Part shown: in pieces, positions 1 to 39,449 of the stretch
Numbering within the stretch: the stretch's first letter is position 1
How the letters are laid out: each line of letters starts with the position of its first letter
Assembly (NCBI GenBank): GCA_029935075.1
Contig: JAOZKZ010000002.1
Span: 1-39,449 of the forward strand
Length of the DNA stretch: 39,449 bases
Direction: 5' to 3'
From: Campylobacterales bacterium
Lineage (GTDB): Bacteria > Campylobacterota > Campylobacteria > Campylobacterales > QNZT01
Made by a program: the position numbers and the translations under genes
Notes under the pieces: model-generated
The model's input: only the letters and a program-made list of their open reading frames with translations
What the model was told of the DNA's origin: nothing
Database searches by the model: none

Positions 1-55
1 CCATTCATCCACAGGACTCAAGTCACTGTGGTTTTCTGGGTTGATTTGATATAAT
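1..55 (+). repeat. IR-L, copy 1 of a perfect 55-bp inverted repeat: stem-loop terminator plus extended -10 promoter
   Basis: Bases 1..55 equal the reverse complement of 10497..10551, checked base by base. Identity ends at 56, and the left limit is unknown because it touches the window edge. It contains hairpin CCACAGGACT/AGTCaCTGTGG (9..31) followed by TTTTCT (32..37), then TGATATAAT (47..55). Confidence 0.9.
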
Positions 56-191
56 CCTTGTTGTTCCCACCACACGACCTCGGCACAATATGGTGTTCTT
101 CTTTGGGATTACAGGTGCCTCTTCTCAGGGCATTCTGGACAATTTTGTGGTATTCCTTTGAATACTCGTTTATCAAAAAGCCTTTTTCCAT
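18..191 (-). pseudogene. truncated HNH-family homing-endonuclease remnant (57 codons)
   Basis: My own translation is MEKGFLINEYSKEYHKIVQNALRRGTCNPKEEHHIVPRSCGGNNKDYIKSTQKTTVT*. It has the EHHIxPRSxGG half of the HNH motif but stops before the expected NLxxLTxxEH half. The last codons lie inside repeat 1..55. Its ATG shares one base with the RNase H stop codon. Confidence 0.45.
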
Positions 192-1192
192 CAAAACAAC
201 ACCAATTTACCCACAAGGTCAAACAACCCATTCTTTATAAAAAACTCTTGTAATTTACTTAGGTCTTTTTGGTTTGGCTTCTTGTACTCTTGTATCACAT
301 CAGAAGATAACCACTGTGGTATGCCTTCTGGTAGGGCTATTTGTCTGTTCAGGGCATAGTTTAACCTGAATATGTTGTCTTCATTAAGAAGGTCCTCGAG
401 GGTTTTCTTTGACTTCAGGAATCTCTTGTAACCATAAGGAGGGTGGCTGTATGCACTAACACCATAGGTCTTTTCAAACAAGGTATCGAATTCAAAGCGT
501 TTCTCCCAGACCCTAAGTTCTGTCAAATCAGGGTATATTTCCTTGCATTTTTGGCTAAACCTTGAGAACCCTTTTACATTTTTAATATCGTCCCCGGGGT
601 CTCCGCCTATAACATGGTCAAGGATAATATGGACTAATTCACCTTCTTCTATCGTATAAAACTTGGAATTTTGCATGCCAGTGGTTCTGGTAGTCCTCCA
701 AAATTTAACCCCTTCGTGCTCAAGGCACTGGATAAAGTCATGGTCGCTTGAATAAATGACTACCTCTTGACCAAGCAAGGATAAATACTCAGATAAAACG
801 AAAATAATATCATCGCCTTCTGCTTTATTAACCTCGATGGTCTTAAAGGATGTCGTCAAAAGGGCTTTCTTTGCTTCAAGGATAGCCTTATTAGCCTGGT
901 CCCAGTTTACATTGGTTTTTTGCCTTTGCTTTTTCCTTGAGCCTTTGTAGCCCTTCCATATATCTTTTCGCCAATAATTAGAACTATCTGTGCATATTAC
1001 TATCTCTTGTGCCTGGAACTTATTCCTAAATGTACTGAATTCATCAAAAACCTTGTAGAAAAAAATGTCCTTGACTTCATCAAAGTTGTAGTTATCGTTC
1101 TCGTCTTTTTTGAGGTTCATCTTCTTTGCCTCGTTCATGGCACTGAAGACGCAACCGTACAAAATAGGACTTAGGTCTACAAGTAAGGTCAC
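191..1192 (-). CDS. rnh: T4-type RNase H / 5'-3' flap exonuclease
   Basis: IVICTDSSNYWRKDIWKGYKGSRK, AEGDDIIFVLSEYL and IYSSDHDFIQC parallel T4 rnh motifs recalled from memory (CIDNAKSGYWRRD, EADDHIAVL, ISSDGDFTQL). Confidence 0.8.
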   Translation of the reverse strand: MTLLVDLSPILYGCVFSAMNEAKKMNLKKDENDNYNFDEVKDIFFYKVFDEFSTFRNKFQAQEIVICTDSSNYWRKDIWKGYKGSRKKQRQKTNVNWDQANKAILEAKKALLTTSFKTIEVNKAEGDDIIFVLSEYLSLLGQEVVIYSSDHDFIQCLEHEGVKFWRTTRTTGMQNSKFYTIEEGELVHIILDHVIGGDPGDDIKNVKGFSRFSQKCKEIYPDLTELRVWEKRFEFDTLFEKTYGVSAYSHPPYGYKRFLKSKKTLEDLLNEDNIFRLNYALNRQIALPEGIPQWLSSDVIQEYKKPNQKDLSKLQEFFIKNGLFDLVGKLVLF

Positions 1193-1199
1193 TTTAAGC

Positions 1200-2078
1200 C
1201 TACAAAGAATCTAACAGTTCATCAAGGTCTTCTTCTTTTGATTCTTTTGGTTCTGGTTTTGCTTCTGCCTTGTTTACCACCTCAGCGGCTTTTTCTACCT
1301 CTTTTACCGCTTCTTCCGTCTCTTTATCCTGGGCATTCCCTAGGGTCCCTCCATCAAACCATGCCATTTTATCCACGAGTTCATCATAGGTCATGAAGCT
1401 CTCTGGTTTCAGGAAATCCCCCAAAGAGTATGTGTTTTCAGTAATAGCCTTGGTTGCTACTTTCTCGTCTTTATACAGGCTTGTGATTTTCTCATCAAAC
1501 TTAGAGGTCTCATAGCTCAAGAATCCAGTATTTGCTTTTGCTACCTTAAGCAAGAAGTTATTGCCCTCAATGGGGTTAAATACTGCTTTGGCTTCTGCCC
1601 CAAGTGCCAGCTCTGATTCTGTTGGTGTCATTGCATCTTTTACCTTACTAAATAAAGTAGGACTCATATCAAACAAGAATGTCTTGCCATCATTTTCAGG
1701 GTTTTTAGGGTCTTTTACTATTACTATATTAGTAATATACCTAAATGCTCTTGAATATTTCTTGGCTTCTTCTTTCTCGTCTTTATTCCACAACTCCAGG
1801 AATCTCTCGTTAAACGGGTCAGGCTTGCCTAATGTTTGTGGGCTCCATTCAGCCACGAATCTTTTAGAACCATCGTTCTGTCTAGCATTGATTTTAGTCA
1901 TTTTGATAAATGGAAGAGAATCAGCATCTGGAACAAATCTAATCAATGCTCCCCCGTTGTCCTGGTCGTCTCTTGATAGCTTATAGAATCTTTCATCTAC
2001 TGTGTATGTTTTTTTGTTACCCTCTGTTAGTGCATCTGCTTGTAAGTTAGCAGACATTTTATCCCAATCGAAATTCAT
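1200..2078 (-). CDS. gp32: gp32-type single-stranded DNA-binding protein
   Basis: GGALIRFVPD and NIVIVKDPKNPENDGKTFLF parallel T4 gp32 ([29 protein letters not shown]). The C-terminal tail EEDLDELLDSL is acidic. The protein contains no cysteine. Confidence 0.85.
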   Translation of the reverse strand: MNFDWDKMSANLQADALTEGNKKTYTVDERFYKLSRDDQDNGGALIRFVPDADSLPFIKMTKINARQNDGSKRFVAEWSPQTLGKPDPFNERFLELWNKDEKEEAKKYSRAFRYITNIVIVKDPKNPENDGKTFLFDMSPTLFSKVKDAMTPTESELALGAEAKAVFNPIEGNNFLLKVAKANTGFLSYETSKFDEKITSLYKDEKVATKAITENTYSLGDFLKPESFMTYDELVDKMAWFDGGTLGNAQDKETEEAVKEVEKAAEVVNKAEAKPEPKESKEEDLDELLDSL

Positions 2079-2098
2079 TTAGTACCTTTTTTTAATAT

Positions 2099-2161
2099 TT
2101 TAAACTTTTAGACATTAAACTGTCGCTCTTTTTAAACCTTAAACTCTTAAACTCTTAAACC
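2099..2161 (-). promoter_or_regulatory. six GTTTAA(G/A/T) repeats in the leader upstream of gp32
   Basis: On the sense strand the leader reads GGTTTAAG AGTTTAAG AGTTTAAG GTTTAAA ..AGTTTAAT..AGTTTAAA, ending about 20 nt before the ATG at 2078. Confidence 0.5.
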
Positions 2162-2178
2162 ATATATTTCCTTATTTT

Positions 2179-2198
2179 GGATTGCTCTGGATTGCTCT
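2179..2198. repeat. tandem direct repeat ggattgctct x2
   Basis: Two exact 10-mers lie immediately 3' of the gp45 stop codon. Confidence 0.8.
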
Positions 2199-2203
2199 TG
2201 GGC

Positions 2204-2896
2204 TTATTTCATCAAACTCAGGATAAATGTGTAAACCTCGTTTTTCATAACGATTCTATAAGCATCTCTTTCTGTGTTGTATTTCACCATCATTGTGTAA
2301 TCAGTCTCTGGTAACTTTAAGATATTCTCTAACGGAATAGCCAATTCTAAATCACCAGCCTCGTCTAAGGTAGGCTCTATGCCCACAGAATAAGAATTCT
2401 CTGAGGATTTGAAGTTATTCTTAGAGCCTATTTTCAAGAAAACCTTGCCGTTTTCTTTTACAAGATAAAGAGCATCAAGGGTTTTAAATACCCCTGATGC
2501 TTTTTTAATCTTTTTGATAATGCCTTCATTGAACTCGAACTCTAAAATACTAGCAATAGCCTCAGTCGAGGTGATGACCTTTTCATTAGCCACCGAATCC
2601 TCTAATACACTGGGGTCAGACACACAAAATTCACTGGTCTCGTTTGGTCCTTTTATGTGCATTATATTGTCTTTTATAGTAATCTCGGCATCTTCTATCA
2701 ACCCCAAGGCATCCAGAAAATTACCACCATCATAAATACCGAACTCTTTAAATTCTTCCTCAAAGTGACTCAGGTCAATCAACCCCGGTAGGCTCCTGTA
2801 TTCATCAGTAATCGTCATCTTAGGGTAAGATACCACGAAGCTTTTATTAATAGGTAAAAGGCTTTTTAGTATCCCTTGGGTCTGTTTTGTAATCAT
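2204..2896 (-). CDS. gp45: gp45-type sliding clamp
   Basis: It is 230 aa (T4 gp45 is 228 aa). ILKSLLPINKS and IYDGGNFLDALGLIEDAEITIKDN parallel T4 LLKNFATINSG and IYDLNGFLGILSLVNDDAEISQSEDGN. Confidence 0.8.
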   Translation of the reverse strand: MITKQTQGILKSLLPINKSFVVSYPKMTITDEYRSLPGLIDLSHFEEEFKEFGIYDGGNFLDALGLIEDAEITIKDNIMHIKGPNETSEFCVSDPSVLEDSVANEKVITSTEAIASILEFEFNEGIIKKIKKASGVFKTLDALYLVKENGKVFLKIGSKNNFKSSENSYSVGIEPTLDEAGDLELAIPLENILKLPETDYTMMVKYNTERDAYRIVMKNEVYTFILSLMK

Positions 2897-2920
2897 TTCT
2901 TTCCTTTGTCTTTATATGTC

Positions 2921-2943
2921 ATTATATCATTTTAATCTTAAAA
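2921..2943 (-). promoter_or_regulatory. early-class promoter, TTTAAG-N10-TATAAT (TGATATAAT)
   Basis: The sense strand reads TTTTAAGattaaaaTGATATAATgacatataaagacaAAGGAAAgaaATG. A second TTTTAAG box lies at 2948..2954. Confidence 0.65.
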
Positions 2944-2968
2944 TTTCCTTAAAAATCTCAAGGTTTGT

Positions 2969-4411
2969 TTAATATCTGCTTAGGTCTATTTCATTCTCTA
3001 TTAACTCAAATTGTTCTTGACTGTAAAAATTACTCCTTTCCCAAAAGTGTTTCTGGAGGTAGTTTTCGTCTTTTCTTGTGCCAGACATACAATCCACTAA
3101 ATCAAATACAAAGGCTTTTTCTTTGTCTGAATGAAGCCTTAGGACTCTCCCAATGCTTTGTAAAGTAGCCGTGAATGATTTATTACTGCTTAGGTAAACC
3201 AGGTTTTTTAACCTTGGGATGTTAATCCCTGTTGACATAATATTATACTGGGCTATTACCACCGCATTTTTTACCGTATTCAAGTATACCCTTATTTGCT
3301 CTCTTATCTTGGGCTTGGTAGTCCCTGTTATAAAGAAAATCCCTAGGGCTTGCTGAAGGACAAATGAATTTTTAACCTCAGGGGTCATTTTTTGACCGCT
3401 AAGGTCTTCCCATGTGTCTATACCGTGTTGAGTATGGTTGTAAAGACCGACTGTCACCCCTTGTAGTTTACCTAATAAAGCCTTGACAAAGTGTCGTCTC
3501 AGGGGGCTTTCTTTCATGTATTTTACTTCATCTTGATATTTTTTTATCAATTTTTTTGGCACCTGGGGATAGTTTAAGAACATGGCTACTACGGTCAGGT
3601 CAGTCGCCAAGCCAAGTTGTATCATCTCTTTGGCGTTTATGTACCTTTTAGGTGCTCCGAAGTTAGCCTCGAGGGTCATAGCGTCTATTTCAACGATAGG
3701 CAAAGACCCAGTGACACCAAGCCTTCTCTCAAAATCGTTGTCTTTTATTATGGAATTTAGTGTTTCAGCCTTGGCCTGATGTGCCTCATCGACCAAAACT
3801 ACATCAAAGCCTTTAAGGTCACTTTTCACCGCACTTTGCCATGTAGATATTACTACTGGTCTTTTTATGTCCTTGTTTTTAAACTCACCACCTATTTGCT
3901 GGACATCATCAAGAAAATCAGCCCCGTAATCTTTGAAATCTTTGTAGATTTGAGAAACGAGCATTATACTCGGCACCAAAAGCAATACATTTTTATTGTT
4001 CTGGTAGTAGTATTTAACCGCTAAAAAAATGCTCAGGCTTTTGCCTGAATTGTGATGTACTACTTCATTTTGTATATAACAACTACCATTAACATTTATA
4101 TCTATCCATTTTTGTTTAGGTAAATAATCTATACTTATAACCTTTTTATAATCTTTAAACTTACCATCAACCAAAAAATCACCTACTCTAAGGTCGTTTA
4201 TATTTCTATATTCATTATTAAAATATAAAATATGGGTATCTGCGCACTTAAATGATGAATTATCATCTAATGTTATTGTGTATCCTGGTGATTCTTTATA
4301 AAATATTTTATTTACATCTTTGTATCCAGTAGGTGATTCAATTTCGACATCTTTGTTATTCTCTTTTAAAAAAGCAAGTTCTTCAAATGTAATTTCTGTT
4401 ATCATGAACAC
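2969..4411 (-). CDS. uvsW: UvsW helicase C-terminal fragment, preceded by an intein C-piece (about 120 aa)
   Basis: The N-terminal ~120 aa carry Hint blocks (GYTITLDDNSSFKCADTHILYF; KWIDINVNGSCYIQNEVVHHN|S). The rest parallels T4 UvsW: SGKSLS, LLLVPSIMLVSQIYKDFKDY, RPVVISTWQS, VLVDEAHQ, LGVTGSL, SIGRVLRLH. The likely start is ATG 4403..4405, in an ATGA overlap with the upstream stop and preceded by GAGGTG. The track start at 4411 is a GTG. Confidence 0.85.
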   Translation of the reverse strand: MFMITEITFEELAFLKENNKDVEIESPTGYKDVNKIFYKESPGYTITLDDNSSFKCADTHILYFNNEYRNINDLRVGDFLVDGKFKDYKKVISIDYLPKQKWIDINVNGSCYIQNEVVHHNSGKSLSIFLAVKYYYQNNKNVLLLVPSIMLVSQIYKDFKDYGADFLDDVQQIGGEFKNKDIKRPVVISTWQSAVKSDLKGFDVVLVDEAHQAKAETLNSIIKDNDFERRLGVTGSLPIVEIDAMTLEANFGAPKRYINAKEMIQLGLATDLTVVAMFLNYPQVPKKLIKKYQDEVKYMKESPLRRHFVKALLGKLQGVTVGLYNHTQHGIDTWEDLSGQKMTPEVKNSFVLQQALGIFFITGTTKPKIREQIRVYLNTVKNAVVIAQYNIMSTGINIPRLKNLVYLSSNKSFTATLQSIGRVLRLHSDKEKAFVFDLVDCMSGTRKDENYLQKHFWERSNFYSQEQFELIENEIDLSRY

Positions 4412-5538
4412 ACCTCATCAAAAGAAATTGAACATTTCTTGCCTTTCGATCTATTTTCAATAGCAGGTATAAAAATCAAATTTGTTAATTTTCCAATATG
4501 ATAAGGTAAAATATTATCTACAAACCCTTGAAATATTGAATATTTATGGTCTAATTGGTAATCATCTGATTTATTCCCTCTGAGATTGAAATTATCCAAT
4601 TCTTTTAAATCGTTTTGTTTAGTGTTGTACCAAACCAACCGTTTATATACAATAAAATCTGGTATTTCGTTTATTGGAACATTACTTCCAGTTTTTTCTT
4701 TTGTTTTTCTTATTTTAAGTTTCATATAAGTTGTATTCATTCGTATTTTGCATTTTTCACTATATTCTAATATTTCATCTTGAGTTTTGTTTAATATTGG
4801 GTTTTTTCTCTTATTAATTTCTAATGTTTCTAATTCTGGTTTGTTTTCTAATGTTTGTTGCCATTTATTTTGGCGTTCATTAAACACATTAACACCTTCT
4901 ATTATCCCATATCTTTCTATACACAATTCTAACGAAAATGTTGATTGTCTTTGTGATACCAATTTTTTAGATTCCTCTTTAGTAAATCCTTGGTTTAACC
5001 AATATCCAATTTGATTTTGTTGTATATTTTTATATTTTTCGGGATTGGTTTGTTTATCTATTTTTACAGCATCTGCGCCTTTTTTACCAAATTCTGAAGT
5101 GCCGTATGATTTTGATGAATTAATATATTCATTTTTATGATACTGTTTATGGTGTTGTTTATTTAACCCTATAGACACAAATTTTTCTAAAACCATATTT
5201 TTTGAAGTATTTTCATTTAAAAATTTATACTTAAATAGGTGAATTATTCGTTCAGGGGTTAAATTATCTTTAACATCTAACATTTTTCGTATTTTTATAA
5301 ATCTATTTAAAAATCTCCTGACTAATTTTGGTGTATACTCTATATATAGTAAAAATATATCGTTTAAACTTAAATTGATTTTGTCATTATATAAATTTTT
5401 GATAGATTTTTTCATATTGTTATAGTCTACTTCTATTTCTGATTTTGTTTTGTTTTTTCTTCGTTTTCTAAAATCATCTAGCAGTATAATAGAGCCATCA
5501 TCTATATTAACATTGACTTTTGATGATGGGTGAAGACA
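4049..5538 (-). mobile_element. intein-like element in the uvsW P-loop, split over two ORFs and carrying an HNH nuclease
   Basis: It runs from Cys133 of the upstream ORF (codon 5536..5538, CLHPSSKVNV) to Asn (codon 4049..4051, VVHHN) followed by Ser+1. Removing it joins GVSSVG to SGKS, giving a Walker A motif. The segment looks visibly more AT-rich than the flanking extein DNA. Confidence 0.8.
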
Positions 5539-5934
5539 ACCTACACTTGATACACCAAGATGAGAATCATTCTCAATCAACCCTAAGAACAACCTAAGCT
5601 GGTGTTTATATGGCTTAAAGGGGATACCTAAGAGCTCTTCTTTTAAAAAGTCCATACCAGAGGGTAAATCATTATCAGGGGTTTGTATCTCTATATCAAA
5701 AATATCCTGGATTCTGTTAACGAACCCTTTCTGTGTATAAAAAAACCAGCCCTTAGGCTCGGTAGATATCTTGACGGTGTAGAATTTCTTTTTGCCATCG
5801 TATTTGCCCATTCTGTAGAAGGGATTGTGTTGATAATTTATTTCAAAGCAAGACAATTCTTGTTGTAATCTCTGGGCTTGTGCCTTCTGGGTCACAAAAA
5901 TCTCTAATTTATTGTTGTTTATTCTTGCTTCCAA
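4402..5934 (-). CDS. uvsW: UvsW N-terminal fragment (132 aa) fused to a short intein N-piece, a Lys/Asn-rich region and a C-terminal HNH nuclease
   Basis: The N-terminus (FKPYKHQ...LGVSSVG) parallels the T4 UvsW N-domain up to its P-loop. CLHPSSKVNVNIDDG follows, and the HNH motif DYQLDHKYS...TNLIFIPAIENRSKGKK lies near the C-terminus. The frame stays open for 510 codons in AT-rich DNA. The apparent start is TTG at 5934, after AAGGA. Confidence 0.8.
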   Translation of the reverse strand: MEARINNNKLEIFVTQKAQAQRLQQELSCFEINYQHNPFYRMGKYDGKKKFYTVKISTEPKGWFFYTQKGFVNRIQDIFDIEIQTPDNDLPSGMDFLKEELLGIPFKPYKHQLRLFLGLIENDSHLGVSSVGCLHPSSKVNVNIDDGSIILLDDFRKRRKNKTKSEIEVDYNNMKKSIKNLYNDKINLSLNDIFLLYIEYTPKLVRRFLNRFIKIRKMLDVKDNLTPERIIHLFKYKFLNENTSKNMVLEKFVSIGLNKQHHKQYHKNEYINSSKSYGTSEFGKKGADAVKIDKQTNPEKYKNIQQNQIGYWLNQGFTKEESKKLVSQRQSTFSLELCIERYGIIEGVNVFNERQNKWQQTLENKPELETLEINKRKNPILNKTQDEILEYSEKCKIRMNTTYMKLKIRKTKEKTGSNVPINEIPDFIVYKRLVWYNTKQNDLKELDNFNLRGNKSDDYQLDHKYSIFQGFVDNILPYHIGKLTNLIFIPAIENRSKGKKCSISFDEVCS

Positions 5935-5951
5935 ATATATCCTTCTTCTGT

Positions 5952-5974
5952 ATTATACTACTTTATTCTTAAAA
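5952..5974 (-). promoter_or_regulatory. early-class promoter, TTTAAG-N10-TATAAT
   Basis: The sense strand reads TTTTTAAGaataaagtaGTATAATacagaAGAAGGatatatTTG. Confidence 0.6.
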
Positions 5975-5978
5975 AAAC

Positions 5979-6233
5979 CTAAAGAAACAACTCTGGGTAA
6001 TTTTCTATGGCAGTATCAAGGGCTATTCTATTTAATATCAGGTGGCTAGGGATATAATCCATTTTCCCTTTTTTCTTATAATACAATAACCCCTCGTCTA
6101 AACTGCCTTGTTTAGAATATGCCAAAACAGCATGTCCAGGGTATTCTTTTTTTAGTTCATAACCCATAGTAAAACAGGTATCCGTGCCTATGAACTCAAC
6201 GCATCCTATTAGTGTATAATCTTGATCATCCAT
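5979..6233 (-). CDS. hypothetical early protein ending in YPELFL
   Basis: ORF of 84 aa with C-terminus ...AIENYPELFL. Confidence 0.6.
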   Translation of the reverse strand: MDDQDYTLIGCVEFIGTDTCFTMGYELKKEYPGHAVLAYSKQGSLDEGLLYYKKKGKMDYIPSHLILNRIALDTAIENYPELFL

Positions 6234-6270
6234 AATACTCTTTTAGGAGTATTTATACCAAAGGCTCTCT

Positions 6271-6444
6271 TTAGTCTATATACAATGCTATTATATTGAA
6301 AAAAACCAATGTACCAAAAACAGCAAATATGATCTCCCAGTTAAAAATAATTCCATAAAGAACTACTAATGTATACATTACCCCTACCATGGCAAAAAAT
6401 ATTAAAATCAACCCAATGATAGTATACTGGATATTAGTCTTCAT
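6271..6444 (-). CDS. small hydrophobic membrane protein (57 aa, not in the ORF track)
   Basis: My own translation is MKTNIQYTIIGLILIFFAMVGVMYTLVVLYGIIFNWEIIFAVFGTLVFFNIIALYID*. It has two hydrophobic spans, and its start overlaps the end of the upstream small ORF. Confidence 0.5.
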   Translation of the reverse strand: MKTNIQYTIIGLILIFFAMVGVMYTLVVLYGIIFNWEIIFAVFGTLVFFNIIALYID

Positions 6445-6610
6445 TTGTAATCCTTTTTACATTACTTAAGTTAAGCTGGTCTTTATGTATTCTTTGGTAT
6501 TGTTCTTTGTTTATTATGATGTCTACTTTATCACCATGTATACCAAAAACAGTAAAATCAAAGGAATCCACCCCGTGCTTATCCGAAATAAACCTGTAAT
6601 TTACATTCAT
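6434..6610 (-). CDS. hypothetical small protein (58 aa, not in the ORF track)
   Basis: My own translation is MNVNYRFISDKHGVDSFDFTVFGIHGDKVDIIINKEQYQRIHKDQLNLSNVKRITNED*. Its ATG forms an ATGA overlap with the stop of 6607..7524. Confidence 0.45.
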   Translation of the reverse strand: MNVNYRFISDKHGVDSFDFTVFGIHGDKVDIIINKEQYQRIHKDQLNLSNVKRITNED

Positions 6611-7524
6611 AGCAATACCTCTGGGTAATCTTTTTGTATTTGTTTCATATTATTTTCCTTTATTTTTGTTTCTTCTTGGTTATATTTATTCTTGTAGTGG
6701 TATTTTTTGCTATATATTTCTCTTGCCTTATACATATAAAACAATGCCAAAGGGTTGTCTATATTAACCAGGTGTTCGTGGTGTACCAAAAATGTATTCC
6801 CTTTGAACATACCTTTGTAATCAGGTGCCTTATGATTATTAAGATATTCGATAAAAACATCACAAGAAATAAGTGCATTAAAGTATATCATTTTTTCGTT
6901 TTCTTTGGATTCTTTGGTTATGCCTTGATCGTATGAAATATTATCAAATTCATAAGTATTATTCATAATAACATCATAACATCTCTCGGTGTAGTTGTCA
7001 GAGCTTATGTTCTTTTGTTCTTTGTATTTATGGATTCTTTTCATGGTAAATACATTCTTATACATACTGGTCTTCAGGTATCTAAGGGTGTCTTTATCCT
7101 GGAATGTCCAGGCTTCCGTAAACGGAAAATAACTCCAGTATCTTGAGTTATTTAGGTCAAAATCTTTGGTTAGTTTTTCTGGCTTACCGTACTGAAAATT
7201 GACAAGCTGTATTTTCGTACTGAGGTCAATAGTATCTGATGTGCTTGTGCTTTGGATATAAATGTTTTGAGTAAAATCCTTGATGTCTTTGTTTAATACA
7301 TCTATATAATCTTGTGTTATATTATAAGCCTTGTCATAGTCCTCTTCGGTATAAAAATACACATCTATATCACTTGAGGTACTCTGTATGCCTTGGCTTT
7401 TCTGAACCTCGGTAAGCACAAACCCACCAGCCAGGAAAAAATCCACCTGTAAATCCTCAAAAAGAGATAAGACTTCCTTTGAAAACTTGGGGCTTATGTT
7501 GTATTTTATTGGTACATCTGGCAT
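6607..7524 (-). CDS. hypothetical protein with a possible nucleotidyltransferase-like GG...DxD signature, ending in YPEVLL
   Basis: FFLAGGFVLTEVQKSQGIQSTSSDIDVYF loosely fits the hG[GS]-x(n)-DhDh pattern, though the spacing is longer than typical. The C-terminus is ...IQKDYPEVLL. Confidence 0.6.
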   Translation of the reverse strand: MPDVPIKYNISPKFSKEVLSLFEDLQVDFFLAGGFVLTEVQKSQGIQSTSSDIDVYFYTEEDYDKAYNITQDYIDVLNKDIKDFTQNIYIQSTSTSDTIDLSTKIQLVNFQYGKPEKLTKDFDLNNSRYWSYFPFTEAWTFQDKDTLRYLKTSMYKNVFTMKRIHKYKEQKNISSDNYTERCYDVIMNNTYEFDNISYDQGITKESKENEKMIYFNALISCDVFIEYLNNHKAPDYKGMFKGNTFLVHHEHLVNIDNPLALFYMYKAREIYSKKYHYKNKYNQEETKIKENNMKQIQKDYPEVLL

Positions 7525-7533
7525 CTTCTCTCC

Positions 7534-7779
7534 TTATAGTAAAAACTCAGGGTAGTCTTCAATCCGCCCTTGGTAGTTGTTTTGGTAGTTGGTTTCATCC
7601 ATGTCATGGTCTATGTAAATATAGTAACTGTTTTCATCCACTGGGGGTGTCTGGTACATTATTACACAATGAAAGCCAGTATCTCTCTTTTCAAGCACCC
7701 AGTACACTTTGATGTTGTTTTGGTTTTCATACAGGATATCACCCTCCCTGAGTTCATGGAACTTTTTCATCTCTTTCAT
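7534..7779 (-). CDS. hypothetical early protein ending in YPEFLL
   Basis: ORF of 81 aa with C-terminus ...RIEDYPEFLL. Confidence 0.6.
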   Translation of the reverse strand: MKEMKKFHELREGDILYENQNNIKVYWVLEKRDTGFHCVIMYQTPPVDENSYYIYIDHDMDETNYQNNYQGRIEDYPEFLL

Positions 7780-8183
7780 AGAAAGTACTCTGGGTTATCA
7801 TTGACCATTTTGTTACACAACTCAGAAACACTCTCAGGGATACTCTTGTTTAACTGGGCTCTTAGTCTTTTCTCTCTTATTATGTACTCGTTTTTTAATA
7901 TATCAAGGCAAATGAGTTTTTGAATAAGGGCTTCCTTTTCGGTCTTATATACCCAAAATTCCCTGTCTGTATCGAGGAGTTCTTCAAGGTCTACAAAACG
8001 CACTTTTTCTTGTTTTTGTTTATAAGAAAGATTTTTGATATCGGTAGTAGCCACAGGGGAAGATACTCCATTAGTATACATAACAGCCCCATTTATCTCG
8101 TTGTCTACCATAGAGCATATAACAATATCCCTGAAAAATATAACACCACCCGACATCTTAGGTGGGTTCATTCCATAAAGCAC
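7776..8183 (-). CDS. hypothetical early protein ending in NPEYFL
   Basis: ORF of 135 aa with C-terminus ...VNDNPEYFL. Its start overlaps the MoxR stop, and its own stop overlaps the next gene's start. Confidence 0.6.
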   Translation of the reverse strand: MLYGMNPPKMSGGVIFFRDIVICSMVDNEINGAVMYTNGVSSPVATTDIKNLSYKQKQEKVRFVDLEELLDTDREFWVYKTEKEALIQKLICLDILKNEYIIREKRLRAQLNKSIPESVSELCNKMVNDNPEYFL

Positions 8184-9307
8184 TAAGAATCCTTATGCCA
8201 TGCCATCAACTCTGACAAAAACCAATGGTCAGGGGTGGCTTCCTTAAAACCATCGTAATAAAAAGCCTCTATTTCTTTTTTATCAGAATCTTTCCATGTC
8301 TTAAGAATCCCGGCTGCTACCTCGATGTTCAATGACACCACATAAACTGCTACCTCTTTGGCACTAACCGCACTATTCTCGGATAGGTGTTCCTTGAGCA
8401 TCTTTTCTGCCAGTTCAGTAGCAGAGATTACTTCCATCTTTTTGGTAATTTTAGAGAGCTTTTTAGCCATCTTTTTTTGCTGGTCTTTGGTGTCAATCTT
8501 TGAATCACCTATTGTATTAATGATATCTTCTACCGAGATTACATTGATATAGTTTCTCAGGTAATGGAAAAAAGAAGCACCTACTGTCTTCCCTACCTTG
8601 GATAAGATTAGTGTATTCAGCAAAGGTGAATCTTTTGGTGTCACCTTAAGAATCCTGGACAAAGACTCCCAGGCTCTTGGAGACGAGCCTTTTTCAGTAT
8701 CATCCTCAGGGTTGTATACCAATCTCTCTGGGTATTCTGCCAAAAAGTCAGTAATAACAGGGTTAAGTTCCTTTTCTCTTGCATATTTTAAGAACCCTTC
8801 TATAGATGCTTCTACATCAAGGGTAATAAAACGGTCTTCTAATGCCGCATCAAAATCCGAGGAATCGTACTCATCGGATGGGTTATCTGCTACTATGGTA
8901 AGTGTATTCAAGTCATCCAAAAAACCCAAAGAGTGCTCTTGAATTTTACCCTCAAGAACCATTTGAAGTGATGCCTGACGAATTGATAAGCTAGCTCTTC
9001 CTAGTTCATCCATGAATACTATTACATGTTTACCATCTTCGTTTGCTTTCTGAATTCTTTGAAGCCATACTGGTTTAGCCCATGTGGTGACTTTATCACC
9101 TCTGTGGTCTTCTGAAATGACAGGCATACCCATCAAGTCACTTTCATCCATTACCGTAAGTTGGAGGGTTTCGCACCAAAAACCCTCTTCTTCAGCAAAT
9201 TGCTTAACAATCTCAGTCTTACCTATACCGTGTGGTCCTATCATATGAACCGCATTTTGACTCTGGTGTGCTATCTTAAGTATATCTTTCATCTTTTCTA
9301 TTTTCAT
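8183..9307 (-). CDS. MoxR/AAA_5-class AAA+ ATPase
   Basis: It has Walker A MIGPHGIGKTE and Walker B HVIVFMDELGRA, followed by ...LEDRF. This pattern is MoxR/CbbQ/CobS-like rather than clamp-loader-like. Confidence 0.75.
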   Translation of the reverse strand: MKIEKMKDILKIAHQSQNAVHMIGPHGIGKTEIVKQFAEEEGFWCETLQLTVMDESDLMGMPVISEDHRGDKVTTWAKPVWLQRIQKANEDGKHVIVFMDELGRASLSIRQASLQMVLEGKIQEHSLGFLDDLNTLTIVADNPSDEYDSSDFDAALEDRFITLDVEASIEGFLKYAREKELNPVITDFLAEYPERLVYNPEDDTEKGSSPRAWESLSRILKVTPKDSPLLNTLILSKVGKTVGASFFHYLRNYINVISVEDIINTIGDSKIDTKDQQKKMAKKLSKITKKMEVISATELAEKMLKEHLSENSAVSAKEVAVYVVSLNIEVAAGILKTWKDSDKKEIEAFYYDGFKEATPDHWFLSELMAWHKDS

Positions 9308-9343
9308 TCGTTCTCCTTGGTTAGATTAAAGCCCCAGGGGCTC

Positions 9344-9383
9344 TCTCTTTTTATACCCTATTATACCACACCTTTGCTTAAAA
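9344..9383 (-). promoter_or_regulatory. early-class promoter/leader, 40-nt copy A (identical to 34099..34138)
   Basis: The sense strand reads TTTTAAGcaaaggtgTGGTATAATagggtataaaaagaga. A GCCCCtGGGGC hairpin follows, then AAGGAG before the MoxR ATG. Confidence 0.75.
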
Positions 9384-9388
9384 GCAGG

Positions 9389-9421
9389 TTAAAGATACCT
9401 TAAAGATACCTTAAAGAAACA
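9389..9421. repeat. tandem 11-mers ttaaagatacc x2 plus ttaaagaaaca
   Basis: The third unit is the real stop codon and last codons of ORF 9411..9647. The two perfect copies lie immediately downstream of it on the sense strand. Confidence 0.8.
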
Positions 9422-9647
9422 ACTCAGGGTTATTTTTTAACAGGTAGTTTACTATCTCTTTTTCGTCTTTTAGGTCAGGGATTTTATACACCACAGGGTA
9501 AGGAATATTTTCACTAACCCTCCCCCAATCTGTGACTTCGTAGCCCTTTGGGGTTTTTTTTAGGTAAGTATCTCTTTTGAAATCATTATACAGAATTTTC
9601 TCAAATCTGTATTTTAGGTCATGCCAACCAGTGTTAAAGTGTTCCAT
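9411..9647 (-). CDS. hypothetical early protein ending in NPELFL
   Basis: ORF of 78 aa with C-terminus ...LLKNNPELFL. Confidence 0.6.
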   Translation of the reverse strand: MEHFNTGWHDLKYRFEKILYNDFKRDTYLKKTPKGYEVTDWGRVSENIPYPVVYKIPDLKDEKEIVNYLLKNNPELFL

Positions 9648-9792
9648 TTTGATCCTTTTGAAAGTTTCTTTCTACATTTTTCCAGATTTGTTTGACCAAC
9701 TCGAGGCGTTTTCTTTGATAAAAAGTTATCAAATCCTGGTCTGTCTTGGGGTCTAGTCTGATGATTAAATCATCGAGTTCATTTAGGTTCAT
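9634..9792 (-). CDS. hypothetical small protein (52 aa, not in the ORF track)
   Basis: My own translation is MNLNELDDLIIRLDPKTDQDLITFYQRKRLELVKQIWKNVERNFQKDQNGTL*. It is preceded by AAGGAAAGGG and the promoter at 9819..9842. Confidence 0.5.
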   Translation of the reverse strand: MNLNELDDLIIRLDPKTDQDLITFYQRKRLELVKQIWKNVERNFQKDQNGTL

Positions 9793-9818
9793 TTTGTCCC
9801 TTTCCTTAAATATGTTAT

Positions 9819-9842
9819 ATTATACCATAAATTACCTTAAAA
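9819..9842 (-). promoter_or_regulatory. early-class promoter, TTTAAG-N11-TATAAT
   Basis: The sense strand reads TTTTAAGgtaatttaTGGTATAATataac. Confidence 0.65.
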
Positions 9843-9885
9843 GGACATAAAGATTTTAAACTAACCTGAAAAATTAATCCTAAAA

Positions 9886-10386
9886 TCAATCCCAGAGTGC
9901 TCGTATATTTGAACAACTTTTGGTGTATTCTTTACCTTCGTACTCCTCTGTGTATTCAGTAATCCCGAACAACAGTTTACCGAACTCTTCGTATTTTTTG
10001 TCTATCTCTTTATCTGATTCTACTGTACAGTGATCCTCTAGTTCTTCTATGTCTTTTAAGGTCTTCAAGAGCTTCAGGAGCAAAGCTTTTTCTTTTTGAT
10101 CATTCATGTAATGAGTATCCTTGCCCCAGTGCTCTTCCATGTCTTTCAGTTTAAATTCCAAAAGGTTCATAAAAAAAGCATAATCATACCATCGGTCATT
10201 CCATATTAGTTTTTTGTATCTCCATAGGTTACTAAACCCTGTTTTAAAAGAGTAAAAATTGCTCCTTAAATCACCAAAGAAGTAACTAATCTCAAATGAT
10301 ATTTTATCCAATAGGTCTTCATCGTCTTTAAGGCACATATATTTTTCTTGTGCTTGCTCTAGGTCTTTTAGGTCTGTTGTGTTCAT
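9886..10386 (-). CDS. hypothetical early protein
   Basis: ORF of 166 aa preceded by AAAAAGGAAC. No motif recognised. Confidence 0.6.
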   Translation of the reverse strand: MNTTDLKDLEQAQEKYMCLKDDEDLLDKISFEISYFFGDLRSNFYSFKTGFSNLWRYKKLIWNDRWYDYAFFMNLLEFKLKDMEEHWGKDTHYMNDQKEKALLLKLLKTLKDIEELEDHCTVESDKEIDKKYEEFGKLLFGITEYTEEYEGKEYTKSCSNIRALWD

Positions 10387-10397
10387 CTTGTTCCTTT

Positions 10398-10502
10398 TTA
10401 TAGATAGTATTCAGGGTGTGTATTTATATTCCCGAAGTATTCTTTTATATTCAAGCCGTGTTCTACATTAGAGCCTTTATGATTGAAAAAAGTAATATTA
10501 TA
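10398..10502 (-). pseudogene. start-less 3' remnant of a PE-tail family gene
   Basis: The frame is open for 34 codons, YNITFFNHKGSNVEHGLNIKEYFGNINTHPEYYL*. There is no ATG or GTG, only a TTG that would give 18 aa. An in-frame TGA lies immediately upstream, inside IR-R. Confidence 0.35.
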
Positions 10503-10551
10503 TCAAATCAACCCAGAAAACCACAGTGACTTGAGTCCTGTGGATGAATGG
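10497..10551 (-). repeat. IR-R, copy 2 of the 55-bp inverted repeat (terminator plus promoter, facing minus)
   Basis: It is the exact reverse complement of 1..55. The hairpin and T-run map to 10515..10543, and TGATATAAT maps to 10497..10505. Confidence 0.9.
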
Positions 10552-10583
10552 GTTCAAGTAAACTTAGGGTAAACTTAAGGTTA

Positions 10584-10606
10584 ATTTAAGTTTGTTTTGG
10601 TATAAT
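10584..10606 (+). promoter_or_regulatory. early-class promoter on the plus strand with no ORF behind it
   Basis: The sequence aTTTAAGtttgttttGGTATAATagacc has the same box and spacing (N10) as the minus-strand early promoters. Confidence 0.55.
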
Positions 10607-10745
10607 AGACCTGTAGCAAATAAAAATAACCCAGAACGAAAACCAAGTCAGTGGTTAGTTTGCTACATTGTTAAACCACCGGATCGGTGGGGTTAGCCTG
10701 AATTTAAGCAGAACCGTATACATTTAGTTTAGGCTAAGTATACGA
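10607..10745 (+). ncRNA. candidate structured non-coding transcript (or origin transcript)
   Basis: Helices readable by eye are 10612..10620 with 10659..10667 (9 bp), CCACCG-GAT-CGGTGG at 10676..10690, 10693..10699 with 10731..10737 (7 bp), and an interleaved 10715..10721 with 10738..10744 (7 bp, pseudoknot-like). There is no plausible ORF. Confidence 0.25.
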
Positions 10746-10978
10746 TACCTACTTGAAACAGCAGGAAAAATCAACTGTAAAGTTGAAACTACAGTGACTC
10801 TCCTTACGGAGTAAGAGTCCTGTAGCAGATCATATCCTTGATGTGACCACTGATAAGCAGCCGAATCTTTGCCGTCTATGGTGCCTTGGAATTTATACAG
10901 TTTATTCATATCAGTCCCTTCAGTAATATTTACTATTTTGTCGTTATATGTTTTGTATAGCCCTATCCTTAAATCCAT
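10724..10978 (-). CDS. hypothetical early protein
   Basis: ORF of 84 aa preceded by AAGGAAAGAA and the promoter at 10997..11020. Its 3' third contains the hairpin at 10789..10825. Confidence 0.5.
   Translation of the reverse strand: MDLRIGLYKTYNDKIVNITEGTDMNKLYKFQGTIDGKDSAAYQWSHQGYDLLQDSYSVRRVTVVSTLQLIFPAVSSRYRILSLN
10789..10825. repeat. degenerate third copy of the IR stem-loop
   Basis: CTACAGTGACTctccttacggagtaaGAGTCCTGTAG compares with CCACAGTGACTTGAGTCCTGTGG in IR-R. It forms a longer interrupted hairpin. Confidence 0.5.
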
Positions 10979-10996
10979 TTCTTTCCTTTATGTGTC

Positions 10997-11020
10997 ATTA
11001 TACCACAACTTTCCTTAAAA
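10997..11020 (-). promoter_or_regulatory. early-class promoter, TTTAAG-N11-TATAAT
   Basis: The sense strand reads TTTTTAAGgaaagttgTGGTATAATgacac. Confidence 0.65.
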
Positions 11021-11038
11021 AGACCTTTAAAAAGGCTT

Positions 11039-11046
11039 TATAAATA
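11039..11046 (+). promoter_or_regulatory. T4-type late promoter TATAAATA
   Basis: An exact TATAAATA lies 22 nt before the ATG of the capsid gene. Confidence 0.65.
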
Positions 11047-11068
11047 AAGAAAAAGCTAAGGGAATAAA

Positions 11069-12244
11069 ATGGCAGATAAGTTATTATACGAAAATTTGTT
11101 GAATGAAGAACAAGGATTCGATGGACAAACATCAGGAACGATAGGAACGACAGTCTCATCTAATGCAGAAGGCTCAACATCAACCACAGATATAGCACAA
11201 ACAGCACCAAAGATTGGGTTTGCTCACTCTGTGGCTTCTAAAACACTCCCTGCGGTACTGGGATATGTTCAGCCTATGTCCAGTCCATCAGGGTTTGTTT
11301 TCGCCATGAAAAGAGGTCCTGCGGTAAATCAAACCACGGATATGCCTTTTTTGGATGATGGTACAGGCACCCCAGAATCAGGCACAGCAGGGTCAGAAGA
11401 CCTACAGATCACCAGAACATCCGTGAATACTAGTATAAGAGAAGTCTTGATTGACTGTACCAATGAACTAACCCAGGATATTCAGAGCCTTTTTGGTCAA
11501 GACTTCAATAAACTAATGCAGGTTTATTTGTATTATGATGGTACCGATATAGACATGATTGATCCATTCGAGACCAATACACTTGATGACAAAGAATCAA
11601 CAGACCTTAGGTTAAGTAAATTCTTTATCGAATACGCCACATGGAGAATGTCAAGAAAAACTAACCAGGATTTTGTCACATGGGCACAAGGAATAGCCTC
11701 TGATTTGGGTACGGTTACTATAACCGATACAGCCAATTTAAAAGACCTTAGACTAGCAGTAGCAGAAATGAAGGCAAGTGTATACAAAAATACAGGAAAA
11801 ACAGGCAGAACATGGGTCTTGGCATCGCCAGAAAATATCAATTATTTACTAATGACATCAAGCACATGCTCCCCTGATAATAAGGTAATGAGAAAAGGCA
11901 AAAGAATAGCCAGGTCAGAAGACTATAACTATGTATTTAGTTGTGGTGAGACTGATTACTACCAGGACTCTAATATCACTGATGACATGTATGTAGGGCT
12001 TAGTGGTCAAGCTGGGGTTTCTAGTCTTTTTTATACTCCTTATAAAGAATATTTTGTCCAGGGTGGTGAAGACTACTATACAGGGCAGAGTAATATCTGG
12101 TTTAGACTAAGGGACGACTGGGTTACTAACCCTCTGGATAACTTCGGTGGTGTTAATGATTTAGGTACCCCTGTGGTAGGAACAGGGTCTGATTATATAG
12201 TCAAAGCAATAGTAGATATTACAGCGGTTCCCGTACTGAGCTAA
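11069..12244 (+). CDS. gp23: gp23-like major capsid protein
   Basis: LPAVLGYVQPMSSPSGFVFAMKRG parallels T4 gp23 IAFDICGVQPMNSPTGQVFALR. Also present are CTNELTQDIQSLFGQDF, GRTWVLASPENINYL and GVSSLFYTPY. Confidence 0.75.
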   Translation: MADKLLYENLLNEEQGFDGQTSGTIGTTVSSNAEGSTSTTDIAQTAPKIGFAHSVASKTLPAVLGYVQPMSSPSGFVFAMKRGPAVNQTTDMPFLDDGTGTPESGTAGSEDLQITRTSVNTSIREVLIDCTNELTQDIQSLFGQDFNKLMQVYLYYDGTDIDMIDPFETNTLDDKESTDLRLSKFFIEYATWRMSRKTNQDFVTWAQGIASDLGTVTITDTANLKDLRLAVAEMKASVYKNTGKTGRTWVLASPENINYLLMTSSTCSPDNKVMRKGKRIARSEDYNYVFSCGETDYYQDSNITDDMYVGLSGQAGVSSLFYTPYKEYFVQGGEDYYTGQSNIWFRLRDDWVTNPLDNFGGVNDLGTPVVGTGSDYIVKAIVDITAVPVLS

Positions 12245-12245
12245 G

Positions 12246-13169
12246 ATGCTTGACCTCTTAATAAATAATTCCCTGAATCTGACAGAGGGAACAGACCAGT
12301 ATGACATCTCTGGGGCGGATTTCTTCAATGGTCTGATAAAAGAGAACTATAACATCTCCTTGGGGTATCATATATGTGAGGTTTTTCCTTTAAATAGTCC
12401 TTACGGTGCTGTTTATGTATCGGAGAGAAACTCTGAAACAAATGATTTCAGGGTCATAAAAAAAGACATTCAGACCAAAACATCCACTCTAATGACAGGG
12501 TTTACTCAAGAAGTATACCAGGATATGGAGAAAATGTATCAAACCTCGCCAAAAAGAACCTCTGGCAAGGTCTTATCAGGGATAACAGCAAGAGAAGAGA
12601 ACCAGAGACTCTTGATGTTAATGGGCCTAGAGGCAGAAACAAAAGGAACATTAACGATACAAGATTCCAATAACCTTGAGAGTATTATCCTTCAATTATC
12701 AAGAAAAGTCTCAGAATCAGTCCTCGAGATGAACCAGGATACTTACAAAACACTGGATTCATTCTGTGTTCTTGACAGGAGATATGCTGCGGCTGTCCTG
12801 GGGTCTTTTAACTTCATGACCGAGGGTAAAGAGCGTTCTTTATTTGTAGGAAGGGTAGGAAGAACGGATTATTATATTAACCCTTTTCCTAATACCTCCT
12901 CTGAGTTCGATGATTCCTTTGATTACTCTTATGAGATAGAAGACACCCCCGTGCCTAATTATTGTTATGTGGGTCTGGTTCATGACACCCCAGGGGTAAG
13001 TAGCATAATTTTTGCTCCTTATAAGTACGAAAGACAATACATAACCGACCCTGGTACAGGGAATATAGTCTTGATTTTAAGAGACCGTTATGGGCTGGTA
13101 ATGAGCCCTCTGCATAAGCCCTTGGAGAACAGATCAATGTTACATAAGTTTATTATAGAAGGTGCCTGA
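12246..13169 (+). CDS. gp24: gp24-like capsid vertex protein (paralogue of the preceding gene)
   Basis: YHICEVFPLNSPYGAVYVS and YVGLVHDTPGVSSIIFAPYKY...LILRDRYGLVMSPL align with the corresponding motifs of 11069..12244. Confidence 0.55.
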   Translation: MLDLLINNSLNLTEGTDQYDISGADFFNGLIKENYNISLGYHICEVFPLNSPYGAVYVSERNSETNDFRVIKKDIQTKTSTLMTGFTQEVYQDMEKMYQTSPKRTSGKVLSGITAREENQRLLMLMGLEAETKGTLTIQDSNNLESIILQLSRKVSESVLEMNQDTYKTLDSFCVLDRRYAAAVLGSFNFMTEGKERSLFVGRVGRTDYYINPFPNTSSEFDDSFDYSYEIEDTPVPNYCYVGLVHDTPGVSSIIFAPYKYERQYITDPGTGNIVLILRDRYGLVMSPLHKPLENRSMLHKFIIEGA

Positions 13170-13741
13170 TGGCTTCAAGTAACCCCTTAAAAGACCAAAT
13201 TCTAACGCTGTTTCCTGATAATAACACCAAGGAAATATCAGCATCTGATATGAGGATATTTGTAAACACTATTTTTAACAGTAAAGAAGAACTGGTCACC
13301 AAGGTAGAAACAAAAGAGGATATCAAGGACAACAACTCCACGATTTTCTGGAACTCTGTAGTAATAATCTGGAACTCCTTGGAAGACAACGGGGTTTACC
13401 TAAGCAAGGCAAACAACCCTATCAGTATACTACAGCTTGAGAAAATAGCCGATATATCCTCGGAGAACCCTCATAGTCTAAGTGACCTTGGGGATTTTAT
13501 GGTTGATTTCTTACATGCCAAAAGCTATTCAGATGCGGAGTATTTTTATCAAAACGGTGATATCACCAAAACAGAACTAACCCAAGAAACAGTAAGAACC
13601 TATGATATTAATTATACCTATACCACAGGGGACATAACCCTGAGTAGTATTACAGAGCTTTTAACTGGAAATATAGTCCATATTTCTTTCGGCTACGATG
13701 GTGGTAATATCAGTACCAAGACTTATGTCATAGTGATATAA
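13169..13741 (+). CDS. fibre/decoration-like protein with the shared LFPDN..ISAxDMR N-module
   Basis: The N-terminus is ILTLFPDNNTKEISASDMRIFVNTIF (see the paralogue family). Confidence 0.6.
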   Translation: MASSNPLKDQILTLFPDNNTKEISASDMRIFVNTIFNSKEELVTKVETKEDIKDNNSTIFWNSVVIIWNSLEDNGVYLSKANNPISILQLEKIADISSENPHSLSDLGDFMVDFLHAKSYSDAEYFYQNGDITKTELTQETVRTYDINYTYTTGDITLSSITELLTGNIVHISFGYDGGNISTKTYVIVI

Positions 13742-13747
13742 GTCTTT

Positions 13748-13755
13748 TATAAATA
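13748..13755 (+). promoter_or_regulatory. T4-type late promoter TATAAATA
   Basis: An exact TATAAATA lies in the 66-nt gap before 13808. Confidence 0.6.
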
Positions 13756-13807
13756 AGTTATATTGAGAATACTCTTTATATTATAAAATTAAAACAAAGG
13801 GATAAAA

Positions 13808-15556
13808 ATGGCTTTAGTTTCAACTGATTGGAGCATCACCGCTGGTGGTGATGTTCGATATGATGGACCTGCGCATGGGGTTGCTGACGCAACCTATGCA
13901 ACGACTATTGAATTACACAGATGGCTTCAAGACCTTGCCGATGATGCAAGTGCATCTGGAGATGATCTTCTTGACATTACTGATACTACCCCGTCCGAAA
14001 GAAACGGTACGGATAACAACATCACTTTATATGACCCATATAATATTGATCAAACTGCTGCGGAACACCTATATGATGGTTCTATTACACAAAGTGGGGG
14101 AGATGATATCTGGGATGGATTCGTCAACTATGGTACAGAAGGTATTAATATTCAAATACTCCAAAATGGGGATTATGAAACAAATGATTTCTGGAACAGT
14201 ACCCCTGATGGTGAAACGGGTGGTTCAGGACTGAACAGAAACCTTGCATCTGGTATTTCACACAGATTTATGCTTAAGGTAAGAACCGCTGGTGTAGATA
14301 TTGATGGTAGACGAGTAATTGGTATGTCAAGAGAACTTGGTAAAACATACTCAGAGTTTAAGTCAACTACCTCAAGAGGTAATAACACACTTGCACTTGT
14401 AAACGCAATCGACCTGAACAACACTACAGACAAAGGCACGATTGAGGGCTGGGGATCTATTGTTAATATTGAAGGTTACAGAACAATGGATGTTGATATT
14501 AACTCTGTTAATGAACATTACTATTCAGAATATGACAAAGGTACTCAATCTATTAACGAATTGTACGAGTATGTCAAAATGCAAACAGCATATGACCGTG
14601 TTGGCACAATGTACGGTATTGATGGTAAGATATTTAGAGGTATTACACATGAAGTACAAATAGATACCCCTACTGGCACTTTTGATGCCTTTGAGGAAAT
14701 AACTTGGGGAGCTGGTGCTACTGCTGGTATGGGGCAAATGTTAGCGATTAATTCTGTAAGTGCTGGTACAGCATTATGGATGCAGTTGCTTACAGGTGTT
14801 GTACCAACTGATGGTGAAACTATTACTGGTGGCACATCTGGTGCTACTGTTGATATGGATACTAATATTACTGAAAGAACCGTAAGTCCTGTTATTATTG
14901 GTGCGTCTACTGGTTCTGCGATTATTGGTGCTTATGGATTTGGTGTTGAGGCACTTGATCTTTCAGCATCAGATAAAGTATTCTCACTTGAAGATGCTGG
15001 TACTCCTGTTATTCCACCTGACTACAAAGAAACAAAAGTAAGTGGTATTATAGACGGAGATAGAGTCCTGGTTGGACCAAATGGTGGTGGTACTACACTT
15101 CAAGATGATCAGCTTGCTGTATCAACTGAAATTACATCTGGTGCTACATCAATTATTATGAAAAGTGGTCTTGAAACAATCGGTACTGGTACTCAATTTG
15201 GTACGGATTGTCCTTCAGGAACAGGGGAGTCTTGTCTTAGAGTACTTGATGATGCTGGTGTATTCTGGAGAATTCCATATACGGCTGTGATCCATGGTTC
15301 TGGAATAGCAACATTTACTGTAAGTAGTGGTGACACCACAGGTTTAACAGCTGCTGTCGATAATGATGGTTTCTTGGCTTATATTGATGATGCCGAAGCT
15401 GGTGGAAATGAAGAAATCGAGTATACCACGGTTTACGACTCAGCTAGATCATTGTTTGTTAGGGTTAGAGATGGTGGTGGTACACCAATCAAAACCTTTG
15501 AGGGTTCTGTTTCACTTGGTGGTTCAATTTCCGCTATTAGAGGTTCAGATAGTTAA
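13808..15556 (+). CDS. large Gly/Thr/Asp-rich virion structural protein, function unknown
   Basis: ORF of 582 aa with its own late promoter and a strong AAAGGGA RBS. Codon use is GGT/GCT/ACT-rich. A hairpin follows it at 15564..15583. Confidence 0.6.
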   Translation: MALVSTDWSITAGGDVRYDGPAHGVADATYATTIELHRWLQDLADDASASGDDLLDITDTTPSERNGTDNNITLYDPYNIDQTAAEHLYDGSITQSGGDDIWDGFVNYGTEGINIQILQNGDYETNDFWNSTPDGETGGSGLNRNLASGISHRFMLKVRTAGVDIDGRRVIGMSRELGKTYSEFKSTTSRGNNTLALVNAIDLNNTTDKGTIEGWGSIVNIEGYRTMDVDINSVNEHYYSEYDKGTQSINELYEYVKMQTAYDRVGTMYGIDGKIFRGITHEVQIDTPTGTFDAFEEITWGAGATAGMGQMLAINSVSAGTALWMQLLTGVVPTDGETITGGTSGATVDMDTNITERTVSPVIIGASTGSAIIGAYGFGVEALDLSASDKVFSLEDAGTPVIPPDYKETKVSGIIDGDRVLVGPNGGGTTLQDDQLAVSTEITSGATSIIMKSGLETIGTGTQFGTDCPSGTGESCLRVLDDAGVFWRIPYTAVIHGSGIATFTVSSGDTTGLTAAVDNDGFLAYIDDAEAGGNEEIEYTTVYDSARSLFVRVRDGGGTPIKTFEGSVSLGGSISAIRGSDS

Positions 15557-15563
15557 ATTTATA

Positions 15564-15583
15564 GTGCCACCTTAGGGTGGTAC
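15564..15583 (+). terminator. stem-loop after 13808..15556 (attenuator or RNA-stabilising hairpin)
   Basis: GTGCCACC-TTAG-GGTGGTAC forms an 8-bp stem including one G-U pair. No U-tract follows. Confidence 0.35.
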
Positions 15584-15610
15584 ACTTAAACTTATACATA
15601 AAGGAAAGCT

Positions 15611-17212
15611 ATGGCAGTACCATCCTATACCACAGACTTGACAGACATAGCAGACCTTGACACTACTGGTGGCACTGCCGTAGAACCTGCTACCCTATAT
15701 TCTGGTGGTAGATCACCAATAGAAGACGACACGGATTTTCCTATTCAGGGCACAGTTCATGCATCATTAACACTTAATGCTGTTGCCAAAGGCGGTATTT
15801 TAGTACCGGGGAATTCTTGGACATACTCAGCAGGTGATTATATATTTGGCTGGCTTATTTGGCTTGCACCTAGCACAATAAACACCTATGCCAATGGTGG
15901 ACTTTCAATGCTACTGGGGTCAAGTGCCAGTGTTTTTAATGTTTATTATGTGGGTGGTAGTGACAGGGCACCTAACCCTTATGGTGGATGGCAAAATATA
16001 GCCGTGTTACCTACACTCAGTCCAGATGAAAATGCTGGTACACCTACTGCTTACCATTATGTAGGAGCGGCTGTTGATTGTATCACCAAGGTTTCTAAAG
16101 GAAATCCACTTGGTTTTGATGTCTTTAGATACGGAAGAGGTGAATTAATAGTCCAAAATGGTAGTTCAGGGGATGGATATGCTACATTTTCAGGCATGTC
16201 TACGGCTAATGATAATAATACAGCAAAATGGGGTTTATTTCAGGCGATTGAGGGTGGTTATAAATGGAAAGGGTTAATTTCATTAGGTACTACTACTTTA
16301 ACCGAGTTCGTTGATGCTAACGCCTCTATTGTTATTGACAATACAGAATGGGTTTCGGCTAACTTTAACAGGATAGAAATAAATAATGCTTCGAGTGTCA
16401 TAGACTGGACGGCTATTAATATATCAGCACTTGGGACTACCTCTAAGGGTGAGTTTGAGATGATTGATAATGCCACGGTAGATATCAAATCCTGTGCTTT
16501 TACGGATATGAGTACATTTATATTTCAATCTAATGCTGAAATTACAACTTCTACTTTTAGAAGATGTGGGCTTGTTACTCAAGGGTCTTCAACAATTACA
16601 TCATGTACCTTTGATAATCCAAGTGGGACTGTGGGGCTTGGTGTGGATTCATTAAATAATGTAACTAAATGTACCTTCAATTCAGATGGGACTGGACATG
16701 CAGTCGATCTTGGAAATATTTCTGCTGATATTAGTCTTAATTGGGATAATTATGAAAGTAACTATGCTATACAATCTGGGACTGCTGGCAATAGAACTAT
16801 TTTAGTCGATGTTGATAACAGCGTAACATTAACAATAAATGTTCAAACGGGGGCATCTACCCCTACTTATTATAACACAGGGACTGGGACTGTTAATGTA
16901 TTAGTCAGTCAAGTAACAACCACAATAACAGTAAGAGATAAAATCACAAAAGCCATTATTGAAGATGCAAGGGTATATATTTATGCTGGGAGTGGTGGCG
17001 GACTAACTGAAGGCACGGTTATAATAAATAAAGTGCTTACTGATGTAAATGGTCAAGTATCAGATACCAGATCGTTAAGTTCTGATCAGCCAATACTTGG
17101 TAGAGCACGATTCGCATCAGTAGAGCCGTATTACAAAACAGAACCAGTAGGTGCGACTATTAGCTCGACATCTGGTTTAGATTTAACTTTATATATGATT
17201 GGAGACGAGTAA
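15611..17212 (+). CDS. tailspike/fibre-like protein with parallel beta-helix-type repeats
   Basis: It has repeats of the type TTSTFRRCGLVTQGSSTITSCTFDNPSGTVGLGVDSLNNVTKCTFNSDGTGHAVDLG. Confidence 0.55.
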   Translation: MAVPSYTTDLTDIADLDTTGGTAVEPATLYSGGRSPIEDDTDFPIQGTVHASLTLNAVAKGGILVPGNSWTYSAGDYIFGWLIWLAPSTINTYANGGLSMLLGSSASVFNVYYVGGSDRAPNPYGGWQNIAVLPTLSPDENAGTPTAYHYVGAAVDCITKVSKGNPLGFDVFRYGRGELIVQNGSSGDGYATFSGMSTANDNNTAKWGLFQAIEGGYKWKGLISLGTTTLTEFVDANASIVIDNTEWVSANFNRIEINNASSVIDWTAINISALGTTSKGEFEMIDNATVDIKSCAFTDMSTFIFQSNAEITTSTFRRCGLVTQGSSTITSCTFDNPSGTVGLGVDSLNNVTKCTFNSDGTGHAVDLGNISADISLNWDNYESNYAIQSGTAGNRTILVDVDNSVTLTINVQTGASTPTYYNTGTGTVNVLVSQVTTTITVRDKITKAIIEDARVYIYAGSGGGLTEGTVIINKVLTDVNGQVSDTRSLSSDQPILGRARFASVEPYYKTEPVGATISSTSGLDLTLYMIGDE

Positions 17213-17409
17213 TGGATGAACTAAGTAAAAGGAACTTTCATACACTATCAGAAGGACTTAAGTCCGTGAGAGATGAAATTATGGAAGTAAAAGAAGACAA
17301 TAAGCGAAAAGACAGTATAATAGCACAATTAAATATTAGAATAGACACCCTACAACAACAGGTTTCTGTGTTGTTTGCCAAGAGTATGGGTTCTGGGACT
17401 ACTGAATAA
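17212..17409 (+). CDS. small coiled-coil protein
   Basis: ORF of 65 aa with heptad-like charge pattern. Its start overlaps the upstream stop codon. Confidence 0.5.
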   Translation: MDELSKRNFHTLSEGLKSVRDEIMEVKEDNKRKDSIIAQLNIRIDTLQQQVSVLFAKSMGSGTTE

Positions 17410-17418
17410 AGGAACTAG

Positions 17419-19344
17419 ATGAATATAGTTATGGATTGGGGAACATTAAACATTAATGTCCCAAGAGATGAAATGCTTCTTATCCAAAGCACACCAGTAG
17501 AAGTAAGACAACTCGATCTTACTGAGTTTAGATATGCTATGCATGATAAACAAGATGATGAAGCAGGCATAGCATATCTTGATATGCATTCTCATAACCC
17601 ACCCGTGGAAGTTTCTGGGGTATCCTTGGCACAGGTAGTTCAAATTATAAACAACTATACAGTGACATTTGAAGACGGGTTATATAATGTCAATATAGTA
17701 GGCGGAAATTCAAATATTTCTGATAATACTATTAAAAACCAAGTCGGGGTAAATACATCAAACTCGGCTGGTCTTCAAGATTCTGTTTCATTACAAGCGG
17801 CTTCCTTTGGTGGTGAAGTGGCCGTTGATGCTATTAGCGGAACCCCTGGGACTACATTCCCAATAGGGACTAAAAGATCACCATGTAGTAATGTTCAAGA
17901 TGCAGTAACCATATCCAAAAGAGAAGGTATAGATACTATATTATTCCAGAGTGATTATACACTAACTACTGGGGATAATGTGGAAAAACTACACCTCATG
18001 GGGTCTTCTCATGTCATATCTGATTTAATAGTAGAACCAGGGGCAGAGTGCTTAGAAACATCTTTTAGTAAATTTACAATATCTGGGACACTTGATGGTG
18101 ATTCTGATATAACTGATTGTATTGTAATGGACATAGAATATTTTAATGGACACATACACGATTGTTCATTAGGAGGGACTATCACCTTGGCTGGCTCAAA
18201 AGATGCTTTACTCGATGATTGTAGAATGCTGAATATAATGGTAAACCCAGTTATAGATGCTGGGGGGTCTAGTCAAAACCTAATAATGTCTAACTATACA
18301 GGGGTTTTAGAATTGACCAATACTACCGATGCTAACCAGTACGGTATTGGTATATCCGCTGGTGATGTCATAGTAGATTCTTCTTGTGTAGGTGGTATTA
18401 TTGCCCTGTCAGGTGATGGCACGGTAACTGATAATTCACAGCCTAATTGCTATGTTATTGATAAACTCTCGGATGGTACAGAATTAGCCAATCTCCAAAG
18501 AGTAATAGAATACCTAAGACCACACCATACAGGCTCAGGTGAGATTATTTATTGGGACCCTTATGCTGGTTCTGATGTTCACCATGGTGATGCCCCTGAC
18601 AGGGCATTTAAGACATTTGCCGTTGCTCATGCGGTAGCCGAAAATGCCAATCATGATACTATTATGATAATAGCTGGTAACCCAGCAGGTGTCACGGTTA
18701 TCACTGAGCCTATGAATATAACTAAGGATTACTTGTTTATAAGAGGCCCAGGACGGGATGTTGTATGTAATTACAACGGGACTGGGATAACCACCACGGC
18801 AAGAGGTACAGAATTTTCAGGATTCAGGATAGGAAACACAGGCGTGGATTCAATAGGCATAGAAAGCTCAGGGGACTTTACATTAGTAGAGGATGTCTGG
18901 CTAGAGAATTGTTATAATGCCTTGAAAATAACTGGCTCTCACCCTGTTATAAAAAATTGTGATGTATTTCATCCACTGGGTTACGGGATAAAATTACAAG
19001 GAAACATAAGACAAGGTACAATAGAAAATTGTAGAGTAGGGGCAGCAGGCACAAATGGCATGGAGATAGACACTTATACAGGATACGGGGGTATTACTCT
19101 GAATAATTGTGTATTTGCCGATTCTGAGGAATACGGGCTGGTGTTATCAGCGACCACCAAAAACACAATAGTAGACATGGATACTGTTTTTCATAATAAT
19201 ACCCTTGGTAAGTTCAATGACTTAAACCCAGGGAATAATATCATAGGTACCGATGTGACTGTTGCCGTGGACTTTGAGCCTACTAATAACTTGATAAAAG
19301 CAGAGCACAAAAAGACCAGAAACACAGTCATAGCGACTTCATAA
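17419..19344 (+). CDS. tailspike/depolymerase-like protein with right-handed beta-helix repeats
   Basis: NCYNALKITGSHPVIKNCDVFHPLGYGIKLQGNIRQGTIENCRVGAAGTNGMEID...ITLNNCVFADSEEYGLVLS shows a pectate-lyase-like repeat pattern. Confidence 0.6.
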   Translation: MNIVMDWGTLNINVPRDEMLLIQSTPVEVRQLDLTEFRYAMHDKQDDEAGIAYLDMHSHNPPVEVSGVSLAQVVQIINNYTVTFEDGLYNVNIVGGNSNISDNTIKNQVGVNTSNSAGLQDSVSLQAASFGGEVAVDAISGTPGTTFPIGTKRSPCSNVQDAVTISKREGIDTILFQSDYTLTTGDNVEKLHLMGSSHVISDLIVEPGAECLETSFSKFTISGTLDGDSDITDCIVMDIEYFNGHIHDCSLGGTITLAGSKDALLDDCRMLNIMVNPVIDAGGSSQNLIMSNYTGVLELTNTTDANQYGIGISAGDVIVDSSCVGGIIALSGDGTVTDNSQPNCYVIDKLSDGTELANLQRVIEYLRPHHTGSGEIIYWDPYAGSDVHHGDAPDRAFKTFAVAHAVAENANHDTIMIIAGNPAGVTVITEPMNITKDYLFIRGPGRDVVCNYNGTGITTTARGTEFSGFRIGNTGVDSIGIESSGDFTLVEDVWLENCYNALKITGSHPVIKNCDVFHPLGYGIKLQGNIRQGTIENCRVGAAGTNGMEIDTYTGYGGITLNNCVFADSEEYGLVLSATTKNTIVDMDTVFHNNTLGKFNDLNPGNNIIGTDVTVAVDFEPTNNLIKAEHKKTRNTVIATS

Positions 19345-19352
19345 GGACAAAG

Positions 19353-19634
19353 ATGACAAACAACACCACACACCAAGAGATTATTGACCTCTTTCCTGAT
19401 AACACCGATAATAGTATTTCTGCCGAGGATATGAGATTATCCATGAACGGAATTTTTACCGACAGGGAAGTAAAGGTAGTAAAAATATCCGATTTTAGTG
19501 ACCTTCCTTTGGCACTGAATATTTACGAGGGAACTTTAGTCATAGTATACCAAGGTACCGATACTGGGCTTTACCTGAGCCTGATCAATCAACCACAACA
19601 AGAATCGGAGTTGATAACTATCTGTAAATCTTAA
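19353..19634 (+). CDS. stand-alone copy of the LFPDN..ISAxDMR N-module (93 aa)
   Basis: The motif is IIDLFPDNTDNSISAEDMRLSMNGIF, and the ORF ends right after the shared ~90-aa domain. Confidence 0.55.
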   Translation: MTNNTTHQEIIDLFPDNTDNSISAEDMRLSMNGIFTDREVKVVKISDFSDLPLALNIYEGTLVIVYQGTDTGLYLSLINQPQQESELITICKS

Positions 19635-19637
19635 TAT

Positions 19638-19676
19638 TAAATCCTTTATAAATACATAAACTTAGAAAAGGATTTA
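19638..19676 (+). promoter_or_regulatory. late promoter TATAAATA (19647..19654) inside a 10-bp hairpin that pairs an anti-SD with the SD of 19678
   Basis: TAAATCCTTT (19638..19647) pairs perfectly with AAAGGATTTA (19667..19676), checked base by base. The SD AAAGGA lies in the 3' arm and the promoter lies in the loop. Confidence 0.6.
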
Positions 19677-19677
19677 T

Positions 19678-20079
19678 ATGAACGATGTTACACATCCACC
19701 CTGCACTTCGTGCCATGCACACGATGAATTAAACCACGAGGTAGATAATATCAAAGCTGAAGTAAATAAACTGACTACACAAAATACGGTAGAACATTCT
19801 AAATTGCTCCAAGACATAAAGTGGATGAAATTAATAGGCTATATGATGATTATAGGCACCTTGAGCATCCTTGGGACCACATGGAAACTAAACTACAACA
19901 CAGACTCAGTAGAAACGGGTCTTAAATTGATAGCCAAAGATGTGTCTTTGCTGGTCAAGCAAACCGACCAAAATATCAAGATAATAAAAGATGATATAAA
20001 AGACTGCCAGATGCACAAAGATGATTATAAAGATTATAAGTATAATAATTACAGTAATTACAAGCCTTATAAGCAGTAG
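19678..20079 (+). CDS. single-TM membrane protein, first gene of the lysis cassette (holin/antiholin candidate)
   Basis: It has one hydrophobic span, LIGYMMIIGTLSILGTTW, and a charged Tyr/Lys-rich tail. Confidence 0.45.
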   Translation: MNDVTHPPCTSCHAHDELNHEVDNIKAEVNKLTTQNTVEHSKLLQDIKWMKLIGYMMIIGTLSILGTTWKLNYNTDSVETGLKLIAKDVSLLVKQTDQNIKIIKDDIKDCQMHKDDYKDYKYNNYSNYKPYKQ

Positions 20080-20081
20080 AA

Positions 20082-20492
20082 ATGCCAAAGTTAGACGACC
20101 CAGAATATGCAGAGGAATTAGATTCGGTTGATAACGAACAGACCAGTTATGACGAAAACAAAGGGAAAATGTCTGACTGGACATTCTATAAATCAGGCTG
20201 GCGACCAGCCCTTGGGTGGTTGAGTGTTTTGATTATTCTTTATGCGTTTATAGTACACCCCTTGATGATATGGTTTGCTTCATTTATGGGGTATGTTGTC
20301 GTGCCTCCTGATATAAATGCAGAGGCTATGATAAACTTGGTTGCGATTGTAATTGGAATAGGGGCTATGCGTACTTATGAAAAAGTACGATTTAACGACA
20401 GACATAATCGACAAAGGTCTATTTCATCAAGATTCGACAGACCAAGAAACCCAAGGGAACCAAGGTACGAGGAATCCGAAGAGGACTACTAA
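20082..20492 (+). CDS. 3-TM holin candidate
   Basis: SGWRPALGWLSVLIILYAFIVHPLMIWFASFMGYVVVPP...LVAIVIGIGAM has three hydrophobic spans. The WRP..GW start resembles the GTA-type 3-TM holin family as I recall it. Confidence 0.5.
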   Translation: MPKLDDPEYAEELDSVDNEQTSYDENKGKMSDWTFYKSGWRPALGWLSVLIILYAFIVHPLMIWFASFMGYVVVPPDINAEAMINLVAIVIGIGAMRTYEKVRFNDRHNRQRSISSRFDRPRNPREPRYEESEEDY

Positions 20493-20504
20493 AAAAGGAT
20501 AAAA

Positions 20505-20663
20505 ATGTTAGAAGAACTTATACAAATAATGGACTTTAATCAAGAGAACCCTAATATAAGGGAACTAATAGAATACCTCATAGACCAAAAATTATCAGAA
20601 GAGGTAAACGAGGTTATATATGAACTTAGTGCATCGTGCTATGAATTAGGCAGAGCAGAGTAA
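20505..20663 (+). CDS. hypothetical small acidic protein (52 aa, not in the ORF track)
   Basis: My own translation is MLEELIQIMDFNQENPNIRELIEYLIDQKLSEEVNEVIYELSASCYELGRAE*. It is preceded by AAAAGGA and joins the next gene through a TAATG junction. Confidence 0.45.
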   Translation: MLEELIQIMDFNQENPNIRELIEYLIDQKLSEEVNEVIYELSASCYELGRAE

Positions 20664-21088
20664 TGTTTGAAAATAAATGGATGAAACTTTTTGGAGTTTC
20701 TTTGCTAATTTTTATTCTTTTGTTGTTCTTTATGACTATCCCTTTAATCAAAGGACAACATATTTTTAGTAATATATTCGTTGATTCTTATATGCCGAGG
20801 AAGGTCTTGATAGTAGAAAAAGCCCCTGTCAGGATTATCTTTTTCGGTGAAACCGGGGACAATTTCGATTCTAATACTACTACTGAGATCATAAGAGCAC
20901 TGGATAAAGTCCAATATATACCTGGGTATCATTTAAACAAAGAAACGATAATTTCAGTAGATTCTGAGCTGACTGGTGACAGAAAAAGAGGTTCCAGTAA
21001 AAGTGTAATAGGTACTGATACCCACAGTGATGAATACAAAAATTATAGACAAAGAGAACCCAGAGAACCCCGAACACGGGAATATTAA
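20663..21088 (+). CDS. N-terminally anchored membrane protein
   Basis: The N-terminus has the hydrophobic span LFGVSLLIFILLLFFMTIPLI. The C-terminal REPREPR resembles the tail of 20082..20492 (RNPREPR). Confidence 0.5.
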   Translation: MFENKWMKLFGVSLLIFILLLFFMTIPLIKGQHIFSNIFVDSYMPRKVLIVEKAPVRIIFFGETGDNFDSNTTTEIIRALDKVQYIPGYHLNKETIISVDSELTGDRKRGSSKSVIGTDTHSDEYKNYRQREPREPRTREY

Positions 21089-21105
21089 CTTAAGAAAGGA
21101 AAATA

Positions 21106-21531
21106 ATGAATATTTTAAGTTTATTTACAGGTCAAAGCACCTTATTAATATACGGGGTTGTTGCCCTTGTATCGAGTGGTATAATAGGAACAATGGTTTA
21201 CAAATTCCATTACAAGCCTATTAAGTTATTAAACAAAGAAATTGTATTGTTGAATACCAATATAACCACATTAGACAGTCATCTGAATCGTTTGAAGCTA
21301 AAGCTGAATAACTCAGAAGCCTTGCTCGAAGAATGCAAGGATTCCATTAAGGTGAAGGAATTTGAGGTTATATGGTCAGCAGCCGGGGACAACCTGGATA
21401 AATTGACCAACGAATTAAACGATATAAACGATACAGAGCCTGAGAGTTCTGTTCTATACAGATATAGAAAGGACAGCAATGAAAATAGCAACAGCAACAG
21501 CAGTGTTTTTAACTATAAGTTTATTTTTTAG
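21106..21531 (+). CDS. i-spanin candidate (N-terminal TM plus coiled coil)
   Basis: LLIYGVVALVSSGIIGTMVY is followed by a heptad-like region. The 3' end overlaps the lipoprotein gene. Confidence 0.5.
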   Translation: MNILSLFTGQSTLLIYGVVALVSSGIIGTMVYKFHYKPIKLLNKEIVLLNTNITTLDSHLNRLKLKLNNSEALLEECKDSIKVKEFEVIWSAAGDNLDKLTNELNDINDTEPESSVLYRYRKDSNENSNSNSSVFNYKFIF

Positions 21532-21784
21532 CGGATGTGCCAAGGATAAACCCGAAGTACAAACAAAATTAGTATACATAAAACAAAAAGTACCAGAGCA
21601 AAGAACCCTGAAATCAGTAAAACTTTATGAAATAACCGATATCAAAAATTATGATAAAAGATACTACAAGGTGAATAAAAATCAGCTCAAAAGAGCACAA
21701 AAGACCACAAACCATCTAAGAAAACAAAACAAGTTCTATGTAGATCAGGCTTATAACTTTAATGCTAAGTTTGTTAAGAAATAG
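21479..21784 (+). CDS. o-spanin candidate (lipoprotein)
   Basis: The signal and lipobox read MKIATATAVFLTISLFFSG|C. The gene starts inside the 3' end of 21106..21531 in another frame. Confidence 0.45.
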   Translation: MKIATATAVFLTISLFFSGCAKDKPEVQTKLVYIKQKVPEQRTLKSVKLYEITDIKNYDKRYYKVNKNQLKRAQKTTNHLRKQNKFYVDQAYNFNAKFVKK

Positions 21785-21795
21785 AAAGGACATAG

Positions 21796-22431
21796 ATGGA
21801 TTATTTTAAACTACAGGATATATTTTATAGGTCCAGTCAAGCAGATATAGAGGAGTTCTTAGATACATTTGATAGTTATGCTGTGCTTTTCGGGATAGAT
21901 ACTAAATTTCAAGAGGATTTATTTCTTGCTCAAATAAGAGCAGAAATTGGTGTAAACCTCAGACCTAAAAGAGAAAACCTCAATTATTCTTGTAAAGGAT
22001 TAAGGAAAATATTCAAGTATTACAGAAAAAACCCAAAAGATTCTAACAGAGATGGTAGATGCAACGGTCACAGGGCTAACCATAAAAAAATAGCAAATAA
22101 AGTTTATAGTAATAGATTAGGAAACGGGGGGTATTCATCAGGAGATGGCTTCAGATTTTCTGGATCTGGGTATGTACAAATCACAGGTCGCTATAATTTT
22201 TCAAAAATATCTGCCGTGATTTCTCAAGTCTTAAATGCTAAAATTGATTTATATATGCTAGAAGAGACTATTCATACACCTTCTATGGCTTTACTTAGTG
22301 CTTTGGGATTTTGGTATATCAATAAAATATATAATTGCGAAACAGTTGACTGTGCTACAAGAAAAATCAACAGATACACAAAATCTTATAGAAAAAGAAG
22401 AGAATATTATAACTATATTTCAAGTTTATAG
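21796..22431 (+). CDS. GH19-family (chitinase-like) endolysin
   Basis: LFLAQIRAEIG...ENLNYS and VYSNRLGNGGYSSGDGFRFSGSGYVQITGRYNF match GH19 motifs (AFLAQxxHES..E.lNYS; R.GN..gDG..yrGRGxIQLTGrxNY). Confidence 0.75.
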   Translation: MDYFKLQDIFYRSSQADIEEFLDTFDSYAVLFGIDTKFQEDLFLAQIRAEIGVNLRPKRENLNYSCKGLRKIFKYYRKNPKDSNRDGRCNGHRANHKKIANKVYSNRLGNGGYSSGDGFRFSGSGYVQITGRYNFSKISAVISQVLNAKIDLYMLEETIHTPSMALLSALGFWYINKIYNCETVDCATRKINRYTKSYRKRREYYNYISSL

Positions 22432-22445
22432 TTAAAAGGAACAGA

Positions 22446-22955
22446 ATGAGACATAAAAAATTTTCAAGCATAGGCAAAGACCTTACACTTGGCGTATACA
22501 ATGATGATATTTTCATTACCAAAAGGGAAATAAACACGGTAGTAGTCCATTGTGCGGCTACCCCAGTGGGTGTATATTACGATGCCTATGATATTGACGA
22601 CTGGCACCTCGACAGATGGGGACCTAGATCAGGCTGTGGGTATCATTATGTTATACTTCTTGACGGGACTATCCAGAAATCAAGATGGGTAGACTACCCA
22701 GGGGCACATGTCAGAGGTCACAACCGAAACTCCATTGGAGTTTGTTATATAGGTGGTGTCTTTGAAGACAACTCCCCTGCTTTTGACCATGAGACACCAG
22801 AGCAAAGACAATCACTACTCAGGCTTTTGAACCTTTTGAAGAATGATTATAACCTCAAGGATACTGATATCCTTGGTCACAACGAATTCCCAGGTGTCAA
22901 GAAGAGTTGCCCTTGCCTGGATATGGATGAGATAAGATACGACCTCGAAGACTAA
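22446..22955 (+). CDS. N-acetylmuramoyl-L-alanine amidase (T7-lysozyme/PGRP type)
   Basis: VVVHCAAT, GYHYVILLDGTIQ, GAHVRGHNRNSIGVCYIGG and HNEF...KSCPC parallel T7 lysozyme (IFVHCSAT, GYHFIIKRDGTVE, GSHAKGYNHNSIGVCLVGG, HHEV..KACPSF). Confidence 0.85.
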   Translation: MRHKKFSSIGKDLTLGVYNDDIFITKREINTVVVHCAATPVGVYYDAYDIDDWHLDRWGPRSGCGYHYVILLDGTIQKSRWVDYPGAHVRGHNRNSIGVCYIGGVFEDNSPAFDHETPEQRQSLLRLLNLLKNDYNLKDTDILGHNEFPGVKKSCPCLDMDEIRYDLED

Positions 22956-22956
22956 C

Positions 22957-22986
22957 TTATCCTTTTATAAATACAATAAAAGATAA
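22957..22986 (+). promoter_or_regulatory. late promoter TATAAATA (22966..22973) within a weaker anti-SD/SD pairing
   Basis: TTATCCTTTT pairs with AAAAG-ATAA, giving 9 bp with one bulge. The 3' arm abuts the AAGGA SD of 22995. Confidence 0.45.
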
Positions 22987-22994
22987 GGAACACT

Positions 22995-23687
22995 ATGGCT
23001 TATTTAGACGAGATACATGCTCTTTTGCCTGATAACGGAGAAGCCGAGATATCAGCAGAAGATATAAGAACATCTTTTGATATTATAGACTCAAATTTAG
23101 GAAAACTGGTAAAATTAGATACTGGTTATAAAATTCAACAAGATTATACAAACTTTGGAACCCCAGGGCTGAACTCTGTGGACATAAGTACACAAACGAA
23201 TATAGATATTCTAAACGGAACCACAGGGATTAGTTCTTTCTGCCAAGGTATAGGCACAAGAAATGCTAACTACACTGGGGTTTCTTTAGGTTATTATAAT
23301 AACAACTTACCTGATACATTACTAGAAATAGGAAACGGGACCCTAAACTCACGGGCTAATGTTCTTGAAGTCTATAACACTGGGTTAGTAACCGCACCAG
23401 GTTTGACTCTTGCTTTGATTAATCAAAACGGAAATGGCACCATTGCTACTAAAGAATATGTAAACCAACAGAATCTCAATATTCAAGAAACTGACTTCAC
23501 GGGTAATAATGTACAAGAGGATTTTATTATCACAAGGGTTCCTGTTTATATTCAAGTATTTAATAAAGGGATAAAAGAACAAGCAGGTGTTAACTATACT
23601 TTGGCTAATGACGGCTCAGAAACCACTATTACATTCATCACAGCACCTGATACAAGTGCATGGGTACAAATTGTAACATACGGTTAA
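22995..23687 (+). CDS. fibre-like protein with the shared N-module
   Basis: The N-terminus reads IHALLPDNGEAEISAEDIRTSFDII. Confidence 0.6.
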   Translation: MAYLDEIHALLPDNGEAEISAEDIRTSFDIIDSNLGKLVKLDTGYKIQQDYTNFGTPGLNSVDISTQTNIDILNGTTGISSFCQGIGTRNANYTGVSLGYYNNNLPDTLLEIGNGTLNSRANVLEVYNTGLVTAPGLTLALINQNGNGTIATKEYVNQQNLNIQETDFTGNNVQEDFIITRVPVYIQVFNKGIKEQAGVNYTLANDGSETTITFITAPDTSAWVQIVTYG

Positions 23688-23695
23688 GGCTAAGA

Positions 23696-23935
23696 ATGCA
23701 GAAAAGAAACCCTGTTTTTACATTTGATGATGTCACTTCTTTAGGTATCAATGCGGTACCATTAGATAACACTGTATTGGTAGTAGATTATGATGGACTT
23801 GGGAATGCTTTACAGGTAGTAAAGATAAAAAACACTGGAATGGGTGATTTGAGTACTATTCATGATTTTTTAAATGATGAGAGTTTATATAATTATGTTA
23901 AAACTATGCTTGACATAGACGGAGGAAATTTTTAA
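23696..23935 (+). CDS. hypothetical virion-associated protein
   Basis: The track ORF starts at 23660, but that start overlaps the upstream gene. The internal ATG at 23696 (MQKRNPVF...) follows an AAGG and avoids the overlap. Confidence 0.45.
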   Translation: MQKRNPVFTFDDVTSLGINAVPLDNTVLVVDYDGLGNALQVVKIKNTGMGDLSTIHDFLNDESLYNYVKTMLDIDGGNF

Positions 23936-24807
23936 TGAGCAAAGAAATACAAAACGAGACTACAAATTTATTTTTAGATAATATAGTAGGTAATATAACC
24001 GCTGATGATTTAAGATCATTTGTTGATAATGTTTGGATAGATAAAGAAAACCCTATCCATAAGATAACAAACCTAAGTGATATAGAGACAGTAGAACTTG
24101 GTAAAATAGATAAAGATGACACAATTTTATGTACACAAGGTACAGACGAAGGTGTTTATATAGCTTTGGTTAAAAACCCTACTCGAGAGGACCTACAAAA
24201 AGTTAATTCTCAAACATCGGAACTTCCAGAGGGAGACGATGGGCAGATACTAACCCTTGAAAATCAACTACCTCAGTGGATAGATAAAGATTTTTATTTT
24301 CAGGTTATAGACACAATGCCTATTGATGATATTCTGGCACTAAGACCAAAACCAGGTAGTACTTATGTGGCACTGGAAAGCAGTGCTACTGCTTCTATAC
24401 CAGGCGAAAAAGGTGACGGGTATACATGGGATGGATTTCATTGGGCAAACTTTGGTCAACTAAGAGGACCTGAAGGTGAAGTAGTCTATGCTACTATTTA
24501 TGATACTTTTAGTGATATAGACAACAAAGCAGTAACACCACAAGGATTAAACTTATTTGTTAATAGGTCTTATAGAGCATATTATGCTGGTGCGGTGCCA
24601 ACACCAGCACAATTAATAGCCTTATTAAATAGTAAGCTTACTAATTGGAAAGGCAAACCATTTAGGTTTATTTTACAAGATTCGGTGAGTATTGACGCTA
24701 TTCCATTGAAGACATACGCAATAGATTACATTCCCGAAGGTACAGGCGATGCAGGTTCTGCTAATACCGTGGATAAATTCTACCTTCAATTAATAACAAG
24801 TCTGTAA
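23935..24807 (+). CDS. fibre-like protein with the shared N-module
   Basis: The N-terminus reads TTNLFLDNIVGNITADDLRSFVDNVW, and GTDEGVYIALVKNP matches GTDTGLYLSLINQP of 19353. Confidence 0.6.
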   Translation: MSKEIQNETTNLFLDNIVGNITADDLRSFVDNVWIDKENPIHKITNLSDIETVELGKIDKDDTILCTQGTDEGVYIALVKNPTREDLQKVNSQTSELPEGDDGQILTLENQLPQWIDKDFYFQVIDTMPIDDILALRPKPGSTYVALESSATASIPGEKGDGYTWDGFHWANFGQLRGPEGEVVYATIYDTFSDIDNKAVTPQGLNLFVNRSYRAYYAGAVPTPAQLIALLNSKLTNWKGKPFRFILQDSVSIDAIPLKTYAIDYIPEGTGDAGSANTVDKFYLQLITSL

Positions 24808-24825
24808 CAAGCAAAAGGAATAATA

Positions 24826-27800
24826 ATGAATAAACCAGTAATAACTACCCAAGAAATATGGGCACAAGGAGCAACTCCACCAAATAAACTCAAGCCAGTC
24901 CAGACCAAGATATCACAAGGCTGGAGCTACGGGGAAAAACCACCTCATAATGAGTTTAACTGGTTTTTCGATGTTACTTCTGAAATGTTTTTAAATATAC
25001 AAGAAAATGGAGTACCATCATGGTCAGGAGATATTAGTTATAATACTAGTGCATTGGCATGGTATGACAATAAAACATGGAAGAGCCTTGAACCTAATAA
25101 CACTAACCACATACCTATGGTTTCTTCTTTATGGTGGAAAGAACTTACTTTAAGTGCATTTATACCTACTTTAGATACCCCTGTGTTATCGGGTGTTTCT
25201 GAAGCATTTGAGGAAACCAGTATAGAGATCATTATAGATAATTATGATTCTTTGGGTACTTATACACTTTATGCCAATCAAGGCACTTATTATAGGACTG
25301 GGGATACCATCACATGGAATATACCAGATGTTCCTATAGACACCAATACTGTTATGGAAGTTTATATTGATAAATTAAATTATTACACATCAGTAACAGG
25401 GGAACATAATGTATTAATAAAAAATATATCTATAGTAGATGACCAAATATTATTGTATAATTCAATAACCATGGATGCTTTTGATGATTTAGTTAATACT
25501 GAACTTTCATCCCTTGATGCTGTTGAGGTAGACACTACGGATGTATTGGATAATGCTTATACTAGCACTACTTCTACAATCTATCTTGATAATAATATGG
25601 TAGATGTGCAAGTAGGCGAAACAATAACTACTGATAATGAGAGTTTTGTAGTTCAAGCAGTAGATAATGATGGTAATTATACAGACCATTATACAAAATA
25701 CTGGGTCACTCCAGTATCTATTTTATCTCAAATCCCTGTTACGGCTTATTTAAATACACACAGAGCAAGATCAACAGATGTAATACAAGATGGCGGAGAT
25801 AATGATTGGACTGGGATTAATAATTCAAGTACAATAGAAAATCCAATAGATGTAAGAGATGATCATCGGGCTTCTGGTACAAGTATTATTTATTTAGACA
25901 ATTCAAGAGTAGAAGCAAGAGTAGGTGAGACTTATTGTTCTGAACTGGGTGATACTTTTATTGTAGAGACTATTAACAATGATGGAACCAAGAATAGTAT
26001 TGATGGTGTTGATATAATATCATGTGGAGTAGCCCACACCATGGTCATAAGAAATGGTGGAGAAGTATGGGGTACAGGGGGAAATGCTTATGGTCAGCTG
26101 GGTACTGGAAATAATGATAATGAGTCCACATTTATCAGAGAAGATCTTGAGATAGAGGATGCCGAACAAATAGCATGCGGTGAATATTTTACTATAATAA
26201 TAAGAAATGGTGGAGAAGTATGGGGGACAGGGTATAATAGTCATGGTCAGCTGGGTCTCGATAACACAGGACATAAGAACACTTTTTTGAGAGAGTCACA
26301 AAATTTCACTGATGCTAAACAAGTAGCATGTGGATTACACCATACGGCTGTCATAAGAAATTTAGGTCAATTATGGAGTAGTGGTTTAAATGATGATGGT
26401 GAACTGGGTTTAAATAATAGAGATCCCAAATCAACATTAACCAGAGAAAGCCAAGAATTTACTGATATAGAACGAGTATCAGCTGGTCAACAATATACAT
26501 CTGTTATAAAAGATGGGCAGGTATGGGGTACTGGGAACAATGGCAGTGGTGAATTGGGTACTAATAATAAAAATAATCAGTCAACATTAACCAGAGAAGC
26601 CCTTGAGATAGAGGATGCCGAACAAATAGCATGTGGATATTTTCATACTGTTATTATACGAGATGGTGGTCAACTATGGACCACGGGTCGTAATAATTAT
26701 GGTCAACACGGAAATGGCACCAATAATAATAAATCTACCTTTACCAGAGAATCACAAGAATTTACTGATGTAGATAAAATAGCTACTGGACGAAATCAAA
26801 CAATCATTGCAAGAAATGGTCAGGTATGGGGAGTAGGTCGAAATGACCATGGTCAATTAGGTATTGGTAATGTATCAACCCAATATTTATTTATCAGAGA
26901 AGTTGAAAATCTTACTAATGTTACTAATGTTGCTTGTAGTGAATTTTTTTCTATGGCTATAAGTGATCAGCAAGTATGGGGCACTGGGGAAAATGCGCTT
27001 GGGCGACTAGGTACAAATGATACTACAGACAGGCGTACATTCAGCAGGGATGCTAGAGAGATTGATGATGTGCTATCATCTTCTTCTTATTATTTAAAAT
27101 ATTGGGTAAATCCTGTAGAAAACCTTCAAGCAGTGCCTTTTAAAGTATATCCTTTGGTTAATATTACTTTAAAAACCACGGAAGAAGATGTTGATTTAAT
27201 ACCCGATAATATCGACTTAAACAGCATCGTAGGTGGAACAGATATGATAGATTTAGATTGGGCAAGCACTACTACATCGGTTTATATAGACAATGAATTT
27301 TTTAATGTTAAGATGGGCGATACTTATGTTTCTGATACTGGAGAACCTTTTAGTGTTGAGGTTGTTAATAATGATGGAAATACTATTTTGACTAATGTTA
27401 AGGTCGTGGCAGTAGGTGAGTATCATACCATGGTTATAAGAAATAATGGAGAAGTATGGGGTACAGGAAAGAACTACAATGGGGAACTAGGATCTGTGGG
27501 TGATAATTATAGATCTAAATTTACCAGAGAATCACGAAATATAGATGATGCTCTGGGTATTTCTTGTGGAGACAAGAGCACCATGATAATAAGAGAAGGG
27601 GGTCAAGTATGGGGCACTGGGGAAAACAACTATGGTGAATTAGGTACAAATGACCAATATGATAGGACTAAGTTTACCAGAGAATCACAAAATTTCACTG
27701 GGGTTACAGATATATCATGTGGACATAATTTTACAATGATTGTAAAATCAGGAGAGGTTTGGAGTACTGGGCGTAATTATGGTCAGTTTGGTATAAATAA

Positions 27801-28677
27801 CACTAATAATAAAAAAACCTTTACTAGAGAAATTTTGCATATAGATGATGCTGAACAAATAGCATGTGGACATGACCATGCCATGATAATAAGAGAAGGG
27901 GGTCAAGTATGGGGAGCAGGACTAAATGACTATGGTCAATTAGCTATTAATAATAGATATGATCAAAGAACTTTTATTAGAGAATACCTTGGTATACATG
28001 ATGCTGAACAAATAGCATGTGGCAAACAGATTACCATGATTGTAAAGTCAGGACAGGCATGGGGGTCTGGGGTTAACGGTGACGGAGAACTAGGAAATGA
28101 TCACCTAAGTTATATAACCACCTTTACTAGAGAATCTTTACATATAGATAATGTTGAACAAGTAGCATGTGGTCGCAATTATAGTATGCTTATATCTAAT
28201 GGTCAAGTATATGGAACAGGGCGTAACCCTTATGGTCCGCTGGGCACTGATGATACTAGTGAGAAACATAACTTTACCAGAGACGATCAAAACACCATTA
28301 ATGCTGAAGATATATCCTGTGGGGGTAATTATGGTACTAGTATGATCATAAAAGACGGGCAGGTGTGGGGTTCTGGTTATAACTACAACGGAGAATTAGG
28401 TACAAATAACCGTACGAATTATTCTATATTTACTAGGGATGATAGAGAAATAGATGATGTAGTGATGCCAAAAACGTACCATGATAGATACTGGATAACA
28501 CCAACTAAACCACTCACCATATTACCTACAGCAGTGTATACATATACACCTACAGTAATAAACCAAGAGTTCAAGGACGAGATTATTAATCCTACAAGAA
28601 GTTTTAAAACAATAGTATATTTGCCCGATTTGGCTAAGATGGAGGAATTCACAGGGACTTTATTGAAAACCTTATAA
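24826..28677 (+). CDS. giant tail-fibre-like protein with two 7-bladed RCC1-repeat propellers
   Basis: The N-terminal GWSYGEKPPHNEFNWFF is a common tail-fibre motif. It carries 14 repeats of the type CGxxHTxxIxxGGxVWGTGxNxxGQLG, in two sets of seven (about 26000..27050 and 27400..28470). Confidence 0.8.
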   Translation: MNKPVITTQEIWAQGATPPNKLKPVQTKISQGWSYGEKPPHNEFNWFFDVTSEMFLNIQENGVPSWSGDISYNTSALAWYDNKTWKSLEPNNTNHIPMVSSLWWKELTLSAFIPTLDTPVLSGVSEAFEETSIEIIIDNYDSLGTYTLYANQGTYYRTGDTITWNIPDVPIDTNTVMEVYIDKLNYYTSVTGEHNVLIKNISIVDDQILLYNSITMDAFDDLVNTELSSLDAVEVDTTDVLDNAYTSTTSTIYLDNNMVDVQVGETITTDNESFVVQAVDNDGNYTDHYTKYWVTPVSILSQIPVTAYLNTHRARSTDVIQDGGDNDWTGINNSSTIENPIDVRDDHRASGTSIIYLDNSRVEARVGETYCSELGDTFIVETINNDGTKNSIDGVDIISCGVAHTMVIRNGGEVWGTGGNAYGQLGTGNNDNESTFIREDLEIEDAEQIACGEYFTIIIRNGGEVWGTGYNSHGQLGLDNTGHKNTFLRESQNFTDAKQVACGLHHTAVIRNLGQLWSSGLNDDGELGLNNRDPKSTLTRESQEFTDIERVSAGQQYTSVIKDGQVWGTGNNGSGELGTNNKNNQSTLTREALEIEDAEQIACGYFHTVIIRDGGQLWTTGRNNYGQHGNGTNNNKSTFTRESQEFTDVDKIATGRNQTIIARNGQVWGVGRNDHGQLGIGNVSTQYLFIREVENLTNVTNVACSEFFSMAISDQQVWGTGENALGRLGTNDTTDRRTFSRDAREIDDVLSSSSYYLKYWVNPVENLQAVPFKVYPLVNITLKTTEEDVDLIPDNIDLNSIVGGTDMIDLDWASTTTSVYIDNEFFNVKMGDTYVSDTGEPFSVEVVNNDGNTILTNVKVVAVGEYHTMVIRNNGEVWGTGKNYNGELGSVGDNYRSKFTRESRNIDDALGISCGDKSTMIIREGGQVWGTGENNYGELGTNDQYDRTKFTRESQNFTGVTDISCGHNFTMIVKSGEVWSTGRNYGQFGINNTNNKKTFTREILHIDDAEQIACGHDHAMIIREGGQVWGAGLNDYGQLAINNRYDQRTFIREYLGIHDAEQIACGKQITMIVKSGQAWGSGVNGDGELGNDHLSYITTFTRESLHIDNVEQVACGRNYSMLISNGQVYGTGRNPYGPLGTDDTSEKHNFTRDDQNTINAEDISCGGNYGTSMIIKDGQVWGSGYNYNGELGTNNRTNYSIFTRDDREIDDVVMPKTYHDRYWITPTKPLTILPTAVYTYTPTVINQEFKDEIINPTRSFKTIVYLPDLAKMEEFTGTLLKTL

Positions 28678-28680
28678 ATA
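28673..28680 (+). promoter_or_regulatory. T4-type late promoter TATAAATA
   Basis: An exact match overlaps the stop codon of 24826..28677. Confidence 0.55.
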
Positions 28681-28722
28681 AACCAGAAAAGAGAATGAAA
28701 GAGAAGGAAAGAGAGGAAAGAG

Positions 28723-30891
28723 ATGAAAGAGAACGAAGAAATAATATCTTTATTGAAGAATAAAGAATACCAAAAAGGCATAGACCTTTTTGAAAAAATA
28801 GACCCAGTAAACTCAGGGTTCACCATAAACGAAAAGATAAACTTATATCATAACATAGGCATAGCTTATTTTCAATTTGACCGTTTCGAGGAAGCCAGGG
28901 TGTATTATAAAAAAGCCCTTGCCCTTACCCCAGACACACAAAATACCAATAAAACAGACATTGCTGTGTGTATCCTTGACCTAACCGTGGGAAACTTCAG
29001 TGATGCTTTTGTTAAATATTACCTAAGATGGCTTGATAAAGAATCCGCTGTAGGTTGGTCCCCTAACCTACCAATGGCCACAAAGCCAGAAAATATCCTA
29101 AACCGCAGGGTACTTGTTTTACCAGAGCAAGGCTTCGGTGACGAGATAATGACCTCTTTATGTTACGAATGGCTGTCTAATAATGTAGAATATGCCTTTG
29201 TAAGAGTAAGAGCACCTATGCTTAATTTGATAAAAAAACTCTATCAAAAGAAATACGATAATTTGACATTTTTTGCAGAGGAATCAGAATTCGATGGAAA
29301 AGTGATCCCTAAGTTTGATATACAAGTAGCATCCATGGAAGTCTTTGGTTTTTATTACCTTATTAATAAAACACACCCCCAGACCAAATTCAATTTTAAA
29401 ACTAAAACCAATAAAAAATTAAAAATAGGCATAGCCCCTTATACTCTACCAGGGAGCGAAAACTTCCTTAAAAAGAACATCAATCCATTAGTATTTGAAA
29501 ACCACGGCATAGATATAGAGATAGTCCAGACTTTAACCCCTGAACACCCAAGCCTGCCTGATTTTTTAAAAGACACAAGGAAGATTCCCCTGGGGAGTGA
29601 TTTCTTATTTACTGCTGAAAGGCTCCTTGAGTATGATTATCTTTTCGTCACCGACACGGCAGTAGCACACCTGGCAGGGCTTCTTGGGCTCAGGGCTTAT
29701 GTGATTATTTCAGATTATCTTGACTGGAGATGGGAGCACATGAATATGTATCCCAGTGTCAAGGTAATACAATATTCTGATGTGCCAAAAGAGATAGAAA
29801 AATTAAAATTAGAAAATGAACCAAAGCATATACGAGGGGAAGAAAGAATCCAGATAAACAAAAAAATAGATAAATTTATCAAGAAAAATGATTACAAAAA
29901 TGCCCTAAAATACATGCTAAAGTTAGACTACGATCACCTAGACAATAAAAACAAGGCTCGTCATCTAAATGGGCTTGGGTTCTTATTCAATAAGACAGAT
30001 AACCCAAAGGCTAAAAAGTATCTTAAAAAGGCTACTGAACTGGATCAACAACACATAGGAAACCTGTATACTTATTTACTAAATCAGGGTGATTTCAAAG
30101 AAGGGTTTGAAATTTACCACCACAGATGGATGACAGATAAAAATAAAATAGAATTTTGTGATCTTAAAGTAGTTACTAAACCAGAGCAAATAAAAAATAA
30201 AACAGTCTTGATGATATCAGAGCAAGGTCTTGGTGATGATATTATGAGTACTTTGGTTTTAGAATGGCTTAGTAAAAATACAAAGTTTGTTTATTTTCAG
30301 GTAAGAGGTGCTTTGTTTGAGTTATTTAAAGAACTTTATCACTACGATAACATAGAGTTTATTTTAGAAAAAACCCCTTATATAATACAAGAATGTGATA
30401 TACAACTGGCATCTATGGATGCTTTTAGTTTTTATTATCAAATGAATAATAAAATTCCAGAGCACAAAGGAACACCAAAAGAACAAAAAAATATTAAAAA
30501 AATAGGTATTGCTTTTTATTGCTCACCAAGATCAAGCACTGCCTTAGCCAGAAATTATAATCCAGGGGTTTTTAAAAATTTCAATTTCGATTACACCATA
30601 GTCCAGACTATAATACCTGGGCACCCTAGTCTACCAAGGTTTCTTGAAAATACACCAAGAATACCAGAAGATGAAGATTTCTTATATACTTCAAAAATAA
30701 TAAAAGAACAAGATCTTATCATTACAGCGGATACCGCAATCGCCCACTTGGCTGGCATTCTTGATATTCCTACTTATGTAGTGATAAATAAACACAGGGA
30801 TTGGAGATTTTGCCAAACCAAAATGTACCCATCAGTTAGAACAATAGAACTAAAAGAACTTAAGCCTTTGTTGAAAAGTTTATCGTTATAA
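28723..30891 (+). CDS. tandem-duplicated TPR plus GT9-like (heptosyltransferase-fold) putative glycosyltransferase
   Basis: The two halves align with each other: VLVLPEQGFGDEIMTSLCYEWL / VLMISEQGLGDDIMSTLVLEWL, and TDTAVAHLAGLLGL / ADTAIAHLAGILDI. Each half is preceded by TPR-like helices. Confidence 0.6.
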   Translation: MKENEEIISLLKNKEYQKGIDLFEKIDPVNSGFTINEKINLYHNIGIAYFQFDRFEEARVYYKKALALTPDTQNTNKTDIAVCILDLTVGNFSDAFVKYYLRWLDKESAVGWSPNLPMATKPENILNRRVLVLPEQGFGDEIMTSLCYEWLSNNVEYAFVRVRAPMLNLIKKLYQKKYDNLTFFAEESEFDGKVIPKFDIQVASMEVFGFYYLINKTHPQTKFNFKTKTNKKLKIGIAPYTLPGSENFLKKNINPLVFENHGIDIEIVQTLTPEHPSLPDFLKDTRKIPLGSDFLFTAERLLEYDYLFVTDTAVAHLAGLLGLRAYVIISDYLDWRWEHMNMYPSVKVIQYSDVPKEIEKLKLENEPKHIRGEERIQINKKIDKFIKKNDYKNALKYMLKLDYDHLDNKNKARHLNGLGFLFNKTDNPKAKKYLKKATELDQQHIGNLYTYLLNQGDFKEGFEIYHHRWMTDKNKIEFCDLKVVTKPEQIKNKTVLMISEQGLGDDIMSTLVLEWLSKNTKFVYFQVRGALFELFKELYHYDNIEFILEKTPYIIQECDIQLASMDAFSFYYQMNNKIPEHKGTPKEQKNIKKIGIAFYCSPRSSTALARNYNPGVFKNFNFDYTIVQTIIPGHPSLPRFLENTPRIPEDEDFLYTSKIIKEQDLIITADTAIAHLAGILDIPTYVVINKHRDWRFCQTKMYPSVRTIELKELKPLLKSLSL

Positions 30892-30894
30892 ATA
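30887..30894 (+). promoter_or_regulatory. T4-type late promoter TATAAATA
   Basis: An exact match overlaps the stop codon of 28723..30891 and lies 16 nt before the next ATG. Confidence 0.55.
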
Positions 30895-30910
30895 AACAAA
30901 AAGGAAAAAC

Positions 30911-31291
30911 ATGCTTGAAAGAACTACAATAGTAAGAGGAGCATTAAGAAGCCCTGCGGTAAGAGAAGTAATAAATACTGATAAAAAAATAGACAAAAAA
31001 AATCTTCAAAGATACACAATACAAAATGAAGTATTTGACCTAGAAGACTCAGTAGCCGATAATGCCAAAATGATTGCTCTGCTGATGAAATTGTGCTCTA
31101 GGTTTTACGATACATTCACCGATACTCAAAAAGCAAGACTATCGGCTGAAGACAAAACACTAATAGAATACACATTTTCAAAACACCTTGAAACAGAAAC
31201 AAGAGGTGATGTTCAACTTGCGAATGAAGGCACAGAAATGATAGACAGAGTTTTTGATAGACAAGCTCAAGTTAGTACTATAATAAACTAA
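30911..31291 (+). CDS. hypothetical late protein
   Basis: ORF of 126 aa preceded by AAAGGAAAAAC. No motif recognised. Confidence 0.55.
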   Translation: MLERTTIVRGALRSPAVREVINTDKKIDKKNLQRYTIQNEVFDLEDSVADNAKMIALLMKLCSRFYDTFTDTQKARLSAEDKTLIEYTFSKHLETETRGDVQLANEGTEMIDRVFDRQAQVSTIIN

Positions 31292-31300
31292 AGGAAAAAT

Positions 31301-32803
31301 ATGGAAAAGCAAATAGAACAATGGAAACGAAGTGTAAGACAATCTAATCTACAAGATGACCCAGAAGATGCAAGAGACTATCTGTTTAATCCTGCTAAGC
31401 TACCCCAGGCACCATTACCAGCAAGCAAAGACCTAAGACCCCTGACACCACAAGTCGAAGACCAAGGAAATATAGGCTCTTGTGTTGCACAAGCTTGTGT
31501 AAATATGTATGAGATACTCTTGACTAAATCCGATAATTTTTATGACCTGAGTAGATTATTTTTATACTACACAGTAAGAGAAGAACGACCAGAATTGTGT
31601 TGTATAGATGCAGGAGCATATCTAAGAGATGGTGTAAGAGAAGCATACAAAAAAGGTGTTTGTAAAGAGAGCATTTATCCTTATATAACATCTAAAGTAA
31701 ATGAAAAACCCACACCAGAAGCTTATCAAAATGCTTTAAGTACAAAAGTAGGGAGATATGAGAGAGTCCATGGATTGGATTCTGGTTATTATGCCAATCC
31801 TTTAGCAATACAGGATATGAAAATGGCATTGGCAAAGGGGTTTCCAGTAGCGATTTCTATGAAACTGGCTAATGAATTTTTTAGCCTATCGGGTCCACTT
31901 AGCACCCACGATTATAAGGGAATAGATGAAGAACACCCTAGTATAGGCGGTCACGCTATGTGTATAGTCGGATTCGATGATGCCATGAACGGTTTCATTG
32001 TTGAAAACTCATGGGGACCTAGTTTCGGTGATGGTGGATTCTGGTTATTGGATTATGATATAGTCATGACTAATGTTAGGGATGGATGGGTAGTTACTAA
32101 TTTTAACGGAATAGATTATGAGGATGAGTGGGCACCAGATGCACAACTCACTAATAACACTGCTTTAAATTTTCCATTTTATATTGAAGATTTTGAAGGT
32201 TTCGGTCCCATGACATCTACAGTCCAAGGTGGCACTGGTGACTTGGAATACAGCTGGAGAATGGATGCTTATGGATTAGACACTGCTTTAACACATGCAT
32301 CAGAAAAAACCGCTTATTTCAGGCTACCGGGACACACTAAAAATCCTACTACATATACTGGTTATGTATATGTAAGTGACACGACTGGGTTAAGCTGTAA
32401 GCAACTCTTTACACTAAACATGTTCGATGGTCATAACCCTAATTATGAATCACCCAGTGCCGATTTTGTAAGACGATTATATACTGTTATGTTAGAAAGA
32501 CCAGCAGATGAATCAGGTGTATCTTATTGGGCAGAGGCATTAGATAATCAAATCATAACAGGTGCAGGTATAGTAAAAGCATTTACAGAACAACCGGAAT
32601 ACGATGAAAAGATGTATACAGAGTGTGAAGAAGTGTCTAAAATATATCAAACTATGCTCAAACGAGACCCTGATTGTCCGGGATATGCTTATTGGTTGAG
32701 TTATTATGTTGAAAATCAATCATTAGATAGTATGATTGATGGATTATCACATAGTGACGAGTTTATTTCCATATGCCGTGAAGCTGGTATAAGACCTTAT
32801 TAA
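31301..32803 (+). CDS. papain-like (C1 family) cysteine peptidase with C-terminal DUF4214-like repeats
   Basis: QGNIGSCVAQAC carries the catalytic Cys context, and GGHAMCIVGFDD...VENSWG carries the His and Asn-Ser-Trp. The C-terminus has FVRRLYTVMLERPADESGVSYW and IYQTMLKRDPDCPGYAYW. Confidence 0.75.
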   Translation: MEKQIEQWKRSVRQSNLQDDPEDARDYLFNPAKLPQAPLPASKDLRPLTPQVEDQGNIGSCVAQACVNMYEILLTKSDNFYDLSRLFLYYTVREERPELCCIDAGAYLRDGVREAYKKGVCKESIYPYITSKVNEKPTPEAYQNALSTKVGRYERVHGLDSGYYANPLAIQDMKMALAKGFPVAISMKLANEFFSLSGPLSTHDYKGIDEEHPSIGGHAMCIVGFDDAMNGFIVENSWGPSFGDGGFWLLDYDIVMTNVRDGWVVTNFNGIDYEDEWAPDAQLTNNTALNFPFYIEDFEGFGPMTSTVQGGTGDLEYSWRMDAYGLDTALTHASEKTAYFRLPGHTKNPTTYTGYVYVSDTTGLSCKQLFTLNMFDGHNPNYESPSADFVRRLYTVMLERPADESGVSYWAEALDNQIITGAGIVKAFTEQPEYDEKMYTECEEVSKIYQTMLKRDPDCPGYAYWLSYYVENQSLDSMIDGLSHSDEFISICREAGIRPY

Positions 32804-32805
32804 GG

Positions 32806-34089
32806 CTAAGCATTAGCAATGTCATACACCGTATGACCCCTTGTGCTTTCCCATGATACATCGGTTCCTGATGTATTTAACCACAAAGTAGGTTTTTTGG
32901 CTCTTTTCCAATCTTGGTGAGAACCTACATCTTCAATATACATATCGGATATCATAACCAAAACATCATAGTTTATCTTCTCGTCTAACAAGAATCTAAT
33001 CATACTGGACATATCCGTGCCACCTTGACCTTTTCTTACGAATGTTTTTTGTTTCTCTTGAAACTCTTCTAATCCTTTGATATTGGTATCAATTTGTACC
33101 AGTTTAAGGTTAGAATGAGTCATCTTGGCAACGGCATTAATTTCTACTAGTCCTTTGAAAATCTCTTCATCGGACATGCTCCCAGAAACATCCACGCCTA
33201 CTACTATCTCAGGGGTGTCATAAAAGACCTTTTTACCCTTGATATCATGACGGTTAGGAAGCCTGCGGTCTCTTCTCTTGATGGTTCTTGTGTTAGCGCC
33301 TTTTTTAGAAGAGACTATTTTCTTTAGAATTTTCTTCCATGAGAGCTTAGGTTCTTTTTTCCAAAGCTTAAGCATATCTTGGATATCTTGTGGTGTATTC
33401 CCTATTGCTTTTTCCATGGCATCCCCAAGGATTTTCTCCATAGTATTTCTGGCTAGCTCTTCATCATCAGAGTCCATTTCAGACCATTTACCGTGATCAT
33501 CAAGTGTCAGTTCATCACCAGAAGTAAGGTCAGGGTGTCCAGATTTAGGTTTCCACTGACCCTCAGAGCCTTCAGAATCTTTACCATCACCTTCACCATC
33601 ACCTTCAGAACCTTCACCATCTTCACAACTGTCCTGGTATTCTTGTTTCTCTTTTTCTTGGCTTTTTTGCTCTTCTTTTAAGAGCTGGTAGTAATGCTCA
33701 GAAGTAAGATTTTTAGGGAAACTAAAGGTCTCTGGGAACATACCCGTTTTAGGGATATTTTTAATTTTTTGATTAATGGCTATATCACAAGCACAATTAA
33801 ACAAGGTGTGGTCTCTTTCACCTTTTCTAAAAATATGCTGAAGGATGACATGTTGGCACTCGTGTACCAGAACTGCCATTCTCTCCTCTTTGGTAAGAGT
33901 ATCAAAAAACTCCAGGTTGACCAAAAGATTATAAACATTATTATAGAACCCTGCCCCTGCTGTGGGAACCTTGGTGGTCATCTCTACTCGCATCTTGGAT
34001 ATAACAAAGCTATAAAAACTCAGGTCTATATATTTAGGGTCAGACATCATGCTCATAAATGCCTCGTCAAATGTGTTATCAAATTTCAT
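32806..34089 (-). CDS. vWA-domain protein with an N-terminal HExxH metallopeptidase-like domain (DUF2201-like architecture)
   Basis: It has VLVHECQHVILQH (HExxH), an acidic linker DGEGSEGDGEGDG, and the vWA MIDAS start VVGVDVSGSMSD. Confidence 0.7.
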   Translation of the reverse strand: MKFDNTFDEAFMSMMSDPKYIDLSFYSFVISKMRVEMTTKVPTAGAGFYNNVYNLLVNLEFFDTLTKEERMAVLVHECQHVILQHIFRKGERDHTLFNCACDIAINQKIKNIPKTGMFPETFSFPKNLTSEHYYQLLKEEQKSQEKEKQEYQDSCEDGEGSEGDGEGDGKDSEGSEGQWKPKSGHPDLTSGDELTLDDHGKWSEMDSDDEELARNTMEKILGDAMEKAIGNTPQDIQDMLKLWKKEPKLSWKKILKKIVSSKKGANTRTIKRRDRRLPNRHDIKGKKVFYDTPEIVVGVDVSGSMSDEEIFKGLVEINAVAKMTHSNLKLVQIDTNIKGLEEFQEKQKTFVRKGQGGTDMSSMIRFLLDEKINYDVLVMISDMYIEDVGSHQDWKRAKKPTLWLNTSGTDVSWESTRGHTVYDIANA

Positions 34090-34098
34090 TTTGTTCCT

Positions 34099-34138
34099 TC
34101 TCTTTTTATACCCTATTATACCACACCTTTGCTTAAAA
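34099..34138 (-). promoter_or_regulatory. early-class promoter/leader, 40-nt copy B (identical to 9344..9383)
   Basis: The sense strand reads TTTTAAGcaaaggtgTGGTATAATagggtataaaaagaga, then AGGAACAAAATG. Confidence 0.75.
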
Positions 34139-34143
34139 AGAGG

Positions 34144-34416
34144 TTAATCTTTACATGTACAATCGTCACAGCCCGAGCAGTCCTTCTTTTCTTCCATTTC
34201 TTTTATATATTCATGTAATATTGTATTAATAAACACCTCTACATCATCTTCTGCTTCTTTTAGGGTTCTTTGGTTCTTTAGTGCCGTGTAAAATTCATCT
34301 GGGAATTGAATACTCACTCCATCTTCGGTGTCCTGTATCTCTTGGAATGGTGATTTTTGAAATTCATTTACATAGTCGTTAAAAATCTCTTGTACTGATT
34401 GTTTTGTTTTTTTCAT
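34144..34416 (-). CDS. hypothetical early protein with a Cys-rich C-terminus
   Basis: ORF of 90 aa ending in CSGCDDCTCKD. The promoter at 34436..34458 lies upstream. Confidence 0.55.
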   Translation of the reverse strand: MKKTKQSVQEIFNDYVNEFQKSPFQEIQDTEDGVSIQFPDEFYTALKNQRTLKEAEDDVEVFINTILHEYIKEMEEKKDCSGCDDCTCKD

Positions 34417-34421
34417 TTTGA

Positions 34422-34470
34422 TCCTTTATAAATACATTATAACACAATAAACTTAAACCAAGATAAAGGA
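34422..34470 (+). promoter_or_regulatory. late promoter TATAAATA (34427..34434) inside an 8-bp anti-SD/SD hairpin, overlapping a divergent early promoter
   Basis: TCCTTTAT (34422..34429) pairs with ATAAAGGA (34463..34470), which contains the SD of 34476. On the other strand, TGTTATAAT (34436..34444) with GTTTAAG (34452..34458) faces 34416. Confidence 0.55.
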
Positions 34471-34475
34471 ACAAA

Positions 34476-34889
34476 ATGAACGAGTTTAAAACATTTCTAT
34501 CCGAGGGCTCTGTCCAGGCGGATGTAGCCCAGAGCACAGGGAATTTATACACAGAGGAAGATTTCACCCTAGAAGATATCCAGGAGATGCTTCTGGCATT
34601 AGATGAAGAGGAAATTCAAGAGATAGGCGAAGAGATAATAGAGATGCTCGAGGATGAGGATGAGCTTGAAGATTATGAAGATGAGGTTGACGAGGGAACC
34701 AAAAGGCAAAAGAAATCAAAGGCTCAGGTAGCCCGTGATTACAAAAAAATTCCTTTACCTCAGCGGAAGCAAGACGCAAAGAACAGAAAGAAATTTATAA
34801 GACAAAACAAAACCAAAGTAAAGCAGTGGAGAAATAAAGCAAAAAGAAATAGAAAAGCCCACCCAAGTGGTGTATCTACACACCGTTAA
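34476..34889 (+). CDS. highly charged late protein (acidic N-half, Lys/Arg-rich C-half)
   Basis: The ORF is 137 aa. EEIQEIGEEIIEMLEDEDELEDYEDEVDE is followed by KRQKKSKAQ...RNKAKRNRKAH. Confidence 0.55.
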   Translation: MNEFKTFLSEGSVQADVAQSTGNLYTEEDFTLEDIQEMLLALDEEEIQEIGEEIIEMLEDEDELEDYEDEVDEGTKRQKKSKAQVARDYKKIPLPQRKQDAKNRKKFIRQNKTKVKQWRNKAKRNRKAHPSGVSTHR

Positions 34890-34895
34890 ACACTG

Positions 34896-36242
34896 TTAAC
34901 CAGGTGGTGTCCAAGGAGCATCAATCCCTGTATCAATCCCCTTAATACCCTGGGGTTTACTATCATTCAGGTTATCTATAAACCTAAATTTAGAGTAATC
35001 GAATGAAATGTCAAAGCTCCATGTTTTACCTGCCATTCTATTTTTAACGAAATTTATCTTCATTTTACCCGTGTCTTTCATCTCAGGGGTTTGTGATATA
35101 ATGAAGGCAGAATCAAGGGTCATGAGTATTTTCATGGATTCTGAAAGCGAGCTTTGATCCGCTTCTGTATTATTGATAGCATTTCTGTTTAACTGTAAAG
35201 GTGTAAACATAACAAGGTTTCTTTTCTGGGCTATTGCTCTGAGTTCCTCTGCTATGGAACCATAATAACTATAAGAGTTATCCGCATTTTTCATCCTGTC
35301 TGATGCCATCAACCCAAGGTAATCTATAATTACTAATGGTTCTTTTATATTTTTTTCTATCTGGAGTTTATTAAGATACCCATCTAACCCAAGGGGTGTC
35401 AAACCACCAGCACTAAACTCCTTTATCACCAGCTGTCCTATATGGTCTTTTATTTGGTTGTGTTGGGCTTTTATCACCTCTTTTTCCATATCAGGAAGAC
35501 TGGATATATTAACATCATAAAGATTAGCATAAATTCTCTTAGATACCTCTGCCTCTGACATCTCCAAGGAGACAAAAACCACATCCTTTTTCTGTAACAA
35601 AAACTGTACAGCAAATGCAGTCATGGCGGCAGATTTACCCACCCCTGATGCTGCCATAGCCGAGTGAAGTGTCTTGGGTGTATACCCTTGTCCTATCATA
35701 TTATCAAAACTAGGTATATTGAGTTTAATCCCTGGTTTTTCTTTAAACTCCTCGAACACCTGGTCAATATCCTCTAAAAAGACACCAAAATCAGAATCCA
35801 AGGATACTTTTACTGATTCCTCGGCAAGGGCGAATGACTCCATTTTCATTTCTTGATTATGGGCACCTAGTGCATCTGCACCTTTTATAATTGCCTTAGT
35901 AAATATAGCATCTTTTATAAACAACTCGGTTTGTTTTATCAAGAGGTCTTTGTTTACCTGCTCTGTTTGGGTGTTTAGTTCTTTAATGCCTGTTTTAACA
36001 AGGTCTTTGGTCTTCTGGTCGGAGTTTTTGTGCTGTATAATGATATCCTTCAGGGAAGGTATCTCTTGAAAATCTTGGTAGTGATTCTTTATGGTATCAA
36101 AGATAACCCCCTGGGAAACATCACTGAAATATTCTTTTTTCAGGTGGTGTATCACTGACCCGAAATACTCAGAGTCGTTAAGTAAGGACAAATTTACCTC
36201 TAGTTCTAACAGGGCTTTTACATTTTTATCTTCTAAGTTCAA
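34896..36242 (-). CDS. gp41: gp41/DnaB-type replicative helicase
   Basis: It has Walker A AMAASGVGKSAAM, Walker B LVIIDYLGLM, and RecA-like C-domain length and order. The apparent start is TTG, after AAGGA. Confidence 0.75.
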   Translation of the reverse strand: MNLEDKNVKALLELEVNLSLLNDSEYFGSVIHHLKKEYFSDVSQGVIFDTIKNHYQDFQEIPSLKDIIIQHKNSDQKTKDLVKTGIKELNTQTEQVNKDLLIKQTELFIKDAIFTKAIIKGADALGAHNQEMKMESFALAEESVKVSLDSDFGVFLEDIDQVFEEFKEKPGIKLNIPSFDNMIGQGYTPKTLHSAMAASGVGKSAAMTAFAVQFLLQKKDVVFVSLEMSEAEVSKRIYANLYDVNISSLPDMEKEVIKAQHNQIKDHIGQLVIKEFSAGGLTPLGLDGYLNKLQIEKNIKEPLVIIDYLGLMASDRMKNADNSYSYYGSIAEELRAIAQKRNLVMFTPLQLNRNAINNTEADQSSLSESMKILMTLDSAFIISQTPEMKDTGKMKINFVKNRMAGKTWSFDISFDYSKFRFIDNLNDSKPQGIKGIDTGIDAPWTPPG

Positions 36243-36259
36243 ATTAATCCTTCTTTGCT

Positions 36260-36655
36260 TTACTTCATGAATCCTTCGTTATAAAGGTTGTACATTTTGT
36301 TTTTTTGGTCTGTGTCCATCATCTCGAAATACTCTTGGGCATGTATTTCATTTACTTTGTATTTTCTTTGTATATTAGAGAGTAATTGCTGGAACTCGGT
36401 GTTTTGTTTCTCTTTGCTGAACTGGATAAATTTTACCTTGTTTTTCATCCTTGTGAGATAAATCCAATCTTCACAGAATTTGTACTGATTTGAGACAGGG
36501 ATACTGTAGTTTTTATTTATTTCGTTTCCCATTTGTAGTGTGTGTTTGTTATTTGACAGCCACCCTACTAAAAAGAAGGAATTCATCGTGCCTTTCTCTT
36601 CTTCTGTTGGGGTGGTGTTGTTTAGTAACGAGGTCATTACCTTAAAAGGTGTCAT
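36260..36655 (-). CDS. possible gp62-like clamp-loader small subunit
   Basis: NSFFLVGWLSNN, KNKVKFIQFSKEK and RKYKVNEIHAQEYFEMM resemble gp62 patterns recalled from cyanophage and T4 sequences. The call is weak. Confidence 0.4.
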   Translation of the reverse strand: MTPFKVMTSLLNNTTPTEEEKGTMNSFFLVGWLSNNKHTLQMGNEINKNYSIPVSNQYKFCEDWIYLTRMKNKVKFIQFSKEKQNTEFQQLLSNIQRKYKVNEIHAQEYFEMMDTDQKNKMYNLYNEGFMK

Positions 36656-36931
36656 TTAAGTTCTCGCGTTAACTTCTTCTTGAAACTTCGTGGATTTCTC
36701 TTTATAAAAATCCTCGAGGGTTTTCTCTGGTTTTACTACATATTCAATATCAGTTTCTGCTATTTCCATCTGTGGTATAAATGTATCAAGCATCTCTAGG
36801 TCATAAGGAGTAATACTCAACCCCTCTACGGTTCTTTTAAGTTCAAAAGGAATCTTTAGCTTAATGTTTTCTTTATTTTTAACGGTATCTGCTATCAAGT
36901 ATTTATCATTGTATTTTACTATATTTATCAT
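36656..36931 (-). CDS. hypothetical protein, paralogue of 36940..37221
   Basis: IPFELKRTVEGLSITPYDLEMLDTFIPQMEIAETDIEYVVKP aligns with DPYSLQMGAEGMSISPLDYAIVGKTIPEITIKNINVMYSVEP. Confidence 0.55.
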   Translation of the reverse strand: MINIVKYNDKYLIADTVKNKENIKLKIPFELKRTVEGLSITPYDLEMLDTFIPQMEIAETDIEYVVKPEKTLEDFYKEKSTKFQEEVNART

Positions 36932-36939
36932 ACTTTTCC

Positions 36940-37221
36940 TTATGTTATAATTTCTTGGTTAGGTTCTTCAATCCCAGACAGTGCTTTCAGATAAGAATTG
37001 CTCATCTCTTGAATGGGCTCTACTGAATACATAACATTGATGTTTTTAATAGTAATTTCAGGGATAGTCTTCCCTACTATTGCATAATCCAAGGGGCTTA
37101 TGCTCATGCCTTCTGCTCCCATTTGAAGCGAATAAGGATCAGTTATTACAATATCTTGTTCTTGTTCTGTAGTTTTACCAATGATTATATCATTAGTGAT
37201 TAGTCTTGTTACTTTTACCAT
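36940..37221 (-). CDS. hypothetical protein, paralogue of 36656..36931
   Basis: See the paralogue alignment. It is preceded by AAGGAAAGAA and the promoter at 37243..37265. Confidence 0.55.
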   Translation of the reverse strand: MVKVTRLITNDIIIGKTTEQEQDIVITDPYSLQMGAEGMSISPLDYAIVGKTIPEITIKNINVMYSVEPIQEMSNSYLKALSGIEEPNQEIIT

Positions 37222-37242
37222 TTCTTTCCTTTGTTTTGATTT

Positions 37243-37265
37243 ATTATACCATTTTAGGCTTAAAA
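37243..37265 (-). promoter_or_regulatory. early-class promoter, TTTAAG-N10-TATAAT
   Basis: The sense strand reads TTTTAAGcctaaaaTGGTATAATaaatc. Confidence 0.65.
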
Positions 37266-37286
37266 TAGGCTTAAAACTTTAGTAAA

Positions 37287-37298
37287 CCCCCTCGGGGG
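37287..37298 (-). terminator. GC-rich hairpin after the OMP gene
   Basis: On the sense strand, CCCCCGAGGGGG is followed by TTTACTAAAGTTTT, about 18 nt after the stop codon. Confidence 0.5.
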
Positions 37299-37315
37299 AA
37301 GGGGCTTTAAAAGGC

Positions 37316-37939
37316 TTAAAATTTATAATTTAAACCAACCGAAACGATATTTGTATTAATATCGTCATCAATGTTTACAAACTGGTCAATCTCAAGAACA
37401 GGCTGAATCACATAATCAACAAAAACTTGTACTTGATCAGTGACATTATACCCTGCTCCTAGACCCCATGTAAACCCATCTACAGATGTAGTATAAGAAT
37501 ATCTCTGAGTACCATCAAAGTCGTCACCTTGTGTGTAGTCTACTGAACCGTATCCAGCGAGCCCATAGACACTGAAGTCATCAACAAAAAACTCAGGTTT
37601 CAAGTAAGCACCGATATAAGAAGTCTCTAGCATATTGTCTCCCATAAGGCTCAATCCGCCTCTACCCTCTACACTCATTGCCCATGCACCAGTGTTATAA
37701 AAAGTATAACCAATGTCACCTTGAACACCATAAGTAGTCTTGTTATATGCACTCGTGCTGAACCAATCAGCATTACCAGATACGAATGTTTGGTTTGCTG
37801 TCATTGCGGCACCTACATAAGCTCCTGTGAATGGTGCGATTACTTCTGGTGTTACCGGTGCGATTGGTGCGATGTTTCCACCTGCTTGTACTGCTGTTGC
37901 TATTACTGTTGCTGCTACTACGCTAAAAATTGTCTTCAT
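37316..37939 (-). CDS. outer-membrane beta-barrel protein (moron)
   Basis: It has the signal peptide MKTIFSVVAATVIATAVQA|GG, alternating Gly/Tyr-rich beta-strand pattern, and the C-terminal signature VGLNYKF. Confidence 0.75.
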   Translation of the reverse strand: MKTIFSVVAATVIATAVQAGGNIAPIAPVTPEVIAPFTGAYVGAAMTANQTFVSGNADWFSTSAYNKTTYGVQGDIGYTFYNTGAWAMSVEGRGGLSLMGDNMLETSYIGAYLKPEFFVDDFSVYGLAGYGSVDYTQGDDFDGTQRYSYTTSVDGFTWGLGAGYNVTDQVQVFVDYVIQPVLEIDQFVNIDDDINTNIVSVGLNYKF

Positions 37940-38018
37940 GTTTATCCTTTGCCCTTGGTTTAGGGTCTTTTAAAAAATTTGTTTATTGAGCTGTTTTGTT
38001 TTTTTTTTAATGGCTAAG

Positions 38019-38237
38019 CTAGACTGGCTTAAAACCTTGTATAAATCTCAATACATCATCAAAAAAAGACTCTATTTTTTTATCAATAACCCTTAAAGGA
38101 TTACTAAAAACAGGGACGAAGAACTTAAGGCTTATTTTTTTCCAAAATGACTTTAACCTAAAGAAAGGTAAAAGGTCAGTAATATTATACAAACTATAAA
38201 ATTCTTTTAGTCGTTGTTGTCTTAGTGTTAGAACCAT
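38019..38237 (-). CDS. hypothetical protein
   Basis: ORF of 72 aa preceded by AAAGGAGGTAAA and the promoter at 38258..38280. Confidence 0.5.
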   Translation of the reverse strand: MVLTLRQQRLKEFYSLYNITDLLPFFRLKSFWKKISLKFFVPVFSNPLRVIDKKIESFFDDVLRFIQGFKPV

Positions 38238-38257
38238 TTTACCTCCTTTAGTGTACT

Positions 38258-38280
38258 ATTATACCGTTTTATTCTTAAAA
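38258..38280 (-). promoter_or_regulatory. early-class promoter, TTTAAG-N10-TATAAT
   Basis: The sense strand reads TTTTAAGaataaaaCGGTATAATagtac. Confidence 0.6.
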
Positions 38281-38315
38281 TAAACTTAAAGCTTTTAATG
38301 TCTTATTTATAAACC

Positions 38316-39449
38316 CTAGGTTTCTACTATTTCAATCTCATCATCTGTCAGTTCATAAAGTTTATAAACCATCTCATCTATTTCATTTTCTAAGTCGCTC
38401 GTATCAATATTTTGTTGTTTTGATTCTATAATTTTATTGACTAATTCCACAAATGGTTTTTGACTATTTATATCTATTTCCACTATAGATAATTTTTCTA
38501 AATCAGTTGGCTTAATATTAACATCTGTAAAACTTTTTCTATAAATCCAATTTATCATTTTTGAATTTAAAATAGCGAGAATATACTTTAAATCAATATT
38601 TGAATTATCTCGTTTAATAAAATTACTCAATGCTGGGTTATTGTAATATTCTTTTTCTGTATATGTGGCAACTATTCTAACTTTTAATTTTGGATTTCTT
38701 ATTCTTTGCACTAAAATTCTTGGGTTTGTAAAAAACTTTTTAGGTCTTTTTCTATGAAGCCATTTACCATAACTTATCCAACTCTTTTCATTCCATTGAA
38801 GTTTATATTTACCTATATCTCGACCATCTATTTCTTTTTTAAATGTTTCATCTTTTTTGTAATCTGAATGATAGCCCCTTGTAGATACAATCTCCTCACT
38901 TTGGGATTCTCTTGAATACGGAACCAAACCTTGACTTGATTCACAAAAATCTTTTATTTGCTTCTTGCCTCTTTTTATTTTCTTTAATAATTCTGCATCA
39001 TCTTCCTCCAATAGGTAATTGAAGATATACCCATCATTCTCTAAAAATCTTTTTTGCGGTACTAGTTTTGTCTTTTTATTAAAATTTTCATCAATAATAT
39101 CTATTCTCATGATATTATTTTTAGGTATTTTATTTTCAATAAGAATAGTTATCGTATCAATGGTTGCATCTTCAAATACCTTAAAGTTGTATTTTTCTAA
39201 GGCTGTCATTTGGTACCCTAAAATAAATTTTCTTAAATTTTCTGACTGTTGTAAAATCATCCAAGTATCTGGAACAATAAAATTTAATATACCATTAGGT
39301 TTTAGTAAAAATAGACTTCTGTACATAAAGAAGTGATAAGTATCATATTTCCCTTTAGCGATTTGTTTGTATATTTCTTTAAATAATGTTTTTTCTTCTC
39401 GCGACAGATTGGCACCGTAAGGCGGATTGCCTATAATAACATCAAAACC
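38316..39449 (-). CDS. N6-adenine DNA methyltransferase (NPPY, Eco57I/TaqI-like), 5'-truncated by the window edge
   Basis: The frame is open to base 39449 and in phase with the track ORF. My own translation from the edge is GFDVIIGNPPYGANLSREEKTLFKEIYKQIAKGKYDTYHFFMYRS... The C-terminal region resembles a TaqI-like target-recognition domain. The DNA is very AT-rich. Confidence 0.7.
   Translation of the reverse strand, partial: GFDVIIGNPPYGANLSREEKTLFKEIYKQIAKGKYDTYHFFMYRSLFLLKPNGILNFIVPDTWMILQQSENLRKFILGYQMTALEKYNFKVFEDATIDTITILIENKIPKNNIMRIDIIDENFNKKTKLVPQKRFLENDGYIFNYLLEEDDAELLKKIKRGKKQIKDFCESSQGLVPYSRESQSEEIVSTRGYHSDYKKDETFKKEIDGRDIGKYKLQWNEKSWISYGKWLHRKRPKKFFTNPRILVQRIRNPKLKVRIVATYTEKEYYNNPALSNFIKRDNSNIDLKYILAILNSKMINWIYRKSFTDVNIKPTDLEKLSIVEIDINSQKPFVELVNKIIESKQQNIDTSDLENEIDEMVYKLYELTDDEIEIVET

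Follow-up and report, generated by a model that had tools for sequence, protein, structure and literature searches.

Among the described arrangements closest to the locus analysed here are the fractured genes (Dassa, London, Stoddard, Schueler-Furman and Pietrokovski 2009); for 15 loci these authors report that the 3' end of a nuclease gene overlaps the downstream intein half by 6-69 bp (PMC2677866). At our locus, likewise, a homing-endonuclease gene interrupts an intein in a phage gene of DNA metabolism. The two halves of the phage gene remain in a single locus and share one orientation; the nuclease gene lies between them, and its last bases, here a 4-nt ATGA, are shared with the beginning of the intein C-half gene. 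There are also clear differences. In the fractured genes the nuclease is free-standing, with a stop codon and a 27-51 nt spacer after the N-half and a start codon of its own, whereas here it follows in frame without a stop; the nucleases are GIY-YIG or Vsr-like, whereas ours has an HNH-like motif; and their breaks, with one exception, occupy the canonical position between blocks B and F, whereas ours falls 14-40 residues after Cys1 (PMC2677866). The earlier note's description of a variant fractured gene with an in-frame nuclease is borne out, since the locus differs in this respect both from the original description and from 20 of the 22 split loci related to it.

Atypically split inteins (VidaL, PolB16 OarG, AceL-TerL, GOS-TerL and the consensus 'Cat', PDB 6DSL) resemble the locus in having a very short Hint N-piece, a C-piece of about 120 aa and phage or metagenome sources; splicing has been established for natural N-pieces that measure 15-37 aa (PMC13014065). 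The analogy with AceL-TerL drawn previously holds for the shortness of the N-piece but not for the site, as our break point aligns, in a weak alignment, with the early VidaL/PolB16 site (about 15 aa in) and not with the AceL-TerL site after helix alpha1 (PMC13014065). The C-piece is matched significantly by CatC (E=1e-5) and only marginally by VidaL (E=0.8). Moreover, these inteins occupy other host proteins and insertion sites than the UvsW Walker A motif, and their N-fragments total 15-37 aa, whereas the N-piece here carries 337-364 aa more, the nuclease, so that the chain after Cys1 amounts to 378 aa in all.

Contiguous nuclease-bearing inteins such as PI-SceI are similar in another sense: the element excised here would likewise hold a Hint fold and a nuclease and would functionally be the same composite selfish element. 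However, PI-SceI-type inteins are one chain with a LAGLIDADG nuclease between blocks B and F, whereas here two ORFs would give two chains, with an HNH-like nuclease that has a modular repeat region and precedes block B, near the Hint N-terminus. In Aeromonas phage Aeh1 an HNH-type nuclease gene, mobE, also splits a T4-like phage gene, nrdA (Friedrich 2007; Crona 2011, PMC3045599), and mobile-element sequence is likewise translated as part of the host fragments, but there is no intein, and the fragments assemble non-covalently without ligation (PMC3045599). Finally, in nrdA of Campylobacter phage vB_CjeM_WX1 (OP654737) a free-standing ORF between split-intein halves matches ORF1 residues 272-508 of our locus (32% identity, E=8e-10) and overlaps both adjoining ORFs. 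Unlike here, the WX1 intein is split at the canonical site (N-half about 110 aa, C-half about 35 aa), and its nuclease ORF does not share the frame of the N-half.

Layout of the interrupted uvsW gene

The window, i.e. the whole stretch of 39,449 nt of a Campylobacterales contig (JAOZKZ010000002.1) that was analysed, contains the features listed in Table 1. On re-reading the sequence, the ORF coordinates, Cys133, VVHHN, Ser+1 and the ATGA overlap reported earlier all held.

Table 1. Features of the uvsW locus in window coordinates; assignments are those made from sequence.
Feature	Position	Strand	Description
ORF1, predicted N-precursor	4402..5934	minus	UvsW N-extein, intein N-piece and in-frame nuclease; 510 aa, 60.3 kDa
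UvsW N-extein	5539..5934	minus	aa 1-132, ends ...HLGVSSVG, the first half of the Walker A motif
Intein N-piece core	5497..5538	minus	aa 133-146, CLHPSSKVNVNIDD; Cys1 and first beta-hairpin
Intein N-piece tail	5416..5496	minus	aa 147-173, GSIILLDDFRKRRKNKTKSEIEVDYNN; short family-typical helix and linker
Homing-endonuclease gene, in frame with N-piece	4405..5415	minus	aa 174-510
Repeat module, presumed DNA-binding	4780..5037	minus	aa ~300-385, IGYWLNQGFTKEESKK...RQSTFSLELCIERYGIIEGVNVFNERQNKWQQTLENK
HNH-like motif	4435..4563	minus	aa 458-500, DYQLDHKYS...TNLIFIPAIENRSKGKK (C-terminus of ORF1 given also as DYQLDHKYS...NLIFIPAIENRSKGKK)
ORF1/ORF2 junction	4402..4416	minus	GAGG 4416..4413; ATG 4405..4403 overlapping TGA 4404..4402
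ORF2, predicted C-precursor	4405..2969	minus	478 aa; intein C-piece and remainder of UvsW
Intein C-piece	4049..4405	minus	ORF2 aa 1-119, MITEITFEEL...KCADTH...WIDINV...VVHHN
UvsW C-extein	2969..4048	minus	starts at Ser+1 (SGKSLS..., DEAH, QSIGRVLR); stop codon included

ORF1 starts with TTG at 5934, 5 nt downstream of GAAGGA (5945..5940), and stops with TGA at 4404..4402; its N-terminus, MEARINN, agrees with homologues that begin MIEARINN. The 132 aa of UvsW are followed by a 378-aa insert that ends in an HNH-like motif and in which Cys133 (5538..5536), directly after GVSSVG, opens CLHPSSKVNVNIDDG. ORF2 overlaps ORF1 by 4 nt, with GAGG 7 nt upstream of its ATG; its VVHHN Asn codon lies at 4051..4049 and Ser+1 at 4048. 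In the earlier note this junction was viewed as designed translational coupling. The ATGA overlap and GAGG are indeed present, but such an overlap is a known property of these nuclease genes and implies no special design (PMC2677866).

Both exteins are recognizable as UvsW. The N-extein is 53% identical to that of the diverged split relative L003 and 52% identical to the uninterrupted homologue P0004, while the C-extein, 57% identical to L003, matches Pfam ResIII (E=8e-15) as well as DEAD and Helicase_C. Removing the insert (4049..5538) yields a product of 491 aa and 56.6 kDa, just as had been predicted, which is 56.6% identical to P0004 (488 aa) and aligns with it without a gap at ...GVSSVG/SGKSL... 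(the slash marks the junction); the restored motif is identical to that of P0004, which confirms the insertion point. The insert is also more AT-rich than the gene, as had been remarked: its GC content is 0.25 versus 0.37 in the N-extein and 0.39 in the C-extein.

An intein family in the UvsW Walker A motif

Judged by its sequence, the uvsW insert is an intein of class 1 situated inside the Walker A motif (GVSSVG/SGKS) of a T4-like phage helicase gene. The C-piece matches solved inteins in PDB (gp41-1, E=1e-7; CatC, E=1e-5), whereas its match to Pfam Intein_splicing (E=4.7e-4, 20.4 bits) is below the gathering cut-off of 35.8. The residues of class 1 are present, namely Cys1, ADTH of block B (His58), WID of block F (Asp102), His118-Asn119 of block G and Ser120 (+1). 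Cys133 aligns with Cys1 of contiguous family members (...TG/CLDP...), and His58, Asp102, His118-Asn119 and Ser120, invariant or nearly so in an alignment of 24 family sequences, are all kept in the window. Together with 89 representative homologues of the C-piece, 57 of which have ...HN/[ST]GKS, these matches uphold the original assignment as an intein. The AlphaFold2 model of the C-piece has a pLDDT of 38.

Many of the 89 homologues are contiguous mini-inteins at the same G/SGKS site, and about half of the homologous proteins begin with Met at the point of the intein where ORF2 begins. At the UvsW Walker A site we found 9 contiguous mini-inteins and 22 split loci, which form a large, metagenome-only family. 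In 20 of these 22 loci the N-piece and any tail before the stop comprise 14-45 aa; nuclease genes, where present, sit in the same loop on either strand, and in other loci they are missing. The break had been placed 15-25 residues into the Hint fold, and it is indeed very early, as the range in related N-pieces indicates; the Hint part of ORF1 is a 14-aa core and a short helix. The core aligns with contiguous relatives and with the shortest natural N-pieces of the family, which read CLDGNTIVDAEISD and then stop (L010, L018). Helices equivalent to the tail occur in contiguous L008 (ISEDAYKLLKKFL) and in split L024 (SQSDLKFLEDNFH, then stop), and the tail itself reaches as far as the codon at which the nuclease gene probably once started. 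The pI is 9.6 for the first 30 aa of the N-piece and 5.0 for the C-piece, a charge difference that hints indirectly at an association of the two.

The nuclease and its in-frame fusion

What was earlier seen as some 355 Lys/Asn-rich residues is an in-frame insert, but rather a complete homing-endonuclease gene, probably beginning at Met174 (ATG 5415..5413), a residue conserved in L003. Free-standing homologues of 300-400 aa, namely those of L010 (an antisense ORF, E=8e-23), P0003 (6e-40) and L009 (9e-12), are collinear with the insert from its residue 66-90 to the end. The repeat module, which presumably binds DNA, recurs in related nuclease genes, where it adjoins an HNH-like, Vsr-like or T5orf172-like end. 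The previously noted DYQLDHKYS motif proved to be part of a pattern (LDHKYS, 18 residues, NL, 7 residues, N.SK) whose D-H, N-L, N and K do not vary among 9 homologues. We take this pattern to resemble that of HNH (D/H-H, N, N/H), with a spacing longer than usual. However, Pfam, NCBIfam and PDB profile searches gave no HNH match for the ORF1 nuclease, and hhalign against the Cas9 HNH domain gave a probability of 0.6%, i.e. no match; the AlphaFold2 model of the nuclease domain has a pLDDT of 58 and no Foldseek match with E<2. The nuclease is therefore HNH-like by motif only, and its activity is putative.

The in-frame read-through from the N-piece into the nuclease is real and not a matter of chance. 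No stop occurs from Cys133 to codon 510 of ORF1, the other two frames of the insert contain 39 and 46 stops, and none of 20000 composition-preserving shuffles of codons 133-222 stayed open. Among the split loci, only in that of the window does the frame of the N-piece continue across an entire nuclease gene. L003 is open in frame for 171 codons past Cys1 (41% identity), and a stop and a frameshift truncate its nuclease part, which has lost 29 aa. Because of this truncation, the fused state may be short-lived rather than selected. In addition, assembly could be slowed or blocked by the 364-aa tail that follows the 14-aa N-piece, a combination without tested precedent.

Mechanism, alternatives and meaning

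The best explanation, to which we assign a probability of about 0.75, would be a split intein in uvsW with an in-frame homing endonuclease, two precursors and trans-splicing. A homing-endonuclease gene would have entered a loop of the intein, some 14-40 residues beyond Cys1, and split the intein there. At its 3' end this gene would still be separate, its stop overlapping the ATG of the intein C-piece; at its 5' end there is neither stop nor spacer, so that ribosomes would pass through the N-extein, the N-piece and the whole nuclease. The expected outcome is two polypeptides, a 60-kDa N-precursor (N-extein, N-piece and nuclease) and a 55-kDa C-precursor (C-piece and C-extein); for the latter, re-initiation at the ATGA is the probable source. 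The two pieces, of which the N-piece is basic and the C-piece acidic, would come together as a complete Hint fold and then trans-splice, giving a 56.6-kDa UvsW with an intact P-loop. This would set free the 44.8-kDa chain of N-piece and nuclease, with the 14-kDa C-piece bound to it, which amounts to a nicked, nuclease-bearing intein in two chains. The nuclease might then cut alleles that lack the element and copy the element into them.

This explanation depends on the break between the ORFs, which, as far as assemblies and relatives can tell, is real and not an artefact. A sequencing or assembly indel, with the true gene encoding one contiguous 497-aa nuclease-bearing intein, would need just a 1-nt change; since the ORF2 frame has a TGA at 4417..4415, any such indel is confined to the 13-nt stretch 4402..4414. 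Nevertheless, L003, which is about 50% diverged (41-57% identity by region), retains the frame break, and its nuclease gene and C-piece gene likewise overlap as ATGA; L009 has an 11-nt overlap (8 nt without the stop codon) at the same place, and an independent Logan assembly of SRR21545383 agrees at every position over 7594 nt. There is also no homopolymer run at the junction, dozens of homologues (about half of the 89 proteins) start with Met at this very point, and 22 distinct loci of the family are broken in this loop. An indel is thus highly improbable, and the claim of a naturally split intein stands. We give even less credence to a programmed -1 ribosomal frameshift producing a single-chain precursor for cis splicing. 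ORF2 is indeed in the -1 frame relative to ORF1, and the L003 junction, GAG AAA AAA TGA, has an A-run where slippage is conceivable, but the two relatives do not share this feature: the junction in the window, GAG GTG TGT TCA TGA, has no slippery heptamer and offers a good SD and ATG instead. A local RNA hairpin spanning the SD and AUG is a weak signal (z=-2.0). Alternatively, the nuclease insertion might have disabled the intein and left a decaying, non-functional uvsW from which no helicase is made. The nuclease part of L003 does look degraded, and the insert is far richer in A and T than the gene. Even so, neither ORF is interrupted despite a GC content of 25%, at which stops are frequent, and His58, Asp102, the terminal His-Asn and the helicase motifs have all been preserved. 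The pair diverged by about 50% still conserves both exteins and both intein pieces, and the same organisation recurs in 22 distinct split loci, which makes decay improbable.

A different question is in which form the nuclease acts. It might be mainly a free protein made from Met174, the in-frame read-through being incidental and due to a lost stop codon. The locus would then be an ordinary fractured gene whose N-precursor has a useless tail, and since UvsW would still be trans-spliced, this possibility overlaps with the best explanation. In its favour, Met174 is kept in L003, where the nuclease part has a frame and an ATG of its own; when the L010 ORF is projected onto ORF1, its Met falls at about residue 166, i.e. 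where free-standing homologues would start; and the N-piece with its tail before Met174 is 41 aa, near the 45-aa tail of L009. Yet we found no SD-like sequence before the internal start codons of ORF1, Met174 included, and no T4 late-promoter motif inside the gene; sigma-70-like matches do not exceed their frequency in shuffled sequence, the RNA structure upstream is unremarkable (z=-1.2), and every ribosome starting at codon 1 would still make the full-length fusion. On balance we regard a mainly free nuclease as rather unlikely. It is equally tentative to propose that the in-frame fusion is a selected, working state. In that case the locus would encode a two-chain nuclease-bearing intein whose nuclease would have given up its own expression signals, would be made 1:1 with the N-half of UvsW, and would become a free and active complex (N-piece-nuclease and C-piece) only after trans-splicing has repaired the host protein.

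On how inteins and homing endonucleases merged into composite selfish elements, most arguments still start from end states. According to the 2009 model, a free-standing nuclease gene inside an intein is captured in frame and becomes an intein domain by losing its flanks (PMC2677866). Read from its organisation, our locus is the half-fused intermediate which that model predicts, and it appears to match a half-completed hypothetical step IIIa, the loss of the flanks of the nuclease gene (PMC2677866): it shows the capture step half done, because the 5' flank is lost and the 3' flank is kept. The relatives that we found cover other stages, namely a contiguous intein without a nuclease gene, free-standing nuclease genes in both orientations, a degraded nuclease gene, and a split intein from which the nuclease gene has been lost. 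The locus is thus a rare half-way stage between two known arrangements and no new kind of system, and it leaves knowledge of how inteins work unchanged. If the fusion is indeed a selected working state, it would be a directly observed intermediate in the acquisition of nuclease domains by inteins, with the nuclease at a loop never before seen hosting one. The family as a whole is a rich natural source of split inteins that have Cys1, Ser+1 and an N-piece of about 14 aa, a type sought for peptide-based protein labelling.

The interrupted helicase gene and its surroundings

In the window, uvsW is spread over two minus-strand ORFs that lie exactly where the earlier note had placed them and overlap as ATGA, with GAGG 7 nt upstream of the ORF2 start (see Table). 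ORF1, the N-precursor, whose N-terminus MEARINN agrees with homologues beginning MIEARINN, encodes UvsW in residues 1-132 (ending ...HLGVSSVG). Cys133 (5538..5536) then begins CLHPSSKVNVNIDDG, and the frame stays open for 378 codons up to the stop. ORF2, which joins the intein C-piece to the remainder of the helicase, matches ResIII, DEAD and Helicase_C in Pfam and, weakly, Intein_splicing (profile positions 20-96). The insert 4049..5538 between the UvsW halves is indeed more AT-rich than the exteins (25% GC vs 37-39%). The continuity of ORF1 is not due to chance, since shuffling codons 133-222 kept an open frame in 0/20000 trials and the insert contains 39 and 46 stops in its other two frames; the proposal that the nuclease is in frame with the N-precursor is thus upheld.

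Removal of the insert had been expected to restore a clean P-loop and a helicase of about 491 aa. Alignment to P0004, an uninterrupted homologue of 488 aa reading ...HLGVSSVGSGKSLV... at the site, bears this out: the spliced product, predicted at 491 aa and 56.6 kDa (junction peptide ...HLGVSSVGSGKSLSIF...), is 56.6% identical to it and gap-free at the junction. The suspected Hint/intein similarity of the N-terminal part of ORF2 is supported, beyond the weak Pfam match, by solved inteins, namely gp41-1 (E=1e-7) and the consensus atypically split intein CatC (PDB 6DSL, E=1e-5); VidaL matches marginally. Every residue invariant in the family occurs in the window, block B His58, block F Asp102 and His118-Asn119 among them, and so does the nearly invariant Ser+1. 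The segment GSIILLDDFRKRRK after the 14-aa N-piece core is a helix typical of the family and found in contiguous members too. We dropped the idea that SIILLDDFRKRRK, after the N-piece, duplicates EITFEELAFLKEN at the C-piece start, because the two segments follow one another in contiguous relatives, for example L008 (...ISEDAYKLLKKFLTPKGKIKTTITYEELLYL). A tblastn match between ORF2 residues 27-119 and the N-terminal part of UvsW from Campylobacter phages, in which the protein is uninterrupted and 519 aa long, was rejected as a spurious extension. The AlphaFold2 model of the C-piece has a pLDDT of 38.

Judged from assembled sequences, the break between ORF1 and ORF2 is genuine and, as the earlier note had already argued, not a random frameshift. 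In L003, a contig from a related phage that shares the gene order (Logan assembly of SRR8202337; 41-57% identity by region), the end of the nuclease ORF again overlaps the ATG of the C-piece ORF as ATGA. Window 402..7995 recurs with 100% identity in a Logan assembly of SRR21545383, and the 13 nt where an indel would be able to fuse the two frames contain neither a homopolymer run nor a slippery heptamer.

The T4 late-promoter motif TATAAATA was observed 12 times in the window vs an expectation of 6.7, and most copies shortly precede an ORF start; no copy lies inside the uvsW locus, and the one at 6250-6257 (-) is upstream of the small ORF preceding ORF1. Sigma-70-like promoter matches are no commoner than in shuffled sequence. 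A terminator-like hairpin at 4032-4049 (-), TTCAGGCAAAAGCCTGAG and then a T-run, falls exactly on the C-terminal splice junction codons and is probably there by chance, since such matches number 2 vs 1.9 in shuffled sequence. Elsewhere, a 1283-aa protein with strong matches to RCC1 repeats and the RCC1-like domain (E=8e-140) is encoded among the structural genes of this T4-like phage contig. The genes for a MoxR-type AAA ATPase and a DUF2201 metallopeptidase/VWA protein, which normally occur as a pair, are separated by 23 kb, and the latter adjoins a papain-family protease fused to DUF4214 repeats. Near the contig end, an ORF has matches to a TaqI-like specificity domain and, for the Eco57I-type methylase domain, to its final portion only; it may encode a DNA methyltransferase that is truncated or divergent.

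The fused nuclease gene

Free-standing homologues of 300-400 aa are collinear with the insert from residue 66-90 to the end (L010 antisense ORF, E=8e-23; P0003, E=6e-40; L009, E=9e-12). Their starts, projected on ORF1, point to Met174 (ATG 5415..5413), which is conserved in L003 and has no SD-like sequence before it. The N-piece tail preceding Met174 is 41 aa, close to the 45 aa of L009. Common to the nuclease genes is a repeat module, YWLxKGFxxEEA...ERQSTFSLEKCIxxxGxEEGxxxWxxRQxKWQxTL, joined to three catalytic ends (HNH-like, Vsr/PD-(D/E)xK-like and T5orf172-like), all in the same intein loop; the only Pfam match to the module is DUF7487, which covers part of it (P0007).

The nuclease is a candidate member of the HNH class. 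Its C-terminal LDHKYS...NL...N.SK pattern is invariant in 9 homologues, but no HNH match was obtained in Pfam, NCBIfam or hhalign against the Cas9 HNH domain, Foldseek returned no usable match for an AlphaFold2 model of the nuclease part (pLDDT 58), and a PDB profile search yielded leucine-rich-repeat matches only, judged spurious. Motif and context suggest an HNH-like enzyme. In Campylobacter phage WX1, an ORF homologous to the nuclease lies between split-intein halves in nrdA. That gene (vB_CjeM_WX1, OP654737) is fractured by two classical split inteins, at ...NLC/CLAGDT... and ...PAGN/CISEDH... (slash, junction), with intervening ORFs between the halves; in the record, the pieces are annotated as hypothetical proteins and as three 'RNR alpha' genes, each separate.

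The intein family at the UvsW Walker A site

Neither megablast of the locus against 50,697 GenBank phage records nor tblastn of the C-piece gave a match; at this search sensitivity the family thus appears confined to metagenomes. A word-indexed protein search returned nothing with the C-piece alone and one protein with a 24-sequence profile; scanning IMG/VR with a single protein, be it the insert or the C-piece, produced only repeat-module matches or nothing. Exhaustive HMMER searching with the 119-aa C-piece recovered 89 representative proteins. Most (57/89) end ...HN/[ST]GKS, which places them at this Walker A site in UvsW-like helicases. Some half of the 89 start with a Met at the first C-piece residues, and many others are contiguous mini-inteins (...TG/CLDPxSxIxVxx, a short loop or helix, ITxxEL...).

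Scanning with profiles across IMG/VR, JGI metagenomes and GTDB genomes, with loci checked by eye and merged where their C-pieces were >=90% identical, gave a census of 33 distinct loci: nine contiguous mini-inteins of 127-150 aa, 22 split inteins with both halves visible and two with the C-piece alone visible. The N-precursor stops 14-45 aa past Cys1 in 20 of the 22 split loci (shortest form CLDGNTIVDAEISD, then stop) and 171 aa past Cys1 in L003; the window locus is the only one of the 22 where it reads on to the end of an entire nuclease gene (378 aa).

Several individual loci deserve mention. At least eight fractured uvsW loci carry an opposite-strand ORF whose ends overlap both intein-half ORFs; it is a recognisable nuclease gene in five and unclassified in L036, L042 and L047. 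L028 has a 14-aa N-piece (CLSPDTMIECIVED, then stop) with the C-piece ORF 2.6 kb away, and a 690-aa sense-strand ORF stands in place of the ~350-aa nuclease gene. In L032 a stop 20 aa past Cys1 is followed ~8 nt on by a Met-less open frame into the C-piece, and in L019 one stop codon interrupts the helicase part at a position where the near-identical L020-L022 read Q; these stops may be errors or recent pseudogenisation. In L053, a contig binned to a Bacilli MAG, a 428-aa ORF directly upstream of the C-piece ORF encodes a protein that looks IscB-like (RRxRR stretch, CxxC...HH...CxxCH HNH motif), and the contig has no UvsW N-half in the ~2.1 kb that precede the C-piece ORF. Besides the Walker A intein, several UvsW homologues have a second intein at the DExH box (...VDE/CLHPDS... 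or ...VDE/CLDEES...).

Table. Features of the window and of related loci (L) and proteins (P). Nuclease types at split loci are labels from short motif patterns, not profile matches.
Feature	Location	Strand	Details
ORF1	window 5934..4402	minus	510 aa; TTG start, GAAGGA 5 nt upstream; stop TGA 4404..4402
ORF2	window, start ATG 4405..4403	minus	119 residues to VVHHN, then SGKSLS..., DEAH, QSIGRVLR
MoxR-type ATPase	window 8183-9307	minus	
RCC1 protein	window 24826-28677	plus	
Papain-DUF4214 protein	window 31301-32803	plus	
DUF2201 protein	window 32806-34089	minus	
Candidate methyltransferase	window 38316-39326	minus	
T4 late-promoter motif copies	window 6250, 10421, 11039, 13748, 19647, 22966, 28673, 30887, 34427, 38304		
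Fractured nrdA	L002:1-4250		
Stop past Cys1	L032:560-760		
Stop in helicase part	L019:2060-2072		
Candidate IscB-like ORF	L053:865-2148		
Distant halves	L028:1-3200		
DExH-box second intein	P0015, P0022, P0034; L011:4000-5457, L054:3977-4903, L056:1923-2888		
Repeat-module carriers	L009, L012, L017, L035, L010; P0008, P0010-P0012		
Opposite-strand ORFs	L010:3351-4538, L012:186-1250, L017:2653-3750, L036, L042, L047:1694-2959, L051, L055:577-1725		
Nuclease gene between halves	window, L003	sense	HNH-like
Nuclease gene between halves	L009	sense	Vsr-like
Nuclease gene between halves	L035	sense	T5orf172-like
ORF between halves	L028	sense	690 aa, unknown kind
Nuclease gene between halves	L010	antisense	HNH-like
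Nuclease gene between halves	L017	antisense	Vsr-like
Nuclease gene between halves	L012, L051, L055	antisense	T5orf172-like
ORF between halves	L036, L042, L047	antisense	unclassified
Remnants only	L030, L048		
Bare gap	L018, L024, L032, L038, L040, L054, L056		9-145 nt

Relation to known intein arrangements

The best reading of the window intein, on sequence grounds, is an atypically split intein. The likeness to AceL-TerL that had been proposed holds for the short N-piece, with its 14-aa core, but not for the site: the break aligns with the early split site of VidaL and PolB16 and not with that of AceL-TerL after helix alpha1 (PMC13014065). The N-precursor would carry the nuclease as a C-terminal tail, and re-initiation at the ATGA overlap probably produces the C-precursor. 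The SD and AUG of ORF2 lie within a weak local hairpin (z=-2.0). The two intein pieces differ in charge, with a pI of 9.6 for the basic N-piece and 5.0 for the acidic C-piece. The assembled complex would, topologically, be a nuclease-bearing intein nicked at the nuclease/C-piece boundary. Trans-splicing, nuclease activity and a nuclease target are what we infer for this locus.

In the fractured genes of Dassa et al. (2009), the N-half is followed by a stop and a 27-51 nt spacer, all ORFs are on one strand, and an overlap of 6-69 bp between the nuclease gene and the downstream start is frequent; in step IIIa of their proposal the nuclease gene could come to lie in frame within the intein via loss of its flanks (PMC2677866). 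The window matches this step half done, with the 5' flank lost and the 3' flank kept, which agrees with the earlier suggestion of a fractured-gene variant having its nuclease in frame instead of free-standing. The opposite-strand ORFs of at least eight related uvsW loci depart from the one-strand layout described there. The window locus sits between three known arrangements: its nuclease gene is not free-standing as in a fractured gene, its N-fragment chain is not short as in an atypically split intein, and it is not a single ORF as in a nuclease-bearing intein. The literature searched, incomplete in its coverage, describes neither an intein at the Walker A site of UvsW nor a split-intein N-piece with a nuclease fused to it; an earlier description may exist.

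The locus, with its putative key functional steps, changes nothing in the mechanism of inteins, and the UvsW-site family has some protein-engineering value. The window locus itself represents an evolutionary intermediate, and the intein family to which it belongs is rich and apparently undescribed.

What the first reader, a model, noticed from the sequence alone, without database searches (positions are those of the whole stretch)
5979..10502. Six otherwise unrelated early ORFs share a C-terminal peptide [DN][YNH]-P-E-x-x-L-stop
Seen in the sequence, the C-termini are:
- ...ENYPELFL (5979..6233)
- ...KDYPEVLL (6607..7524)
- ...EDYPEFLL (7534..7779)
- ...NDNPEYFL (7776..8183)
- ...KNNPELFL (9411..9647)
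- ...NTHPEYYL (start-less remnant 10398..10502)

The proteins range from 78 to 305 aa, and I see no other similarity between them. The codons differ (CCA/CCT for Pro; TTG, GTA, TTT and TAC at the first variable position). Conservation is therefore at peptide level, not a shared DNA element. All six lie on the minus strand within 4.5 kb, in or next to the operon headed by the MoxR ATPase gene.

Inference: this is a short linear C-terminal tag read by a common partner. Candidate partners are:
- The sliding clamp, either phage gp45 or the host beta clamp. T4-type polymerase, gp33 and gp55 use short hydrophobic/acidic C-terminal tails, and bacterial clamp binders use QL[SD]LF-like motifs.
- The MIDAS site of the co-regulated vWA/HExxH protein. 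The tag has an invariant Glu, and the genes are co-operonic with MoxR.
- A host protease or chaperone, with the tag acting as a degron.

I do not recognise this tag from any described family.
Basis: partly seen in the sequence, partly recalled or inferred. Interest (0 to 1): 0.75.

Follow-up and report, generated by a model that had tools for sequence, protein, structure and literature searches.

The report
Shared C-terminal tag on phage proteins
Many otherwise unrelated early proteins of this uncultured T4-like phage and its relatives, including about a fifth of the genes of a cultured Vibrio phage, end in the same ten-residue tail, which behaves like an address label read by a partner not yet identified and which I could not find described anywhere.

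Summary
In the window, exactly six of 4922 stop-to-stop frames end in PE..L. All six lie on the minus strand at 5979-10502: five real ORFs and one start-less relic. About 0.008 tagged ORFs are expected by chance.

Related metagenomic contigs carry 8-41 such ORFs each. The cultured Vibrio phage phiKT1024 carries at least 74.

- **Extent:** conservation is confined to the last ~10 residues, Φ-K-E-x-[YHF]-P-E-[YL]-[FYL]-[L/I]-COOH.
- **Position:** the motif is strictly C-terminal (69 of 69 occurrences).
- **Carriers:** 95 tagged proteins fall into 76 BLAST clusters.
- **Level of selection:** all synonymous codons are used, so selection acts on the peptide. Where the next gene overlaps (ATGA), the Pro-Glu codons become CCG-GAG and double as its Shine-Dalgarno.
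- **Lineage variation:** the tail ends in L in the window's clade and in I in Vibrio phages. One lineage has PQ in place of PE.

This implies a co-evolving receptor that reads the free C-terminus. The receptor is unknown. My best candidate is the phage's own NorQ-like MoxR ATPase with its zincin-vWA partner, which co-occur with the tag along with a tagged nucleotidyltransferase. Sliding-clamp binding is disfavoured. I found no prior description.

The parts
5979..6233 (-). Tagged ORF, 84 aa, ending ...IENYPELFL. It belongs to a small family with tagged orthologues in L001, L002 and L003.
   Evidence: Alignment A4 shows 38-52% identity overall with PELFL invariant. A TATAAATA motif lies at 6250-6257, just upstream.
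6607..7524 (-). Tagged ORF, 305 aa, ending ...QKDYPEVLL. It is a nucleotidyltransferase-like protein related to Pfam Gad2 (PF26128) in its orthologues, and the third conserved gene that travels with MoxR and the zincin-vWA gene.
   Evidence: phrog_4400. Searches give PF26128 on orthologues. clusters it with them. In some searches representative clusters exist in 1.84e9 proteins and about 27 end in the tag. In one search, one of the three clade orthologues scanned (L003 12603-13559) matches the tagged 379-aa gene next to MoxR in phiKT1024, weakly (27% identity over 124 residues, E = 4e-5).
7534..7779 (-). Tagged ORF, 81 aa, ending ...IEDYPEFLL. It is an orphan with no homologue in the loci read.
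7776..8183 (-). Tagged ORF, 135 aa, ending ...VNDNPEYFL. This conserved family always lies immediately downstream of MoxR. Its stop overlaps the next start (ATGA).
   Evidence: 25 homologues at 22-37% identity with P131 and E132 invariant. AlphaFold2 gives pLDDT 90.5, with a beta domain, two long helices and a helical turn at PEY. Foldseek finds no PDB match.
9411..9647 (-). Tagged ORF, 78 aa, ending ...LKNNPELFL. It is an orphan and the last gene of the short operon upstream of MoxR.
   Evidence: The promoter is at 9819-9827.
10398..10502 (-). Relic of a tagged gene: a 34-codon open frame ending ...NTHPEYYL with no ATG or GTG. It lies in the leader of gene 9886-10386.
   Evidence: Only its tail matches other loci. 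An extended -10 lies at 10497-10505 and a TATAAATA at 10421-10428 lies inside it.
8183..9307 (-). MoxR-class AAA+ ATPase (NorQ/CbbQ-like), untagged. It heads the operon of tagged genes and is the best candidate reader of the tag. This role is inferred, not shown.
   Evidence: Pfam AAA_5 and phrog_1297. There are 86 homologues. AlphaFold2 gives pLDDT 86. The best Foldseek matches are NorQ/NorQD and CbbQ, E = 2e-9. It co-occurs with tags in all tag-rich lineages read that include the MoxR gene.
32806..34089 (-). Zincin (HExxH) metallopeptidase fused to a vWA domain (DUF2201_N + DUF2201), untagged. It is the presumed MoxR partner and part of the candidate reader.
   Evidence: Pfam. One search shows HExxH+H and the MIDAS motif DxSGS..T..D are invariant. 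Orthologues occur in L005, L006, L032 and phiKT1024. An extended -10 lies at 34115-34123.
9360..9368 (-). Extended -10 promoter-like site (TGGTATAAT) upstream of MoxR. It marks the tagged-gene operon as early, host-sigma type.
   Evidence: 17 TGNTATAAT sites against 4.2 expected. This is a consensus match only.

Best explanation
**Shown**

The tail is a portable short linear motif of about ten residues:

Φ-K-E-x-[Y/H/F]-P-E-[Y/L]-[F/Y/L]-[L or I]-COOH

- It sits at the extreme C-terminus of many unrelated, mostly small proteins.
- These proteins are encoded in gene arrays that lie outside the structural modules. In the window, host-type extended -10 consensus sites precede the arrays, which suggests early expression.
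- It is maintained by selection on the peptide.
- It is never found internally.
- Its exact form is uniform within a phage lineage and differs between lineages.
- Secondarily, where the next gene starts by an ATGA overlap, the Pro-Glu codons are fixed as CCG-GAG. The tag-coding RNA then also supplies the downstream gene's Shine-Dalgarno 8 nt before its ATG.

**Inferred**

- Such a pattern is what a docking signal looks like when one co-evolving receptor reads it through the free carboxyl end.
- The receptor I think most likely is the phage's own NorQ/CbbQ-type MoxR AAA+ ring together with its zincin-vWA partner. This would be a split, FtsH-like pairing of an AAA+ ring with an HExxH protease.
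- The machine thereby selects the phage's accessory 'effector' proteins for remodelling or proteolytic processing and turnover.

**My probabilities**
- Tag read by a common partner: about 0.8.
- That partner is MoxR/zincin-vWA: about 0.3.
- Outcome is turnover or processing rather than folding or localisation: about 0.5 of that.
For: **Enrichment**
- Window: 6 of 4922 frames, P = 2.7e-13.
- Relatives: L001 15, L003 11, L005 contig 41, L006 18 and L008 12 tagged ORFs.
- phiKT1024: at least 74.

**Motif limits**
- Information content is above background only at positions -10 to -1.
- 69 of 69 occurrences (clade) and 39 of 42 (phiKT1024) lie exactly at the stop.

**Peptide-level selection**
- All 4 Pro codons and all 6 Leu codons are used, along with both Glu and both Tyr codons.
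- 42 tags without a downstream overlap keep the peptide with ordinary codons: CCG 2 of 42, GAA 26 of 42.
- 45 tags with an ATGA overlap have CCG 28 of 45 and GAG 43 of 45.
- The same split is seen independently in phiKT1024.

**Portability**
- 95 tagged proteins fall into 76 BLAST clusters.
- Carriers include an NTase, DUF4116 repeat proteins, one opposite-strand gene, and proteins where the tag follows a hydrophobic helix by only 11-14 residues.

**Purifying selection in orthologues**
- PE..L is invariant at 22-52% overall identity.

**Lineage covariation**
- The terminal residue is L in all 110 tags of the pooled clade set, and in all but one tag over all clade loci.
- In phiKT1024 it is I in 62 of 74.
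- L007, L008 and L011 end in I or V. L032 has PQ..I.

**Link to MoxR/zincin-vWA**
- Apart from replisome core genes, a gp24-like capsid gene, a lysozyme-like gene and one small tagged family, the only genes shared between the clade and phiKT1024 are MoxR, DUF2201 and the NTase. The NTase link rests on one weak match.
- These genes sit inside or beside the tagged arrays.
- The N4-like phage AD45-P1 has a distant MoxR/DUF2201 pair and carries one perfect tag...ERHPEYFL.

**Precedent**
- The MoxR model matches NorQ and CbbQ.
- In NorQD the partner's hydrophobic extreme C-terminus docks in the ring, and deleting two residues abolishes binding (PMC13036017).
Against: - No binding was or could be tested here.
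- Phages with more distant MoxR/zincin-vWA pairs have one tag (AD45-P1) or none (Atu_ph07) in the stretches read. The pair is therefore not sufficient for a tag system.
- MoxR ATPases are known as remodellers and metal-insertion chaperones, not as unfoldases that feed a protease (my own knowledge).
- MoxR, the zincin-vWA gene and the tagged genes all follow host-type extended -10 promoter-like sites. Simple 'late clearance of early proteins' is therefore not obviously timed by transcription.
- The PQ (L032, P0123) and PA (P0125) variants argue against the Glu side chain being an obligatory MIDAS ligand.
- No receptor residue was found that changes with them.
- The L-versus-I split coincides with phylogeny, so co-evolution cannot be separated from descent.
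- AlphaFold2 places the tail of one carrier with high confidence, pLDDT 88. This could mean it packs on its own protein.
Confidence: 0.4

Rival explanations
1. The tag is read by a conserved host machine rather than a phage protein. One example would be a C-terminal degron for a cytoplasmic AAA+ protease (ClpXP, ClpAP, Lon or FtsH). Another would be a ligand for a PDZ- or TPR-type carboxylate-binding domain. The effect would be short lifetimes or a common location for early proteins.
For: - The motif is strictly C-terminal and hydrophobic, as in the known carboxylate-dependent degrons ssrA LAA-COOH and the class II PDZ ligand Φ-x-Φ-COOH (my own knowledge).
- Tail variants could track the host lineage: Vibrio for phiKT1024 and possibly Campylobacterota for the window's clade.
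- phiKT1024 encodes its own ClpP.
- Phages with distant MoxR/vWA pairs largely lack tags.
Against: - The sequence resembles no described bacterial degron that I know of.
- Within the γ-proteobacterial-host set, the tag is abundant only in phages of one group.
- Pfam, run on 40 of the window's 47 ORFs, found no PDZ domain. The one TPR hit is a single repeat in a 722-aa protein of the late-strand block that is not shared with phiKT1024.
- The reason a lytic phage would give up to a fifth of its genes a host degron is unclear.
Confidence: 0.25
2. The tail has no external reader. It is a self-contained C-terminal cap: a helix, a Pro-Glu N-cap and a hydrophobic turn. It stabilises small, fast-evolving proteins or shields their ends from exoproteolysis.
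For: - There is weak hydrophobic periodicity upstream, at -10, -13 and -15.
- AlphaFold2 models the tail of the 135-aa protein as a helical turn with pLDDT 88.
Against: - A generic cap would not need to be at the very last residue in 69 of 69 cases.
- A generic cap would not be fixed as L in one lineage, I in another and PQ in a third.
- In three carriers the tag follows a hydrophobic helix by only 11-14 residues, with no domain to cap.
- Untagged small proteins in the same operons stay untagged in orthologues.
Confidence: 0.1
3. The tail is a by-product of a nucleic-acid element. This would be a translational-coupling junction (SD, spacer, ATGA) or a recombination junction that shuffles gene cassettes, as PeSL cassettes do in T4-type phages.
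For: - Half of the tags overlap the next start. In those the codons are CCG-GAG, giving GGAG 8 nt before the ATG.
- Tagged genes never use any other overlap geometry: 0 against 27 in untagged genes.
- A tail-only relic exists at 10398-10502.
Against: - 42 clade tags and 45 phiKT1024 tags with no overlapping gene keep the peptide while the codons revert to genomic usage.
- All synonymous codons occur.
- The PQ lineage has no GGAG at that position.
- An opposite-strand gene and operon-terminal genes are tagged.
- Twelve of the 13 untagged genes with ATGA overlaps show no such peptide. The thirteenth is a decayed tag, HSEYFL.
Confidence: 0.05
4. The tail is a sliding-clamp-binding motif for phage gp45-like clamp or host beta clamp. 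It would tether accessory proteins to the replisome or to clamp-dependent transcription.
For: - It is an acidic-plus-aromatic extreme C-terminus.
- The spacing [K/Q]-x-x-[Y/F]-x-x-[Y/L]-[F/Y] resembles a PIP box. This is my own recollection and a lead only.
- The clamp gene is conserved in all tag-bearing lineages.
Against: - Replication proteins in the same genomes end differently. In phiKT1024, DNA polymerase ends ...ESLDDW, RNase H ...ADDFGW and gp41 ...YAELGL. In the window, RNase H ends ...GKLVLF and gp32 ...ELLDSL.
- Atu_ph07 polymerase has the classical ...DFADLFGF tail but the phage has no tags in the stretch read.
- A T4-like Campylobacter phage shows no tags in 41 kb.
- Dozens of competing clamp ligands would be expected to interfere with replication (inference).
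Confidence: 0.05
5. The tail is a virion-targeting signal that loads many small anti-defence proteins into the capsid for co-injection with the DNA. MoxR/zincin-vWA would act in assembly or processing, as proposed for jumbo phages.
For: - Iyer et al. 2021 (PMC7824862) propose a virion-assembly and processing role for the phage MoxR/metallopeptidase-vWA pair.
- T4 uses a short targeting peptide for its internal proteins (my own knowledge).
- One tagged gene (5979-6233) is preceded by a late-type TATAAATA motif.
- A tagged carrier is Gad2-like. Gad2 is a published anti-Gabija protein (bioRxiv 10.1101/2023.05.01.538930).
Against: - Tagged genes sit in arrays preceded by host-type extended -10 sites and outside the structural modules.
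- Packaging 40-70 different proteins is unprecedented.
- No virion proteomics exists for these phages in the papers found.
Confidence: 0.08

Closest known systems
Docking of the NorD C-terminus on the NorQ (MoxR AAA+) ring in the NorQD complex
   Same: - The window's MoxR model is structurally closest to NorQ and CbbQ.
- It has a vWA partner with an intact MIDAS.
[quoted passage not shown] The general logic, a free hydrophobic C-terminus read by a MoxR ring, is the same as proposed here.
   Different: - In NorQD the docking C-terminus belongs to the single vWA partner, not to dozens of clients.
- Its sequence is unrelated to the tag.
- The phage vWA protein carries a zincin domain that NorD lacks.
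- No phage complex has been studied.
C-terminal degrons of bacterial AAA+ proteases (ssrA tag ...LAA-COOH for ClpXP/ClpAP; non-polar tails for FtsH and Tsp)
   Same: A short, portable, hydrophobic signal that works only at the free C-terminus and can be placed on any protein.
   Different: - The sequence is different (YPEYFL against ALAA).
- ssrA is added co-translationally by tmRNA, whereas this tag is genome-encoded on a fixed set of genes.
- Degradation of tagged proteins is not shown.
Clamp-binding tails of T4-type proteins (gp43, gp33, gp55) and bacterial QL[SD]LF motifs
   Same: Extreme C-terminal acidic-aromatic peptides shared by unrelated proteins in T4-like phages.
   Different: - The consensus differs.
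- The replication proteins checked in these genomes do not carry the tag.
- The number of carriers, up to 74, is far beyond any clamp client set.
T4 capsid targeting sequence on internal proteins, and secretion or export signals on effector repertoires (T4SS C-terminal signals, T9SS CTD, PEXEL)
   Same: One short signal is shared by a diverse, fast-evolving set of accessory or effector proteins and is read by one machine.
   Different: - The T4 signal is N-terminal and is cleaved by the prohead protease.
- Secretion signals are longer or less defined.
- No destination is known here.
PeSL (promoter-early stem-loop) cassettes and start-stop (ATGA) translational coupling in T4-type hyperplastic regions
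   Same: - Arrays of small early ORFs with high turnover.
- The tag-coding codons supply the SD for the downstream overlapping gene.
   Different: PeSL elements are intergenic DNA/RNA elements. Here the conserved unit is a translated peptide, kept even without a downstream gene.
MoxR plus metallopeptidase-vWA pair of group 2.2 jumbo phages (Iyer et al. 2021, PMC7824862)
   Same: The same two-gene pair.
   Different: - That paper proposes virion assembly and mentions no tag.
- The jumbo phage checked here, Atu_ph07, has the pair but no tags in the 41 kb read.

Membership tests
Portable C-terminal short linear motif (tag) | Conservation is confined to a short terminal stretch, with unrelated sequence upstream. 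| tested here: met
   Information content is above background only at -10 to -1. With tails removed, 95 carriers fall into 76 BLAST clusters.
Portable C-terminal short linear motif (tag) | Selection acts on the peptide, not the nucleotide sequence. | tested here: met
   All synonymous codons are used. Tags without a downstream overlap keep the peptide with genomic codon usage.
Portable C-terminal short linear motif (tag) | Positional requirement for the free C-terminus. | tested here: met
   69 of 69 occurrences (clade) and 39 of 42 (phiKT1024) lie exactly at the stop.
Portable C-terminal short linear motif (tag) | A demonstrated binding partner. | not testable with these tools
   No complex prediction or experiment was possible. 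Only single-chain AlphaFold2 was available.
Sliding-clamp-binding motif (T4 gp45-type or bacterial QL[SD]LF) | Matches the clamp-binding consensus and is shared with the known clamp clients of the same genome. | tested here: not met
   Polymerase, RNase H, gp41 and gp32 tails differ from the tag. The classical tail ...DFADLFGF is seen in Atu_ph07 polymerase, but that phage has no tags in the stretch read.
ssrA-like / ClpX C-motif degron | Terminal ...LAA-COOH or a related described motif, with tag-dependent degradation. | tested here: not met
   The sequence does not match. Degradation is not testable here.
vWA MIDAS ligand (acidic side chain completing metal coordination) | An obligatory Asp or Glu in the ligand, and an intact MIDAS in the receptor. 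| tested here: inconclusive
   The MIDAS motif DxSGS..T..D is intact in all phage DUF2201 proteins. Glu is replaced by Gln in L032 and P0123 and by Ala in P0125. The terminal carboxylate could substitute, but this is untested.
DNA/RNA repeat or regulatory cassette (e.g. PeSL, integron attC-like) | Conservation at the nucleotide level, independent of reading frame. | tested here: not met
   Codon analysis. There is no DNA similarity to phage records.
MoxR-class AAA+ ATPase, NorQ/CbbQ type (gene 8183-9307) | AAA_5 domain with Walker motifs, structural similarity to NorQ/CbbQ, and a vWA partner in the genome. | tested here: met
   Pfam AAA_5 at 1.8e-8. Invariant GxxGxGK and DE. Foldseek matches NorQ at 2e-9 and CbbQ at 1.6e-7. 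The vWA partner is at 32806-34089.
T4 capsid targeting sequence | An N-terminal ~10-residue signal ending in an LxE prohead-protease site, on late-expressed internal proteins. | tested here: not met
   The tag is C-terminal and sits on genes in arrays preceded by host-type extended -10 promoter-like sites.
Class II PDZ ligand (Φ-x-Φ-COOH) | Hydrophobic residues at positions 0 and -2 with a free carboxylate, and a PDZ protein available. | tested here: inconclusive
   The form fits ([Y/L]-[F]-[L/I]-COOH). Pfam, run on 40 of the window's 47 ORFs, found no PDZ domain. Host PDZ proteins were not examined.

The most novel reading that the evidence does not exclude
A phage-encoded, proteome-wide addressing system. 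In this reading, 10-25% of the phage's genes, its fast-evolving accessory or effector proteins, carry a genome-encoded C-terminal decapeptide. The peptide co-evolves with, and docks by its free carboxyl end onto, a dedicated phage machine. That machine is built from a NorQ-like MoxR AAA+ ring and a zincin-vWA adaptor/protease, with a tagged nucleotidyltransferase as a third conserved component. This would give the phage post-translational control over its whole effector repertoire, through selection for processing, timed destruction or delivery.
Probability: 0.25. Interest if true: 0.9.

Novelty: new variant of a known kind. Interest (0 to 1): 0.8.

Why it matters
- **Scale:** if a single short tail marks a fifth of a phage's genes, those 'hypothetical proteins' stop being an unstructured list. 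They become one regulated class with a common handle.
- **A function for MoxR/vWA:** the tail could give a testable function to the widespread but unexplained phage MoxR plus metallopeptidase-vWA pair.
- **Annotation:** it would provide a sequence rule for picking out accessory, host-takeover and anti-defence candidates in metagenomic phages.
- **Tool:** it would offer a ready-made 10-residue tag for manipulating protein fate in infected cells.
- **Tractability:** the tag is present in cultured, lytic Vibrio phages (phiKT1024, Pv27, phiTY18, Va1, SRILMA, TDDLMA), so the question can be addressed by ordinary genetics and pull-downs.
- **Dual coding:** the same codons specify the tag and the next gene's ribosome-binding site. 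This is a clean example of overlapping constraints.

Tried and rejected
1. **DNA similarity.** The region has no blastn match among phage records. tblastn with the 305-aa protein and with the gp23-like protein also found nothing. The phage has no close cultured relative.
2. **IMG/VR scan with the single MoxR protein.** No confirmed hit.
3. **Homologues of the 135-aa protein.** A single-sequence search found only the protein itself. A profile search was needed.
4. **Fold of the 135-aa MoxR-adjacent protein.** The model is confident, but Foldseek against the PDB gave nothing below E = 0.38. No functional clue came from it.
5. **PDB sequence search with the NTase.** Nothing significant.
6. **Receptor residues co-varying with tag variants in MoxR.**
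   - No basic-to-neutral change accompanies the Glu-to-Gln tag lineage.
   - L-type and I-type groups differ at 22 positions, including the post-sensor-1 loop.
   - The split coincides with phylogeny, so the result is uninformative.
7. **MIDAS integrity as a discriminator.** It is intact in tag-bearing and tag-poor phages alike.
8. **'MoxR/vWA pair is sufficient for tags'.**
   - AD45-P1 has one tag.
   - Atu_ph07 has none in 41 kb.
   - Bacterial MoxR loci have none.
9. **'General T4-like feature'.** Campylobacter phage NCTC12673 has none in 41 kb.
10. **Other possible receptors in the window.** A TPR protein, a papain-like protease and an RCC1-repeat protein were considered. None is shared with phiKT1024.
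11. **Literature.** Seven searches found no description of the tag. They covered the tail sequences themselves, the cultured phages, and the MoxR/vWA pair.
12. **Profile search with the tail alone.** Considered and not run. About 20 bits of information cannot reach significance in a library of 1.8e9 proteins.

Full report
**1. Checking the observation**

The ORF list and a six-frame scan confirm the six C-termini at the stated coordinates. Of all 4922 stop-to-stop frames in the 39,449-bp window, only these six end in PE..L. All six are on the minus strand between 5979 and 10502.

From amino-acid composition, 0.008 such ORFs are expected among the 47 real ORFs, giving P(>=5) = 2.7e-13. The pattern occurs only twice internally in 12,174 positions.

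The sixth case (10398-10502) is a 34-codon open frame with no ATG or GTG. It lies between an extended -10 promoter-like site and the start of gene 9886-10386. Only its tail resembles anything else. I read it as the relic of a tagged gene.

With tails removed, the five proteins do not match each other by BLASTP. Pfam and PHROGs give no shared family.

**2. The phenomenon is much larger than the window shows**

The MoxR ATPase (8183-9307) has 86 metagenomic homologues. I fetched contigs that encode them.

| Locus | Tagged ORFs |
|---|---|
| L001 | 15 |
| L002 | 7 |
| L003 | 11 |
| L005 and other pieces of the same 125-kb contig | 41 |
| L006 | 18 |

In all of these the ORFs end in ...[K][E]x[Y/H/F]PE[Y/L][F/Y/L]L.

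An IMG/VR pattern scan found further tag-rich contigs: L008, L010, L011, L017 and L019.

The nearest cultured phage by MoxR (37% identity) is Vibrio phage phiKT1024. In 183 of its 191 kb I count 74 ORFs ending in ...PE..[I/V/L]. All are annotated 'hypothetical protein'. None lies in the structural module.

The window's clade has no close cultured relative:
- The gp23-like protein gives no tblastn hit.
- The best UvsW match is 32% identity, to Campylobacter T4-like phages.

**3. Anatomy of the tag**

Information content exceeds background only in the last ten residues:

Φ(-10) K(-9) E(-8) x [Y/H/F](-6) P(-5) E(-4) [Y/L](-3) [F/Y/L](-2) [L or I](-1)

This holds both in the clade and in phiKT1024.

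The motif is strictly terminal. In the clade, 69 of 69 occurrences of PE[YLFV][FYL]L in 66,000 residues of long frames are followed directly by a stop. In phiKT1024 the figure is 39 of 42. This points to recognition that includes the free alpha-carboxylate.

**4. Peptide or nucleic acid?**

- All four Pro codons and all six Leu codons occur, along with both Glu and both Tyr codons.
- Among 45 tags followed by a 4-nt ATGA overlap, Pro is CCG in 28, Glu is GAG in 43, and the last codon is YTA. The resulting CCGGAG is a GGAG Shine-Dalgarno 8 nt before the downstream ATG.
- Among 42 tags followed by a gap, CCG occurs twice, GAA 26 times, Leu uses all six codons, and stops are mostly TAA. The peptide is kept while the codons relax to genomic usage.

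phiKT1024 shows the same split independently.

Twelve of the 13 untagged genes with ATGA overlaps show no such peptide. The thirteenth is a decayed tag, HSEYFL.

The tag is therefore selected as a peptide. Its use as the next gene's ribosome-binding site is a secondary overlay.

**5. Who carries it**
- With tails removed, 95 tagged proteins fall into 76 BLASTP clusters, of which 69 are singletons.
- Most carriers are small. In phiKT1024 the median is about 103 aa.
- Carriers also include a ~300-aa nucleotidyltransferase (Pfam Gad2 in orthologues), DUF4116-like repeat proteins including one on the opposite strand, and proteins in which the tag follows a hydrophobic helix by only 11-14 residues.
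- Replication enzymes, nucleotide-metabolism enzymes, structural proteins, MoxR and the zincin-vWA protein are never tagged.

Tag status is stable within families.
- Three window carriers have tagged orthologues at 22-52% identity with P, E and the last residue invariant.
- About 27 of the 33 representative clusters of the NTase family are tagged.
- Small untagged neighbours (6271-6444, 6434-6610) have untagged orthologues.
- Occasional losses exist: the L006 NTase, the L001 ORF ending HSEYFL, and P0114.

**6. Lineage-specific variants**

| Lineage | Terminal residue or variant |
|---|---|
| Window's clade | L in all 110 tags of the pooled set; in all but one tag over all clade loci |
| phiKT1024 | I in 62 of 74 |
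| L007, L008, L011, L019 | I or V |
| L032 (8-kb contig binned with a Sulfurovum MAG; MoxR 43% identical) | YPQYFI, YPQYLI, YPHYLI (Gln or His in place of Glu) |
| P0125 | PA in place of PE |

The tag is uniform within a genome and differs between lineages. A co-evolving reader predicts this. A generic stability cap does not. The 'invariant' Glu is also not universal.

**7. What travels with the tag**

I compared the window and clade loci with phiKT1024. Beyond the replisome core, a gp24-like gene, a lysozyme-like gene and one small tagged family, only three genes are shared:
- MoxR.
- The zincin-vWA protein. It combines DUF2201_N and DUF2201, with HExxH+H and MIDAS invariant.
- The tagged NTase. 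This link rests on one weak match (L003 orthologue, E = 4e-5).

They lie inside or next to the tagged arrays. In L032 they are adjacent in the order zincin-vWA, NTase, MoxR.

In the window, extended -10 sites (TGNTATAAT, 17 against 4.2 expected) precede MoxR, the zincin-vWA gene and the tagged operons. T4-type TATAAATA motifs precede the plus-strand structural genes. These are consensus matches only. They suggest that the candidate reader and its clients are expressed early.

Phages with more distant versions of the pair are tag-poor.
- N4-like Alteromonas phage AD45-P1 has exactly one perfect tag, gp027 ...KEDVERHPEYFL.
- Atu_ph07 has none in 41 kb.
- Bacterial MoxR loci have none.
- A T4-like Campylobacter phage has none in the 41 kb read.

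**8. Mechanism**

*Shown:* a portable, strictly C-terminal, peptide-selected, lineage-covarying decapeptide on accessory proteins encoded outside the structural modules, dual-coded with an SD at overlapping junctions.

*Inferred:* it is a docking signal for one receptor.

I favour the phage MoxR/zincin-vWA pair as that receptor, for these reasons:
- It is the only non-replisome machinery that co-occurs with the tag.
- The AlphaFold2 model of MoxR (pLDDT 86) is closest to NorQ and CbbQ.
- The 2026 NorQD structures show the hydrophobic extreme C-terminus of the vWA partner docking on the post-sensor-1 loop inside the ring, and loss of two residues abolishes the complex (PMC13036017).
- An AAA+ ring plus an HExxH protease is formally a split FtsH-like arrangement (my own analogy).

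The outcome could be processing, turnover or chaperoning of the phage's effectors. I cannot decide between these.

Against the model:
- The pair is not sufficient for tags.
- MoxR proteins are not known unfoldases.
- No covarying receptor residue was found.
- Nothing was tested physically.

**9. Rivals**
- *Host reader (protease degron or PDZ/TPR-type domain).* This fits the terminal, hydrophobic nature of the tag and a possible dependence on host lineage. It has no positive evidence.
- *Clamp binding.* It is disfavoured because polymerase, RNase H, gp41 and gp32 in these genomes have different tails.
- *Purely nucleic-acid explanation.* It is rejected by the codon tests.
- *Intramolecular cap.* It is hard to square with strict terminal position, lineage specificity and the helix-plus-tag proteins. 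However, AlphaFold2 models one tail confidently.
- *Virion targeting.* It remains possible. It connects to the published guess about the MoxR/peptidase-vWA pair (PMC7824862), but the genes lie in arrays preceded by host-type promoter-like sites.

**10. Novelty**

Searches for the tail strings, the cultured phages, MoxR/vWA in phages and shared C-terminal motifs found no description. The library lacks many subscription papers, so absence is not proof.

C-terminal tags as a class are well known. A genome-encoded tag on 10-25% of a phage's genes, with lineage-specific variants and SD dual coding, is to my knowledge new.

Cultured carriers exist, so it is directly testable.

Noticed in passing
window 2969-5934 (-): The UvsW-type helicase gene appears interrupted. 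The first 133 aa of ORF 4402-5934 match the N-terminus of the intact helicases of L001, L002 and L003. The rest of that ORF is an insert (phrog_5104). ORF 2969-4411 carries the remaining helicase domains plus a weak intein-splicing hit. The two ORFs overlap by 10 nt. L007 has an intein/Hint plus TnsA-like insert at the same gene.
   Followed up: partly
window, whole; e.g. 9360-9368, 9819-9827, 10497-10505, 34115-34123 (-): Extended -10 sites (TGNTATAAT) are four-fold enriched (17 against 4.2) and sit upstream of minus-strand early operons. T4-type TATAAATA motifs precede the plus-strand structural genes (11039, 13748, 19647, 22966, 28673, 30887). Promoters of the extended -10 type, a related contig binned with a Sulfurovum MAG (L032), and best UvsW hits to Campylobacter phages together hint at a Campylobacterota host.
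   Followed up: partly
window 37316-37939 (-): The phage encodes a 207-aa outer-membrane beta-barrel protein (Pfam OMP_b-brl, 2.7e-15) ending in the typical ...YKF. This implies a Gram-negative host.
   Followed up: no
window 24826-32803 (+): There are unusual large genes on the late strand. One is a 1283-aa protein with many RCC1 repeats. A second is a 722-aa protein with one TPR repeat. A third is a 500-aa papain-family cysteine protease with DUF4214 repeats. None has a counterpart in phiKT1024.
   Followed up: no
window 32806-34089 (-); L005 5133-6551; L006 2920-4275; L032 135-1394: The zincin-vWA proteins of the tag-rich clade share their own conserved extreme C-terminus, ...GH-x-[V/I/L]-[Y/F]-[D/N]-[I/L]-x-[D/N]-A. 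By analogy with NorD, this could be the end that docks on MoxR.
   Followed up: no
L029 (Alteromonas phage AD45-P1) 10971-11177 (-), record 32970-33176: A single ORF (gp027) ends in a perfect tag, ...KEDVERHPEYFL. This N4-like phage otherwise lacks tags but has a distant MoxR/zincin-vWA pair. The ORF may be horizontally acquired, or the pair may have a small client set.
   Followed up: partly
L029 36762-38741 (+): Four adjacent AD45-P1 ORFs end in similar ...[E/Q]QLRKEQ.. sequences. These are probably paralogues, or a different shared tail.
   Followed up: no
L026 24741-25325 (phiKT1024 record 132784-133368): phiKT1024 encodes a genuine ClpP (Pfam CLP_protease, 4e-48) among its non-structural genes, separate from its prohead protease.
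   Followed up: no
L002 2110-5183 (+) and 8113-9021 (-): Five DUF4116-like paralogues share a ~30-residue C-terminal block (...SLKVQ.VAVNQD.KALPLTTPEFKEAYPEYFL) that ends in the tag. One of them is on the opposite strand.
   Followed up: no
window 11069-13169 (+): There are two adjacent gp23-like capsid genes (391 and 307 aa), presumably the major capsid protein and a gp24-like vertex protein. The first has no tblastn match in cultured phages.
   Followed up: no
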